The notes under the pieces were generated by a model. That model was not told the DNA's origin. It searched no databases and was given only the letters and a program-made list of their open reading frames with translations. A stretch of 64,000 nucleotides of DNA, from NCBI GenBank assembly GCA_029856045.1, contig JAHQWG010000053.1, positions 10,021-74,020 on the forward strand, read 5' to 3'. Below, one piece after another: positions 1 through 64,000 of this stretch. Each line of letters opens with the position of its first letter. Position 1 is the first letter of the stretch. The position numbers were made by a program, and so were the translations under genes. Source of the DNA: Promethearchaeia archaeon (GTDB lineage: Archaea; Asgardarchaeota; Lokiarchaeia; Sigyniarchaeales; SOKP01).

Positions 1-1
1 T

Positions 2-694
2 ATAGAAGATTGTACAGTTTCAATCGAAAAATTCGCTAAATGTGTTCAAAAGATTAAGAAAATTACCGAAGAATTAGAATTGGATAATATAGAGATTGCT
101 AATTTCGGACATATGGATGGAAATATGCACCCAACATTTTTATTTAATGAGAACAATGAATTTGATCGTAAATCACTATTAGTAGCTATGAAATACTTAT
201 ATGAAAAAATTGTGATACCATTAGGGGGAACAATTACCGGCGAACATGGAGTTGGTTCTATTAAAACTCCTTTTCTCAAACTAGAATATGATAAAGAAAC
301 TTTAAATCTAATGAGAGGGATTAAACTTTTTTTTGATCCCAATATGATTCTTAACCCAGGTAAAGGAAAAGGAGACCCTCGGATAATAAAAAATAATATA
401 TTGAATAGAAAGTTAAAAATTCCAGGAGATTTAGCTTTATCTTGTATGAGGTGCGGATTCTGTATCCCACTATGCCCATCAAAAGATTATTATAAATTCG
501 AAGCATATACCCCAAGAGGGAGATTAAATATATTAAATGGATTAGTTCATGGAGATTTAAAATTATCAGAGAAAATCAATGAAATTTTGCATACTTGCAT
601 TCTTTGTGGTGCATGTTCTGTATTGTGCCCTGCAGGAGTGAAAACTTATGAAATCTTTGAGAAAGCCAGAGAATTAATACATAAAAAAACTTAA
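2..694 (+). CDS. FAD-linked oxidase (GlcD-like C-terminal domain) fused to a 2x[4Fe-4S] domain; 5'-partial
   Basis: Frame is open from base 2 (IEDCTVSIEKF...). FGHMDGNMHP, ITGEHGVG and FDPNMILNPGK are FAD-oxidase_C motifs. CMRCGFCIPLCP and CILCGACSVLCP are ferredoxin motifs. Confidence 0.85.
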   Translation: MEDCTVSIEKFAKCVQKIKKITEELELDNIEIANFGHMDGNMHPTFLFNENNEFDRKSLLVAMKYLYEKIVIPLGGTITGEHGVGSIKTPFLKLEYDKETLNLMRGIKLFFDPNMILNPGKGKGDPRIIKNNILNRKLKIPGDLALSCMRCGFCIPLCPSKDYYKFEAYTPRGRLNILNGLVHGDLKLSEKINEILHTCILCGACSVLCPAGVKTYEIFEKARELIHKKT

Positions 695-759
695 ATTGTT
701 TTATCCCCCAAATACAAAACATTAATAAATTTGAAAATTTAATTTAGAAATGAATATTC

Positions 760-3438
760 TTGGAAAAACGTTTAATTATAAAACTGAGTGCATCCGTTGT
801 AGGCATGCTCTTATTAAGTGCTTTCTTAATAACTCCAATTGGAATTTTGCCAGGGTTAGGTAGTCTTTTATCTCCTATTGGAGGAATTTGGAATGGACCA
901 AATTACGCAGAATACCCTTCAATGAAAGAAGTTAGAGGGACAGGATATAGTGGAACTGTATATAGAGATGAATTAGGAATTCCACATATATTTACCTCGG
1001 GTCAAAACGACTTATCTTATATTATCGGTTATTTACAAGCAATTGATCGATTATTTAGTATGGACATGCAGAAAAGAGTAATTACTGGCAGGGTCTCAGA
1101 GATATTGGGATCAAATAGCCTTGAAATGGACAAGTACTATAGATTATTAGGGTTTGCGCGAAGCGCTGAGGAACTATGGAATAAAATAGAAGAAGATGCC
1201 CAATCGGACCTTGAATTACTATTGTTAATAGATTCTATGCGAGCTTATTGTGCAGGGGTAAATAGATACATCGATGAGATCACTCCAAATAACCTCCCAC
1301 TAGAATATATACTCTTAGGCCTACAGCCAGAATATTGGACGGTTTTGGACATTTTGACATTTGTGAAATATGAATCCTGGGCATTGACCTATAGTGAATT
1401 TGATATTGCAATGACCATCATTAGAGATGCCATGGGAGACGATATACCACCTGAATTAGTCCCCTATGAGCCATTTCCATTTGAAAAAGTAGTAGTTCCT
1501 AATTTCAAGGATAATACATCTGGTGGTATTCCCAAACCTAAAAGTTCTGCAATGGGAAATGGTGGTGGTTTTAGCCAGAGTAGTTTAGAAAAAATCCCTG
1601 AATTAAAAGAAGATTTACAAGGGATTTTTAACCTATTTCAGAATTTCAACCTTTTTGGATTGAAGGATCAAATAATTCAAGCTTGTTCAAATAATTGGGT
1701 GATAAATGGAAGTCTGTCATACTCAGGAAAACCGATCTTGTGTAACGATCCTCATTTTCAATTAATTTTACCATCGGTCTTGTGGGAGTTTCATTTCGTT
1801 AATACATCAGAAAATTTTTACAATAGTCTTTATGGTGTTGCATTTCCGGGTGCTCCTTCTGCGGTAATGGGTCACACAGCTTACATTTCTTGGGGTATGA
1901 CCAATAGTTTCTACGATCAAAATGATTTCTATCTTGAAAAATTAAATAATGAAGGTACAAAATATATCTTCAATAACACGGAACGAGATATAGAAACCGT
2001 CACAGAATTAATAAAAATAAAAGGACAATCGGACTATAATTATGAAATTAAATTCACGCGACATAACTGGACTGAACAAGATAATTTCAAGTGCCCGATA
2101 ATCAATTCAACGGAATTTGGTTATCCTGGAAATCTAAACATTTCAATAAAGTGGCCAGGGTATGCACCAGATTACGGTATATTAAAAGGTTTTTATAGGC
2201 TTAATAACGCGAAGAATATAAATGATTTTATAGAAGCAATGAGAGTATATGGCTGTCCTGGGTTAAATTTTATTTATGCGGACGTGGAAGGAAACATAGC
2301 CATCTATCCAAAGGGTAATTATCCAGTTAGAAATGCAACGGGAGTTGTCAAGGAAGGTAGATATATAATGAATGGTAGTAATGGAGAGGATGAATGGACT
2401 GGCTATATTCCGTTTGATTGGATCCCGCATAAAATAAACCCTCCAGATCAGATGTATCTAGCTTCAGCGAATCAACGAACTGTGAACACAACTGAATATA
2501 CAAAGTATTATACCTCATATGGTTTTGTGAATTCTTATAGAAGCCGGAGAATTAATCAGTTATTAGAAAATGAATCGTATTATCACAAGACATTTGGCAC
2601 GAACATTACGATTGAAAAAATGAAAAAGTTTCAGACGGATTATTATGATATTGCGGCGGAGGTTTTTGTCCCCATTTTACTTGAGACCCTTAAAAACGCC
2701 TATCCCACTGGAGTACCAGCTACAGGTGAAACTGAATTATTGTACATGTCAATCGAAGCTTTAAAGGCTTGGAATGAAAGTGATGCTCGATGGATAATGG
2801 ATAAAGACCTCATAGCACCGACGATTTTCAATGTATGGCTGGAAATTTATCAAAATTTCACCTTTTTAGACGAGTTCGAAGATGCTAATGTCAATATTGG
2901 TGGAAGAGTGGCATATCTAACAGATTATCTCGAGTATTTAACAAGGTATAATCAGACTTCAAAATGGTTCGATAGTATTTCCACATCAGGAACAACTGAA
3001 AATGCTTCAATGATTATGTTGATGGCATTGAATGAAACAATGGAAGTATTAAGTACTGATTTTGAAAACTTCAACGATTGGTTATGGAGAAATTTTCACA
3101 TAATGGACATTCAATATTTACAGGGACTGGTACCAGCGTTTAATATGCCGAAATATGGTTGTTCGGGTAGTTCAAGAACATTGAATGTGGCATCTGGATA
3201 TTTTATCCATTCTGGACCATGTATGAGGTTGATCGTAGATTTTGAAAAATTAGTAAATCAAGAACTCTATAGCGGATATATATCTATTCCTGGTGGTCAA
3301 TCTGGTAATCCTCTGAGCTCGCATTATGATGATAATTATCAAATCTGGAAGAACAATGATTATTATCAAATATTATTTCCGCGAAATATAAGTGCATATC
3401 CCTTAAATAAAATATATTCAACCGTGATTTTCAGTTAA
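760..3438 (+). CDS. Penicillin acylase family Ntn-hydrolase, membrane anchored/secreted
   Basis: N-terminal hydrophobic segment, RDELGIPHI, GYLQAIDRLFSMD, nucleophile motif SNNWV, NDPH, PGGQSGNP. TTG start. Confidence 0.92.
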   Translation: MEKRLIIKLSASVVGMLLLSAFLITPIGILPGLGSLLSPIGGIWNGPNYAEYPSMKEVRGTGYSGTVYRDELGIPHIFTSGQNDLSYIIGYLQAIDRLFSMDMQKRVITGRVSEILGSNSLEMDKYYRLLGFARSAEELWNKIEEDAQSDLELLLLIDSMRAYCAGVNRYIDEITPNNLPLEYILLGLQPEYWTVLDILTFVKYESWALTYSEFDIAMTIIRDAMGDDIPPELVPYEPFPFEKVVVPNFKDNTSGGIPKPKSSAMGNGGGFSQSSLEKIPELKEDLQGIFNLFQNFNLFGLKDQIIQACSNNWVINGSLSYSGKPILCNDPHFQLILPSVLWEFHFVNTSENFYNSLYGVAFPGAPSAVMGHTAYISWGMTNSFYDQNDFYLEKLNNEGTKYIFNNTERDIETVTELIKIKGQSDYNYEIKFTRHNWTEQDNFKCPIINSTEFGYPGNLNISIKWPGYAPDYGILKGFYRLNNAKNINDFIEAMRVYGCPGLNFIYADVEGNIAIYPKGNYPVRNATGVVKEGRYIMNGSNGEDEWTGYIPFDWIPHKINPPDQMYLASANQRTVNTTEYTKYYTSYGFVNSYRSRRINQLLENESYYHKTFGTNITIEKMKKFQTDYYDIAAEVFVPILLETLKNAYPTGVPATGETELLYMSIEALKAWNESDARWIMDKDLIAPTIFNVWLEIYQNFTFLDEFEDANVNIGGRVAYLTDYLEYLTRYNQTSKWFDSISTSGTTENASMIMLMALNETMEVLSTDFENFNDWLWRNFHIMDIQYLQGLVPAFNMPKYGCSGSSRTLNVASGYFIHSGPCMRLIVDFEKLVNQELYSGYISIPGGQSGNPLSSHYDDNYQIWKNNDYYQILFPRNISAYPLNKIYSTVIFS

Positions 3439-3452
3439 TGGAGAGTGTTTAA

Positions 3453-3857
3453 ATGAGTATCGTTACTGGTATAAAAGAATTATTTTATTCAGAGAATGTT
3501 TTTATAGGATTTATCATTGCATTTGTACTTGCACTTTATTTAGAAATAACTGGTGTATATTTATTAATGCTTTTGGTTGGTGGCGTTGCAGGATTTTTTG
3601 TAAAAAGGGGATGGCTCAGTTTCATCATTGGGTTTATGAGTGTGGCTTTAGCATGGGGAATATATTTCATATTTTTCGCATTCATTGGACCATTAGGAGA
3701 GTTTTTTATCCTGATTGGTTCGATAATTGGGATATCTGGAGTAATTTTAATGATATTATCCTTAATAATAGGGGGATTATTAGGTGGAATCGGAGCACTC
3801 GTTGGAGCTTACACCACACAATTAATTTTAGGAGATAAATACATTAGAAAATCATAA
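3453..3857 (+). CDS. Small glycine-rich multi-pass membrane protein
   Basis: About 4 hydrophobic segments; GGAGAG SD upstream; 14 bp after the acylase. Confidence 0.75.
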   Translation: MSIVTGIKELFYSENVFIGFIIAFVLALYLEITGVYLLMLLVGGVAGFFVKRGWLSFIIGFMSVALAWGIYFIFFAFIGPLGEFFILIGSIIGISGVILMILSLIIGGLLGGIGALVGAYTTQLILGDKYIRKS

Positions 3858-3939
3858 AATTTGGGATTTTCGGAGCGAACTTCCGACTACTTTGATTGGT
3901 AAGGTTTTAAAAAGAGCGCTAGGGGAAGAAGCAAAATAA
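3856..3939 (+). pseudogene. 3'-terminal remnant of an AMP-forming acyl-CoA ligase
   Basis: Own translation KIWDFRSELPTTLIGKVLKRALGEEAK* resembles the ANL-family A10 region (F.xELPxT.xGK.LxRxL). No start codon. Confidence 0.65.
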
Positions 3940-4112
3940 TATTCCAAATCATTGTAATCTTTTAAAATTTTCATATAAAAATTTCTAAAAGATAAAAATT
4001 TGACAACACACAAAGTTCATAAGATTTATCCATGTTCGGATAATCAGCTGAACTAATTCATAAAAACTTTAAATATATCACATGGGTTTTTATTTATTTC
4101 TTATTCTAGATT

Positions 4113-4580
4113 TTATCTTTTTTTTCTCGCTCTCATCTTTGTTTTCTCTATAAATTCAAGGCAAACCCCTAATACCTCTGTTGTATCAAAATAGTCCCAT
4201 TTTAGATTGGCAAATTGACTCGCATTAACGGATTGAAATCCCATTTCTTTCATTTTGGTTGAATATGATTCTAGATTCTCAATATATACACCATAATGAT
4301 GTAATCCTTCTTTTCCTTGCTCAATAAATTCCTTATAAATACAATCTCCATCAACCCATTGGATTAATTCTAACTCTAACATGCCCAATTGGCTAAATCC
4401 TGCCTTAATATCAACTATAGTGCGTTTATCTCGAAATTGGGTATCCAGATTTGGAACGTTTATAATTTGAAATTTTGGTAAACCTAGGATTTCTTCCATT
4501 AATTTAGATTGTTTTTCAATATTTTTATAAACATATCCCAATTGTCCAATTTTAAGTTCAGAAAATTTTATCTCTACCAA
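4113..4580 (-). CDS. VOC/glyoxalase family protein (methylmalonyl-CoA epimerase-like)
   Basis: QLGYV, LELELIQW, EGLHHYG, LEFIE motifs. GGTGA SD 7 nt before a TTG start. Confidence 0.85.
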   Translation of the reverse strand: MVEIKFSELKIGQLGYVYKNIEKQSKLMEEILGLPKFQIINVPNLDTQFRDKRTIVDIKAGFSQLGMLELELIQWVDGDCIYKEFIEQGKEGLHHYGVYIENLESYSTKMKEMGFQSVNASQFANLKWDYFDTTEVLGVCLEFIEKTKMRARKKR

Positions 4581-4712
4581 ATAGTTGTCACCAAATAAAT
4601 TTTAATATTTTAATTTAGATCTTTAGAATTTTGTTTTTAAATATTATTTCAATTATTAATTTAATATAATAACTTTGGTTATTTTTAAGAAATCGTTATC
4701 TTAAGAACGATC

Positions 4713-5603
4713 ATGATTTGGAAAACCCGTATAAATCAAATGACAAAAACAAAATATCCTGTAATTATGGGGGCATTTGTAGGATTAGGTAAAGCAGATT
4801 TTGCTGCTCCATTTTCTGAAGCTGGTGGTTTGGGAATTATCACTGCCTTAAATTTTAAAACTCCTAACCGCTTTAAACAAGAACTGGCACATATGAAAGA
4901 ATTGACAGAAAAACCATTCGGTGTAAATTTTTCTGTAGTCCCACCCCAAGTAAAAGGAGGATTTCACTTAACAGAAAACTCAAAACGTAATTATTTATCG
5001 TATGTTGAGATTGCGTTAGTAGAAGGAGTAAAAATTTTTACAACTTCAGCTTATCAAGCAACATTTATTGGAGAGAGATTACATGAAGCAGGATGCTATT
5101 GGTTTCATAAATCTGCTACGATAAGACATGCCATAAGCGCAGAAAGGGCTGGTGCAGATGCGGTCACAATTGTTGGATTAGAAGGAACAGGTTTTAAAAA
5201 TCCTCTTACCCAAACAACCTTGGTAAATATTACAATGGCAAGAAGGTTACTTAAAATCCCAATAATTGCAGCAGGAGGTATCGGTGATGCGAGAGGATTT
5301 TTGGGGGCTCTAGCAATGGGCGCAGAAGCCGCTTGTTTTGGAACAGCAGTTATGGTATGCGAAGAAAGTCCTGCAGCATTAAAACTGAAAGAAAAATGGA
5401 TAAATGAAGATATTTTTACGGAGGATTACCACCAAAAGATTTATCATCTTAAATTGAGAGATACAGTTCTTCCTTCAATGGCAATCGGTCATCGAAAGAA
5501 AATAATAACAATCAAGGAGTTTATTGAAGAAATTATGAATGAATCAGAAGTGATATTAAGATCTTGGGGATTCACTGCAGAAGAGTTTAATACAATTTTC
5601 TAA
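4713..5603 (+). CDS. Nitronate monooxygenase / FabK-like FMN-dependent oxidoreductase
   Basis: SEAGGLGII, KPFGVN, IPIIAAGGIGDARG, ALAMGAE motifs. Confidence 0.85.
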   Translation: MIWKTRINQMTKTKYPVIMGAFVGLGKADFAAPFSEAGGLGIITALNFKTPNRFKQELAHMKELTEKPFGVNFSVVPPQVKGGFHLTENSKRNYLSYVEIALVEGVKIFTTSAYQATFIGERLHEAGCYWFHKSATIRHAISAERAGADAVTIVGLEGTGFKNPLTQTTLVNITMARRLLKIPIIAAGGIGDARGFLGALAMGAEAACFGTAVMVCEESPAALKLKEKWINEDIFTEDYHQKIYHLKLRDTVLPSMAIGHRKKIITIKEFIEEIMNESEVILRSWGFTAEEFNTIF

Positions 5604-5711
5604 ACGTTAAACTATATAATTCTTTATTTTTTCTACGAATTCCTGAAAGTATTTAATAAAATTTTTCCTACCAAAAATTTTTAAAATAAAAATTGATCTT
5701 TAACAATAGAT

Positions 5712-6230
5712 ATGTCATCACCTCCCCCTCCACAAACTCCTAATTCAAGAAGATCTCGGAGATTTGAAACCAGAGAATTAGTTGAAATAATAAGAAATGC
5801 GATGGAAATATATGACGATCAATGGGAACAAGAATCCATTTCAATTAGAGCAGTTCCCAGATATCAAGAGGATTATAACAAACTTACAGTAGAAGAAAAG
5901 GAAAAATTTCATGAATTCTTAGAATTGGGTTCGATTTGTCCAATTTGTAAAGCTAAAAATCATGTAAATTATTTAAAAAAATTTTATTTTAATAAAAAAC
6001 CTGATAAAATAAATCTAAAAAATAGTTTATTGAAATTAATGGAACGATCTAAAGATTCTAGTAAAAATATCTCAATTGGAATACCTTGCTGTAGCTGTTA
6101 TAGAAAAGTTTTCAATCAGAATAAATCTAATTTAACTATATCACTGAATAGATCGAATTCACGTATGCGATTGATAACAATTCAACTTCCTGAGGAATAT
6201 ATAAATTCATTAGATAGGTTAGTTCGATAA
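5712..6230 (+). CDS. Hypothetical Zn-binding protein with Pro-rich N-terminus and partial ribbon-helix-helix C-terminus
   Basis: CPIC...CCSC; ends MRLITIQLPEEYINSLDRLVR. Confidence 0.6.
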   Translation: MSSPPPPQTPNSRRSRRFETRELVEIIRNAMEIYDDQWEQESISIRAVPRYQEDYNKLTVEEKEKFHEFLELGSICPICKAKNHVNYLKKFYFNKKPDKINLKNSLLKLMERSKDSSKNISIGIPCCSCYRKVFNQNKSNLTISLNRSNSRMRLITIQLPEEYINSLDRLVR

Positions 6231-6283
6231 AACAATATCAATTTTAAGATCTAATATGGGTTAGAAAAAGTATTGAAAATAAA

Positions 6284-7750
6284 TTAATTACAATCTGTCC
6301 TTTTTTGACCGTATTCATATAAGGCTAAATATGATTTTGCGGCCCTTTGAATTGTTGGATATACTAAAAAATCATTTTCCTTAAGCTTTTTGTAGAATAT
6401 TTGCCGATCCTCATCAGGATATTCATGTAAAATTATTATCAGGATTTTATTAAGAGAACGCACATAATCCTTAATTCTAATTAAATTTTTAAAATAGCCT
6501 TGGAACCACTGTCCACCAAATTTTCCCGGCGTATCTGTTTCTATTATTACCAAATCTATGTTTTCTGAAATGGCAACCTTGGAAATTTCATAAAATGCGT
6601 CTATATATGTAATCCATGGTAAATCTAACGGATTAGAATAGGATCCTACCTTTATAGGATAAATTTCTATCAATTTTTCTTTTATTTTTCCTTCAAATAG
6701 CGGCATATTTAAACCTAATTTGGTTAAGCTATCTGTAGCAAGAATCCCGAAACCTCCAGACCATAAAATAACCAAGGTATTCTTTCCCTTAGGAAATATG
6801 AGTTCTTTATTCAATTTTTCTTGATTTCTTTTATCACTAAAAAAATGATTGAACATGTAAGCATAATCAATCATTTGTTCTAAGGATGTTTCTACCTCAA
6901 TTGTTGGTGTTTGTTTAATAATAGCATCCCAAATATTCTGTTTTGTCGCAATTGAACCGGTATGACTTAAAACTGCGGTCTTAGAACGTTTTGTTGTCCC
7001 TCCATTCATAAATAATACGGGTTTTTTCATGTGTTTTAGAACATGGAATAACTTTTTTCCTTCTTCTCTGTGAAATCTTGAAAATCCTTCGAAATATACG
7101 CAAATTATATCTGTTTCTTCATCCTGATTGTAATATTCTAAAATATCAGACATTTGCAAATCTACACAATTTCCTATACTAGCGCCTTTAGAAAATTTAA
7201 GACCATATCTTAGAAAACCAAATTTTATGAGTTTAGTATGTAGATCACCTGAATGGAAAACACTTGCGATATTACCACTTTCAATTGGGAATAAAAAATG
7301 ATAAGCATTATGACCCTTAGGGCAATAAACCCCCATACAGTTGGGACCAATTGCTCGCGTATTTATTTCCTTATTATCTAAAATTTTTTTTATTTCTTCT
7401 TCGATTTGACTTCCAATTTCATCAGATTCCCCTGTACCAGCTGTGAATATATGGAAAAAATTTACCTTTTTAATACTTAAAATTTTTTTTATAGTCTGAA
7501 CAAGTTTTTCTCTCCTAACTGCTAATATGAAAAGATCAATAGTGTCTGCAGGAACTTCTTCAATTGTTTTATAACACTTTATATCATAAATCTCTGTTTC
7601 TGTAGGAGAAATTAAGTAGAGATTCTCTTTCTTAAATCCTTGTTTGTTTAGACCTTTAATAAAGTAACTTAATTTATATTTTGCTTCAAAAATAGCAATA
7701 TTTCTTGGTTTGAACAAAAAGTCTAGTGATTTAAGTTCTTTATTATTCAT
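6284..7750 (-). CDS. NDP-forming acyl-CoA synthetase, alpha-type subunit (CoA-binding + ligase domains)
   Basis: IGPNCMG, SIGNCVDL, YFEG, phospho-His motif SHTGS, NPLDL. Confidence 0.85.
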   Translation of the reverse strand: MNNKELKSLDFLFKPRNIAIFEAKYKLSYFIKGLNKQGFKKENLYLISPTETEIYDIKCYKTIEEVPADTIDLFILAVRREKLVQTIKKILSIKKVNFFHIFTAGTGESDEIGSQIEEEIKKILDNKEINTRAIGPNCMGVYCPKGHNAYHFLFPIESGNIASVFHSGDLHTKLIKFGFLRYGLKFSKGASIGNCVDLQMSDILEYYNQDEETDIICVYFEGFSRFHREEGKKLFHVLKHMKKPVLFMNGGTTKRSKTAVLSHTGSIATKQNIWDAIIKQTPTIEVETSLEQMIDYAYMFNHFFSDKRNQEKLNKELIFPKGKNTLVILWSGGFGILATDSLTKLGLNMPLFEGKIKEKLIEIYPIKVGSYSNPLDLPWITYIDAFYEISKVAISENIDLVIIETDTPGKFGGQWFQGYFKNLIRIKDYVRSLNKILIIILHEYPDEDRQIFYKKLKENDFLVYPTIQRAAKSYLALYEYGQKRTDCN

Positions 7751-7867
7751 CTATATTCTAATATAGAAATAAAGTAAAAAAAATAACTTTTATTAATTAT
7801 TAAAATCAAAAAGTATATAATTTTAAAAATGAATAAAATCAAAAAAAATATTGAATAGGGTAATTAT

Positions 7868-8815
7868 ATGAATCCAAGCGAAATAAAACATGTTCTAGTA
7901 GTTGGAGCCGGTACAATGGGTCATTCAATTGCACAAGTTTTTGCTCAATATGGGATGGAAGTTGATTTGGTTGATAAAAATCAAACAGTATTAGAACATG
8001 CTCTTAATTTAATAAAATCAAATTTAACAGTATTAGCAGAATTTGGACGTGTCTCAAGTAGTGATATTTCGAAAATTGTAGATCGAATTCATCCCTCAAC
8101 TAATCTCGCTACTGCCGCTCAAAATGCGGATTACGTCATAGAAGCGGTGAATGAAAATTCTGAAATAAAGAAGGAAGTTTTTTTACAATTAGATGAAAAT
8201 TGTTCTGAAGATATAGTATTGGCAAGTAATACTTCAGGACTAGATATTTTTAGCATTGTAGATATTAAAAAACCTGAAAGATTAATAATTCACCATTGGT
8301 TCCATCCACCCTATATAATTCCATTAGTTGAAATAGTACCAGGACCTAAAACACCTCCAGAACTGATTTCTTTCTCGGTTAAATTAATGGAAAGCCTTGG
8401 TAAAAAGCCAATAGTATTGAAAAAGTTTACTCAATTATTTATTATCAATCGAATTCAGGGTGTTTTAAATCTCCAAGTTTATGAAATGATAGCAAAAGGC
8501 TGGATAACTCCCGAAGATATTGATCTCGCAGTGAAAACTAGCTTGGGTATTCGATTACCAATTGTAGGTTTAGTTCAGACTCAAGATTTTACAGGACTTG
8601 ATTTAATTCTTGATGTTCAAAAAAACATGCGTATGAATCGTAAATATCCTCAAGTGGAAAATTTAGTAAAGCAAGGACGTCTTGGTATCAAAACTAGCAA
8701 AGGTTTCTATGATTATAGTGGACGGAGTGAAGAAGAAGTGCTTAAAAAGAGAGATAGACTATATTTAAAAATGCTAGATTTTCTTGAAAAAATAAACGCC
8801 TTTGAACCAGTTTAG
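7868..8815 (+). CDS. 3-hydroxyacyl-CoA dehydrogenase
   Basis: VVGAGTMGHSIA Rossmann motif, ASNTSG, HWFHPP, LVEIVPG, GFYDY. Confidence 0.92.
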   Translation: MNPSEIKHVLVVGAGTMGHSIAQVFAQYGMEVDLVDKNQTVLEHALNLIKSNLTVLAEFGRVSSSDISKIVDRIHPSTNLATAAQNADYVIEAVNENSEIKKEVFLQLDENCSEDIVLASNTSGLDIFSIVDIKKPERLIIHHWFHPPYIIPLVEIVPGPKTPPELISFSVKLMESLGKKPIVLKKFTQLFIINRIQGVLNLQVYEMIAKGWITPEDIDLAVKTSLGIRLPIVGLVQTQDFTGLDLILDVQKNMRMNRKYPQVENLVKQGRLGIKTSKGFYDYSGRSEEEVLKKRDRLYLKMLDFLEKINAFEPV

Positions 8816-8821
8816 TATTTT

Positions 8822-9307
8822 TCAATCCTTTATTTCATCAATAAAAACATATCTCTTATCTAAAAAGAACTTGGTAAGATAACCTATGCTTAAAGCAATA
8901 ATAAAACTAATCTCGAGTGGTGTTCCAATAAAATTCGTGAAAATAAACTGAATTCCAATATTTTCTACAGTTGTTAGAATTGCAAACAAGAAATATTTTA
9001 TGAATTGTTTGGATGTTTCTTTAATCTCCATGCTCTTTTTCTTAAACACATAAAATTTATCCAAGAAAAATTTAATAATATAAGTAATTCCAACGGCTAT
9101 TATTGAACCTACTAATTCAGGCATATTGTAAGGATATATCGAGCAATAAAATGTTTGTATTAAATCAATTTCACTGAAATTAGCACATATAAATGGTGCT
9201 AACCATATCTGATTAATTTTTTGGATTAAATAATTAAGACCAATCATTAGAGCAGCAAAAATAAAATAATACATCAATTGTTTTTTTATTTCATTTTCTT
9301 CTTCCAT
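8822..9307 (-). CDS. GtrA-family membrane protein
   Basis: Twofold internal repeat of TM pairs ending KFFLDKxYVF. Confidence 0.75.
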   Translation of the reverse strand: MEEENEIKKQLMYYFIFAALMIGLNYLIQKINQIWLAPFICANFSEIDLIQTFYCSIYPYNMPELVGSIIAVGITYIIKFFLDKFYVFKKKSMEIKETSKQFIKYFLFAILTTVENIGIQFIFTNFIGTPLEISFIIALSIGYLTKFFLDKRYVFIDEIKD

Positions 9308-9322
9308 AGAAAACCTCTCTTT

Positions 9323-9643
9323 TTATCTTAATTTTGCACCACAGTAGGGACAAAAACGTAGATTTAATTCTTTTATTTCATTTCCACAACTAAGACATGT
9401 AAGATAATCTAATTCGGTAAATGATTCTTTCTTTTTATATTCATGATTTTCAGGGATTTCTCCCTCTTCAGTTTGCTCGATGCTTTCAAACTCAGATTCT
9501 CCTCTATTACGAGAAGAAAATGGCCAACAACAAATCAATGGAAAAAAAAAAATGAAGGGAAAATTCAGGTTAAATATGAAAAATAGAATTATTATTAATA
9601 TTCCAATTGAGAAAAATAATATTATTCTCGCCCGATAATTCAT
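9323..9643 (-). CDS. Membrane-anchored zinc-ribbon protein
   Basis: N-terminal TM hairpin, acidic linker, CLSCG...FCPYCG. Confidence 0.8.
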   Translation of the reverse strand: MNYRARIILFFSIGILIIILFFIFNLNFPFIFFFPLICCWPFSSRNRGESEFESIEQTEEGEIPENHEYKKKESFTELDYLTCLSCGNEIKELNLRFCPYCGAKLR

Positions 9644-9655
9644 TTCTACTCCATT

Positions 9656-10255
9656 TTAACTTTTTATCTTATCTTTCCAAGCATCCTTTCGCATTTTTTC
9701 ATCATCTATATATTCGTCATCCAATTTTTTACTATCTTCTTCCAATTGAGATTTTGTGGGAATAGTTAATAATGAACTCTGGGATAAACCTTGAGGACGC
9801 CATAGTGAGGGTGATTCAATTCCTTTTATTTTTCTGTATATCAATCTAATTAAATAAGATACACCAAAAAGACTAAAAGATGTTAATATATATAATCCTA
9901 CCCAACCGTCTCCAAAGAATAAAACTGGAAAAAAAATCAATCCTGCCGAATAATCTGCATAAATTATTCCTAAAATTGCCCATAATACCCAAAATGTTAT
10001 ACAACATACACACATTGGAACCATTTGCTTTATCATCATTTGTTTCATCAAAGCCATGTATTCTTTCTGTAATCTCGTAAACTCCTCAGCATCTCCCATT
10101 GCTTGATTTAATCGATTTTGGATATCTTTTGTTTTATCTATAAAATCTCTCCTTTCTGAAGCTGATTGACCGAATATTTTAATAAACACTAATCGACTGA
10201 AATAAACAATAACAGTTATCAGTACAATTTGTAAAATTATTATCTCATTTGCCAT
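9656..10255 (-). CDS. EMC3/TMCO1 (DUF106, Oxa1 superfamily) membrane insertase-like protein
   Basis: TM1, coiled coil, Met-rich MKQMMIKQMVPM into TM2, then GWVGLYILTSF TM3. This is the DUF106 architecture. Confidence 0.75.
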   Translation of the reverse strand: MANEIIILQIVLITVIVYFSRLVFIKIFGQSASERRDFIDKTKDIQNRLNQAMGDAEEFTRLQKEYMALMKQMMIKQMVPMCVCCITFWVLWAILGIIYADYSAGLIFFPVLFFGDGWVGLYILTSFSLFGVSYLIRLIYRKIKGIESPSLWRPQGLSQSSLLTIPTKSQLEEDSKKLDDEYIDDEKMRKDAWKDKIKS

Positions 10256-10355
10256 CTATTTAATCACTTAATATGATAAATCTGCATTTAAATTAAATTT
10301 TAGTAATTTACTTTTAAACTAAATAGAATAAGATTAATTGGGATAAGAAACTCAC

Positions 10356-11438
10356 TTATCTTAAATTTCCCCTCAAATAAGCTGATAAATACTTCTCATA
10401 TAATAACTTAAGGCTTGTCGGTATTGAAGTAGCGATAGCACATCCTAATCTGCATCTATCACAAAAATTATAATCATCATGCTTTTCCATAATTTCATAT
10501 ACTTCTTTAGATCGATATATTTTAGAGAGAGGTATCTTTAAGGCATTTAAACTATATAATGGGTGAAGCTTGCAGGGATAATCTACTTTTCCATCTTGTC
10601 TCACAAAGATGTAAGATCTGGCAACATGACACCTTAAAAAATTTTGATAATAAGCTGGAGCACCACCAAATCCTCCATTTTCTATTATCAACACTGTATA
10701 GAGGTCAGTTACCATATTAGAATATTTCTTTCGTAATTTTAAGACATTAGAGCCCCATATATTAATATCTGGAATAAAATCATTAATATTTTCTATTCTA
10801 TAAACCTTACCATTAATCTCCCGTATAATATCTTCAACGGGTAATATTTCTATTGTACAATTTAAATCGTTTGCTAGAGAAACCATATCCTCCATTAAAT
10901 TAAGATTTTCTTTCATAACAACAGTAGAGATAATCACATTTATTCCTCTGTCTTGCGCAATTTTTATTCCTTCAATAGCTTTATCAAATAACTTAATCCC
11001 CCGATATCTATCATGTAATTTTGCATTAGGAAAATCAAGTGAAATCAATATATAATCTAAACCATCAAAAGGATATTTTTTAAGCAATTTCGGTAATAAA
11101 AAACCGTTAGTAGCAACACCTGTATAAAAGGAATAGTTTTTTCCAATATATTTTATTAGTTCTGGTAAATCCTTTCTTAATGTTGGTTCCCCTCCTGTAA
11201 AAGAAACAGAATTTACTTTTAATATCTCCAATTGATCAATGATGCTTTTTACCTGTTCTGTTGTCATATTCGGTCCTAAAGCAGATTTTGGAATTGAATG
11301 AAATGTACAAAAGGGACATTTACCATTACAATCTAACGTCAGTTCAACTTGGGCGCTGTATGGAGTTGGAATATTTAGAAGATTGTTTTTTACTAAATTC
11401 TTGATGTATCGAAACCAATTAATTTTTTTAGCTGGAAT
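10356..11438 (-). CDS. Radical SAM protein with SPASM/twitch domain (extended to a probable ATT start)
   Basis: The CxxxCxxC motif (CNGKCPFC) lies 5' of the tracked ATG at 11267, in frame. FTGGEP, ATNG, and C-terminal C..G.V.PC..CxxCxxxC are present. Confidence 0.85.
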   Translation of the reverse strand: MPAKKINWFRYIKNLVKNNLLNIPTPYSAQVELTLDCNGKCPFCTFHSIPKSALGPNMTTEQVKSIIDQLEILKVNSVSFTGGEPTLRKDLPELIKYIGKNYSFYTGVATNGFLLPKLLKKYPFDGLDYILISLDFPNAKLHDRYRGIKLFDKAIEGIKIAQDRGINVIISTVVMKENLNLMEDMVSLANDLNCTIEILPVEDIIREINGKVYRIENINDFIPDINIWGSNVLKLRKKYSNMVTDLYTVLIIENGGFGGAPAYYQNFLRCHVARSYIFVRQDGKVDYPCKLHPLYSLNALKIPLSKIYRSKEVYEIMEKHDDYNFCDRCRLGCAIATSIPTSLKLLYEKYLSAYLRGNLR

Positions 11439-11610
11439 ACTACTACCTTCCTCTAACTTTATAAATAGTTATTTCTATTAGTAATAAATATCAATTATAC
11501 AATTTGATTATATGTAATTACCAAATTTCATAAATTTTTTTTTCTAATAAGCCGTTCAATTAAAATTAATCTTTTTTTTGTAATTTTTATACTTATAAAT
11601 TATATATTCT

Positions 11611-11634
11611 ATGTACAAAAAAAGATTTGTACGT
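11611..11634. promoter_or_regulatory. Inverted repeat in divergent intergenic region (candidate TF site)
   Basis: ATGTACAAA-N6-TTTGTACGT, 8/9 arms complementary. Confidence 0.3.
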
Positions 11635-11758
11635 GTTATAAAATCAGAACTATGTAGACACAACAATTATTTTATATAAAAAAACATTATATTATTCAAC
11701 CATTAAGTCACTTTAAAATTTTTATAAGGGAGCACTACAGTAGGGTTAAGGGTTAATT

Positions 11759-11878
11759 ATGTCGGAGGAGAATTCAAATTATATTTCAGAGTCAGATTTT
11801 TATAAAAATGTTCATAAATATCTCTCCTCTAAAAAAACAGAAGAAAAAAAAAAGAAAAAGAAAACAACTGAAGTATAA
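11759..11878 (+). CDS. 39-aa small protein with poly-Lys tail
   Basis: MSEENSNYISESDFYKNVHKYLSSKKTEEKKKKKKTTEV*. TATA-like TTTATAAG at about 11721. Confidence 0.5.
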   Translation: MSEENSNYISESDFYKNVHKYLSSKKTEEKKKKKKTTEV

Positions 11879-12007
11879 TTTAAGTCGAATAAAAAAAGGT
11901 GGCTAATTTTATTCTGTTTGTTAATAAAAATCTATAAAATTTTTTAATTTTTATTTCAATTTACTAAAACTTATAATTTTTTCACAATACATTTTATAGA
12001 AGAATTA

Positions 12008-13828
12008 ATGGTTGACGGCTTTAACTTTAAGCAAATATTTTTAAGACGAAGGGAGAGATTTCTTAGTAAAGATTATAAATCTAGCTTAAGGCAGATTCTT
12101 TCGTATTTATGGATTTATAAAAAACTATTTATCATCACACTTATTCTTGGAATTTCCCAATCAATTTTATTTTTAACTTTGCCCTTATTCTTGGGCCCCG
12201 CTATGGATATTATTACTACCCCTACTATTCCGTTAGAGAATATTTTTCAATTATTTTGGCTTATGTTCGGTTTACAGATTATAACCGGGGTTATTTTTGG
12301 AATTAGAATTTATATCAATAGATGGGTTGGAGCAAATATAATTTACAATTTAAGGAACGACTTTTTCTCAACTATTCAAATTATGTCTTTCGGATGGTTG
12401 GATAAAAATAAGACTGGAGAATTAATCTCAAGGGGTATATCAGATATAAATTTATTAAAAGAGTTTTTAGCAAATAACCTGCAATATTTTATTCGAAGTA
12501 CTGTTACATTTTGTTTTAGTTTTGTTATTTTATTCTATATAAATGCGGAACTGGCTTTTTATGTCTTAATAATTTCACCTTCATTACTTATCGTGCTTAT
12601 TATTTTTAGAAAAAAGTTACGTCCTGTTTTTAAAAAATCGAGGGAGACATATGCTGATTTAACACATTTTATACAGGAAAATATTCAGGGTGCCCGGGTT
12701 GTTAAATCTTTTGGGCGAGAAAAGCATGAAATAAAAAAATTTGAGAAAGTAAATGATCAATATTTTGATGATTCAATGGGGATTATAAAGTTACAGGCAT
12801 TCTTTGACCCAATTATTTATGTAATTGATAATATTGCCTTCTTAATTGTAATTTTATTAGGGGGACTATTTGTTATAAATGGCCAAATGACATTTGGAGA
12901 TATTTTCTCATTCGTCATGGTTATGAATTTTTCGATTGAACCCCTCTATTTTATTAGTAGATTTATTGGTAACTTGCCTCAAATATCTGAAACTTGTGAC
13001 CGAATAACTCTTGTTCTTAACTCAGAAATAATCGTAAAAGAGAAACTGGACGCGATTGAAATGCCTCCCATTAAAGGACAAATCGAATTTAAGAATATGT
13101 ATTTTTCCTTTGACCAAAAAAAAGAAACTAATGGACTTTATGTTCTAAAAAATATTAATTTAAAAGTAAAACCCGGCGAAAACATAGCCATCTTGGGAGC
13201 TACGGGAAGTGGAAAATCAGCGTTTGTAAAGCTGCTTCCAAGGTTTTACGAAGTATCTAAAGGTAGTATATCAATAGATGGTATTAACATAAGAGATGTT
13301 TCATTTAAATCTTTAAGATCCCAAATAGGGTATGTAAGCCAAGAAAGATTGTTATTTTCAAGGACTATTAAAGAAAATATAGCGTTTGGTAAGAGGGATA
13401 TTACTTTTAAGGATATAAAATACGCCGCTGACGCGTCGGATATAAATGAATTTATCGAAAGCTTACCTGAAAAGTACGATACAAAAGTAGGAGAACGAGG
13501 GACAACAGTGTCGGGAGGCCAAAAACAGAGGTTAGCAATTGCAAGAGCTATTGCAATTAAACCAAGAATCTTAATTCTTGACGATGCAACCTCAAGCGTA
13601 GATGTAGATACAGAATATGCAATTCAAAAACATTTTAAAGAAGTTTTTAAAGGAACCACAGTCTTTTTAATAACCCAAAGATTAAGTTCGGTTCGAAATG
13701 CTGACAGAATTATAGTTTTGGATAAAGGACAAATCGCGCAAGTTGGAACTCATGAAGAATTGATGGACCAAGATGATGGAATTTATAAAAAGCTTTATTT
13801 AACTTTAAAAATTGAGGAGAGAGCTTAA
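12008..13828 (+). CDS. ABC exporter TMD-NBD half (degenerate-site subunit)
   Basis: GATGSGKS, VSGGQKQR, Walker B ILDDATS (E->D), H-loop TQR (H->Q). Confidence 0.93.
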   Translation: MVDGFNFKQIFLRRRERFLSKDYKSSLRQILSYLWIYKKLFIITLILGISQSILFLTLPLFLGPAMDIITTPTIPLENIFQLFWLMFGLQIITGVIFGIRIYINRWVGANIIYNLRNDFFSTIQIMSFGWLDKNKTGELISRGISDINLLKEFLANNLQYFIRSTVTFCFSFVILFYINAELAFYVLIISPSLLIVLIIFRKKLRPVFKKSRETYADLTHFIQENIQGARVVKSFGREKHEIKKFEKVNDQYFDDSMGIIKLQAFFDPIIYVIDNIAFLIVILLGGLFVINGQMTFGDIFSFVMVMNFSIEPLYFISRFIGNLPQISETCDRITLVLNSEIIVKEKLDAIEMPPIKGQIEFKNMYFSFDQKKETNGLYVLKNINLKVKPGENIAILGATGSGKSAFVKLLPRFYEVSKGSISIDGINIRDVSFKSLRSQIGYVSQERLLFSRTIKENIAFGKRDITFKDIKYAADASDINEFIESLPEKYDTKVGERGTTVSGGQKQRLAIARAIAIKPRILILDDATSSVDVDTEYAIQKHFKEVFKGTTVFLITQRLSSVRNADRIIVLDKGQIAQVGTHEELMDQDDGIYKKLYLTLKIEERA

Positions 13829-15769
13829 ATGCCAAGGAAAAAGAGGAAAACTGTAATTAATGCTGATGAAGAATACACAAGAACAATGAGTACTCTCCAA
13901 GTTATTAAACGGCTGTATGGCTATATAGGTCTTGGTAATCGAAAATATATTTATATTTTTATTATTGCAGTCTCATTTAATGCCTTATTTAGTTGGTTTA
14001 CTCCTTTATTGTTCAAAATTTTTATTGATGAAGGATTAGGGGGTGGATTAACTGGAACAGCTGGAGATATAAATGTAATTTTCTTGGCAGGAACATTATT
14101 CTTTATTTTTACTATATCAAGTGTATTTATCCGTATCATTCAGAATTACATAATTCAAAAACTTGCTACAAAAACAATGTATAATCTAAGATCTGGTATC
14201 TTTAACAAATTACAGTTTCTTGGATTGGATTACTATGATGGAAAAGATGAAAGAACTGGGAAATTCAGAACAACTGGGAAAATCATTAGTTATGCGACAA
14301 ATGATGTAAATACTATTCAAGAATTGATTGCTTCAGGAATGTTAATGGTTATTGGAAATTTCTTTTTGGTATTTGGAGCTTTGATTTTCATGATTATCTT
14401 AAGTCCACATTTAACATTATTCTCTTTTTTACTTCTAGTACCTATTTTTTTTACTGCTTCGATTGTATTTAGAAAAGCTAGAAAATATTTTAAAGAATTA
14501 AGGGAAAGAGTAGCCGTTGTTAATAGTGTATTAGATGAATCAATTGTTGGTATGCGTATTATTCAATCTTTTGCAGTAGAAGAGGAAAACTTTAGCGAGT
14601 TTAATGAAGCCACGAATAATGAAATGGAAATATCCATAAAATCAGCAAAATTGTTTGCGTTTATCCCAGGAATTATCATTTTAGTAATGACAATAGGAAT
14701 TGGTTCATTAATCATAGCATCTGGCTTTTTAGTGCGTCAGGGATTATTAACTTCAGGTACTCTTGTTGCATTTATTTTTTATCTATTCACATTTTTTGAA
14801 CCAATATTTCAGTTAGTTAATTTCTTTACATTATTACAAAATTCTATCAGTGCATGTGAAAGGATTATACGGTTACTCAATGCAGAACCTTCAATCACTG
14901 ATAATGAAGTAGCTATAGATATTGATGACATTAAAGGAAAAATTGAATATAAAAATGTGGATTTCGAATATGAAGAAAATACACCTATTTTAAAAAATAT
15001 TGATATTACTATAAGAGAAAATGAAAGATTAGCACTTGTTGGTTATACGGGTGCTGGAAAAACTACTCTTATAAAATTAATAAGTAGATTTTATGATACC
15101 ACTAAAGGAGGCATTTATTTAGATGGTTTAAACCTTAGAGATATTAAAACCAATTCATTAAGAGGATCAATGGGTATTGTTTTACAAGAAAATTTTCTCT
15201 TCTCGGAAACAATAATGGACAATATCAAATATGGGAAATTAGATGCAACAGATGAAGAAGTAATTGAAGCTGCAAAAAAAGTAAGCGCTCATGAATTCAT
15301 TATAGAATTAGAGGATGGATATAATACGATTGTAGGAGAACGTGGAAGCAGACTCTCTGAAGGACAACGTCAATTAATTGCTTTTGCGAGAGCTCTCATT
15401 GCAGATCCCCCAATCTTAATATTAGATGAGGCAACTTCATCGATTGATCCATACTCAGAACTTTTAATCCAACAAGCATTGGAAACTTTGTTAAAGGGAA
15501 GAACATCGATTAGTATTGCTCATAGATTATCTACGATTATTAATGCAGATAGAATTCTTGTATTAAATGATGGCGAAATTATTGAAGAAGGAACACATGA
15601 TGAACTAGTTAAAAAAAATGGATTCTATAACCATTTATATAAAATGCAGTTTAAAGATCCCTTCAAAAAAGAAAAATATGATGAAAAAGATAAAACTCTA
15701 GAAGAAATAGGCAGATTAGGCCCTCAAGATTTTGATCGTAGAAGAGGAGGATTTGGGGATTTATTTTAA
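13829..15769 (+). CDS. ABC exporter TMD-NBD half (consensus-site subunit)
   Basis: GYTGAGKT, LSEGQRQ, ILDEATS, AHRL. Abuts the partner gene; TM287/288-type heterodimer. Confidence 0.93.
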   Translation: MPRKKRKTVINADEEYTRTMSTLQVIKRLYGYIGLGNRKYIYIFIIAVSFNALFSWFTPLLFKIFIDEGLGGGLTGTAGDINVIFLAGTLFFIFTISSVFIRIIQNYIIQKLATKTMYNLRSGIFNKLQFLGLDYYDGKDERTGKFRTTGKIISYATNDVNTIQELIASGMLMVIGNFFLVFGALIFMIILSPHLTLFSFLLLVPIFFTASIVFRKARKYFKELRERVAVVNSVLDESIVGMRIIQSFAVEEENFSEFNEATNNEMEISIKSAKLFAFIPGIIILVMTIGIGSLIIASGFLVRQGLLTSGTLVAFIFYLFTFFEPIFQLVNFFTLLQNSISACERIIRLLNAEPSITDNEVAIDIDDIKGKIEYKNVDFEYEENTPILKNIDITIRENERLALVGYTGAGKTTLIKLISRFYDTTKGGIYLDGLNLRDIKTNSLRGSMGIVLQENFLFSETIMDNIKYGKLDATDEEVIEAAKKVSAHEFIIELEDGYNTIVGERGSRLSEGQRQLIAFARALIADPPILILDEATSSIDPYSELLIQQALETLLKGRTSISIAHRLSTIINADRILVLNDGEIIEEGTHDELVKKNGFYNHLYKMQFKDPFKKEKYDEKDKTLEEIGRLGPQDFDRRRGGFGDLF

Positions 15770-15804
15770 AATCTAAAAATTTAATAAAAAAAAGACTTAG
15801 AAAT

Positions 15805-16068
15805 ATGGCAAAAGAAGAATTAAAAGACAAAATTAAATATTTCCAAGAACAAATTGATAACTATATATTAATTAGAGCAAATAAATCTCAATTTAATAAA
15901 GATAAAGTATATCATTGTAAAAATTTAAAAAAATTGCTAGAGGAATCTCCTAAATTTATTAAATATTTAAATGAAGATTATAAAGAAAAGCTGATCAATT
16001 TAAATTTTTTTTATGTAGATAAGTGTAAGGGACCAGTTATTAAGGTCGACCCTAGAAAATATGGATAA
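15805..16068 (+). CDS. Hypothetical protein
   Basis: 87-aa ATG ORF co-oriented after the ABC genes. Confidence 0.55.
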   Translation: MAKEELKDKIKYFQEQIDNYILIRANKSQFNKDKVYHCKNLKKLLEESPKFIKYLNEDYKEKLINLNFFYVDKCKGPVIKVDPRKYG

Positions 16069-16236
16069 TTTTAATGTTATAATAAAACTTAGGGTTTTTT
16101 TTTATTAAAAATTTAATTTATTTTCATTTCTTAAAATCATCCTTAAGAACAACATTTAATATTTTTAATAATCTTTAATACATAATTTTGTAATCAATAA
16201 TTTTATTAATAATCAAAAAAATTAAAGTGAAATATA

Positions 16237-17496
16237 ATGGGGAAATTAGCTAGAAAGGTCGCTCTTGTTGGAGCAGGTACAAGTAAATTTGGTCAAACCT
16301 TCCCATTAAGGCGAATACCTGAACACTGGACTGATGCTTGGCTAAATGCTGTTGCAACTGTAGATAATGGAATCGAACCGAAAGATATTGAAGCATGTTA
16401 TGTTGGAAATTATTCGGCTGATTTATTTAATCATCAAGGTCATTTGGGTCCAATGATATCATCCCTTGTCGGTTTAAATCCAAAACCAGCACCAAGATTT
16501 GAAGGAGCGTGTGCAAGTAGTGGAATTGCCATGAGACAAGCGTTAATAACAATCGCTTCTGGATTAATGGATGTGATTTGCGTTAGTGGAATTGAAGTTA
16601 TGACTGAAGTTCCGACGGTGGGTGTAACTGACGCGCTTGCAACTGCTTCAGATGTATCTTTTGAATATACAGCTGGTGCAACTTTTCCGGGTTTATATGC
16701 GGCCATTGCTACAGCACACATGCATAAATATGGAACTACTCACGAAGATTTAATGAGAGTAGCTATAAAAAATCACATTAATGGTAAAGAAAATCCATAT
16801 GCACAAATGCAAAGAAGTATTAAAGATTTAATGGAAAGAAAAATAGCAAAAATAAAAGGAGCTGGAGGAGAAGTTCCTGATTGGAAGGATGAATTTGATT
16901 ATTTAAAAAGCCCTTCCAACCCTCCGATTGCTTGGCCGCTTCATTTATTTGACTGTTCTTTAGTAACAGATGGTGCCGCTTGCCTTTTTCTGGCATCTGA
17001 AGATGTAGCTAAGAAGTTTACGGATAACCCAATTTGGATTACTGGGACTGGACAAGGAAGTGCTGCAATAGCAATGCATGATCGATCAACATTAACAGCA
17101 TTAGAAGCGACTGTTGAAGCTTCAAGGCAAGCCTATCAAATGTCTGGCAGAGGTCCTAAAGATATACAGATTGCTGAAGTTCATGATTGTTTTACAATTG
17201 CTGAGATTTGCGCAATGGAAGATTTAGGCTTTTATGAGAAAGGGAAAGCGGTTGAAGCTATAAAAAATAAAGACACTTATAGAGATGGTGTTAAACCTAT
17301 AAATACTTCTGGAGGTTTAAAAAGTAAAGGTCATCCAGTAGGAGCAACAGGTGCTGCACAAGCCGTTGAAATATTTAAACAAATGAGAGGTATAGCAGAA
17401 CGCGATAGACAAGTAAAATTTGATGTAGAAATTGCAATGACACACAATCTTGGAGGGTCTGGGGGGTCTTGTGTAGTTACAATTTATGAAAAATAA
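16237..17496 (+). CDS. Archaeal-type thiolase (acetyl-CoA C-acyltransferase)
   Basis: EGACASSG, AEVHDCF, SGGLKSKGHPVGATG, THNLGG. Confidence 0.93.
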   Translation: MGKLARKVALVGAGTSKFGQTFPLRRIPEHWTDAWLNAVATVDNGIEPKDIEACYVGNYSADLFNHQGHLGPMISSLVGLNPKPAPRFEGACASSGIAMRQALITIASGLMDVICVSGIEVMTEVPTVGVTDALATASDVSFEYTAGATFPGLYAAIATAHMHKYGTTHEDLMRVAIKNHINGKENPYAQMQRSIKDLMERKIAKIKGAGGEVPDWKDEFDYLKSPSNPPIAWPLHLFDCSLVTDGAACLFLASEDVAKKFTDNPIWITGTGQGSAAIAMHDRSTLTALEATVEASRQAYQMSGRGPKDIQIAEVHDCFTIAEICAMEDLGFYEKGKAVEAIKNKDTYRDGVKPINTSGGLKSKGHPVGATGAAQAVEIFKQMRGIAERDRQVKFDVEIAMTHNLGGSGGSCVVTIYEK

Positions 17497-17512
17497 AAAC
17501 GAGGTAAAGAAA

Positions 17513-17944
17513 ATGAGCGAAAATGAAAATGAAAATGAAATAACGATCAATAATTATTTAAAATATCTTTCAGAAGGAAAATTAATGGGTTCCAAATGTA
17601 AAATCTGTGGTCATGTTGACGTACCCGCCAGAAAATTATGCAGTAAATGCATAAAACCTGAAAATGAATGGATAGAAATGTCTGGAAAAGGAAAAATAGC
17701 CGCTTTTACAAGCATTAATGTAGGAACACCATATTTCGTGAAAAAAGGATACGATAGAAAAAGGCCCTATGTTTTTAGCATTATAAAACTAGATGAAGGA
17801 CCCATGGTCTCCGCACAATTAGTCGGTGTTGATGAATCTCATCCAGAAACCATTAAAATTGAAATGCCTGTAAAAGTAAAATTTCTCAAAGTAGAAGTAG
17901 AAGGGCTTCCTGAAAAAGTTGATTTAGGATTTGAACCTGCATGA
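17513..17944 (+). CDS. DUF35 Zn-ribbon/OB-fold thiolase partner
   Basis: CKICG...PARKLCSKC, then an OB fold. GAGGT SD 7 nt before ATG 17513 (ORF track starts at 17486). Confidence 0.9.
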   Translation: MSENENENEITINNYLKYLSEGKLMGSKCKICGHVDVPARKLCSKCIKPENEWIEMSGKGKIAAFTSINVGTPYFVKKGYDRKRPYVFSIIKLDEGPMVSAQLVGVDESHPETIKIEMPVKVKFLKVEVEGLPEKVDLGFEPA

Positions 17945-18004
17945 AATCTTAGAAAACCAAAAATATATCTAAAATTATAATTTTCTTTCTATTTTTATTA
18001 TCTG

Positions 18005-18691
18005 ATGAATTTGAAACTAAAATCGGGCTTATCCAGAGTATTTCAAGAGCTTTCAGAAATATTTGATATTATAAAAGAGGATTTTTCAAATATTTCCGAT
18101 AAAACTACCAAGAAATCTAAAAAATTAAATAAATGGCTCGAAATGCTCGACAATTTTTTATTGAAACATGAAAATATCCTATTAAATCTGAAACCTTCAA
18201 TTGAAAAGAAATTTTCTATTAAATTTAAAAATCCTAATTTGATTACTTTAGCTTTATTTAGACCGAGCACTAAAAATATCTTCACTGAATTGAATATTTA
18301 TTTCCAAGAAGAACATCCTAATTTTCTTAATATTGAAAAATTGGAGAATATGTCGAATCTTGGTGATATAGCTGAGGGTCTAGCCCTCCTTGGAGATTCT
18401 GCTTTAGATTTAGCAGTATCACATACTCTCTGGGAAGAAGGAATAACAGATAAAGGAACAATAACTCTAGAGAAAGCACAAATGGTTCAGAATTTAAATC
18501 TTGCAAAATATTGTGATGATTTAGATTTATATCATAATAGAATTCATATGGAATTAAATGTAAATGAAACTAAACTCGAAACTATTAATCATATAAAAGC
18601 AACTTTGGTAGAAGCAATAATAGGAATAATTTATTTGGAAAAAGGGGTGCAAGGGGTAATTAAATTTTTAAAAAAAATAGAAGAAAACTAA
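18005..18691 (+). CDS. RNase III-domain protein without dsRBD (Mini-III-like active-site signature)
   Basis: FKNPNLITLAL, EGLALLGDSAL, ATLVEAIIGIIYLE. Confidence 0.8.
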   Translation: MNLKLKSGLSRVFQELSEIFDIIKEDFSNISDKTTKKSKKLNKWLEMLDNFLLKHENILLNLKPSIEKKFSIKFKNPNLITLALFRPSTKNIFTELNIYFQEEHPNFLNIEKLENMSNLGDIAEGLALLGDSALDLAVSHTLWEEGITDKGTITLEKAQMVQNLNLAKYCDDLDLYHNRIHMELNVNETKLETINHIKATLVEAIIGIIYLEKGVQGVIKFLKKIEEN

Positions 18692-18846
18692 GTTTAAATA
18701 AATTGTAAATTGTTACCATTGTATTGAGAACTTTTCTCTCTTTTCCTCATATAATTTTTTAATATCTTTTCTTAATTGTTTAAATCATAAAGATTTATTA
18801 GGAAAAAAAAGAAATATTATCAACTTAAAAAAAAAGTTGAATTTTT

Positions 18847-20256
18847 ATGAGCACATCTGAAAATGATATAAAAAGATCAAAATTTTCATATAAACGCGGA
18901 CTTGCCTATAGTATCGGCCAAATGTCAGATATTACATCATACCAAACATTTACATTCTTAGTATTTACTTTTTACTATGCTGTTGTTGGAATTAACGTAT
19001 TTTTAATAACGATCGGTTTTATAATATGGGCTTTCTGGAATAGTTTCAACGATTTTCTTATCGGATATTTATCAGACAGAACACATACAAAATGGGGAAG
19101 GAGGTATCCTTATATAATGTTTTCAATAATTCCTTTAGCATTCATAATGTTTTTTCTATTTACACCTCTATTTCCCATAGGTACAGATTATCAAATCGCA
19201 AACTTTGTATATTTTTTAATAATAATTATTATCTTTGAACTGTTTTTTACAATGTACGACTTAAATTATACTGCACTTTTTCCTGAATTATTTCTAACCC
19301 TTGAAGAAAGAACAAAAGCCAACAATTTAAGACAAGCATTTGCGATTATTGGATTAATTATGGCTTTTGTTCTGCCTGGATTGTTCATTACCGATTACTC
19401 TGACCCTCAATACCTTGGAGAATATCAGTTATTTGGAATAATTATTGCGATAATTGTTATCATCCCGGGACTCATTTTTCTTAAAATAACTCCTAGAGAA
19501 AAAGCTGAATTTCAACAGGATTATAAAAAAACGCCAAGATTCATTAATTCCCTTAAAACTTGTGTTAAAAGTAAAAGTTTTATGTGGTATATTCCTGCAG
19601 AAGTTGCAAATTGGTTTGTATACGGTATTCTACCTGCGATTGTTCCACTGTATGGAAAATTTGTCTTAGAAATTACGGATACATTACTTCTCTCTCTATT
19701 ATTAGGAGTTGCATTCATTTCTGCGGCTATTTTTATGACTATATTATGGAAACCAGTTGTTCAAAAGATTGGACCAAGGAAGTCTTGGTTAATGTCTATG
19801 TCAATATGGATAGCGACGCTTATACCTCTATTGTTCATTGGGGATATGATCTCAGGATTCATTGTTTTTTTTTTAATAGGTATCGGCTTATCTGGCTCGC
19901 TATATATAATTGATATTATTATTTCTGATATCATTGATGAAGATGAGATTAATACTGGAATACGTAGAGAAGGAGCATATTATGGAGTGAATATGTTCCT
20001 AATGCACTTATCGACAGTTTTTGTGTTTTTAGCCATAAGTTCAGTATTTACGACCGTCGGTTGGGCTGTATTTGAGCCAGAAAACATAACTCCAGAGATC
20101 ATTTTTGGACTTAGAAGTCTAATGGCTATCTTTCCATCAATTGCTATATTTATTGCTCTTCTTGTTATATATAAATATCCTTTAGATGGAGAACGGTTAA
20201 AACAAGTTAAGCAACAACGCGAAAAATTACACGAAGAAAAGAAATCAAAAATATAA
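18847..20256 (+). CDS. MFS transporter, GPH (MelB-like) family
   Basis: GYLSDRTHTKWGRR, DIIDEDE..TGIRREGAYYG, YPL; about 12 TM. Confidence 0.92.
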   Translation: MSTSENDIKRSKFSYKRGLAYSIGQMSDITSYQTFTFLVFTFYYAVVGINVFLITIGFIIWAFWNSFNDFLIGYLSDRTHTKWGRRYPYIMFSIIPLAFIMFFLFTPLFPIGTDYQIANFVYFLIIIIIFELFFTMYDLNYTALFPELFLTLEERTKANNLRQAFAIIGLIMAFVLPGLFITDYSDPQYLGEYQLFGIIIAIIVIIPGLIFLKITPREKAEFQQDYKKTPRFINSLKTCVKSKSFMWYIPAEVANWFVYGILPAIVPLYGKFVLEITDTLLLSLLLGVAFISAAIFMTILWKPVVQKIGPRKSWLMSMSIWIATLIPLLFIGDMISGFIVFFLIGIGLSGSLYIIDIIISDIIDEDEINTGIRREGAYYGVNMFLMHLSTVFVFLAISSVFTTVGWAVFEPENITPEIIFGLRSLMAIFPSIAIFIALLVIYKYPLDGERLKQVKQQREKLHEEKKSKI

Positions 20257-20326
20257 TAACTTTCTTTTTTTTATTTTTTCTATATTTTTTCTATTTTATT
20301 TCTAAGGTATTTCAAATGAAAATTTT

Positions 20327-21493
20327 TTAAATCGGATATTTACCGCATTTTTGTACAGTCTCTTGCATTGCAAGAAAATTTTCTAATTTAATCGCTGGAT
20401 TAATACTATGTCCAGAACTTAAGATAAATCCTCCCCCAGGAGCAATCTCTTCAATTAATTTTCTGACATAATTGCGGATATATTCCGGATCTTTATTTGC
20501 AAGATCCATCGGACTTACATTTCCTATGAATGAAATTTTATCTCCATATTTTTGATTTAATTTGAAAATATTATATTCAGGATTAGCCGTTGTGGGCTCA
20601 AGAGGATGAATTGCATCTACACCACATTTAATAATATCCTCAAAAATTTGATAAACATCTCCACAACTATGTAAAATTAATTTTAACCCACCTTTATGAG
20701 CCGTTTTACAAATCTGTTCTAACCAAGGAAGCACATATTTTCGATAATTTCTAGGGCTCATTAATAATCCCGCTTTATACCCATAATCGTCACCAACCAG
20801 AATTGAGCCTGTTTCGCCCCAATCAATAATTCGTTTTACCATTTCAACAGCAAATTTTCCTCTATCATCAAATATTTTTTTCATTTGCTTTTGTCGAGCT
20901 AATAGTCTACTAAAGTTCTCCAATCCAAATCCTTGCCATGTTGGTTCCATCATTCCAAAAATACCTGGAATGAAATAAACTTTTTTATCATATTTCTTTT
21001 CCATTTCTTTTGACATTTTATAAACATTTTCTCTAACAGGATTATCAGGATCTAAAGGCGGAAATGATTCATAATCCTCAAAATCTTTCAAAGTTCCACC
21101 TATATAATAAAGAATATCCATATTATCGGAAGGATTTTTTTTAATATGTAAGAGTCTGCCAGTTTCATCTATAAATCCATTTTTGTCATAATAAAGAGGA
21201 TAATAACCTAACCATACTGAACCTAGGTCTAATCCGATTTTTTTATAAAGTTCCATTGCAGGTTTTACAGCAAGACCTGGTTTTGAAAACTTATTGCTTA
21301 TTTTTGTTAACAAATTTTTATTTCCAAGTAATAAATAATACATTCTCTTGAGTAATTTCCCTGTTCCTTGAAATCCATATTTAACGTTAAAGTGAGAACA
21401 TATTTCCAGATTATCTATCGATATTTCAAAAGTTGGAACACGATCTGGCTCTTCATGATTTATAGCTGTCAGCATTCTCTCTTGAGCATTCAT
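20327..21493 (-). CDS. Uroporphyrinogen decarboxylase / MtaA-CmuA methyltransferase family protein
   Basis: ERML.AI.HEEPDRVP, GDDYG, LHSCG, IGNV, GGGFILSSGHSI. Confidence 0.9.
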   Translation of the reverse strand: MNAQERMLTAINHEEPDRVPTFEISIDNLEICSHFNVKYGFQGTGKLLKRMYYLLLGNKNLLTKISNKFSKPGLAVKPAMELYKKIGLDLGSVWLGYYPLYYDKNGFIDETGRLLHIKKNPSDNMDILYYIGGTLKDFEDYESFPPLDPDNPVRENVYKMSKEMEKKYDKKVYFIPGIFGMMEPTWQGFGLENFSRLLARQKQMKKIFDDRGKFAVEMVKRIIDWGETGSILVGDDYGYKAGLLMSPRNYRKYVLPWLEQICKTAHKGGLKLILHSCGDVYQIFEDIIKCGVDAIHPLEPTTANPEYNIFKLNQKYGDKISFIGNVSPMDLANKDPEYIRNYVRKLIEEIAPGGGFILSSGHSINPAIKLENFLAMQETVQKCGKYPI

Positions 21494-21662
21494 ATTAATC
21501 TAATAAACAGCTATAATTATTTAATTTTTTATTAAAAAATCTAATACTTTATTGAGATAATAAATCGATTTTAATGTGATTATTTTGTAAATATTTATTT
21601 TATTTAGTCAATAAAGATTATTATAGAATTTATTCTAAAATAAAAATTTATAAGGATTTATC

Positions 21663-23054
21663 ATGAATAGAAAAGAAAGTAAAACAGGTAAAATTGCAGT
21701 GTTCTTTAGTTGCGGTCAATTATCAGACATAATATCGTATCAAGCTTTTACATTTTTAATATTTACTTTTTATTATTCCGTCATTGGAATTAATGTGGGT
21801 TTGATAACAATTGGTTTTATTATATGGTCAATTTGGAATAGTATAAACGATCCTGTATTAGGATATTTATCAGATAGGACACATACCAAATGGGGGCGTC
21901 GGATACCCTATATAATGATAGCATTAATCCCATTAGCGTTGATCATGTTTCTACTTTTTACTCCGCCAAAATCTATAGGGATAACTAATGAAATTTCTAA
22001 TTTTGTCTATTTTTTTATCATAATTATTGTTTTTGAACTATTCTATACAATGTATAGCTTAAATTTAACCTCCATGTTTCCTGAAACATTTATCTCTAAA
22101 GAAGAAAGGATAAAGGGTAATAATATAAGGCAAGTATTTAGCATAATTGGGTTAGTAATAGCTTTTATTTTACCAAGCTTATTCATTTCGGATTACTCAG
22201 ACCCTCAATATTTGAATCAATATCAATCTTTTGGAATAGTTATTATGATAATTGTTATTATTTTTGGAATAATTTTCTTAAAATTCGGTCCAAAAGAGAA
22301 ACCTGAATTTAAGGATGATTATAGAAATGCACCAGCCTTTATTAACTCTATAAAAACCAGCCTAAAGAGTAAATCTTTCATGTGGTACATTCCAGCAGAG
22401 ATTGCAAACTGGTTCGTCTACGGAATGCTTCCAACAATAGTTCCGCTTTACGGGAAGTTTGTATTACATATTGAAGATACATTGCTTATATCATTATTAT
22501 TAGGGTTAACTTTTATTTCGGCAGCGATATTTATTACAATCTTATGGAAACCAGTAGTTAAAAGGATAGGTAATAGAAAGGCGTGGATGATATCCATGTC
22601 AATTTGGATACTAACGCTTTTACCAATAATGTTTATTGATACTCTTATCCTTGGAATGATTGTATTCTTTCTGATAGGAATTGGTCTGTCTGGATCACTA
22701 TACATTATCGATTTAGTTGTTTCTGATATTATCGACGAAGACGAAATAAATACAAATATGCGTAGAGAAGCGAGCTATTACGGTGTTAACGCTTTATTCT
22801 TACGAATGACAACAGTATTAGTGTTCTTAGCCATAAGTTCAGTTTTTACGAGCGTTGGTTGGGCTGTATTTGAGCCAGAAAACATAACTCCAGAAATAAT
22901 ATTCGGATTAAGATCATTAATGTTTATCTTTCCAGCGATAGCTTTAGGAATTGCTATTTTATCAATATACAAGTACCCTTTAGATGGAGAGAAATTATCG
23001 CAACTAAAAAGGGAACTACAAATAATTCACGATAAGAAAAAATCATCACTATAA
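21663..23054 (+). CDS. MFS transporter, GPH family (paralog of 18847..20256)
   Basis: NDPVLGYLSDRTHTKWGRR; collinear with the upstream paralog. Confidence 0.92.
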   Translation: MNRKESKTGKIAVFFSCGQLSDIISYQAFTFLIFTFYYSVIGINVGLITIGFIIWSIWNSINDPVLGYLSDRTHTKWGRRIPYIMIALIPLALIMFLLFTPPKSIGITNEISNFVYFFIIIIVFELFYTMYSLNLTSMFPETFISKEERIKGNNIRQVFSIIGLVIAFILPSLFISDYSDPQYLNQYQSFGIVIMIIVIIFGIIFLKFGPKEKPEFKDDYRNAPAFINSIKTSLKSKSFMWYIPAEIANWFVYGMLPTIVPLYGKFVLHIEDTLLISLLLGLTFISAAIFITILWKPVVKRIGNRKAWMISMSIWILTLLPIMFIDTLILGMIVFFLIGIGLSGSLYIIDLVVSDIIDEDEINTNMRREASYYGVNALFLRMTTVLVFLAISSVFTSVGWAVFEPENITPEIIFGLRSLMFIFPAIALGIAILSIYKYPLDGEKLSQLKRELQIIHDKKKSSL

Positions 23055-23135
23055 TTTTTTAATTTTTTTTTTTCCCATTCAGATTTTTTCCTAATAAAAA
23101 ATAGATTTTTATAGAAAAATTAGGACTAGAAAATT

Positions 23136-23495
23136 ATGACTGAATTTCCAGAAAAAATTCTTGATGAGTTAGTAAATTTAAAATCTGAATTAAGAAAAAT
23201 TGAGAGTAAGTTAGACAATATAATTGAGAATGTTAAATCTTCAAGTGCAAAAGGTCCCAGTGTTACACCAACCATTGAAACTATTGAGATGAAAAAACCT
23301 TCACAAGTTGTTGAGGAACAAGAAGCTAAAGAAAAAATCGAAGAAAAACCAGTTGAGGGAAGAATTAAATGTCCCCAGTGTGGATCATTACAATTTTCTG
23401 AAGTCGAAGATAAAAGTAAAGTGTTATATTATCAAAGTGGTACACCAATATACGCTAAGAAAAAAATTTGTAGAAAATGCTCGACAGAATTTTAA
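23136..23495 (+). CDS. Coiled-coil + C-terminal zinc-ribbon protein
   Basis: Heptad-like N-terminus; CPQCG...CRKC. Confidence 0.75.
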   Translation: MTEFPEKILDELVNLKSELRKIESKLDNIIENVKSSSAKGPSVTPTIETIEMKKPSQVVEEQEAKEKIEEKPVEGRIKCPQCGSLQFSEVEDKSKVLYYQSGTPIYAKKKICRKCSTEF

Positions 23496-23569
23496 TAAAA
23501 TATCTTTTTATTTTATTTCTCTTTTAGATATACTTCAAATCTCAGAAATAAAGAATTTTTGGAAGTGTT

Positions 23570-23968
23570 TTAAGTTTTGATTGGCATATCTCTACTTGCT
23601 ATAACATTAATTCCTAAGTCATGAATATTTTTAATTAAGATATCCCCCACTTTAATAGGTGCCTTGACCTTAATACTTGAGATTTCTCTAATTATATCAA
23701 ACACAGATTCTTTAGGAATAGGGTTCTCCGTTCTTACTGGAATAATCGGTAAAAATCCATTCTCAACTCTCATTGTCGCTGTTATAATTCTTTGTGGTGC
23801 AGAAAACTCTTCTTTTGCATACTCCTCTCCCCTCTTACACCCAAAACCCCTAATCTTAACCTCTCCATCAACGTTTTCGACTGTGATCTCGCAACCAGTT
23901 GGACATACTGTACATCTAATAACTTTTTTATCTTCCGACATCTTATCTTCCTTACTACTTTCCGACAA
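23570..23968 (-). CDS. DUF1667 small CxxC protein (third subunit of GlpA-like operon)
   Basis: CTVCPTGC, GCKRGEEYA, PVRT, VKAPIKVGD. The true start may be the internal ATG at 23941. Confidence 0.85.
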   Translation of the reverse strand: MSESSKEDKMSEDKKVIRCTVCPTGCEITVENVDGEVKIRGFGCKRGEEYAKEEFSAPQRIITATMRVENGFLPIIPVRTENPIPKESVFDIIREISSIKVKAPIKVGDILIKNIHDLGINVIASRDMPIKT

Positions 23969-23971
23969 TAG

Positions 23972-25273
23972 TTATTCCACCTCATCAATAACTTCTAATA
24001 ATGACACAGGTAATACCTCAATTTTTAATTCTCTACAATTTGGAGAAATAACTTCAGATTTAAACTTTGTCCTGATTTCGATCATTTCGCTTGGAATTAC
24101 AAATGATCTTACTCTTTGATAAACAATTTTATTTACTTCTTTAATTACAATAATAACATCTCTATCGGGTTCTTTGACTCTTAAATGGAAATGCAAGAGA
24201 TTCTCTAAATTGGAAAAATTCACATAATCAGGTTTTACATATCCAACATTTATCCCGGGAACTATCTTAATAAGGTCTTTTTTAATTTGTTCCTTATTAG
24301 ATCTTTCTTTTATATATATAGCAGCATTTTCTCCTGCTCTTTTAGCTTCTGCAGAAACATTATCAACCAGATCATGAACTTGAAGAACATTTCCGCATGC
24401 AAAAATTCCGTCTATAGTTGTCTCTAAATAATTATCTACAACCGGACCTCCGTTAGTAGATAATTCTGCTCCTGCTTTAGTTGTTAATTCATTTTCAGGC
24501 AATAACCCAACTGATAAAAGTATCGAATCACATTCAATATATTCATCTGAACCTACAATCTGATCCCAGTTTTGATCTACACTGGAAATTGTAATACCTT
24601 CAACTCTATCTTTACCATGAATTTTTGTTATCGTATGATTTAAAATTAGAGGTATATTATAATCTTCCAAACATTGAACTTGATTTCTTATTAATCCACT
24701 TACATATGACTTAATTTCCACTACTGCTTTAACCTCACAACCCAACCAAGTTAATCTCCTTGCCATTATCATACCAATATCTCCTGACCCTAAAATTACA
24801 TAAGTTTTTCCAGGAAGATATCCTTCAATATTCACAAATCTTTGAGCTTGTCCGGCAGTATAAACTCCAGCTGGTCGAAAACCTGGAATATTAATAGCTC
24901 CTCTTGTCTTTTCTCTGCATCCCATTGCTAAAATAATTGCTTTAGCCTTAATTTTTAAAAGACCCTCTTTTTTATTTACTGCATAAATTTCTTTGTCCTC
25001 AGTAATTTCTATTACCATTGTATCAAGTTTATATGGAATTTTTAATTCCTTCACTTCATCAATAAACCTTTGAATATATTCAGGTCCTGTAATCTCTTCT
25101 TTAAATATTTTGAGACCAAAACCATTGTGAATACATTGTAATGTGATACCACCGAGCTCATCATTTCTTTCTAATATCAATACATCCATACCCTGTTTTT
25201 TAGCTTCAATTGCTGCTCCCAACCCTGCAGACCCTGCCCCAATAACTGCAATATCTACATCTAATGATTTCAC
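23972..25273 (-). CDS. NAD(P)/FAD-dependent oxidoreductase (thioredoxin reductase-like; GlpA-operon subunit)
   Basis: VIGAGSAG, LGGITLQCIHNGFG, AMGCRE, GSGDIG, ACGNVLQVHDLVD. GTGA overlap with the upstream gene. Confidence 0.9.
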   Translation of the reverse strand: MKSLDVDIAVIGAGSAGLGAAIEAKKQGMDVLILERNDELGGITLQCIHNGFGLKIFKEEITGPEYIQRFIDEVKELKIPYKLDTMVIEITEDKEIYAVNKKEGLLKIKAKAIILAMGCREKTRGAINIPGFRPAGVYTAGQAQRFVNIEGYLPGKTYVILGSGDIGMIMARRLTWLGCEVKAVVEIKSYVSGLIRNQVQCLEDYNIPLILNHTITKIHGKDRVEGITISSVDQNWDQIVGSDEYIECDSILLSVGLLPENELTTKAGAELSTNGGPVVDNYLETTIDGIFACGNVLQVHDLVDNVSAEAKRAGENAAIYIKERSNKEQIKKDLIKIVPGINVGYVKPDYVNFSNLENLLHFHLRVKEPDRDVIIVIKEVNKIVYQRVRSFVIPSEMIEIRTKFKSEVISPNCRELKIEVLPVSLLEVIDEVE

Positions 25274-26754
25274 TTTTCTGTAACCCCCTTTGATTCTTTT
25301 TTATCTTCTGTTAACTCTATACATAGCACATTATTTATTAAATAATGAGATCCTTTTCCTCTTTTAGTTACTTCCTTGTAAGGTATATTCAATTCTCGAG
25401 ATAAAATTTCCATTACTCTTGGCTTACAAAAACCACCTTGACACCGTCCCATTCCAGCGCGACATCTAAACTTAATTCCATCAACTGTTGTCGCTCCTAC
25501 AGGACTATGAATTGCATTAACAATTTCTGCTTCAGGAATGGTCTCACACCTGCAAATAATTCGTCCCCATGCAGGATTTTCCTTAATTTTTTGGTTGAGT
25601 TTCATTTTAGTAAAATCCGAAAGATGTTCTGGTTTTGGTCTATATGAGTTATAATTCTCTTTTTCCTTCAATTCTTCACCTAAATCTTCGACTAAAATTC
25701 TCACAACTTCTTCTGCAATTGCAAATATGGCTGTAAGTCCCGGAGATAAAATTCCCGCAGCATTTACAAAACCAACCATCTCTGTCGCTTCTATGATGAA
25801 ATCCATTGTATTTGAAACCGCACGTAATCCCGCAAAATTACGAATTGCTGCATTTAATGGTAAATTAGGAACAAGCTTTAACCCCCCTGATAATATCTCC
25901 TTAAGCCCTCTAATTGTTGTAGATACATCCTCAATATCTAGAATATTATCTGCATTTGGACCAATAAATACATGACCATGAATAGTTGGTGATACTAAGA
26001 TACCCTTAGATAACCTTGTTGGCATCGGAAATAGAACTTTATTAAGATGAATTGAATTTTTATCAAATAAAATATACTCCCCTCGTCGTGGATATATCTC
26101 AAAAGTATCAGCCCCGGCCATTCTTGAAATTTCAGCGGAATATAAACCTGCTGCATTAATTACAATCCTAGAAGTAAATTTCCTGGGTTTTGTTTTTACT
26201 TCAAAACCTGCGACTATTTTATTTATACCAATAACTTCATGCTCTCTAAAAAATTCAACTCCGTTCATATTCGCATTTTCGGCTAATGCAAATGTAAATT
26301 CGTAAGGACTTATAATTCCTCCACTTGGGGCATGAAGAACGGCTATTGCTTTATCTGTTAGTTGAGGTTCTATTTGTTTAATTCGGTTTTTATCAATAAT
26401 AATTTCTAAACCTGGAACACCATCTTCTGTACCATAATTTCTTTTATATACTAAATCTTTAATTTGTCTTTCTTCAAGTGCAACTACTAATGTTCCTATC
26501 CTTTTAAAGGGAAAATTTAATTCCTTATACGCCTGATCGAACAATTTATTCCCACGAATGCAAAATTCCCTCTTTTTATATTTTCGATCTGCTGCATAAC
26601 CCGCATGAACAACACCAGAATTACCTTTAGTCGTTCCTGATGCTATATCAGCCTCTTTCTCTAAAAGACAAATCTTTAAATCATAACGAGAAAGGGTTCT
26701 AGCTATACAACACCCAGTAACTCCCCCACCAATAATAATTACATCATAATCCAT
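25270..26754 (-). CDS. FAD-dependent oxidoreductase with BFD-like [2Fe-2S] domain (glycerol-3-phosphate dehydrogenase GlpA-like / LhgO family)
   Basis: IIGGGVTG, NSGVVHAG, SPGLT, ICRCE...RAGMGRCQGGFC. Confidence 0.88.
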   Translation of the reverse strand: MDYDVIIIGGGVTGCCIARTLSRYDLKICLLEKEADIASGTTKGNSGVVHAGYAADRKYKKREFCIRGNKLFDQAYKELNFPFKRIGTLVVALEERQIKDLVYKRNYGTEDGVPGLEIIIDKNRIKQIEPQLTDKAIAVLHAPSGGIISPYEFTFALAENANMNGVEFFREHEVIGINKIVAGFEVKTKPRKFTSRIVINAAGLYSAEISRMAGADTFEIYPRRGEYILFDKNSIHLNKVLFPMPTRLSKGILVSPTIHGHVFIGPNADNILDIEDVSTTIRGLKEILSGGLKLVPNLPLNAAIRNFAGLRAVSNTMDFIIEATEMVGFVNAAGILSPGLTAIFAIAEEVVRILVEDLGEELKEKENYNSYRPKPEHLSDFTKMKLNQKIKENPAWGRIICRCETIPEAEIVNAIHSPVGATTVDGIKFRCRAGMGRCQGGFCKPRVMEILSRELNIPYKEVTKRGKGSHYLINNVLCIELTEDKKESKGVTEK

Positions 26755-26958
26755 TAAATTCAGTTCCGAAAAATTATTTTTACAAAATCAAATTCATTGA
26801 TAATAATCTTAATTTAAATAAATAAAAGCAATTAAAAATCCTTTACTTTAATTGGGATTCCCTAAGAAGTTAATTATAATATTCCCTTAATAAAAATTTG
26901 CTAAATAATATTAAAAAAAACACTTGAATGTCGAGATCAAATAGGTTAAAAGCCAAAT

Positions 26959-27309
26959 TTAAAATAAAATTAAAAATAACATTGTTATATTAAAAATACA
27001 CCACAATATGAGTAAAGCTTTAACTAAAGGATTGAATAATATCCAATTCCCCTTTTTTACAATATTGTAATAAAAAATACGACTTTTTAAAATCCCCATA
27101 ATAGAATTTGATGTATTAAAATGGTCTCTTTTACTAAAATTACTCCCTAAAAATCTTGGACTCGATAAATTTTTAATAAAATTATCAATATCTATTGTGG
27201 ATGATAAATCAAGATCCCTAGAAACCTTTAATTCATTTACATCTTTAATAATTCCTAACTTATCAAAAATTTTTTTGTTCCTAATGTAAAAATCTTCAAA
27301 AATTCTCAT
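26959..27309 (-). CDS. Hypothetical protein with C-terminal TM helix
   Basis: ATG ORF with a hydrophobic tail. Confidence 0.5.
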   Translation of the reverse strand: MRIFEDFYIRNKKIFDKLGIIKDVNELKVSRDLDLSSTIDIDNFIKNLSSPRFLGSNFSKRDHFNTSNSIMGILKSRIFYYNIVKKGNWILFNPLVKALLILWCIFNITMLFLILF

Positions 27310-27542
27310 ATTTTTAATATTAAAGATTTAGTGTTTCTTAATATATTCTATTTTATTATAAACAAATCATTGTATAAATTTTTTATTACTTCAAAAAAAA
27401 ATAAGAAACGTAAATAATGGAATTTTTCATTATCTCTTACTAAATAGATGATTCAACAATTTATAAAATAACAGGGGAAATTAAAAATATCCTTGATATT
27501 ATAAAAATAAGTTTAAAAAAGAACATTTATTCATATTTAATC

Positions 27543-27959
27543 ATGCCTAGCCTATTAGATACTATATTAGATATTTTTGAAGTAAAAAATATAGAGAAAA
27601 TTGATCAAGAAGAATTAATCGAGAACCTAAGTTATGCAGGCGATGTAATCCAAGAAAATCTGGAAGAAAGTATGCAAAAAGATAAATCCCTTAAACTCTC
27701 CGATGATATCTTATATTGTGTGAATGGTGATGTGTGGGAAGAAAATAATAAGCTCTATTTGGAACTCGATCTTAGTAGAGAAGATACTTCCACCGAAGAT
27801 GAAGATGAAGCATCTAAACCAGTTTTCGCTTCCGGAACTCCAATAGAGATCTGTAAAATTTCATCAGATATGAAAAATGCAGAAATCATCCAAAAAGTCC
27901 AAGAAAAAATTGATGAATTTCAAGAAAAATTCCTAAACCTTATTAAAGCTACAAAATAG
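27543..27959 (+). CDS. Acidic hypothetical protein
   Basis: 138-aa ATG ORF followed by a T-tract. Confidence 0.65.
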   Translation: MPSLLDTILDIFEVKNIEKIDQEELIENLSYAGDVIQENLEESMQKDKSLKLSDDILYCVNGDVWEENNKLYLELDLSREDTSTEDEDEASKPVFASGTPIEICKISSDMKNAEIIQKVQEKIDEFQEKFLNLIKATK

Positions 27960-28033
27960 TTATTTTCCTTTATTATTTTTTTTTATTTTCAAAAAAAGTA
28001 ATTTAAATTGAAATCTAAAGAATAAGTCTTATT

Positions 28034-28240
28034 TTAATCATCCCCAGATACTTTCACTGGCGATTTTGATTCAATTTTCTGAACATTTGTGTAAAAATCC
28101 TTAACCTCACTTAACTCCGTTGTTACAATCGTATGCCTTGCGTGGTCTTTTTCAAACTTATTTACTATCTGAGAACTTAAGAAATTATCTGGATGAATTA
28201 GTACATACTGTTTACACTTTAAACAAGCACGTACTCGAAT
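28034..28240 (-). CDS. Small CxxC...HxxH (putative Zn-binding) protein, ATT start; missed by the ORF track
   Basis: (I)RVRACLKCKQYVLIHPDNFLSSQIVNKFEKDHARHTIVTTELSEVKDFYTNVQKIESKSPVKVSGDD*. GAGGT SD 7 nt upstream. Confidence 0.7.
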   Translation of the reverse strand: MRVRACLKCKQYVLIHPDNFLSSQIVNKFEKDHARHTIVTTELSEVKDFYTNVQKIESKSPVKVSGDD

Positions 28241-28356
28241 CTTAATTACCTCAATATAATTTTTTTAATTACACTATTAAATATCATAAATTAAAAGGAA
28301 ATAAATGTTTTGTGTCTTTAAAATTTGAAATACTATCACGAACAATTCGTTTGATT

Positions 28357-30378
28357 TTAAGATTTATTTCTAATTTTTACACTTTTAGATTTAATAATTC
28401 GAGAGTTCAATAAATCTATTACTGCTTTATAAACTTCTACTTTCTGTTCATTGTTCAAATTCAAAAACTCATAGAAAAAGTTATCTAATTTATATCGTAA
28501 GGGCTTAATTTGATTTAAAGTAACTGGTTCAGTCTTTTTTATTCCAATTTCATTATATATTGTATCAATAGGTGTGTCACACAACTTTTTAAATATCTCC
28601 TTTAATTTTTTGTAATCTTCATTTGAAATTTTATCTGGATTAATTGTCAATAACCGTCTTGCCAGAAATTCGCTGAGTTCCGCTACGGTTACCGAACCCG
28701 TAAGTTCATAGCCGGCGAGTTCATAAAAAAACCGCCCTAAAGTCGAATTCAAAAAAGAAAGTGTAATAGTTATCGCTCGCTCTGTATCTATTGCAATCTC
28801 ATATAACGTTTGGTCGCTATAGATCTCCTTATTATTAAAATAAACATAGAATTTTTCCCCCATTCGTTTAGGAAACAAAATTTGATATGGTTTCCGAACC
28901 CCCAAATCATACCAACGTTGTCGATTCTTCATTGTTCTACGATTATGGAAGCCTTGAGATTCTCCCCATTTGATATAATTCAAGATTCCCTTCTTTAAAT
29001 TTTGCTTATTATCGTGAATTATAAGAACAACTTGATTTAATGACTCCGGTTTAATTTTAACATAATCACTTTCTCTTGGACTTTTAATTAAATAATTTGG
29101 AACCCAATCATTTGACTTCTTATGCATCCAATACTCCTTCTCTATACTAAATCTCAACTGATTTGACTTTAAATCATATAATAATAAATCCATTGTGTTA
29201 GGGTCTTTCTCAGTGTAAAAATTCCGATTCTTTTTACCCGGCGCTGGAATATAAAAAAATTGATTGGCTCCAGTAGTAAAGCCCCGCCTAAATGTGCCTA
29301 TTTCTTTTAACGGAACCAAAAACTCTTTTCCTTTTTCCAATAAAATAAAATAAATATCAGGCGCTCTCAGAAATATATCCCACTTTGAACCTATATATTT
29401 GCCAACTTCTTTATCATAACCGCGATTCCAGAGATCTCCCTGGTTAATTGGGAAGATTCTAATATTATATTGCATATCAACCTTATAATTATCCAAATCG
29501 TTAATATAATTCCAAAATGCATCATTCATTTGCCATCGTTCATTTTCACCCAAATCTTCACGTTTGTCAAAATTTGTAAATTTACATAAAATGTTTGTTA
29601 ATTTATCCCGTAATTGTATAAATTTCACAATATTACTCGAACGTTCCGATTCATTGGAACACTTCTCCAATATTATAATTATCGTATCAACTTCTGCAAA
29701 CTCAAAAAATCGCTCCACCTTCGAACCAACAATTGCCTTTATTTTGAAATTTTTTAATAAAAATTCCTGTAATTGCGTCCCATAATCAACATTGAGCCAT
29801 AAATTAGGCGTAATATAACCCATAACACCAAAATCTTTTAAGAAAATACTACTATGATAAATGAAATAAGCATATAGACTGGTCCGCTTATTTATCGAAA
29901 TAATATGATCTAACTCATCCTCAATTTGCAGTATTAATTGTTCTTTATATTTCATTCCCATTGAATGATTTATTTGTTCTTGGCGTGTAAAAGGTGGGTT
30001 TGCAACTAATACGTCAAATTTTGGCATCATAATTTGCTTATTATGCATTATTTTATGAAGAAAATAATTATTTTTTAATAATTGACCTGGCTTAATTGAA
30101 AAAAAATCACCTTTTATAAGATAAGGAAAAAAGTTACTTTCATCTAAAAATAATGACGAAGGTGAAATATCAATTCCCCAAATTTTATTTTGAAAATCCT
30201 CTTGTTTCTCATTCTTTTTACTTAAATATTTTAACCGAGAATTCGCCCTTATTATAAAAATACCTTCCCCAAAACCAGGATCTAAAATTTGTTGATTTGT
30301 TCTAAATAAAATTGAGCTTAAAATTAAATCAACAACATCAGGTTGAGTAAAAAAAAGTCCGTAATTTTTTTTTTTCAT
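28357..30378 (-). CDS. N6-adenine DNA methyltransferase (Eco57I/type IIG-like MTase + target recognition domain), solitary
   Basis: GLFFT.PDVV, ILDPGFGEG (motif I), VANPPF (motif IV), WLNVDYG, RRGFTTGANQFF. Confidence 0.85.
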   Translation of the reverse strand: MKKKNYGLFFTQPDVVDLILSSILFRTNQQILDPGFGEGIFIIRANSRLKYLSKKNEKQEDFQNKIWGIDISPSSLFLDESNFFPYLIKGDFFSIKPGQLLKNNYFLHKIMHNKQIMMPKFDVLVANPPFTRQEQINHSMGMKYKEQLILQIEDELDHIISINKRTSLYAYFIYHSSIFLKDFGVMGYITPNLWLNVDYGTQLQEFLLKNFKIKAIVGSKVERFFEFAEVDTIIIILEKCSNESERSSNIVKFIQLRDKLTNILCKFTNFDKREDLGENERWQMNDAFWNYINDLDNYKVDMQYNIRIFPINQGDLWNRGYDKEVGKYIGSKWDIFLRAPDIYFILLEKGKEFLVPLKEIGTFRRGFTTGANQFFYIPAPGKKNRNFYTEKDPNTMDLLLYDLKSNQLRFSIEKEYWMHKKSNDWVPNYLIKSPRESDYVKIKPESLNQVVLIIHDNKQNLKKGILNYIKWGESQGFHNRRTMKNRQRWYDLGVRKPYQILFPKRMGEKFYVYFNNKEIYSDQTLYEIAIDTERAITITLSFLNSTLGRFFYELAGYELTGSVTVAELSEFLARRLLTINPDKISNEDYKKLKEIFKKLCDTPIDTIYNEIGIKKTEPVTLNQIKPLRYKLDNFFYEFLNLNNEQKVEVYKAVIDLLNSRIIKSKSVKIRNKS

Positions 30379-30528
30379 ACAATTTCTGTTAGATTTTTTA
30401 ATTTCTACTAATTTTAATTATTTATTTTAAAAATTTATATTTAATATTGTTAAGTAAATATTAGAGATTCTCATTTTATTATTGGTTTTTATGCTAGCTA
30501 ATACTACAGATGAATGTCTAACTCTTTA

Positions 30529-31236
30529 TTAATTTAGACCAAAATACATTCTTCTATTATTCTTTCCTTTATTATCAGTCTTTAATAATTCAATCTTACC
30601 TATTTCTTTCAAATGTTTTACATGAGTCCCAGCATCTGCCTGCTCGTCAACATCTCCGATCTTTACTATACGTATTTCTTTAACATCTTCAGGCAATCCT
30701 TTGGCAAGATGTGTAAGCTCAGCCTTTTCCAATGCTTCCTCTCTAGAAATATAATAAGAAGTAACAGGCAAATCCTTCTCTATTATTTTATTTGCCTCAT
30801 TAACAGTAGCATGCAGCTTTTCAATTGAATAATCTTTCATTGAAAAATCCATTCTAGATCTATCAACACCTAACTGATTACCGGTAATTTTAGCATGAAA
30901 ATTCTTGTAAATAATTGCACTTAAAAGGTGAGCTGCAGTATGATGACGCATTAAAGTATAGCGCCTTTCCCAATCAAGCTCGCAAGAAACCTCATCACCC
31001 TCATTCAAACCAACTTTGCCAACCTCATGACTTATTTTACCTGAAAACTTACCAACATAAACAACTTTGAATTTTTCACCATTTTTGATAATGTATCCTT
31101 CATCCCATGGCTGACCCCCACTATTAGGATAAAATGCCGTATTATTAAGGACTATAAATTTTCCATCTTTAACATTAATAACTTTAGCAGTCCAAGATTT
31201 CAAATAAGAATCATTCATATAAAGAGCTTCTATCAT
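30529..31236 (-). CDS. alaXM: Alanyl-tRNA editing protein AlaX-M
   Basis: TAFYPNSGGQPWDEG, MRHHTAAH, QADAGTHV. Confidence 0.9.
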   Translation of the reverse strand: MIEALYMNDSYLKSWTAKVINVKDGKFIVLNNTAFYPNSGGQPWDEGYIIKNGEKFKVVYVGKFSGKISHEVGKVGLNEGDEVSCELDWERRYTLMRHHTAAHLLSAIIYKNFHAKITGNQLGVDRSRMDFSMKDYSIEKLHATVNEANKIIEKDLPVTSYYISREEALEKAELTHLAKGLPEDVKEIRIVKIGDVDEQADAGTHVKHLKEIGKIELLKTDNKGKNNRRMYFGLN

Positions 31237-31301
31237 AAAGATAAAAGAAAGAATCTAAATTCAAAAACTTTTCTTCTCTTCTAAATAGTTTTATCTTATT
31301 G

Positions 31302-32651
31302 TTATGAGTTTTTTTCTTGGATTATTTTAAGGATTTCTACATCTGTTGGTGCCATAGAATCGGAGATTTGACCAATTGCTTTAATTGTATCTTCTGCATT
31401 TTCAAAAATGATACCATTATCCGGAGATACTTTCATTCCATTAAGAGCCATGAGAGCACATTCAGTTGCTGTTCCAGCTGCTGTAGATAATTTGAGAGCA
31501 CAACTCTCTTTTGCTCCATCACAGATAAACCCTGTATTATTTGCGGCCATTAAATTGATTGCCGCATGAATCTGTTCAAGAGAACCACCAAGTAAATAGG
31601 TAATACCCGCTGTAACACCGATCCCTGCCTTAATTGCACAACCACAGAGTGCAGATAAATGACCGCAAGATATATCAGCCAATTTAGTAATAAAATGTGA
31701 GAATAGTATTGCCTCACAAATTTTGTCTTTATCAATATTTTTCATTTCACCCATAACGGTGATTGGGATGATAGCCATAATACCGAGATTTCCTGATCCT
31801 GAAGTCGTCATTACAGGTATGCTTGCACCACCCATTCGAGCATCCCCAGCAGAACCAACCTTGATACGCACTTGAGCAATTAAACTTTCCTCATATCCCT
31901 CTTGTTGGGCAATTTTATGCAAAGTTCTCCCAATTTTTAATCCATAATCATTGTTCATGCCCTCATCAACAACTTTTTTATTCATTATTATACCTTTATA
32001 GACTTCTTCTATTTCTTCAGAAGTTATTGATCGAGCAACCTTGAAGAGTTCTTCGATTTTTTCGGGAAATTTCTCTTTATCTTCTACTTCTTTTTTCCAA
32101 GAACCTTCAAATAATATTTTGCCATCAACCCTAATTTCAGTTACATTATCGTGATCTTTTTGCACCCTTACATAAGCGGTTTTAATATTACTATTAACTT
32201 GATATTCTACGCTCACTTGAATATCGAGATCTGGCTTATCACTCCATTCGATTTTTTTTATAATAATTTTATTGCTTTTTAGGATTTGTTTTGCTTTTTG
32301 AATTGATTCTGATGAAATTCCGTCAAATAGATTTAATTTTTTTCTGGGATCGCTAAATAATCCCATTGCTGATGCGATTGCCATTCCCTTTTGACCATTA
32401 GTCCCCGGAATTATATTTGAATAAGCATTTTTAAATACATTCAAGTCTGTCTCTATGGATATTTGTTTGATTTTATCAATTTCAATCTCTGAAGGGAGAT
32501 TTTTAAAAATAAAGTTGTCATTCTCATTAACTTTTATTATATCATTAAAAATCGCATGATATGCTAAAGAAGTAGCATATCCTACAGCAATCGGTTCTGT
32601 ACATCCCGTAGCTGGTTTTACATACTTCTTTAGAAAACTAATTGCATCCAT
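31302..32651 (-). CDS. L-cysteine desulfidase / serine dehydratase alpha-like (CdsB/CyuA/YhaM family)
   Basis: PATGCTEP, DARMGG, SGSGN, LSALCGC, CDGAKESCALK. Confidence 0.88.
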   Translation of the reverse strand: MDAISFLKKYVKPATGCTEPIAVGYATSLAYHAIFNDIIKVNENDNFIFKNLPSEIEIDKIKQISIETDLNVFKNAYSNIIPGTNGQKGMAIASAMGLFSDPRKKLNLFDGISSESIQKAKQILKSNKIIIKKIEWSDKPDLDIQVSVEYQVNSNIKTAYVRVQKDHDNVTEIRVDGKILFEGSWKKEVEDKEKFPEKIEELFKVARSITSEEIEEVYKGIIMNKKVVDEGMNNDYGLKIGRTLHKIAQQEGYEESLIAQVRIKVGSAGDARMGGASIPVMTTSGSGNLGIMAIIPITVMGEMKNIDKDKICEAILFSHFITKLADISCGHLSALCGCAIKAGIGVTAGITYLLGGSLEQIHAAINLMAANNTGFICDGAKESCALKLSTAAGTATECALMALNGMKVSPDNGIIFENAEDTIKAIGQISDSMAPTDVEILKIIQEKNS

Positions 32652-32807
32652 TTATTCTTTTTCACCTTTTTATTAAAAGAAATAAAGAAATATAAACGAA
32701 TATTTTGTATCTTAATTTCAATGATTATTTTAATTATTCATTATTTTTTTAACTTAATATGAAATTTGTATAGAAAATTTTTATGAAAGGAATCTTTTCA
32801 AATAGAA

Positions 32808-34052
32808 ATGAAAAATAATATCGAATTATCAAGTGTAAAGAAAGAGCCAAAGAAAATTTATACGCATATCATTAGAGGTAAAAAAGCAGCGGTGTTTTTT
32901 TTATTACTTGTTATTGTTTTTTTTGGTATGCAGATTTTTCAAATTGGTTCTTGGACATTTCAACCAAATTTAAAGTGGCCTTATCTGTATTATATCGGCG
33001 ATCCACAAAACTCAATAGGATTATCATGTGGAACACCAGTAGATTGTAAATTGATCTTAAATTATGGTGAAAATAATGAATCTTTTGAGTCTTCTATAGA
33101 AGAATCAATGCCAACCAACCTTCATTTCTTTAACTTCACTAACTTGAATCCTGATACAATTTATTATTGGAAATTAAATAGCTCTGATTCAGATTTAAAT
33201 TATCCATTTTTAAATAAAATTTATTCCTTTCAAACTGGTCCTATATCTACTGAAAAAAAACCATTCAAGTTTTGTGTTTTAGGAGATACACGCCCCGATA
33301 TTTGGGGCAATACTAAACATATATATCTTTTGAAAGAGGCTTTAAAAGAGCAACCAAATTTTATTTTAAATGTGGGGGATATGGTAATGGGTCCGGGAAT
33401 TACCGGGCATTGGGATAGATGGTTCTATGAAGTAAGAGAATGTGCTCAAAAGGGAATTCCTATTGAAATAGGGCTAGGAAATCATGAATGGGATGAATAT
33501 CAATGGTTATTTGGCTTTGAAGATAAGGGAATGACATATAAATATTATATGGAATATCCTGAACCTGAGAATTATTATGCATTTAATTATAGTAATGCAG
33601 CCTTTATCTCTCTTGATACAAATGAAGGTGAAATAACAGAAACACAGATAGAATGGCTTAATAAAACGCTTGAAATCGCAAATGCTGACGAAAACATTGA
33701 TTGGATTATTGTATTTGGGCATTATCCTTTATATTCGGAAGGAGGAAGAAATAGCAGAATTGGAAATGCTTTCGAAAATTCATTCAATAAATACAATGTA
33801 GATATGTATATATCCGGTCATATCCATCATTATGCAAGAGTGCAATTTAATGATATTACTTATATAATATCTGGTGGAGGTGGGGCAGAATTAGATGATA
33901 GAATTGATCCTACATTCTCAAATACTAAAAAAAGCGCAATAGCATTTCAATATTGCACTATTGAAATCGATGGATCACAATTATATTTTAAATGCATTAG
34001 CCATAATGGAATTATTATTGATGAATGTCAACTAACTCCGAGGAAGGTATGA
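32808..34052 (+). CDS. Membrane-anchored purple-acid-phosphatase-like metallophosphoesterase
   Basis: N-terminal TM, FN3-like region, GDTR, VGDMV, GNHE, GHYP, GHIH. Confidence 0.9.
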   Translation: MKNNIELSSVKKEPKKIYTHIIRGKKAAVFFLLLVIVFFGMQIFQIGSWTFQPNLKWPYLYYIGDPQNSIGLSCGTPVDCKLILNYGENNESFESSIEESMPTNLHFFNFTNLNPDTIYYWKLNSSDSDLNYPFLNKIYSFQTGPISTEKKPFKFCVLGDTRPDIWGNTKHIYLLKEALKEQPNFILNVGDMVMGPGITGHWDRWFYEVRECAQKGIPIEIGLGNHEWDEYQWLFGFEDKGMTYKYYMEYPEPENYYAFNYSNAAFISLDTNEGEITETQIEWLNKTLEIANADENIDWIIVFGHYPLYSEGGRNSRIGNAFENSFNKYNVDMYISGHIHHYARVQFNDITYIISGGGGAELDDRIDPTFSNTKKSAIAFQYCTIEIDGSQLYFKCISHNGIIIDECQLTPRKV

Positions 34053-34666
34053 AAAAAATGGCAGAATACACAATTTATATGACATTTATTATTGGATTTT
34101 TATTTTTACTTTGCAGAGATGCTGAAAAATTAAGATGGCTGGGCGGTCGTAAAGGAGAGGAATCCCCAGTTAAAGATGGCTCTTTCTGGTTCTTTCTTTG
34201 GGTTTCATTGATAATTCTTCGAGTATGTATTCTACAGACTAGTTTTCTAATAAATACCACCATTAATGAGCCTTCTATGATGATACTGTATTCACATCAA
34301 ATTTTTGGTATTCTTATGTTATTTTCTTTAGTCTTTGTCTTGCTAATTAAAGGATTTTTAAATCCCAGCTTAAATTTCATCATTGCTTTATTCTCTAATA
34401 TTATCACAACGATAATATTTTGGTCATTAAACATTCTTGATGAATCTAACTATACATCTCCAATAGTTGGTCTCATTGTGGGCGTAATTATTGAGAATAT
34501 ATTGATAAGGTTTTATAAATCCGGGAATAGAATTCTATGGAACTTACCGCCCAAAGTTTGGAAAACTGTAAATAACAAATGGTTTGTTTTGGCATTTACA
34601 ATATTATATGCGATAGAAATGTATTTGCAAATCTATTCAGAAAGTATTACGACCATTTTCATTTAA
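34049..34666 (+). CDS. Multi-pass membrane protein
   Basis: ATGA overlap with the phosphoesterase stop; several hydrophobic segments. Confidence 0.7.
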   Translation: MKKMAEYTIYMTFIIGFLFLLCRDAEKLRWLGGRKGEESPVKDGSFWFFLWVSLIILRVCILQTSFLINTTINEPSMMILYSHQIFGILMLFSLVFVLLIKGFLNPSLNFIIALFSNIITTIIFWSLNILDESNYTSPIVGLIVGVIIENILIRFYKSGNRILWNLPPKVWKTVNNKWFVLAFTILYAIEMYLQIYSESITTIFI

Positions 34667-34811
34667 ATATTTTAAATTAAACAGAAAAAAATCAGAAGTT
34701 GATAATTCTAAAAATCTGATAGAAACACTTACTTCTGAAGCATTTTGTAATAAATTCATAAAATCCTAATCATATAAACAGCGAAAATGAATCCTAAAAT
34801 TATTAAAATGA

Positions 34812-35441
34812 TTAAATTCTAAATTCTCCACCCATGTCAAGAAATTTTGAGTTAAGATTATTAACCTTAAGAAAATCGACTAATTTCTTTGCGTTTTCCT
34901 CTTTTTCACCTGTAAAATGATATGGAATTACCAATTTTGGAGAAATAATTTTTAAAAACTCTAAATAATCATTAAAATTACTCTCAAAACATGCAATAAA
35001 ACAGCAATCAATTTCGGTTTTAATTGCTCTTAACTGGTTGGAAAATTTGGCTGAATCTGCAGTATGTAATATCCTTTTACCTCCAATCTCAATTAAAAAT
35101 GCAACACACCCCTTCGATTTCCAACACTCGTTCTCGAAAACCTCTACAATACCATCATTTAGATTAACTTTGGTATTCGACTCAACTTCTAAAATATCGA
35201 ATTTAAAATTGTTGTGTACAATTTTTGGACCATAAATTGCTAGCCATTTTGGGTTTTCCGTATATTTTTCACAAATTTCATCAAGTTTATCTATATTAAT
35301 GTGATCTGAATGTTCATGCGTGATAAAAACTCTTCCAATTCCTTCTCTGGGAGGAGACAAAAATACGGGGTCTATAATGATATGATCTTTTTCACCAATC
35401 AATTCTATGCACGCATTGCCTAAAAACCTACAAATCAACAT
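34812..35441 (-). CDS. MBL-fold metallo-hydrolase
   Basis: IIIDP, THEHSDH, HTADS, IPYH. Confidence 0.88.
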   Translation of the reverse strand: MLICRFLGNACIELIGEKDHIIIDPVFLSPPREGIGRVFITHEHSDHINIDKLDEICEKYTENPKWLAIYGPKIVHNNFKFDILEVESNTKVNLNDGIVEVFENECWKSKGCVAFLIEIGGKRILHTADSAKFSNQLRAIKTEIDCCFIACFESNFNDYLEFLKIISPKLVIPYHFTGEKEENAKKLVDFLKVNNLNSKFLDMGGEFRI

Positions 35442-35470
35442 TACAAAATCATCTCTTTTATGTAATTAAT

Positions 35471-35842
35471 TTAAAGTGTTTTGAATAACTTTTTTTCTAT
35501 TATTTCAACTATGATAGATACATTTGACCATCCATATTGTCTATCTAAGCCGGGAACGAAGAAAATCGGAATAAATCCGATGGATGTAAAAAAGGTTACG
35601 ATTTTATCCCATTTTTCTTTAAATTCAGGCTTGGAGCGTTTCTGGATTAAATTAGGGTCATATTTGCTGAAATATAAGATATTATTTATAAAAAACACGT
35701 AAAATAAAATGAGTACAATCCAAGCCTCAACCCATAAAAAATTATTAGCGGGTATTAACATCCCTAATCCAAGCAAGAACGTTACAAAGGTTACTACACC
35801 AATAAACTTCCCCTTTGATAAATCTGTCCCTTTATCTGTCAT
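35471..35842 (-). pseudogene. Truncated ICMT/PEMT-family membrane methyltransferase (N-terminal half)
   Basis: WVEAW, DPNLIQKR, EKWDK, PGLDRQYGWS match the N-half. The catalytic C-half (GPY..RHPMY) is absent. Confidence 0.65.
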
Positions 35843-35905
35843 GATTGAAATAATACTAGCTTATTTTTTGCTGTATTTCTATTGCTCATATCTATTCTGT
35901 AAAAT

Positions 35906-36814
35906 TTATTTAGATAATAAAAATTCCCTAAATGACATCATAAATTCATTTTCTTTAATTAACGTTCCTAGATGACCAGTATTCTCGTAAATTATATCTG
36001 AAACATTGGGGAACTGTTTTTTTAATCTTTCGTGATATTTAAAATCGGAATCTGTGTTAGATGTTACTACTAACACCCGTCCTGTCCAATCTTGAAATGA
36101 AATCTTATTCAATTTCATACTATCTGACACCAGTTTAAATTGACATAAAACATCCTTTTTCGTGATTTTAGTCTTAAATATCTCTGTAAAAAAACATTTA
36201 AAAAATTTAACACGTTCAACTTGCTCTTCTGTTAGATTTACATCAACTTTAGTTAGTTTTAATAATTCTCTTGAAAGAATTTTAAATAAAAGAGAGTAGG
36301 GAACGATGTGTACGATAAAAATCATTAATTTAAAGTACCAATTCCATTCTGGAAGAGGAGGAAATGTAAAACTTAAAATAAGTTTTTCAATTCTGTGGAA
36401 CGCATGATAAAAATAAGATTGTGCCATCAATCCACCAAAACTTCCCCCATAAACATAAAGAGTCTCAACTTTTTCTTCTTTAAGAATATTGTCAATCCCG
36501 ATGAAAAATTGATTCAGATTTTTGAATCCTTTTATAGAAGGCGCAATAATTTTGTATTCTGATTGTAATTGTAAAATTCGATTATAAGCAGTTTCAGCAT
36601 TGCCCATCGCTCCGTGAAATATCAATAGAGTCTTTTTTCCTGAACCAGAAGTAATATATTCTGATGTAATTCCGTTCTTTGACAACAGAGTAAATTTATT
36701 CTGATTTCTAAATTCAATTAATTCCTTCATTAGAGTGTCATCAACATGAACATAAAAATCTGGATTACTTTTTGGTATAGGTATTTCTTTTTTCAAGTTT
36801 GACATAATTTTCAC
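35906..36814 (-). CDS. Alpha/beta hydrolase
   Basis: FHG oxyanion motif, GGSFGG nucleophile elbow, TGH. Confidence 0.85.
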   Translation of the reverse strand: MKIMSNLKKEIPIPKSNPDFYVHVDDTLMKELIEFRNQNKFTLLSKNGITSEYITSGSGKKTLLIFHGAMGNAETAYNRILQLQSEYKIIAPSIKGFKNLNQFFIGIDNILKEEKVETLYVYGGSFGGLMAQSYFYHAFHRIEKLILSFTFPPLPEWNWYFKLMIFIVHIVPYSLLFKILSRELLKLTKVDVNLTEEQVERVKFFKCFFTEIFKTKITKKDVLCQFKLVSDSMKLNKISFQDWTGRVLVVTSNTDSDFKYHERLKKQFPNVSDIIYENTGHLGTLIKENEFMMSFREFLLSK

Positions 36815-36863
36815 ATCTGATAATTCAATCTGGGCTCACTACTTGTAAATTGTTTTATAACAT

Positions 36864-36891
36864 TTAGTTTGTACTAATTAGTCACAACTAA
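36864..36891. promoter_or_regulatory. 28-bp imperfect palindrome (candidate repressor operator) abutting a TATA-like box
   Basis: TTAGTTTGTACTAATTAGTCACAACTAA with perfect core ACTAATTAGT; TTTATAAA at 36892-36899. Confidence 0.5.
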
Positions 36892-36923
36892 TTTATAAAT
36901 TTAATGATTTAATATCATCATTA

Positions 36924-37217
36924 GTGATCTATAATATAACCAATAAATATAAAATTACTGAGATAATGGAAAAAGTTATTGAAATGATTAGAACCTTTCA
37001 GGAAGATTATTGGATTTCTGTTAAGCATGAGACCAACATCAATTATTTAATAAAAGAAATTAAAGATAAAAAAAGGAAGCCTTCCAGAAACGAAACGGTA
37101 GAATTGATAAAATATTTTAGAAAAATAAAAAAGAAAATAAAAAAAAGAATCCGAAAAATTGAAAATGAAGCGAGCTTTTTTAATAAACATCATAGAAAGA
37201 ATCGCTTAACCTTCTAA
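36924..37217 (+). CDS. Hypothetical basic protein
   Basis: ORF only; start uncertain (GTG 36924 or an internal ATG). Confidence 0.4.
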   Translation: MIYNITNKYKITEIMEKVIEMIRTFQEDYWISVKHETNINYLIKEIKDKKRKPSRNETVELIKYFRKIKKKIKKRIRKIENEASFFNKHHRKNRLTF

Positions 37218-37581
37218 TTATTTGTAAATAATCGGAAACATTTAGAAGATTCCAAAATTTATTTCAATCTTTAAACTTGAATCTATAAAAATAATGAAAG
37301 TTTAATTATTATCTTAATGATAATTCTTGAATATTCAGCTAGATTTTATCTACGAAGATTCAATTTTTTGAATTTATGAACTTAAAATATATTCTAATTT
37401 ATATTCCAAGTGTTGTTTTTCTTGGACATAATAATCTATATATCATTTATCTGTAAGGGGGAAATACTAAAAGCAATATTTAGGCAAGACTGATAATTCC
37501 TTTTATAAATCAGAAATCTAATTTAAAGGAAATTTTCTTAATCAAAATACTTTAAGTTGTTATTTCATTAATTTTTAACAA

Positions 37582-37935
37582 TTAATAAATACGCCAGAGG
37601 TAAATATCAAGATCAATGGATTGATCTTCCTTAAAAACAATACCCTCTTTTTCCAACAGATCTTTTTGAGTTTCATAACCACGATAAAGGGGCAAAGAAA
37701 TACGTCCCTTACTATTAATAACTCTATGCCACGGTAAATCATATTTTCTAGAGCAAGAATGCAATATCCAAGATACCTGACGTGAAGCACGTGGATTACC
37801 TGCATAAGCAGCAATTTGACCATAAGTGGCAACTTTTCCTGGTGGTATCTGCTTTATTAGTTGTTTTACGTGCTCAGAAAATGAATAGTTCATGTTATTA
37901 TCATCTTCATTAAATATTTTCATTCCAATATTCAC
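37582..37935 (-). CDS. Alkyltransferase-like (ATL, MGMT family) DNA base-flipping protein
   Basis: IPPGKVATYGQIA; PWHRV (Trp in place of the MGMT Cys). Start may be a downstream ATG. Confidence 0.9.
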   Translation of the reverse strand: MNIGMKIFNEDDNNMNYSFSEHVKQLIKQIPPGKVATYGQIAAYAGNPRASRQVSWILHSCSRKYDLPWHRVINSKGRISLPLYRGYETQKDLLEKEGIVFKEDQSIDLDIYLWRIY

Positions 37936-38004
37936 TTGATTTATTAGAATAAAAATAAGAAAAAAAAGAATATTTTTTGTTTTTTTAATTATTTTACTAT
38001 TCCA

Positions 38005-38418
38005 TTACGTTCTCTTTTCTTCTCGAAGGTAGAAGTAGATGTTTATAACTATTAAAATGATTTTTATTATAGTAGCAATTATTTGACCTGTAATCCAGGT
38101 AGCTGAACCAGTAATAGTAATATAAGCCACAATATCTAAAATAAGCAATAGTATTTCATATGCGATTGCAAGCTCGAAGGTTATTTTAACTTTCTCCCAG
38201 TCTGCTCTTATGATCGCAATTATACCGAAAATTCCAAGAACCACAAGAGCTCCACCACAAACCCTTAAGGCTTGTACATCAAACGCAGGTGCATCAGTTA
38301 ATTGGTAATATATCTCAGGAATTATCAATTCAAGAAATCCATAGATAAATGCAACAATTACATTAACAATAATCACAATTTTCATTTCTTTTGACATTTC
38401 TGCCATAGATTTTATCAT
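38005..38418 (-). CDS. Four-TM membrane protein
   Basis: Four hydrophobic segments. Confidence 0.7.
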   Translation of the reverse strand: MIKSMAEMSKEMKIVIIVNVIVAFIYGFLELIIPEIYYQLTDAPAFDVQALRVCGGALVVLGIFGIIAIIRADWEKVKITFELAIAYEILLLILDIVAYITITGSATWITGQIIATIIKIILIVINIYFYLREEKRT

Positions 38419-38709
38419 CTCTTATTTTTTTTATTAAAAATTGTATCTCCTTTTTAAAACAAGTTAATGTAAGTTACTTTTTAATTTAAACATTAATACA
38501 AAATTGTTAAAGAATAAAATAGTTTTTATTTTTTTTTATAAAAAATCTAAATAATTATGACATCATTCTTTTCTATGATACAAGAAATAATAGAATAATA
38601 GATAATGCAATAATTTTAATTAAAAAAATATAAAAACATATAATGATTTTACTATTAATAGAATAATTATTTTATTAAATAATTAAAATATAAAATAACA
38701 TATATAAAA

Positions 38710-38961
38710 ATGACATATACTACAATTTCTATTAAAGATAAGACCAAAAAAGAATTAAAGAATCTTCTATCAATATATAACGCAAAATCTATGGATGAAT
38801 TACTAAAATTATTAATAATAGAAGCAAAGAAAAAGAAGATTGACGATTTTGGCATTGAATTTCAAAAAAAATTAAAAGAAAAGAATTTATCTTTAGAAGA
38901 TATCATAAAATCTGGAGAAGAAATAAGAGCAAAGATCTTAAAGGAAGAATCTAAGAAATGA
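38710..38961 (+). CDS. VapB-type RHH antitoxin
   Basis: TTISIKDKTKKEL...SMDELLKLLI; ATGA overlap with a PIN gene. Confidence 0.75.
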   Translation: MTYTTISIKDKTKKELKNLLSIYNAKSMDELLKLLIIEAKKKKIDDFGIEFQKKLKEKNLSLEDIIKSGEEIRAKILKEESKK

Positions 38962-39386
38962 TTCCCTTAGTTATAGATACCAACATAATATATTCAGTCA
39001 TATATAATAAAAATGGCGTCGAAAGACAACTTCTTAATTATATTATTGATAATAATGAAATTCAATTATTTGCACCCGCTATATTTTGGGATGAAATTCT
39101 TAGGAATCTTTCAAAAAAATTAAATTTTCAGGAAAAAGCTGTGAATTCTATTCTTTCCCAATTTGATATAATTGAAATTTCTCCCAAACAATATGAACCA
39201 AAGATTGTTGAGGCTAGAAGTTTAATTTTCCATGAAAATAACGTACCTTTTGTTGCCTGTGCTCTTTTCTTAAATGCACCAATTTGGTCAGGAAATGAAA
39301 CTCATTTTAAAGCTTTAGATAAATCTAAAAAAGTAATCTGGTTTAATTCAAAAAGATTAAACAATTTTTTTAAAAAATCGAATTAA
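38958..39386 (+). CDS. PIN-domain (VapC-like) toxin
   Basis: LVIDTNII, DE, VPFVACAL, IWSGNETHF. Confidence 0.85.
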   Translation: MIPLVIDTNIIYSVIYNKNGVERQLLNYIIDNNEIQLFAPAIFWDEILRNLSKKLNFQEKAVNSILSQFDIIEISPKQYEPKIVEARSLIFHENNVPFVACALFLNAPIWSGNETHFKALDKSKKVIWFNSKRLNNFFKKSN

Positions 39387-39523
39387 ATATGTCAGTAGAT
39401 CTACAATTTCATAAATATAAAATTTAATTCATAAATCTTTAAATATAGGTTCTAGAGAATTATAAATAATTACATAAATCTAAAATAAAATTTTAAAAAA
39501 TATTAAATAATAGAAAAAGAGGA

Positions 39524-41008
39524 TTGGCTGTGAGAAATTTAAAAGTCAAAATAAAAAAACCTATGCTACTGATAATTATTTCAGTCACATTAATGTTAAT
39601 AATTGGGATTACAGGAACTTTGGAGTTGTTGGGTAAAGGAACTGTGATTCTTAGTCTTACTGGAGCAATTATTTTTGCTGGTTTAATGGGGTGTGGAATT
39701 TTTTCTTTACTAATTAATGTATTCCGAGAGGTGTTCTTTATAGCTGAAACTTCAAGAAATTTCAAACGTAAAATCATAAAATCAGGTAAATATGTTGTCG
39801 TTATCTTATTTACACTAATAATCACTCTTGTCGCAGTTTTAGGAACAATGCTCATTTATTGGAATATTCGCCTTCCTCCCTCTTATGAAACAGATTCGGT
39901 GCTACAATTGGAAACATATATTGCAATACCACCTGGAAATCAATTGGAAAAACACCACAAATCCAATACTAAATTATATTATTGGAAAGGGAATTTTTAT
40001 CTCACTTATCAATCATCTAAATGGCATCTTGAAGACAAAAATGGGGAACTGATAATTGCCAAATCTCCAGATGCATCCGAGGGAAGCTGGGAAATAATAG
40101 CAAGTATAAAGGGTCCAGGACAAAATGATGTTAGAGATCCATTAATAACAGAAATTAACGGTAGTCTGTTCTTTTATTTTTTACCAAACTTTAGATTCGA
40201 CCCTGGTCCAAATACAACCTACTGGACTGTTAGTGATGACGGTGAGACCTGGGCTGAACCACAAGAATTAGAAGTAAATGTATTATATGAAGATGGATGG
40301 AAAACAGAAGCAGGATGGGTTTTTGGTAGACAACGACCAATAACTGAAGATAATATTACTTGGTATGTTATGGCTAGCGGGAGAAAAAATAATAAAAGAA
40401 TGACAATTTTACTGGAGTCTACAGATGGTATCAATTGGACGGAAGTCTCTGTAGTCTACGATACATATGGCAGTGGCGAAGCTTGTATGGAATTTTTACC
40501 AAACGGAGAATTTATTGCTACACTCCGAGTTAGTGCTATGAGCAGCTGGACTGGCTATGAATTTGGCACTCCTCATGCCGGTACAATTATTGCTACCTCG
40601 TATAATAATCATAAAAATTGGTCCCATCATGCCGATTTTCAAACCAGAATGGACGGTGCTACACTCTTTACTTTAAATAATCGATCAAGAATATTTGTTG
40701 CCGGTAGAAATCATTTGGGTCCAAGAATAGATATTGGTAATCACGTGAGTAGAAAACGGACAGCCATTTATGAAGTAAAGAAAGATCACCTAATTCATCT
40801 TTTCGATTTACCCAGCAATGGAGATACTGCTTATACAGGCGTGGTCGTAAGAGGAGATGACATTTACGTCAGCTATTATACATGCCCGATTAATAAAGAT
40901 TATCCGTGGATTGTTGGGATTTGTATTCACACCGAAACAGAGATTAGAATAGCAAAATTTAGCACCTCTGGACTAATTGAATATGCAAATCAAATTGGGG
41001 GTGGTTAA
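39524..41008 (+). CDS. Membrane-anchored BNR/Asp-box (sialidase-like beta-propeller) protein
   Basis: Three N-terminal TMs; DVRDP; Asp-boxes VSDDGETW and STDGINW; GDTAY. Confidence 0.75.
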   Translation: MAVRNLKVKIKKPMLLIIISVTLMLIIGITGTLELLGKGTVILSLTGAIIFAGLMGCGIFSLLINVFREVFFIAETSRNFKRKIIKSGKYVVVILFTLIITLVAVLGTMLIYWNIRLPPSYETDSVLQLETYIAIPPGNQLEKHHKSNTKLYYWKGNFYLTYQSSKWHLEDKNGELIIAKSPDASEGSWEIIASIKGPGQNDVRDPLITEINGSLFFYFLPNFRFDPGPNTTYWTVSDDGETWAEPQELEVNVLYEDGWKTEAGWVFGRQRPITEDNITWYVMASGRKNNKRMTILLESTDGINWTEVSVVYDTYGSGEACMEFLPNGEFIATLRVSAMSSWTGYEFGTPHAGTIIATSYNNHKNWSHHADFQTRMDGATLFTLNNRSRIFVAGRNHLGPRIDIGNHVSRKRTAIYEVKKDHLIHLFDLPSNGDTAYTGVVVRGDDIYVSYYTCPINKDYPWIVGICIHTETEIRIAKFSTSGLIEYANQIGGG

Positions 41009-41009
41009 A

Positions 41010-41141
41010 ATGTCTCAGGAAAAAGAAGAGGAAAAAATAAGCGATAAAGAAAAATTCATGATTGAACTTTTAATCATGACTGTAGTCGGCTTACTCGTTA
41101 TAGTCCCACTTATCTTATATGGATATCACTTTTTAATTTAA
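41010..41141 (+). CDS. 43-aa single-TM microprotein
   Basis: MSQEKEEEKISDKEKFMIELLIMTVVGLLVIVPLILYGYHFLI*; 1 bp after the upstream stop, G-rich GGGGGTGG SD-like run. Confidence 0.65.
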   Translation: MSQEKEEEKISDKEKFMIELLIMTVVGLLVIVPLILYGYHFLI

Positions 41142-41159
41142 TATGGAGGAATGTAAAAA

Positions 41160-41267
41160 ATGGATAAAAAAATGATTTGGAACATTACACGAATAGTTTA
41201 TTGGACATTAATATTCATTTTAGCACTCTACTTTGTCTTTCTACTAATAACAACGCTTTTTATGTAG
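41160..41267 (+). CDS. 35-aa single-TM microprotein
   Basis: MDKKMIWNITRIVYWTLIFILALYFVFLLITTLFM*; GGAGG SD upstream. Confidence 0.65.
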   Translation: MDKKMIWNITRIVYWTLIFILALYFVFLLITTLFM

Positions 41268-41481
41268 CAACGTCAAAAAAAATATTAGAATTCAGGAGTA
41301 TCATTAAAAATTTTAATATAAGTTATCTTTTTTTGTTTTCATTTTCTTTTTATTTTTTTTAAAATCTTTTTTAAAATAATTTTCATTAATTTAAGAAACT
41401 TTCAACTTTAAAAATTATATAAGATATAACCTTCTAATTGTTAAATAAAAAATAAAATATGAAATTGTTGAAGGGATTAAA

Positions 41482-42600
41482 ATGTCCACAGATGAAATCC
41501 AGCCTAAAATTACCTTAAAATTCATCCTGAAAAATTTAGGCACTATAATCAAGATGAAAAGAGCCAATAGAGAACGAATGGATAAATTTACAAAAGCAAA
41601 TCAGCTACTTAAAGCACCAATCATGCCCACTACCGAAGGTACTGGAGGAGCAATGGAAGAAGGTATGATCTATATTATATTCAACTCCAATGAAGAAACA
41701 TCCCCCGAAATCTTCGATAGCGTATTCCGGGTATTTTGGGCCAATGCACCCGATTTGAAATTTTCAGTTTTTGATGGTGCCCTCCTCTCTGAAAACTTTA
41801 AATCTGGCCAATGGGTAAGGTCTTTCGGTAAGGGAATTTTCGAAAATCTTTCTAAAAAGCGCTTTCACCAAGAGGTACATTTCGAAGAATGCGACTTGGA
41901 ATTCGATGGTATATGGCCAGATGGCTATAAATTGATTTTCCATGATAGAAAACTTGATATCAAGGGAAATTTAGCCTATGAAGCAATAGACCCGAAAGGA
42001 GTATTAGTCTATTATAATAATCGCCTTACAGTAGCGCCCTCTATGGCCGAACAATTCTATGATATTTTCGCAATAAAAGTAACAGGCACTATAGAAATGC
42101 AAGGAAAAAAAATTCACGTTTCTAATGGGAGGGGTATCATCGAGCATGGATTAGGTATTTTTTCAAATTTTGACATATATGATTGGAGATGGCTCAATTT
42201 ACAGTTTCCCGAAGGGCAGATCCATCTCTTCTACCATTCGCTTGACCTTAAGGATGAGGGAATTTATATAGCCGGGGAAGGGGCTGCCGTCATGAATGGT
42301 GATTGGTATCACTTCCAACCAGGAGATTTCCAAATAAAGGAAATGGGCTATGGTGCAGATGATATTGTTCCAACTAAAGTGCCAATCGAATGGAAAGTGA
42401 CCGCTGGGAAAGATACCCAGGGAGAACCCCTCTTAGACTTGAAAATGGTGTCCACCACTAAACTCTCTTGGCACGGAGCAATGGCTAAAGAAAATCAAGC
42501 CATAACTAATTATATCCTTGACGCTGACGGAACATGGAAAGGAAAAACCATTAAAGGGAAGGGGACAATGGAAAACCAAATGCATAGAGTAATTAAATGA
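41482..42600 (+). CDS. AttH/CrtC/Svf1-like double-lipocalin fold protein
   Basis: VTGTIEMQGK..GRGIIEHGLG...WRWLNLQF, VPIEWKV, IKGKGTME resemble this fold family. Confidence 0.55.
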   Translation: MSTDEIQPKITLKFILKNLGTIIKMKRANRERMDKFTKANQLLKAPIMPTTEGTGGAMEEGMIYIIFNSNEETSPEIFDSVFRVFWANAPDLKFSVFDGALLSENFKSGQWVRSFGKGIFENLSKKRFHQEVHFEECDLEFDGIWPDGYKLIFHDRKLDIKGNLAYEAIDPKGVLVYYNNRLTVAPSMAEQFYDIFAIKVTGTIEMQGKKIHVSNGRGIIEHGLGIFSNFDIYDWRWLNLQFPEGQIHLFYHSLDLKDEGIYIAGEGAAVMNGDWYHFQPGDFQIKEMGYGADDIVPTKVPIEWKVTAGKDTQGEPLLDLKMVSTTKLSWHGAMAKENQAITNYILDADGTWKGKTIKGKGTMENQMHRVIK

Positions 42601-42790
42601 TCTATGTAATATTTCTTGTAAATAACTCTTCAAATTATATTCTCAACTATTTCTTTTACTGAACTAGGATAAGTATTTGCATAATCTTATTTTTGCTAAC
42701 TATAGAAATGATTTTTTAGATGATTATTTTTTTACATATTTTTAATTTAAAAATAATTTATTCAATTAAAGAACATGTAAAAAAGTTTTT

Positions 42791-43600
42791 TCAAGAATAA
42801 TTTAAAGATCTATTTTTTTGGTTTATTAAATCTTGAATTGTAATCTCAGGATGATGATATCTCTGTGTTTTTAAAGTTTATATACCGAATTGAATAGATT
42901 TTTCAGGGCAAAAATTAATACATGCTAAGCATTGCTGACATTTATGCTGCCATTGTGGTATTCCCTCTATTAGTATAATATTATTTACAGGACAAACCTT
43001 TTCACATATACCACACTTGTTGCAATTATCATCGGCGTAGAATGATTTATCACTTTCATACACTTCCTCTCGAAATTTATTATTAAATCTTTCACTCTTG
43101 CTTACATCTTTTTTAAAAATATCTTGATTGAGATTTTCTCTTTTATCCTTTAAAATTTCAGAGATAAATTCAACTTCTTTAATTGCTTTTTCGAAAAACT
43201 CTTTTTGACGCTCTTCTGAGTGAATATCATACGCAATAATATAATTATTGGGCATAGTGATATAAAATCCAGCACTAAGCGTTTTCGCTTTCGTTTTTAA
43301 AATCTTCTCTAACTGTTGTAAAGGCTGTTCGTTAATATCTCCAGCATACGTTATAACCGCAAAAAAATAATTAGATTTACTAAGATCTATTTTGTATATA
43401 AAATCATACACTATTTTAGGCAATCCAGAATAATATAAGGGAAAAATAAAACCTACTTTTTCACTCCTCGATGAAAGGTTTTCCATTTCCCAAACCTTTG
43501 CAATGGGTATAAGTTCACAGTCTTCTAACTTTTCGGCAAGGATTCTCGCAATCTTTAAAGAATTGCCCGTTCCAGTAAAAAAATAGATTGTCGTTTCCAT
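42791..43600 (-). pseudogene. EFR1-type flavodoxin-ferredoxin with an in-frame TAA near the C-terminus
   Basis: FTGTGNS, CNKCGICEKVCP, CQQCLACINFCP. After the TAA (42878-42880) the frame continues TLKTQRYHHPEI...* to 42791. Confidence 0.75.
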
Positions 43601-43736
43601 ATATATTTAAAATGTTCTCTTCTTTTAGAGTTTATTAAACTTTAATCTAATTTTTGGTAAGAATTCACTTCTTGTATAATATATGTGCATCAACTTACGA
43701 TTAGGCATTTTATAATCTTTTGGATTTATGATCGCT

Positions 43737-43967
43737 TTATTTATCATATTTTTCCCTCAAATGTTCTTCCGAGTTTAAGAAAATTTCACAATCACAAAAT
43801 CCGCCAGATTCTCTGCAATCTTCTAAAAACTCTTCTCGGTTCTCTTTGAGAATATTCATTTCTTCTAATATTATCTCTGCATTGGTTAAATCACGTCCAT
43901 TACATCCATTGATTTCTAATAATTCTTCTAATCGATTAAAAAATCTCTCTAAATCTTTTTTATTCAT
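43737..43967 (-). CDS. DUF2695-like small protein
   Basis: GC...GGFCDCEIFLN signature. Confidence 0.75.
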   Translation of the reverse strand: MNKKDLERFFNRLEELLEINGCNGRDLTNAEIILEEMNILKENREEFLEDCRESGGFCDCEIFLNSEEHLREKYDK

Positions 43968-44205
43968 TTGTAATTCTCCAATTAATTAAGAATTTTAGAA
44001 TAAATAAGTTATTCAACAATCTATTTATAAATTTTGTTGAAATTTAATTTCATACTCGATTATAATTTCACGATTAGGATTTAAGTTAACTTTAATAATG
44101 TAATCAAGTAACTTGGATATAATACCTCGAATTTTAATCTTGAAGAAAAATCATAAGGATTTCTTAAAGTTTTCCCTTTAAAGGTAGTTTTGTTAATTTT
44201 CAATA

Positions 44206-45195
44206 TTAGTTAGCTTTCTTTGGTTTTTTTCTGATTAATCTTACACCCAAACTTATTTCATCAGCCTTTTCCTCGGGACCTTTCCAGAATGGATATGTCT
44301 TTTTTAATATTTTTATTTTTTTTATTTTAAATATTAAAAGAGCAGTAAGATTAATTGCAAGGATATTTGACATTAAAAGAATAAAACTTCCAAAAGACAA
44401 AAGAGCATTTCCATAGATTAGAGCTACTCCAATATTAACGGCGGGAGGCATCAAAGATACCGCAATAGCAATACCAACTAAAGAAGATTCTATTCTACCC
44501 GTTATGGCGAATGCTACAGCTAACCCGGCGCCAATTGAAACGATTAAATCAAAAACCGTTGGAAAATTTCTATTCATCATTTCATGGGTTGCAGAGGGTG
44601 AATCATAAATAAGGAAAGCCAAACTTCCCAGGACAATTCCAGTCCCTATTGCAATAAGAATTCCAAAAAGTTGTCCAAAGATTCCTTTTTTAACTAAGAT
44701 ATAATTTTTGCTTATCATTCCATATGAAACGCCCAGTATAGGACCCATTAATGGAGATATGATCATTGCCCCTATAATAATCGCCGTAGAATTTAAAATA
44801 AGCCCTGCTCCTGCGATCAAAGCAGCTATGATGATAAAAATATAATAATTTAAATTTAATTCCATAACTTCTTTTAAAGTGGATTCGATTTCTTCTACAG
44901 ATATCCGGCTTGTAATTTCATCAGAAACATCACTTTCTTCTTCTTTCAACTCTGGAATTGTAACATCTAATTTTAATATATCTATAATACCAAATTCAGT
45001 TCCCACTCCAATTTCATTAAGAACTTCTAAAACTCTAGCAACTTTAATTTTAGTGCAACGTATAATGACTAAAGAATTACTTTTACCTTCCAATAATATC
45101 ATATTTTTAATGTTAAGTTTCTCATTTAAAGCTTTTATTAATGATTCAATACGGCTTTTTGGTTCATTAGGAAGACTTATCTGAATTTGACTCAT
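44206..45195 (-). CDS. TIGR00341/DUF389 membrane protein
   Basis: IIIGAMIISPLMGPI, GIAIAVSLMPP. Confidence 0.88.
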   Translation of the reverse strand: MSQIQISLPNEPKSRIESLIKALNEKLNIKNMILLEGKSNSLVIIRCTKIKVARVLEVLNEIGVGTEFGIIDILKLDVTIPELKEEESDVSDEITSRISVEEIESTLKEVMELNLNYYIFIIIAALIAGAGLILNSTAIIIGAMIISPLMGPILGVSYGMISKNYILVKKGIFGQLFGILIAIGTGIVLGSLAFLIYDSPSATHEMMNRNFPTVFDLIVSIGAGLAVAFAITGRIESSLVGIAIAVSLMPPAVNIGVALIYGNALLSFGSFILLMSNILAINLTALLIFKIKKIKILKKTYPFWKGPEEKADEISLGVRLIRKKPKKAN

Positions 45196-45446
45196 TTTAA
45201 ACTATCCTTGGATGTATTAGTACAATTAGATTTTTAACTAATAATAAAAATTCTATAATATTTATAATAATTTTCTTTTTAACTAAAATGTGAATAAAAC
45301 TTACGTTAATTTATTTAACCTACATTCCTTAAATAAATTCTTTTTATTTTCATTCTCTAATTATTATTGAATCTTTTTTAATCTATTCTGTAGCAATTTC
45401 ATAGAAAAACAGAAACTTTAAAGGTTTTCGAAAGAGATTAATAATC

Positions 45447-48056
45447 CTAAATGATGAATTCTCCTACTTTTTTAAAGTCAAAGACGTTATCTTTATTGTA
45501 ATCAACTTCTAAAATATCTCCTTCAATAAAATCACCTTCTAATAACTTCAAAGATAACGGATTTTGAATGTATGTTTGTATTGCTCTTTTCAACGGTCTT
45601 GCCCCGTAATCTGGATCGAATCCTTTTTCACTAAGAAATTCTTTTGCCTTATCCGTGAGCTTTAATTTAATTTTATTGTCAGATAATATTTTGTTTAAGT
45701 TTCTAAGTTGTATATCTACGATTTGTTTTATCTGATCTTTTTTTAAGAAGTTAAAAACTATTATATCATCAACGCGATTTAGAAATTCAGGCCTGAAATA
45801 ACTACTCAGTGTCTTCAAAATTAATTCTTTAGTTTCTTCTTTGCCCTTACCGCGGGATTCTAATATATATTGACTACCGATATTGCTAGTCATGATTATA
45901 ATTGTATTCCTAAAATCTACAGTCCTTCCATGACCATCTGTTAAACGCCCATCATCCATAATCTGCAATAATATGTTAAACACTTCTGGATGTGCTTTTT
46001 CGATTTCATCAAAGAGTATTACTGCATAAGGTCTTCGCCTTATAGCTTCTGTTAAATATCCACCTTCTTCATAACCAACATATCCTGGAGGTGCACCAAT
46101 CAATCTCGCTATGCTGTGTTTCTCCATAAATTCTGACATATCAATTCTTACCATAGCATTTTCATCGTCAAAAAGAAATTCCGCTAAAGCTTTAGCAGTC
46201 TCGGTTTTTCCGACTCCTGTTGGACCCATAAAAATGAAAGTGCCTATTGGTCTATTCGGATCTTGAATTCCTGCCCTTGCTCTCCTAATAGCATTTGAGA
46301 TTTTTACTAATGCCTCATCTTGTCCAATTACCCTTTGTTTTAATCGATTTTCCATTTTTAACAATTTTTCTCGTTCTCCCTCCAACATTCTTGAAACGGG
46401 AATACCAGTCCATTGAGAAACTACTTTTGCTATGTCTTCTTCGTCAACTTCTTGCTTTAACATTTTATTATTTTTTTGAATTTCATTCAATTCTGTGTTA
46501 TATTTTTCTAAATCTTTCTTCAATTGATTAAGTATACCATAAATTAATTCGGCGGCTTTCCCAAGATCTCCACGTTTTTCGGCTTTATCAGCTTCTATCT
46601 TTGTTTCTTCCATCTTTCTCTTAATTTCGCTAATTTTTACTATTTTTTCTTTTTCGTTTCTCCATTGAATCTGCATTTTATCGCTTTCTTCATGTAGATT
46701 ATGAAGCTCTTCGTCGATCTTTTTAAGTTTATCATTGGCAGATTTATCCTTTTCTCTTTTCAAAGCTTCTTTTTGGATTTCTAATTGGATAATTTTCCTC
46801 TCAATAGCATCAATTTCGGTTGGCATACTATCTATTTCTATCCTTAATCTAGAAGCAGCTTCATCTATAAGATCTATAGCTTTATCAGGTAAAAAGCGAT
46901 CTGTAATATATCTATGAGATAAAATAACGGCTGCAATTATTGCAGAATCTGTTATTCGAACTCCATGATGTATTTCATACTTTTCTTTTAAACCTCTTAG
47001 AATTGCTATAGAATCTTCTACAGATGGCTCAGCGATATAAATGGTTTGAAATCTACGAGTTAATGCAGCATCTTTCTCAATGTATTTACGATATTCATCT
47101 AATGTTGTAGCGCCAATACATCGCAATTCTCCTCTGGCTAACGCAGGTTTTAACATATTTGAAGCATCAATCGCTCCTTCAGCTGCACCGGCTCCTACTA
47201 AAGTGTGTAATTCATCAATAAATAAAATAAATTTTCCAGCACCTTCTTCAACTTCTTTTAAGAATGCCTTTAAACGATCTTCAAATTCACCACGATATTT
47301 CGCTCCGGCAATGAGGGCTCCTAAATCTAAAGATATAAGATCCTTTTCTTTTAAAGAATCTGGAACATCATTACTAGAAATCCGTTGAGCTAGACCTTCC
47401 ACAATAGCGGTTTTTCCAACACCAGCTTCTCCAATTAATACGGGATTGTTTTTTGTGCGTCTTGAAAGGATATGCATAACCCTTCTTATCTCGTCGTCTC
47501 TTCCAATCACGGGATCTAGTTTTCCTCTTCTTGCTAAATCCGTAAAATTGCGACTATATTTCAGAATTGCTTGATATTTTCCCTCAGGATCTTGGTCTGT
47601 TATAGTTCGATTACCTCTAATATTACTTAAGGCTTGAAGAATCCTGTCTTTAGTTATTCCATAATTTCTTAATATAGGATAAATTGACAGAGACTCGTCT
47701 GCTGCTATTGCAATTAGTAAATGTTCAGTACTTAGATATTGATCTCTTAAAAATCCTGCTTCCTTCCATGCAACATCGAATATTTTTTTAATTCTTGGTG
47801 AGATCCTGACATCTGTAACTCCAGGTCCTGTAACTTTTGGCAACTTATCCAATTCCGCTTTCAAATCGTTTAATAATGTGTAAAGATTTACTCCGAGTTT
47901 TTGAAAAAGTGGTGTAGCTATTCCATCTTGTTGCTCGATCAACGAAACTAACAAATGAGGGGGTTCTATTTCCTGATTTTCGTTATTTTGGGCTAGTGAT
48001 TGAGCAGCCATTAGACCCTCTTGAACTTTAATCGTGAATTTATCAAATTTCATCAT
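45447..48056 (-). CDS. clpB: ATP-dependent disaggregase ClpB
   Basis: Two AAA+ domains ([16 protein letters not shown]), GAKYRGEFE, long M-domain, GYVG; no ClpP-binding IGF loop. Confidence 0.97.
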
Positions 48057-48069
48057 CTTATAATTTTAC

Positions 48070-49080
48070 CTATAAACCTGTTTTTTGTAATTTTTCTAAT
48101 AAATCTTTTTGGTTCTTTTTTAATCTTTTAGGAACTTTAATTTTTATTCTAACCATTAGATTACCCTTTTGCTCTGAATTAATTTTATAAAAACCTTGAT
48201 TTTTTAATCGGAGGACTGTAGAATCTTCGGTTCCGGGAGGAATTGTAACGTTTAAAGTTTTTTCTGTACCAGGCACTTGAACATTACCTCCTAATACCGC
48301 TGTTGTAAATGGGATTTCTTGTTCTATATATACATCATCGTCTTTTCTTTCAAATTTACTATGCTTTTTAATTTTTACAATAATATATAAATCTCCAGGT
48401 TTACCTCCATTTTCTCCAGGCAAACCTTTCCCTTTAAGGCGTAACTTTTGATTGTCTTTAATTCCTCTAGGAATCTTTATAGTTAAAGTCTTATTTTGCC
48501 CCATTAGAGGATCTTTATATTGAATTTTTCGTTGAATGCCATTAAATGCATCCATAAAATCAATTTCGATGTTATATTTTAAATCTTCTCCTTCTCTTGG
48601 AATATTATAATCTGCCGATGTTGATCTAGATCTTGTACTACCCCCTCTATGGGAAAATACGTCAAATATATCTCCTAAATCGTTAAAAAAGTCAAATCCC
48701 CCAGTTTTACGACTTTTACTTGATTTTCCAAAAATATCGTTAAAATTATAACCTTCAGATGAACCAGTGGTTGAGTAATAAAAAGGTGTACCATCTGGTG
48801 ATTGATAAACTTGCCCATCTCTTCCAGAAACACCGCCCCATTGCTGATAGGTAGAGGGATCTCCTTCTACCACACCAAATTTGTCAAACATTTCTCTTTT
48901 TTTATCATCACTTAGAACACTATATGCCTCGTTAATTTCTTTAAATTTCTCTCCTGATTTAGGCTCGTCTGGATTTACATCAGGATGATATTTTCTTGCT
49001 AACTTGCGAAATACCCTCTTAATTTCTTCTTTTGAAGCACCTTTATCGATTCCTAATATTTTATAATAATCTTTTGCCAT
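48070..49080 (-). CDS. dnaJ: Class B J-domain protein (DnaJ/CbpA-like, no Zn finger)
   Basis: J domain with HPD, G/F region with DIF motifs, C-terminal domains; no CxxCxGxG repeats. Confidence 0.9.
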
Positions 49081-49112
49081 GTTTTACACTTTCGTTTTTA
49101 CTACAGTAAATT

Positions 49113-49140
49113 AAAAAAAAAAAAGAAAACAGCTAGTTTT
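49113..49140 (-). terminator. Intra-operon U-tract terminator/attenuator after dnaK
   Basis: Minus strand reads AAAACTAGCTGTTTTC followed by T12, right after the dnaK stop. Confidence 0.5.
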
Positions 49141-49144
49141 AAAC

Positions 49145-50977
49145 TTATTCAAACTCAGCATCTATAAAATCATCGTCTTGACCAGTAGCTTTTCGGTATT
49201 TTTCTTCTTCTATTTCGTCTTGTGTTTTACCTTGTTGTTGTTTATACATTCGAGCTGAAACTTCGTGTAAGGATTGTTGTAATTCTTCAATAGCACTTTT
49301 AATTCTATTTTCATCATCTGATTCCATAGCACCTCTAAGATCTGATATCTTTTGTAAAATTTTATCCTTTAAATCACCAATTATTTCTTCATTTTCTTTA
49401 AGTAATTTTTCAGTTTGATAGATCAGTGCTTCTCCTTGATTTTTAACTTCTACTAATTCTTTGAATCTTTTATCTTCTTCAGCATGACCCTCAGCTTCTC
49501 GAATTTTTTGCTCGATATCGTTATCAGACATCTTGGTAGACGCGGTAATTGTGATTGATTGACTTTTTCCAGTACCTTTGTCTTTAGCCGAAACATTTAA
49601 AATACCGTTTTGATCAATATCAAACTTCACCTCAATTTGAGGCACGCCTCTTGGTGCTGGTGGAATTCCAGTTAAATTAAATTTCCCTAAAGTAATGTTA
49701 TTCTTTGCTATAGGGCGCTCGCCTTGTAGGACATGAATTTCTACTGCCGGTTGATTATCTGCAGCTGTTGAGAATATTTCTTTTTTTTCCACCGGGATAG
49801 TGGTGTTTCTTTCAATTAATCTAGTGAAAACACCTCCTAAAGTTTCAACACCTAAAGACAATGGAGTTACATCTAATAAGAGTAAATCCTTAACTTCTCC
49901 TGTTAAAACGCCCCCTTGTATCGCAGCACCCATCGCAACGCACTCCATAGGATCAATGGCTCTCTCAGGTGGTTTACCTATTAAATCTTCGAATTTATGT
50001 TGGACGCTAGGCATTCTTGTAGGTCCACCAACTAAAATTACTTTACCAATTTCTCCTTTCTTTAATCCCGCATCTTTGAATGCTTTCAAAATGGGAGCAT
50101 CTAATCGTTTTAACACGGGATCGATTAATTGTTCTAATTTAGCCCTTGTAAATGTCATGGTTAGATGCTTTGGACCTTCATCTGTTGCAGTAATATATGG
50201 CAAATTAATATCAGTAGTTATTGAAGTAGATAATTCAATTTTTGCCTTTTCAGCAGCTTCTCGAACCCTTTGCATTGCCATCGAATCTTTTCTTAAATCA
50301 ATACCTTGTTCTTTTTGAAATTCTGAAACTATGTAATCAACAAGAAGGTTATCCATATCTGTCCCTCCTAATTGAGTGTCTCCTGATGTCGAAATAACTT
50401 CAAATACTTTGTTATCCATCTCCATTATTGTGACATCAAATGTACCACCGCCAAAATCTAACACTGCAATTTTTAAGCTAGCACCTTCTTTATCTAAACC
50501 ATATGCCATAGCTGCTGCAGTAGGTTCGTTGATTAATCGCCTTACGTTCAATCCAGCTATCCTACCAGCATCTTTTGTCGCTTGTCTTTGATTATCGTTA
50601 AAATATGCAGGAACAGTTATAATAGCGTCAGTGACCTTTTCGCCCAAATAAGCACTAGCATCATCTTTAATTTTTCTCAGTATCAAAGCAGAGATCTCTT
50701 GAGGGGTGTAATCTTTTCCATCAATTTTAACTTTATAAGAAGTTCCCATTTTCCTCTTTATTCCTGTAATCGTTCGATCTGGATTCGAAATTGCTTGTCT
50801 TCGAGCAGGTTCTCCAATTATTCTTTGTCCATCCTTCGTAAAAGCTACATAAGAAGGAAATGCTTTTCCTCCTAAACTAACTCCTTCAGCACTAGGTATA
50901 ATCGTTGGTTTTCCGCCAATTAATACAGCAGCTGCTGAGTTGGAAGTTCCTAAATCGATTCCTATTATTTTTCCCAT
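49145..50977 (-). CDS. dnaK: Hsp70 chaperone DnaK (archaeal/monoderm type)
   Basis: [33 protein letters not shown]; lacks the diderm-specific insert. Confidence 0.98.
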
Positions 50978-51020
50978 TCTATATCACTTCTTTTTATATA
51001 TTTTATTCTTATTTTAATTT

Positions 51021-51698
51021 TTATAGAATTTCGTTATTTGATTTTTTTGATATTTTGACCCGAGCGGGTCTTAAAACTTGTTTTTTATTGTTAAAATAAT
51101 AACCTTTATTCAATTCTTTTGTTATTATATCTTCAGGGATATCTTCATTATATTCGACCATTACAGCATCATGTTTATAAGGATCAAATTTTTCTCCTTC
51201 GCAATTCATTGGCTCAACACCCTCGTCAACAAGGAGTTTTTCAAAATTTTTAACTACCATTTCAAATCCCTTCATTAAAGATTCATCTGTTTCATAAGAC
51301 TTTGATAGTACTAATGTCCTTATTAAATCCTCGTAATGTTCGATTAATTTCTTCAAAATATTCTCCTTTACATAAAACTTATACCTTTCTTTTTCGCGTT
51401 CTGAGATTTTCTTGAAATTTTCAAAATCCGCTTTTACTCTTATCATAGAGTTAAGATATTCTTCAGACTGTTCTTTTAATTCTCTAATTTTTATTTCGTA
51501 TTTTCTCAATCCGTCGATTTCTCGATGTAATATTTCATTCTCTGATTTTAATTTTCCGTATTGTTCTGCTAGTAAATCAAATTTTTCTGCTTTTTCCTTA
51601 AGGGTTTTGTATTGTTCCTCCGATATTAAAGTATTATCAGAAGGATCTTTAAGAAATCTTCGATCATTTGGAAGTTTATTAAAATTATCTCCAAACAT
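51021..51698 (-). CDS. grpE: Nucleotide exchange factor GrpE
   Basis: ADFENFKK, FDPYKHDAV, KGY...VLRPARVKI. Confidence 0.95.
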   Translation of the reverse strand: MFGDNFNKLPNDRRFLKDPSDNTLISEEQYKTLKEKAEKFDLLAEQYGKLKSENEILHREIDGLRKYEIKIRELKEQSEEYLNSMIRVKADFENFKKISEREKERYKFYVKENILKKLIEHYEDLIRTLVLSKSYETDESLMKGFEMVVKNFEKLLVDEGVEPMNCEGEKFDPYKHDAVMVEYNEDIPEDIITKELNKGYYFNNKKQVLRPARVKISKKSNNEIL

Positions 51699-52304
51699 CC
51701 TAAATATCAGATCTCCCTTCTTTATTTATTAATTTCAATTTTATCTTCTTAATTTTCATTCTAAATTCTAAAGAATTTAAAAGTACTTTTTAGCTTTGCT
51801 AAAGATTAAAATGATTTTTTTATTAATAAAATTAATTGTACAAATTGGATTAGAATAAAAATTAGATGATTAATACTCATGAAAATAATATTGAGATAAA
51901 TACTTAGATTGTAGATTCCAAAACTGCAATGAAAAAGCTAATTAATATAGATATTGATAGAGTAATAATTGATAACTATTCACGAATTAAAGAATTATTA
52001 AATCGGTATAATTATTACAAATTTTCACTTAGGAGTATTTAAGAATCTAAAAAGGAATGCTTTATTATTCCAAAAAATACTATCTAATTTACATGTAAAA
52101 AAAGATTTACATTTATCAATTATAATTTATCTTCATAACTAATAATATTTTATAATAAGATATTTCAAAATATAGACATAATTTATTGGGTATTAAAAAT
52201 AAATCAATTATCTTTTAATGAAAATCAAATTTTTTAATTTTAATAATGATGCTGAACTATCCATAAAAGAGGTTCTATCTCTAAAAATAAAAGTAAATTG
52301 TAAT

Positions 52305-52751
52305 TTATAAATCAGAAGAACTAAAATTTCGATCTGAATGAACAAATTTAAAATATTCAAAATGACCCGAAATCTCTTCTTGAAAATCCTTTAATTCTTC
52401 ATTTTTCAACAGACTATTAAAAAAATTCACTACAGAATTATAAATTTTCTCAATAAATGTATCTGTCCGACTCATTTCATAAGAAAGTTCCAAAATAGCT
52501 TCATAATTTATTGTTAAGTCGATTTCCCTTCTAATCTCTTCAGTTAACTGTTCTTTAAGCTTTTTAATCCTCATATTAGTCCATATCGTTTCATAAACAA
52601 AATAATTTATAAATTGTATAAATTCTGTTAACGACGCAACCCCTAAAGCTATAGTAATATCACTGGTGACTATAAATGCTGTGAAAAAACCGATAAATAT
52701 TGTTATAACCCTATAAATTATACTTTTTATAAGACTCTCTTTCCATTCCAT
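52305..52751 (-). CDS. DUF2061-domain protein
   Basis: SLIKSIIYR...YFVYETIW N-terminal signature. Confidence 0.7.
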   Translation of the reverse strand: MEWKESLIKSIIYRVITIFIGFFTAFIVTSDITIALGVASLTEFIQFINYFVYETIWTNMRIKKLKEQLTEEIRREIDLTINYEAILELSYEMSRTDTFIEKIYNSVVNFFNSLLKNEELKDFQEEISGHFEYFKFVHSDRNFSSSDL

Positions 52752-52959
52752 CTTTAATTAACACCTTTTAAATTTTAATTTAATTCAATCCCTTTTTCCT
52801 GTGAGATTTTTCTTTCTCGCCATCGAGAATTTTTCTACCTATTTTTTAAAGGTTCAAAAGAGATATAATAATTATGGCTTAAAAACATTAAATGTATTTA
52901 GCGTCCGTATTCATTGATTTTAATTATTAAAAATTATCTCTGTTCCCCAAGAACTAGGA

Positions 52960-53070
52960 TTACATCTTTATTTTACTCAAAATATCATCGAGATAATTAA
53001 TATTTTCCTGTTTGAGTTCTTCCTTTAACGCATTTGCTAAAAAATATCTAAACGCCCATACTTCCAAATT
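52960..53070 (-). pseudogene. Duplicated 3' end of the NYN-domain gene
   Basis: NLEVWAFRYFLANALKEELKQENINYLDDILSKIKM*. 53015-53069 matches 57987-58041 at 53/55 nt. Confidence 0.9.
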
Positions 53071-53211
53071 CTATTAATAGCATCTTTATAAAAGACATTT
53101 TTTATAAAAAAGTAAAATATATATGCATACTTATAAATTTGTATTTTGCACCGAAATCTAATCTAATAAAAAAAAATACAAAATGAAATTTTATAGAGGT
53201 GGTAAATAAAA

Positions 53212-53526
53212 ATGATATTTATTTCATATTGGGAGTTAAATCCTGATTTTGATCCAGCAGATATGGCTAATATTGCACAAGAGCTTATTAGTAAAAAAAT
53301 CTACCCCCCTGAAGGAGTTAAGGAAATTGCATTTTATGTTAGTACCTCGGATAATTGGGGTATTAGTATAGATGAAGCCGACAGTGAAGAAGCTTTAGCA
53401 AGGAATACTGCTATGTGGAGAATTGCTAAACCTGGTATAATGAAATTTATTAAAACCACTCCTGCTATGGAAGTAGTCAAAATACTCCCAATATTAGTAA
53501 AATTGAAAAAACAAATAAAAGGTTAA
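53212..53526 (+). CDS. DUF3303-like small protein
   Basis: FISYW...PEGVK...WGISIDEADSEE...KTTPAM; GAGGTG SD. Confidence 0.65.
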   Translation: MIFISYWELNPDFDPADMANIAQELISKKIYPPEGVKEIAFYVSTSDNWGISIDEADSEEALARNTAMWRIAKPGIMKFIKTTPAMEVVKILPILVKLKKQIKG

Positions 53527-53637
53527 TATCAAAGAGACTTTGTTTCTGAAATCGAGGGTTATAAGTTAGATTTTGAAGTTTTCATGATAGCTGTTGAAGC
53601 ATTACCACTTGTTGGCCTTGAAATCCCCGAACCATAA
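53527..53637 (+). pseudogene. Start-less gene 3'-end remnant
   Basis: YQRDFVSEIEGYKLDFEVFMIAVEALPLVGLEIPEP*, protein-like composition; family not identified. Confidence 0.4.
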
Positions 53638-53775
53638 AAAACAAAAAAATAATATTTAAAGGAAATTATATTTCCATCTTTTTTTTTATCCTGAAGTGTT
53701 TTAATTCAGGTAGTTGAATTAGATTGATTAGATGTTAGAAAAAAGTTAATTACTAATCAGTACAACCATTATTCC

Positions 53776-53961
53776 TTAGCTTTTATGCATTTTCTGATTA
53801 ATTTCTTTAGGAATTACTCTCTTTGTAGCATCTGAAAAAACTAAGTTGTGATATTCTTTATCTATAAATTCTATGATTTTCTTTACTAATTCATTTTCAA
53901 ATTGTTTATTCAATATATGTTTAGCAATATATTGCTGAAAAAGATTTTCAAGAACACTCAT
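53776..53961 (-). CDS. Hypothetical short protein or fragment
   Basis: ORF only. Confidence 0.3.
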   Translation of the reverse strand: MSVLENLFQQYIAKHILNKQFENELVKKIIEFIDKEYHNLVFSDATKRVIPKEINQKMHKS

Positions 53962-54032
53962 TAAATATTCTTACATTGAATTTAATTTAATATTAATCAT
54001 TATATTCTAAAAATAATCTACTAAATTTACTC

Positions 54033-54108
54033 AATTATTTGCATTTTTCCTGAAATACTTTGAATTTATTTGGAAAATTTAGCGTTTATTTTGAGAATTC
54101 ACATCTTT
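54033..54108. repeat. 76-bp dispersed repeat, copy A (three ~20-bp units + TCACA)
   Basis: Ungapped match to 55597-55672 with 9 mismatches. Confidence 0.9.
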
Positions 54109-54204
54109 CCTAATAATCAAGTTCTTAGAACGCTTCATCATATTTCTCGACGAAGAAATTAAAAAACTTGAATAGGTATCCCACATATTATAAAACGGAT
54201 AACT

Positions 54205-54951
54205 ATGGAATTATGGAAATATTATGATGTGACGCACAAGGAGCACCTCGTGTGCAATCCTCTGAGCATCGAAAAATTAAACGAGCTTATCACCCTCTTG
54301 GCGTTAAAACCAGGTTCAAAAGTGTTAGAAATCGCAACCGGTAAAGGCGAATTTCTGATTCGGCTCGTTAAAAAGTACAATGTGTCCGCAATAGGCGTTG
54401 ATCTCTCTCCGTATCACCTCGATGATGCTAAAAGAAAAGCGAAAGAGCGTGTCCCGAATGCCGATTTAACACTAATTGAAATGGACGGCGCTAATTATAA
54501 GCCCGATATACCAGAGAGCTTCGACCTCACATGTTGTTTAGGTGCCAGTTGGATTTATAACGGGCATGAGGGCACGCTTAAATATTTGATGAGTCAAACC
54601 AAACGCAATGGGCTCGTCGTGGTGGGAGAACCGTTTTGGATCAGTAAGCCCCCAAAAGAGTATTTCGATCTTTCGGATATAAAATATGAGATGTTCAGCA
54701 AGCACGCTGGGAACGTGCAAATTGGAGATAGTCTTGGTCTAAAACTGCTTTACACTTTTGTGAGCACCCATGATGAGTGGGACAGATATCTTGGGCTACA
54801 ATGGTATGCAATGGACAAATATGCTCAAACACATCCAGAAGATCCCGACCTTCCCGAGCTCTTAGCCAAATTAAATAAAGAGAAAAACCTATATCTGAAG
54901 TGGGAGCGGGATGCGTTTGGGTGGGCGATTTACATATTTAGAAAAGCCTAA
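54205..54951 (+). CDS. Class I SAM-dependent methyltransferase
   Basis: VLEIATGKG, GVDLS, CCLGASW, VGEPFW; visibly GC-richer than its flanks. Confidence 0.9.
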   Translation: MELWKYYDVTHKEHLVCNPLSIEKLNELITLLALKPGSKVLEIATGKGEFLIRLVKKYNVSAIGVDLSPYHLDDAKRKAKERVPNADLTLIEMDGANYKPDIPESFDLTCCLGASWIYNGHEGTLKYLMSQTKRNGLVVVGEPFWISKPPKEYFDLSDIKYEMFSKHAGNVQIGDSLGLKLLYTFVSTHDEWDRYLGLQWYAMDKYAQTHPEDPDLPELLAKLNKEKNLYLKWERDAFGWAIYIFRKA

Positions 54952-55137
54952 ATAGTCTTATATAGAGGTTTTTAGTATTTTAGCAAGTCTTATTTTTTCT
55001 TTCTCGCATTTTTTCCATCAGCTGGGCGAGGTTTCTTGTAATTCATTGTATGACAGATTTAAGACGTATTCATACTGCCAGAATAACTCTATGGTTTTTT
55101 GGTCATGTTCAATCTGATTATTTCTATAATTAAAAAA

Positions 55138-55371
55138 TTATATATTGTAATAGGTACAACCGTAAAAGGTACTAGATCCTCCGTCAATATACATTTTATA
55201 CTTTGCATTATGATAATACTTAAGATCTTCTAAATGAGCAATTTTATTTGCCTCTTCTTCCTGAAAATTATATTCAATTAATTCTTTAATTTTGAAATAA
55301 AAATTATTTTGAGTTTTAACTGAAACTTGGGATTCTTCAAAATTTAGGATTTGTTCAATTAATTTTTGCAT
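55138..55371 (-). CDS. Hypothetical short protein or fragment
   Basis: ORF only. Confidence 0.3.
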   Translation of the reverse strand: MQKLIEQILNFEESQVSVKTQNNFYFKIKELIEYNFQEEEANKIAHLEDLKYYHNAKYKMYIDGGSSTFYGCTYYNI

Positions 55372-55508
55372 TTTATTTATAGATGGTTGTCTCTTTTTTA
55401 TCTTGATAATAGTTATCGATTTAAAAAAATAAATACTTCTTTACTCCTAATTTAAATTAATATAACTTAATTTTTCAAAATAATTCAAAAAAACTCACAA
55501 TTAAAGAA

Positions 55509-55560
55509 ATTTTACTTTATTTTTGAAAAATTTTATATTATTTTTGAAAACTCACAACAT
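55509..55560. repeat. Degenerate copy of the same repeat (two units + CTCACA)
   Basis: ATTTTACTTTATTTTTGAAAA / ATTTTATATTATTTTTGAAAA / CTCACA. Confidence 0.55.
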
Positions 55561-55596
55561 TATTGGAATGAGTAGTCAGTAAGAAAAAGTAGATTA

Positions 55597-55672
55597 AATT
55601 ATTTGCATTTTTTTTGAAAAATTTTGCATTTATTTGGAAAATTTAGCATTTATTTTGGAAATTCACAGCTTT
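55597..55672. repeat. 76-bp dispersed repeat, copy B; overlaps the msrB 3' end
   Basis: Units ATTTGCATTTTTTTTGAAAA / ATTTTGCATTTATTTGGAAA / ATTTAGCATTTATTTTGGAA, then ATTCACAGCTTT. Confidence 0.9.
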
Positions 55673-56056
55673 GGATTGAAAATCTAAGGAAATTGAATTA
55701 ATACAATATCGACAGCCCTTAGGGTTCGGTCCATCATCAAAAACATGTCCCAGATGCCCTCCACAATTACTACAGAGGACCTCAGTGCGGTTCATTCCAT
55801 AACTTGTATCTAATTTTTCTTCAAGATTAGCCTCATCATAAGGCTGTTTAAAGCTTGGCCACCCCGTTCCAGAATCAAATTTTTCTTCTGACAAGAATAA
55901 AGGCGCACCACAACCCGCACATTTATAAATACCCTTTCCATGATGGTTCCAATATTTTCCTGTGAATGCAGGCTCAGTCCCTTTCCCACGGAGAACGAGG
56001 TATTGTTCTTTTGTTAACTTCTCTTTCCATTTATCTTCAGATGATTTAGACACCAT
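55643..56056 (-). CDS. msrB: Peptide-methionine (R)-S-oxide reductase
   Basis: [43 protein letters not shown]. Confidence 0.97.
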
Positions 56057-56207
56057 ACAGTTAAGAAAAATTTATACTATTAAAATTATTACCTTATAGA
56101 CTTTAAAGGTCTTGGTGCTAATACCTTATAATAAAAATCTATAATTCATCACAAATTTATAAAAAATTAGGCTTAGGTTTAAATTTCAGAATTATTTAGT
56201 TAAAACC

Positions 56208-56687
56208 ATGGAAATTCACAGAGCTATTTTTGCAGCAGGTTGTTTCTGGGGTGTAGAGGCGAATTTTCGAAAAGTAGAGGGTGTCATATCTACTCGTGTG
56301 GGATATATCGGCGGTCAGTTTAGCAATCCTACATATAGGCAGGTATGTTCTCATAAAACTGGTCATGCGGAGGCTTTAGAAGTTATGTTTGATCCATCTA
56401 AAGTATCGTATAATGAGCTGTTAGATGTTTTTTGGGCAATTCATGACCCAACAACACTGAATCGTCAAGGACCTGATATTGGCACACAATATCGATCAGC
56501 GATTTTTTATCTTAATCCTGAACAAAAAGAAAAAGCGATGAGCTCAAAATCTAAGCTTGAAGCATCCAAACGCTTTAAAAATCCGATAGTTACAAAAATA
56601 GTACCCGCATCAGAATTCTGGGAAGCAGAAGAGTATCATCAGCAATATGTAGAAAAAAGTAATAACCAATATATGATGCATTTTTAG
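56208..56687 (+). CDS. msrA: Peptide-methionine (S)-S-oxide reductase
   Basis: GCFWG, TGHAE, HDPT...[19 protein letters not shown]. Confidence 0.97.
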
Positions 56688-56806
56688 CCATTTAGGTTGC
56701 TAGAGTAGACATCTGTTATAGCTGATTTTTTTTATTAAAAGCATAATATCATTTAAAACTTTGAAAAACTGAATATTATTAAGATTTGTTATAATCTATA
56801 ATATTT

Positions 56807-57781
56807 ATGAAACTCAAACATTATGACATATTTTATATAATTGGTTTAGCTCTTACTACCATTTTCATGATACTGGAATTGATTTTTCAATTTATTTCGT
56901 TGAATTTTACATTCTTAATTTTCTTTTGGACAATGAAACTTCTTTCTGGTTTTGGTTTGATAATAACCGTTGCAAATGGCATCTTATGGATTCTAAATCG
57001 ATTTACAGAGAAGTTCAGTAAAAAACATGTACAACTTCTGGTGATTTTTCAAGTAATAGTTCCAGGGATTTTAACTGGTTATGCTATTTATACTATTATT
57101 TCTTCTCTACCTCCTGTAACACCTTTAACAGGTCTAGACTATTGGGTTGATCTTCTTTTATTTCTCTATGGTATACTCTCTTTAATAATATCTTTATATA
57201 TTTTCCCTTTAATTAGAGAAGAATTTCAAGAAGCTGTTGAACAAGGACTTTTTACACGGATTAAAAGAGGCGGAAAAAAAGCTGGACGGAAGCTTAAAAA
57301 GAGATATTTTAACTGGAGAGGTAAATATGCGAAAGTTCAAATTCAAGATCAAATGTCCTTAGGAGAAGTATTAGAAATTTGGAGAAACCAATTTGCAGTG
57401 TATCTACTTATCCCTATTGCCATTGGATCACTCATTTTTACGCCAGTGGCTTTCATTTGTATTATCTTTTGGTTAAAAATATTTGTGTTTGATAAAGGTG
57501 AACCAAAGTTATATGAAAGAATTGCTTTAATTGCCTCTATGGTGTGGATTGCAGCAATAGTGTCACTGTCTTATGCCTTCGATCTCGTATTCTATACATC
57601 TATAAAACCATTGTTCTGGACTATTCAAATTTTCAACTTAGTTGGAATTCTTATCTCTAGTGCAATATTCATTTACCAATTTATAAAACTTAAAGGAATT
57701 ACCATTAAGAAAATTAGAGAAGAAATTAAAGACCGTAAAGCTGCTGATACTAAGGAAGCAGAAACATCGAACACAACGTAA
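56807..57781 (+). CDS. Multi-pass membrane protein
   Basis: About 7-8 hydrophobic segments with a basic central loop. Confidence 0.75.
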   Translation: MKLKHYDIFYIIGLALTTIFMILELIFQFISLNFTFLIFFWTMKLLSGFGLIITVANGILWILNRFTEKFSKKHVQLLVIFQVIVPGILTGYAIYTIISSLPPVTPLTGLDYWVDLLLFLYGILSLIISLYIFPLIREEFQEAVEQGLFTRIKRGGKKAGRKLKKRYFNWRGKYAKVQIQDQMSLGEVLEIWRNQFAVYLLIPIAIGSLIFTPVAFICIIFWLKIFVFDKGEPKLYERIALIASMVWIAAIVSLSYAFDLVFYTSIKPLFWTIQIFNLVGILISSAIFIYQFIKLKGITIKKIREEIKDRKAADTKEAETSNTT

Positions 57782-57922
57782 TTTTAATTTATCCTAATAT
57801 TTTTTTTTCCCATTCATTTATATTAGAAATATTATTTAGTCTTATCTGCCTTTAACTCCTTTTCTAACAATTTAATATCTCGGTCAATAATTATCGTTTT
57901 AATTTTTATACTATTTGTTAAG

Positions 57923-58429
57923 TTATAATTTTTTAATATTTATTTTGCTCAAGATATCATTAAGGTAAAAGATATTTTCTTGGCCAAGTTCTTCCTTTAA
58001 CGCATTTGCTAACGAATATCTAAACGCCCATACTTCCAAATGTTTATCCAATTCTTTTACTTTCTTCACCACAGGCACAAAATCGCCGTCCCCAGAGACC
58101 AACACCGCCGTATCATACGCATTTTCATACGCAAGAGAAATTATATCAATCGCGATCTTGATATCAACTTTCTTTTCAATGGCAGCATTAAACGTGATTT
58201 TATCAAAACTCGCTTTAATCACATACCCACTTCGATTGCTTAAATCCTCATACCACTTTTTTTTCTCTGGACTCATGGGATGCACAACACCTTCATATAA
58301 AAATATGCCCTGTAAATTTCGGCCGCGAGTTACGATGGTTTTCAGTTTTTCATAATCTGCTTTGATGTTATACTTCCTAAAGCCCTTGAAAATGTTGCTA
58401 TTATCTATAAAAATTATGATTCGGTCCAT
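57923..58429 (-). CDS. NYN-domain (LabA/DUF88) nuclease
   Basis: IFIDNSN, EKKVDIKIAID, LVSGDGDF. Confidence 0.92.
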   Translation of the reverse strand: MDRIIIFIDNSNIFKGFRKYNIKADYEKLKTIVTRGRNLQGIFLYEGVVHPMSPEKKKWYEDLSNRSGYVIKASFDKITFNAAIEKKVDIKIAIDIISLAYENAYDTAVLVSGDGDFVPVVKKVKELDKHLEVWAFRYSLANALKEELGQENIFYLNDILSKINIKKL

Positions 58430-58483
58430 TTCAAAAACCTTTTTTGCTTCCTTAAAGATACTGAAGTTCTCATTTTTTTTTAA

Positions 58484-59044
58484 TTATTTGAATCTTTTGT
58501 AAATATAAGCATTTAAATCTCTGCTTTCTATAACTTTTACCTTAAGACCTAATCCTTTTGTGAAATCTCGTGGATCAACCGCATCTGGATGAGACTTATA
58601 TCTTTTCCTTACTGAATTAATACCTGCTTCAGTTAATTCAATAATAACTAATCTGCCTTCAGATTTCATTACACGCAGTAATTCACTTAACGCACGCTCT
58701 TTATTATCTATATGATGGAATGTCGCATAGAGAAAAATAGCATCAAAAGAAGCATCCTCAAAGGGTAAATTTTCAGCATTAAACGGCTTGAAGGTAATCA
58801 TTTCCTCAACACTTACTTTTTTAGCAGATATCCTCCAATCTGCCCAATAAACCCCCTCAGGCTCACCAGTAATAACTTTATAACCATGAAGGGCAAGTGT
58901 AATTGCCATATGAGCCCGCCCTGTGCCAATATCTAACACCTTTGAATTTTTTGCTAATTCAAGTTTAACTACAACAGAACTCAAAAAATCAATAACTCTC
59001 CCAAATTCCTCTCCTAAAATTTCTTTTACTTGCCCTATATTCAT
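58484..59044 (-). CDS. Class I SAM-dependent methyltransferase (Methyltransf_11)
   Basis: VLDIGTGRA, AENLPFEDASFD, FHH, ELLRVMKSEG. Confidence 0.9.
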   Translation of the reverse strand: MNIGQVKEILGEEFGRVIDFLSSVVVKLELAKNSKVLDIGTGRAHMAITLALHGYKVITGEPEGVYWADWRISAKKVSVEEMITFKPFNAENLPFEDASFDAIFLYATFHHIDNKERALSELLRVMKSEGRLVIIELTEAGINSVRKRYKSHPDAVDPRDFTKGLGLKVKVIESRDLNAYIYKRFK

Positions 59045-59051
59045 ATATTTA

Positions 59052-59657
59052 TCAAAAATTATACAATTTTAAATCTAATTGAAGTTTATGTCCCTCTTTA
59101 AGAGCTTTTAGATTTATATCTAAATTTTCTCCTGAGAATTGCCGCTTTAAAGATTCCTCAAGATCTTCTTCTCTTAATGGCAAAAATCTTAAAATATAAC
59201 CCATTATAACTGTATTAGCTGCTTTTTGATTTTTAACAAGATTTTCCGCTATTTCTGTAGCCGGAACAAAGTAAATATTATCCGAATTTTCATGTAGAAC
59301 GCTTAATAGATATTTTTCTGAGGGATAATCTTCATTAATTATTTTTTTCTCGTCAGTAGATATAATTAATTTTGTGCTTTTATTTGGTTTTGCATATTTT
59401 AATACATCCAAAATACAGCTTTTCTCAGTAGCTATTATCATATCTGTTGAACCTATCATTGGTATTGGAGCACTTAACCTATTTCCGAAACGAAGGAAGC
59501 ATGTCACTCTACCACCTCGCTGACTGAGACCATGTGTTTCAGCAGTTATTACTTTATATCCATTAGTCATTAAAGCATTTCCTAAAATTTGTAACAAGCT
59601 TATTAAACCTTGACCCCCTAAACCAGTAATTACTATAGTATAACTATCGAAAGTCAT
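59052..59657 (-). CDS. iorB: Indolepyruvate:ferredoxin oxidoreductase beta subunit
   Basis: GLGGQG, ETHGLSQRGG.V, N.VIMG; 1-nt overlap with iorA. Confidence 0.92.
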   Translation of the reverse strand: MTFDSYTIVITGLGGQGLISLLQILGNALMTNGYKVITAETHGLSQRGGRVTCFLRFGNRLSAPIPMIGSTDMIIATEKSCILDVLKYAKPNKSTKLIISTDEKKIINEDYPSEKYLLSVLHENSDNIYFVPATEIAENLVKNQKAANTVIMGYILRFLPLREEDLEESLKRQFSGENLDINLKALKEGHKLQLDLKLYNF

Positions 59658-61609
59658 TATAACTCCTCCCTATTAATCGCATTATTTGGGCAAATTTCTT
59701 CACATATACCACAACCTAAGCATAGACTTGAATTAATGTAAGCAACATCATCTTTTTCATAAATCGCAGGACATAAAAATTGACTATAACATAGACCACA
59801 ATTATTACATAATTCCACATCAATATGTCTTACTCTTACCTTATGTCTTTTAATATATTCCTGGATACATTCATCCTTTACCACAATAACATGCAAATTT
59901 TGTTTTTCCAAAACATCAAGTCCCTTTTCATAAATGAGTTCCTTCAATCTAGCTGTATACTCCTTTTCATTTCCTTCATCATGCCTTATAACACTAACGT
60001 AAGCACCAGTACCTCGTAAAAACTCTTCTAAATTTATACCTTTCTTAAAATTTCCCTCTTTATAATAACGAGTATCGCTTCCTGGATGAGGTTGTTGTCC
60101 TGTCATTCCGATCCATCCATTATCTAATATTAGCACTAAAATTGGAGCCTTATTATAGATTCCATTTAAAAGCGCAGGTATTCCGGAATGAAAAAAAGTT
60201 CCATCTCCTATAATCGCAATGTTTAAACTTCCGTTTGTTTGAGCAACTCCTTGAGCTAAGGCTATACTTGATCCCATACAATACTTAACATTAGCAAAAG
60301 ATATAGGAGGGAACGCCAAAAGTGTATAACACCCTATATCTTGGTAAAAATAGATTTCCTTTCCTGTTTTTGATTTGATTTTTGTGATAGCTTTCTGTAG
60401 TGCATATCCAGTTGTTCTATGGGGACATCCTGGGCATAATATAGGTTTCCTCCCCAATATTTTATATTTCTTCCCTTCTATTTGGTTTAGATCTATTTTT
60501 GGTGCTATATGGGTTATTTTAATTAACGCAAGAGAAATTTTTGTAGGATTTAATTCTCCAACAAAAGGTAATAATGAAGTTTCTTTACTATATGAAAAAG
60601 GATCCTTCCCATAAATTTTTAAATTTAATCCGTTCTTTTGAGCAATCGCCATAACCTGCGTTTCAAGATAAGGATCATTTTCTTCTACAACAAATATTTG
60701 CTTGAATCTTTTAAGGAACGATGCAATTAATTTCTCAGGAAGTGGATTTATGAAGCCAATTTTAAGAATCGGTGCCTTTAATTCAAGGAAATCTAACGCT
60801 TCGCGAACATAACTGTATGATACACCACTGGTTATGATGCCTAACTCATATTCATTTTTCACATCCTCGTTTTCAATTCTATTCAATGAACTATTCTCTG
60901 ACATTTCCAATGCTTGATTCATCCTACTGTATATCTGATCTTCCTTTAACTCTAAAAAATAAAGCCTTGAAGCAACATTAACTTCCCTTGATAAATCAAA
61001 ATCGTCCGCAATCTCTGATCGCTTTATTTCCCCAATAACCACATTACTTCTGGCATGAGAAACCATCGTGACTGTTCTTAATACCACCGGAAGTTTCAGT
61101 TCTCTTGAAATTTTAAATGCCCTTTTTGTAAATTCTAAACATTCCTGAGGATTGCTCGGTTCTAATGCCGGTACTTTAAAAAGTTTTAAATAATTCCTTG
61201 AATCCATTTCCACAGCACTCGAATGCTGCTGAGGATCATCAGCAACAAAAATAACCAACGCGGAGTTAGAATTTTTTGGACGAGTTGTAGCAAGAGCCAA
61301 TAGTGGATCTGAAGCAACGTTTAATCCCACATTTTTCATGCCAACCATAACAGTGGCACCCCTCGCATATGCGGCACCGGCAACTTCTATAGCTACCTTC
61401 TCATTAATACTTGACTCCACCCATTTCATGCCTACATCCCTGAAAATTTCCAGAAAAATTTCTCCAACCTCAGAACTGGGTGTGCCCGGATAAAACGTGT
61501 AAACATCTAAACCACTTTCTAAACCACCACGAACTATCGCCTCGTTTCCTAAAAAGAACCTCTCTACTCCCGGATTGCCCTTAACTATTTTATTATAAAT
61601 CCTAGCCAT
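59657..61609 (-). CDS. iorA: Indolepyruvate:ferredoxin oxidoreductase alpha subunit
   Basis: LGNEAI.RG, YPGTPSSE, NEKVA, LCPGCPHR, DIGCY, GDGTFFHSG, C-terminal 2x[4Fe-4S]. Confidence 0.95.
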   Translation of the reverse strand: MARIYNKIVKGNPGVERFFLGNEAIVRGGLESGLDVYTFYPGTPSSEVGEIFLEIFRDVGMKWVESSINEKVAIEVAGAAYARGATVMVGMKNVGLNVASDPLLALATTRPKNSNSALVIFVADDPQQHSSAVEMDSRNYLKLFKVPALEPSNPQECLEFTKRAFKISRELKLPVVLRTVTMVSHARSNVVIGEIKRSEIADDFDLSREVNVASRLYFLELKEDQIYSRMNQALEMSENSSLNRIENEDVKNEYELGIITSGVSYSYVREALDFLELKAPILKIGFINPLPEKLIASFLKRFKQIFVVEENDPYLETQVMAIAQKNGLNLKIYGKDPFSYSKETSLLPFVGELNPTKISLALIKITHIAPKIDLNQIEGKKYKILGRKPILCPGCPHRTTGYALQKAITKIKSKTGKEIYFYQDIGCYTLLAFPPISFANVKYCMGSSIALAQGVAQTNGSLNIAIIGDGTFFHSGIPALLNGIYNKAPILVLILDNGWIGMTGQQPHPGSDTRYYKEGNFKKGINLEEFLRGTGAYVSVIRHDEGNEKEYTARLKELIYEKGLDVLEKQNLHVIVVKDECIQEYIKRHKVRVRHIDVELCNNCGLCYSQFLCPAIYEKDDVAYINSSLCLGCGICEEICPNNAINREEL

Positions 61610-61868
61610 ATTATTTTAAATTCCAACTCCCTTGAATATTTAATCCATACTTTAAAAAAAAATTCCCTATATTTAGATATTAAACCTTTTACTTCTTCTT
61701 TTGATATTTTAACTGTGGTAAATTTAATGCGTCCCTTAAATCATTAACAAACTTAATATATGTACGAGAACCGAAAAGCCGAAAAAAATTCCCGAATCAC
61801 CAACAATTTCACAAAATGAGACCTTACGAGTAAATGTTGTAGTGATCTAATTAAAATCAAGTAATTAA

Positions 61869-62009
61869 ATCAAATATGAATATGAAGGTAAAACATATCA
61901 TTTCTGCGATGCCTCCTGTGAGGCCGAGTTTATGGATAATATTCCAGAATTGGGTTCTGGTAAAGTTTTACGGCGTGAATTGTTCGATATAGATTTTAAA
62001 TTATTTTAA
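61869..62009 (+). pseudogene. Chimeric remnant: YHS-domain fragment joined to an acyl-CoA ligase C-terminus
   Basis: IKYEYEGKTYHFCDASCEAEFMDN/IPELGSGKVLRRELFDIDFKLF*; in-frame TAA upstream, no start before the YHS part. Confidence 0.6.
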
Positions 62010-62027
62010 ATTTTTTCATAATACAAC

Positions 62028-63155
62028 TCATTTTTTAGTTAATATTCTATTTCTTTTTGAAAGTATATAACCAATAGGATTAAATATAAGCGTATTAGAT
62101 AATCTTAAGAGAAATTGGACGATAGGAGCTGAATATATTTGAAATGGTGAAGGATCATGAGTATGATCTAAAACCCATCGAAATTTAGGTGTCCAGTTAG
62201 GTTTTATAGAATATTTTTTCATCAACTGTCTCAATTTTTGTGATAATGGAAATGCGAATTTATCCAAGGAATATTTTTGCTTAATACCCCATTTTTCATA
62301 TAATTCTTTATTAATATTTGCGTGGATTAGTTTTCTCGAAGGAAAACCTAATACTTCAGAACAATACAAATCTAATTCAAATGGATTATCAGCAATAAAT
62401 AATCGATTTAGAGGTATTGGAAAAGAGAGATGAGGTCCTAATCCTATTCCAACTTTAGATCCCCCTATTATAGATAAATTAGGTCTCATATTGCGTCCAG
62501 CAGCTGCAATAACTTCATCTAAATGTCCATGAATATGGTATATTCCTTTATACCATTCTGATAAGGCTCCAAACATATTTTTTTCTGTCAAACTTACACC
62601 AGTTTCCCAATGATTTTTTAAAGGACATACAGAAATAATGAAATTATTGGGTTCTAACATAATTTTTGGAATACTTATAGAATGCGGAACTCCAAAAGCA
62701 AAAAAGTGCACCTTTTCGACAGAAGATAGATTTATGAATTTACAAGATTTTAGAATCTCTTTATATCCTCTTTTCCTAAGAAGTTTTTCTCTGATAATTC
62801 GAGAAATCATATCTGCTTCGCATAGATAAATGTCTATTCCCGTATCACCAAAATAATCAATGAGTGATTTTATTATTCCTGATTCAGTATATGTTGAGGT
62901 ATTTCCAGTTACTCCCCCTCCCATATTAATTTTAATTAGAATTTTTGAAATTGTGGGCAACTTTTTATTAAAAGGAAATTTGGATAAAACCTCGGAAGGA
63001 TTATCATAAAAATATTTTATGGACCTTATGAATATCTTATCTATTTTATCTATATCATAATCTCGAGGGCTTATCTCTTTTCCAAATAACTTGCCCGATT
63101 TTGAATACACTTTATAATAAGGCGTATCAATAATAACTTTATCATTCATTAACAT
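62028..63155 (-). CDS. DUF362-domain protein
   Basis: ILIKIN, CPLKNHWETGVSLTEKNMFG, G.GP. Confidence 0.75.
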   Translation of the reverse strand: MLMNDKVIIDTPYYKVYSKSGKLFGKEISPRDYDIDKIDKIFIRSIKYFYDNPSEVLSKFPFNKKLPTISKILIKINMGGGVTGNTSTYTESGIIKSLIDYFGDTGIDIYLCEADMISRIIREKLLRKRGYKEILKSCKFINLSSVEKVHFFAFGVPHSISIPKIMLEPNNFIISVCPLKNHWETGVSLTEKNMFGALSEWYKGIYHIHGHLDEVIAAAGRNMRPNLSIIGGSKVGIGLGPHLSFPIPLNRLFIADNPFELDLYCSEVLGFPSRKLIHANINKELYEKWGIKQKYSLDKFAFPLSQKLRQLMKKYSIKPNWTPKFRWVLDHTHDPSPFQIYSAPIVQFLLRLSNTLIFNPIGYILSKRNRILTKK

Positions 63156-63447
63156 GTGTTTTCATAATCTAGTTAATACTATTCAAAATGAAAATAATAG
63201 AATAAATATTTTTTATTATATGATTTTTCCTTTAGTGAAAATTTACCTATTTCCAAACATTCTACTCTATTCACTTTCAATTCTTCTAAAGAAATTCGTT
63301 ATTTTTAATTGTCTATTCCCCTTTTGGGATAATCTATCGAAATTATAATGGTCTAGAACAATTTTAACTCCTTATCTCTCTATAGAATATAATTAATAAA
63401 AAGGATTAGGAATAAAATAGAGGAAAAAAAAAAAGATAGAATCGACT

Positions 63448-63711
63448 ATGCTCAATAAGATCTTAGAATTAAAAAAAATTCAAGGAAAATCAAGGAAATT
63501 TATTGGTGCTTTAACAACTGAACTTATAAGAACTGAATTGCTCAAACAACGATTTAATGTGAGTAATAGTAATGTTTTTTTTGAAGGAATTCCTAATGAA
63601 CTTGATTTTTTTGAGATTAAATTCAGAGGAGCTTATGGAAAAAACAAAAAAATTCAATTAAAGAAATATTCAATAATATTAAAAGAAAAAATGAGAATAG
63701 AGAATGTATAA
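63448..63711 (+). CDS. Hypothetical protein, possibly a fragment
   Basis: ORF only. Confidence 0.35.
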   Translation: MLNKILELKKIQGKSRKFIGALTTELIRTELLKQRFNVSNSNVFFEGIPNELDFFEIKFRGAYGKNKKIQLKKYSIILKEKMRIENV

Positions 63712-64000
63712 TTAATACAATTTTTATAAAATTTTTTTTTGCTTCAAATTCGCTGGAGTAGGAATCGTGGCTTTGGATGCACTTGATAGAAAAATATTAA
63801 ATATAGGACAAATTGATTTTTTTAGTCCCTTATAAATAAAATATTAAATATTTTTTTTATCGCAATTATGGATATATTAATTTTTTAGGAATTAGATGTT
63901 AAAAAATTGAAGGAAAAAATTGGACATTTTTCAGGAAACAGAAGATTAGATACATCCACTTTTAAAGAGTCCGATCGTGATACTGAAACGAGTAGAGAGA

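Follow-up and report, generated by a model that had tools for sequence, protein, structure and literature searches.

An intact gene for an NYN nuclease in a lokiarchaeial genome is followed 5 kb downstream, in the same orientation, by a second copy of its last codons, which raises the question of whether the DNA between the two copies is a mobile island with the NYN gene as its attachment (att) site, as the initial annotation proposed, or arrived by another route. Asgard archaea hold many genes from bacteria and from one another, but little is known of the route by which these genes enter the chromosome. Integrated elements reported to date have tyrosine integrases and short att motifs (PMC11529989). 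The locus lies in the window, which is the whole stretch of 64,000 nt that was analysed; the genome under study (G000, 3.34 Mb) and the related loci and genomes with which it was compared (L- and G-numbers) are all metagenome assemblies.

The duplicated NYN end and the interval behind it

The features of the locus are as follows.

42853-52249, minus strand: FldFer4-DUF389-ClpB-DnaJ-DnaK-GrpE block
52250-52959, minus strand: DUF2061 segment (gene 52305-52751), directly after the tail
52960-53069, minus strand: orphan tail, a copy of the last 36 NYN codons and the stop
53070-53547, plus strand: DUF3303 block, gene 53212-53526 with its own upstream region
53548-54032, no strand assigned: segment with a 61-aa ORF (53776-53961, minus)
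54033-54108, minus strand: D2a, orphan copy (88%) of the msrB end, last ~10 codons and 46 nt
54122-54954, plus strand: single-gene methyltransferase unit, class-I methyltransferase gene 54205-54951, GC ~43%
55138-55371, minus strand: 77-aa ORF without family, inside the D2-bracketed insert
55597-55672, minus strand: D2b, 76-nt element of three ~21-nt units, overlapping the last msrB codons
55643-56687, no single strand: msrB (SelR, 55643-56056, minus) and msrA (PMSR, 56208-56687, plus)
56807-57781, plus strand: 324-aa protein without a Pfam match, a putative membrane protein in the initial annotation
57831-57986, minus strand: distal NYN codons (ending in QENIFYLNDILSKINIKKL and the stop) and downstream spacer
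57923-58429, minus strand: NYN (PF01936), intact, 168 aa, Pfam E 7.7e-25
57987-58041, minus strand: 55-nt core within NYN, codons ~130-147, EVWAFRYSLANALKEEL

A repeat search gives a direct repeat of 106 nt (52964-53069 versus 57936-58041; 85% identity; spacing 4972 nt), and a search of the 3.34-Mb genome with the tail finds only the tail itself and the NYN 3' end (E = 2.8e-28), so the repeat is far beyond chance and the duplication first seen by eye is real, with these as its sole two copies. In pairwise alignment, homology sets in abruptly at TTTGGAAG (53069/58041), the 55-nt core (53015-53069 and 57987-58041) has the two mismatches previously counted in it, and identity then drops toward the two stop codons, past which there is none; the two ORFs end in QENINYLDDILSKIKM and QENIFYLNDILSKINIKKL. 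The core is the best-conserved stretch across all NYN copies of the genus (91-100%) and is likely the crossover zone. Such a near-identical stretch could in principle produce chimeric joins in metagenome assemblies, but this worry is countered by the recurrence of the key junctions in the independent assemblies L044, L045, L046 and G004.

Over its full length the orphan tail shares 94.6% identity with the functional NYN end of L047 (94% in the distal half of the tail), versus 85% with the resident NYN end, which supports the earlier view that the short copy is a displaced NYN 3' end. The full NYN gene, for its part, is a mosaic, with an upstream context of the L047/L044 type and a last 64 nt plus spacer of the L066/G001 type. 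L047 shares the upstream iorA-iorB-MTase context at 94.7%; for the region upstream of NYN, identity to L047 is 94%, and L066 is unrelated there. Over the gene body both match at 88-92%, and over the core at 96-98%. At the distal end identity is 69% for L047 and 83% for L066, and across the downstream spacer 38% and 90%, respectively; together (57831-57986) these two segments match L066 and contig C265 of G001 at 83-91%, with L047 unrelated past the coding part. The resident gene is thus a chimera whose 5' part is conserved and whose 3' end, like the DNA downstream, has been exchanged.

Pfam upholds the initial cargo calls (DUF3303, msrB, msrA and class-I methyltransferase) as well as DUF2061 and NYN, and a Pfam scan of the interval likewise bears out that no recombinase is encoded between the repeats. 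What does not stand is 53070-57986 as one island with NYN as its dedicated att site: the interval is composite, with sub-blocks that have different nearest relatives. The extent held in common with L044 is only 55529-57930, with G004 only 53070-53547, and with other genera only the methyltransferase; the interval is not present or absent as a whole. The 4.9 kb are at least three nested acquisitions, not one element: the DUF3303 block, in common with G004; the msrAB block with the putative membrane protein gene, in common with L044, L066 and G001; and the methyltransferase unit, a single gene with a separate 76-nt repeat on either side.

In G004, L045 and L046 the DUF3303 block directly adjoins the NYN stop and has 91-93% identity to that of G000, in which its upstream region ends in AATAGAATT exactly at the tail boundary. 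Within 53548-54032 only 53667-53782 has a match (in L066), the remainder being unmatched in all loci compared. The methyltransferase segment is GC-richer, as had been remarked, at 41-45% versus about 25-33% around it, and the unit has 87-90% nucleotide identity to sequences in other genera, whereas a search of the four other genomes of its own genus did not find it; its protein is 89% identical in amino acids to that of G012, versus 63% for the neighbouring msrB, an indication that single-gene units move between genera. In L066, msrB ends without the D2b element. The msrAB block is 95-97% identical to L044, L066 and G001 C265 and ~78-80% to L058 and L077, and in L058 a remnant of this NYN end stands before it. 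L044 also has the 324-aa gene, which is missing from between NYN and msrA in G001 and L066 and adjoins NYN also in genus g2 (G005, 76% amino acid identity).

Beyond the tail, the position of DUF2061, a segment with no nucleotide match in G001 or G004, is occupied in L057 by a PNPOx gene. The FldFer4-to-GrpE block is 98.55% identical to L057, and FldFer4 is the distal anchor of the variable interval.

Alleles of the locus and similar scars elsewhere

Two things that the initial annotation suggested looking for, island-free alleles and duplicated NYN 3' ends around other cargo, both exist. In L057, where the island is absent, NYN and PNPOx lead straight into the GrpE-DnaK end of the chaperone block, and in the second copy of G004, NYN2 directly adjoins FldFer4; with L047, these are the insertion-free alleles among close relatives. 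L045 has the order NYN, DUF3303, tail, PNPOx, and G004 and L046 have NYN, DUF3303, core, an MNT-HepT toxin-antitoxin pair, tail, PNPOx, plus a 72-nt duplication, so alleles with zero, one and two inserts are seen stepwise, with DUF3303, MNT-HepT and PNPOx as the other cargo. Junction sequences are identical across this series. The number of orphan 3' ends downstream in the same orientation is one in G000, two in L045 and three in G004 and L046. The alleles that appear empty could equally be deletions between direct repeats.

Cargo is more alike between lineages than the adjoining NYN genes are (96.5-98% for MNT-HepT versus 89-92.5% for the adjacent NYN). Orphan NYN pieces start at at least six positions (profile positions 19, 52-58 and 72; codons 62, 70 and 121), some of them do not overlap one another, and 5' fragments also occur; no single core or crossover point is common to the insertions here. 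A shared boundary, 16 nt of non-NYN sequence included, is nevertheless seen at the MNT-HepT insert and the DUF3303 junction, and a conserved recombination site would fit this as well.

The layout of a gene, ordinary cargo and an orphan 3' end recurs at no fewer than eight other G000 genes, among them those for IDH, an M24 peptidase, RuBisCO and a cyclase; for the last two, relatives have empty sites. The same kind of repeat is found at msrB, both within the NYN interval and in G012. These additional genes and the many starting points of the orphans both speak against a dedicated att role of NYN. The count, for G000 alone, is ten scars in 3.3 Mb. No junction motif is shared among the ten loci, which are of unrelated sequence; in eight of the ten, homology ends with the stop codon. 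Divergence between the repeat copies is 10-17%, yet close relatives, 95-98% identical in the flanks, lack the duplication. The orphan is the native copy at NYN and the outlier, a diverged copy, at RuBisCO.

Probable and rival routes of insertion

On balance, the NYN copy is probably the scar of a homology-anchored insertion of related Lokiarchaeial DNA and not the att site of a mobile island; among the possibilities offered by the initial annotation (a non-autonomous element, a decayed one, or insertion by homologous recombination), the evidence favours the last. Related Lokiarchaeial DNA carrying the 3' portion of NYN with its neighbour genes would enter the cell, and the resident NYN would serve as the homology anchor. 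The most likely route would be a single crossover of a circularised fragment, presumably dependent on the general recombination machinery of the host (RadA). Campbell-type 'pop-in' of this kind, a procedure of archaeal and bacterial genetics, duplicates the homologous segment around the insert; 'pop-out' between the repeats restores the empty site, and the position of the crossover decides which copy holds donor sequence. The laboratory version, unlike the events envisaged here, uses engineered plasmids, and we know of no natural source of circularised chromosomal fragments in these archaea. Another route would be homology-facilitated illegitimate recombination, with one end anchored by homology and the other joined illegitimately. 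Either route would leave a complete NYN frame, new genes behind it, and a second, partial NYN 3' end further downstream. A single crossover at a variable position predicts both polarities, the native orphan at NYN and the outlier at RuBisCO. Repeated events, followed by deletions and exchanges between copies, could then give nested arrays, in which the msrAB block (with the 324-aa gene) would have brought the new distal end of NYN and the methyltransferase unit, bracketed by the msrB-end repeat, would be a further acquisition.

A tandem duplication of NYN, in which the downstream paralog lost its first ~129 codons and the genes in between arrived independently, is the strongest competitor, and we consider it unlikely. 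Full NYN copies lie in the same orientation 10.5 kb apart in G004, and G001 has three or more; long partial copies begin at codons 62-70 in L057, L054 and G009; and L073 and L075 carry DUF3303 divergently upstream of a full NYN, so the junction of DUF3303 and tail, where homology of the DUF3303 upstream region reaches exactly to the tail boundary, could stem from a 5'-truncated tandem duplicate. The diverged orphan at RuBisCO would also suit it. At NYN, however, the orphan is not closest to the resident gene's own 3' end; it is the tail that resembles the positional orthologue L047 at 94.6%, against 69% for the distal end of G000's own gene, a pattern that decay alone does not predict. Neither the 10-17% divergence of the copies, when close relatives have no duplication, nor the arrest of homology at the stop codon in most of the ten loci accords with this origin, and single-copy housekeeping genes share the layout, with empty sites in relatives.

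Serial insertion of circular cassettes at a true att site in the NYN 3' end by a recombinase acting in trans, integron-like or exploiting Xer (IMEX-like), appears improbable. The units are of cassette size (0.7-1.5 kb for DUF3303, MNT-HepT, PNPOx, DUF2061 and methyltransferase), toxin-antitoxin cargo is typical of cassette arrays, and the genome keeps one XerA-like recombinase (PF00589). Two different inserts have the same boundary, ATTAATAGAA followed by TTTGGAAG, but ATTAATAGAA is DUF3303 upstream sequence and a 72-nt duplication of the older DUF3303/tail junction explains the sharing. The fragments 19-138, 19-76, 72-131, 52-94 and 57-131 all cover profile positions 72-76, which nevertheless lie outside others (G001 C170 and G004 fragC, cut at ~60; L054, 81-137).

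Signals that such an enzyme would use are lacking. The tail, core and junction DNA fold no better than shuffles (z +0.5 to +1.0), with no significant hairpin of the attC type. A dif-like site has two 11-bp inverted arms and a 6-bp spacer (PMC2958812); the core contains no such 11-6-11 dyad, and the only matches (8-9 of 11) fall in the distal part in numbers expected by chance. There is no family-wide constraint on synonymous sites of NYN and, as noted, no junction motif common to the ten loci. Pfam scans find no site-specific recombinase in the interval or in its G004 and L044 neighbours, and an integron platform of IntI and attI is not seen either, since no PF00589 gene stands next to NYN in the genus-level loci. 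Across ~100 loci with NYN (~600 kb), a jackhmmer search seeded with the only PF00589 protein of G000, the gene for which is on another contig (C8), places no tyrosine recombinase next to NYN; its sole match is a candidate 6 kb from NYN in G012. No recombinase adjoins any array, and G000 has no resolvase (PF00239) gene.

A classical element that entered the NYN 3' end by means of its own integrase, and later lost this and most other genes, is very improbable: the intact NYN ORF and the displaced 3' end in direct orientation, with its 106-nt repeat, are the textbook signature, and archaeal elements do target gene 3' ends (review PMC8371274), but no integrase or other mobile-element gene is kept in the ~100 NYN loci, the genes of the interior are ordinary ones and differ in their nearest relatives, the core pattern has no exact counterpart among IMG/VR viral contigs, and many unrelated genes show the layout although the genome has only one tyrosine recombinase.

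Known systems and wider meaning

The proposed homology-anchored insertion at NYN has its closest parallel in the C-terminal displacement of bacterial Rhs, CDI and T6SS effector-immunity loci, for which homology-facilitated illegitimate recombination is the suggested mechanism (Jackson et al. 2009, cited in PMC5361080; Kirchberger et al. 2017, PMC5361080). On this reading of NYN, the conserved 5' part of a gene is in both cases the homologous anchor, a new 3' end is inserted with linked genes, the old 3' end is pushed downstream as an orphan, repetition yields strings of orphans, and no recombinase appears to be involved. NYN differs in being a small nuclease whose exchanged tail is 16-36 homologous codons and not a toxin domain; in place of immunity genes, the cargo consists of unrelated housekeeping or accessory genes; RuBisCO, IDH and a peptidase are examples of metabolic genes that bear scars too; and the host is an archaeon. 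Because toxin domain and immunity gene are both missing, the NYN locus works like these systems but falls outside that family.

With integrase islands at the 3' ends of tRNA or protein genes (archaeal tyrosine recombinases; review PMC8371274), the locus has in common direct repeats derived from the target, a restored gene and the possibility of tandem accretion; unlike them it lacks a fixed att core, its interior is incoherent, and neither mobile-element genes nor an integrase within or close to any of the arrays are present. Integron arrays are similar in having units of one or two genes behind a fixed point, the newest apparently nearest, and contents that differ between strains and include toxin-antitoxin cassettes. 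Integrons, however, have IntI and attC-type hairpins, neither of which is found here, where orientations are mixed, each unit comes with a promoter region and the repeats derive from resident coding sequence.

The NYN locus and its eight or more counterparts may be footprints of a route of gene gain other than integrase-mediated insertion, one in which the anchor gene is kept and an orphan end is left behind. If the pattern is general, orphan gene ends could mark and date gene gains in these genomes. A far bolder idea, which we regard as a long shot, is that Lokiarchaeia possess a dedicated, integrase-independent mode of gene capture that uses resident 3' ends as landing pads, with NYN as a hot spot, possibly with an unrecognised trans-acting factor; if true, dedicated capture would be a main Asgard route for foreign genes, including bacterial ones. 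A conceivable trans-acting candidate is the NYN nuclease itself, breaking DNA near the end of its own gene. The cassette-like arrays of this idea would hold even an Hsp70 operon, and at NYN the chaperone operon does lie inside a variable interval.

Organization of the duplicated NYN end

The 3' end of the NYN nuclease gene is present twice in the window, as a direct repeat of 106 nt with 85% identity (52964-53069 and 57936-58041, found by a repeat search of the window). Read on the gene strand, the homology starts abruptly at TTTGGAAG (53069/58041), is near-perfect over 55 nt (the core, 53015-53069 and 57987-58041), continues at ~75% to both stop codons, and is absent past the stops. The only other match of the partial copy (the tail) in the 3.34-Mb source genome, G000, is the NYN copy itself (E = 2.8e-28). 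The gene content listed in the initial annotation was confirmed by ORF, GC and Pfam scans.

Features in minus-strand order
Upstream of NYN: DUF362, iorA, iorB, methyltransferase
57923-58429 (-): intact NYN gene (PF01936)
Next: 324-aa protein with no Pfam match
Next: msrA
Next: msrB
Next: class-I methyltransferase, GC-richer
Next: DUF3303 protein
52960-53069 (-): tail
Next: DUF2061 protein
Downstream of DUF2061: GrpE-DnaK-DnaJ-ClpB

The genome of G004, of the same genus and in 10 contigs, is collinear with the window from 24000 to 42600 (81-96% identity) and loses collinearity thereafter; the window from 42600 to its end is a plasticity zone. The contig, C54, terminates where the window does. 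The sequence of the closely related metagenome locus L044 (97.8%) parts from that of G000 at a point 73 nt upstream of DUF362, where a HepT remnant stands in its place. The variable zone, upstream of DUF362 (window 63228-64000), thus extends past the window. All sequences are metagenome assemblies, and the key junctions were found again in independent assemblies.

Alleles in relatives and the mosaic NYN gene

A metagenome scan for NYN yielded 76 loci, which were pooled with the genome loci and arrange as a graded series.

Arrangements behind the NYN 3' end in relatives
L057: NYN, PNPOx, then GrpE-DnaK through a flavodoxin/ferredoxin gene (FldFer4); without island, tail or DUF2061
L045: NYN, DUF3303, tail, PNPOx, distal tail fragment
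L046 and G004: NYN, DUF3303, 55-nt core, MNT-HepT toxin-antitoxin pair, tail, PNPOx, distal fragment
L048 and L113: NYN, MNT-HepT
G004, second copy: NYN2, FldFer4, 70 nt apart
L066 and G001 (contig C265): NYN with KINIKKL-type end, msrA-msrB
L047: iorA-iorB-methyltransferase-NYN, G000-like (94.7%), with a KIKM-type end 94.6% identical to the G000 tail

In L045, L046 and G004, the tail stop codon and PNPOx are separated by the sequence found behind the full NYN gene in L057, which indicates that L057 represents the unoccupied (or cleanly deleted) form of the site. The chaperone block of L057 is 98.55% identical to window 52249-42853. Empty-site alleles and NYN-end duplications around other cargo, both proposed as checks in the initial annotation, thus exist in relatives; the particular empty site that it had envisaged, with NYN running straight into DUF2061, was not found among them. 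DUF2061 is itself variable, and PNPOx occupies its place in L057.

The NYN gene of G000 is a mosaic of sequences resembling two of these loci.

Identity of G000 NYN segments to L047 and L066
Upstream segment: 94% to L047; 51% to L066
Gene body: 88-92% to L047; 89-90% to L066
Core: 96% to L047; 98% to L066
Distal end: 69% to L047; 83% to L066
Downstream spacer: 38% to L047; 90% to L066

Over its distal half the tail matches L047 at 94%, and the KIKM-type NYN end sits 5 kb downstream of the working NYN gene in G000. Taken together, the segment identities and the match of the tail to L047 indicate that the working gene exchanged its last 64 nt and all DNA behind them. The earlier proposal that the tail is a displaced 3' end therefore stands insofar as the tail is the L047-type end and the resident end was exchanged; the single island tied to it does not.

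Several further features of these loci were observed. Positions 3920-4611 of L048 and 1-692 of L044, contigs from different samples, are 100% identical over 692 nt behind MNT-HepT; this stretch lies behind NYN in one contig and ahead of DUF362-iorAB-NYN in the other, and the iorA-NYN part common to both is 98.8% identical. The identity would fit an assembly join, very recent movement of the unit, or its arrangement in tandem or as a circle. The G004 stretch from NYN1 to DUF362 (12000-18100 of L023, G004:C4:203000-222000) contains genes of toxin-antitoxin type (MazF/PemK, and UPF0175, which matches PIN weakly), a winged-helix regulator, a 189-aa iorA fragment and, directly behind DUF362, a distal NYN-tail fragment; HepT-MNT is on the opposite side of NYN1. 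This stretch looks like an accretion zone. The GrpE-DnaK-DnaJ-ClpB operon of G000 (window 45447-51698) is itself part of the variable interval, which reaches from NYN to the flavodoxin/ferredoxin gene. In G001, G002 and G004, of the same genus, its dnaJ-dnaK part has matches of only 70-71% nucleotide identity, elsewhere in their genomes, and ClpB has no match; the operon is 76% identical to that of G005, of another genus. It looks xenologous and not vertically inherited.

Nested acquisitions between the tail and NYN

The initial annotation had interpreted 53070-57986 as one inserted island, a reading that fails because the nearest relative differs sub-block by sub-block. DUF3303 with its own upstream region (53070-53547) is 91-93% identical to G004, L045 and L046, where this block is 112 nt from the NYN stop codon. 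The segment 55529-57930 is 97% identical to L044, with complete divergence on both sides there; the other L044 genes encode unknowns and a TPR protein. The msrAB genes are 95-96% identical to those of L066 and G001, both of which lack the 324-aa gene, and the latter adjoins NYN in another genus too (G005).

The methyltransferase forms a single-gene unit (54122-54954), from ~50-85 nt upstream of the gene through its stop codon, with 87-90% nucleotide identity to five genomes of other genera (L132-L136); a protein search of four other genomes of the same genus did not find it. Its nearest named homologues are Lokiarchaeota MAG proteins, which makes G000 most likely a Lokiarchaeion. Beyond Lokiarchaeota they are followed by Anaerolineales proteins (55-60%), a distribution that suggests an old bacterial origin and then recent spread among Lokiarchaeial genera. 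In G012, of another genus, a full msrB is followed by a D2-like element, the methyltransferase and an orphan msrB piece (aa 52-129); msrB is 63% and the methyltransferase 89% identical to G000 at the amino acid level.

Two copies of the 76-nt repeat D2 (54033-54108 and 55597-55672), which consists of three ~21-nt units and begins TGTGAA, flank the methyltransferase together with a 77-aa ORF in G000. The first copy overlaps the end of msrB and supplies its last ~10 codons in G000, L044 and G001, with slightly different junctions; msrB of L066, L058 and L077 ends without D2. From the differing relatives and the bracketing by D2, a minimum of three acquisitions are nested in the interval, and two bear their own signature of a duplicated gene end. 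These two full copies of D2 are the only ones in G000 and have no inverted partner, so that D2 was rejected both as a dispersed repeat and as the end of a transposon; a terminator, a binding-site array and a recombination-prone sequence are candidates for its nature.

Similar scars in the genome and their possible origin

Self-BLAST of G000 for local direct repeats (at least 80% identity, 50-350 nt, 0.3-20 kb apart) gave as the commonest class, outside internal gene repeats, an intact gene followed by 1-3 genes and then by an orphan copy of its own 3' end. Eight further loci of this kind (L123-L130) were counted in this single genome.

Further scars in G000 (contig: anchor; cargo; orphan)
C8: 352-aa gene; beta-propeller protein; 89 nt, 91%
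C11: M24 peptidase; alpha/beta hydrolase; 113 nt, 84%
C25: CinA; unknown protein; 56 nt, 86%
C27: cyclase; ABC transporter pair, plus nested insert; 301 nt, 98%
C49: MFS transporter; two ATP-grasp genes; 300 nt, 88%
C49: RuBisCO large subunit; glycosyltransferase, methyltransferase, unknown; 87 nt, 83%
C51: isocitrate/isopropylmalate dehydrogenase; two unknowns; 153 nt, 91%
C51: 797-aa gene; unknown; 191 nt, 86%

Together with NYN and msrB these make ten loci, in eight of which the homology ends at the stop codon; no shared motif was seen at their left boundaries or junctions. None of the cargo proteins scanned at the eight loci matched a recombinase family; the scan covered their genes with the exception of a small ORF in the cargo and of the 797-aa anchor. 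The cyclase site is empty in G001, G002 and G004, the RuBisCO site is empty in G001 and G002 with an insertion common to G000 and G004, and the whole dehydrogenase block including the orphan is missing in relatives. The RuBisCO gene end of relatives is 98.75% identical to the intact end of G000 and 84.5% to the orphan, so that the polarity of this scar is the reverse of that of NYN.

A general homology-driven process can explain all ten loci. A circularised fragment carrying part of a gene 3' end and neighbouring DNA would enter by one crossover, producing a gene with recipient 5' and donor 3' parts, the cargo, an orphan composed of a donor piece and the recipient end, and the old flank; recombination between the repeats would restore the empty site. 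Under this model the orphan would begin, on its left, wherever the donor fragment happened to end, which would make the boundaries variable; homology would stop at the first difference between donor and recipient DNA behind the gene, hence mostly at the stop codon; and the crossover position would set whether the orphan is native or foreign, allowing both polarities. NYN is probably a hot spot, because it is multi-copy in the genus and no other stretch is as well conserved among the copies as the core (91-100%).

An alternative route would be homology-facilitated illegitimate recombination, which has been proposed for Rhs and T6SS arrays (PMC5361080) and explains the polarity at NYN just as well. 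For the DUF3303/tail junction, tandem duplication of NYN followed by decay is a real rival: in L073 and L075, DUF3303 lies divergently upstream of a full NYN gene and the upstream homology reaches exactly to the junction. This rival is a poorer fit to the NYN mosaic and the L047 match. An attachment site specific to NYN is insufficient as an explanation, since the ten loci have unrelated sequences.

Components of a site-specific system were also sought. The Asgard integrated elements described in PMC11529989 rely on tyrosine integrases, and an attachment motif of 11 bp is given for one of them. G000 has one PF00589 gene (XerA-like, on contig C8) and no resolvase genes; with this protein as seed, jackhmmer on all fetched loci found no tyrosine recombinase beside NYN in ~100 NYN-bearing loci, the sole match being 6 kb from NYN in G012. 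The core pattern had no exact match in IMG/VR that would indicate an attP-bearing virus or plasmid, and attC-like folding of the tail, core and junctions was not above shuffles. A dif-type site is an 11-6-11 dyad (PMC2958812); none is present in the core, and dyad counts are at chance level. Nucleotide-level constraint on the core was likewise rejected: among 61 NYN genes its third-position entropy is 0.84-0.97 versus an average of ~1.05-1.1, the N-terminus is similar, and conservation of its synonymous sites is not unusual.

Among described phenomena, the closest is the C-terminal displacement that leaves orphan 3' ends at Rhs, CDI and T6SS loci of bacteria, and the mechanism class is familiar from known systems. 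Literature searches gave papers on such displacement for these bacterial toxin loci only. As far as found, the Lokiarchaeia setting, the ordinary anchor genes, the stacking of small units and the genome-wide recurrence seem to be new.

The DUF3303 and MNT-HepT junctions have the same boundary, ATTAATAGAA (DUF3303 upstream sequence) running into TTTGGAAG, because 72 nt of the older junction were copied when MNT-HepT was inserted. Orphan NYN fragments, located with a nucleotide profile of NYN ends, span profile positions 19-138, 19-76, 72-131, 52-94, 57-131, 58-131 and 81-137; a common crossover point was discarded, as their intersection is empty when all are counted. Longer orphan pieces begin at codons 62, 70 and 121, and there are NYN copies truncated after position ~60. 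Orphan 5' fragments comprising the first 20-69 codons occur in L111, L112, L115, L118 and L025 (7937-8021), that of L115 abutting an inverted internal NYN piece. With the orphan 3' ends, these 5' fragments indicate that in this clade both ends of NYN have been subject to breakage and copying.
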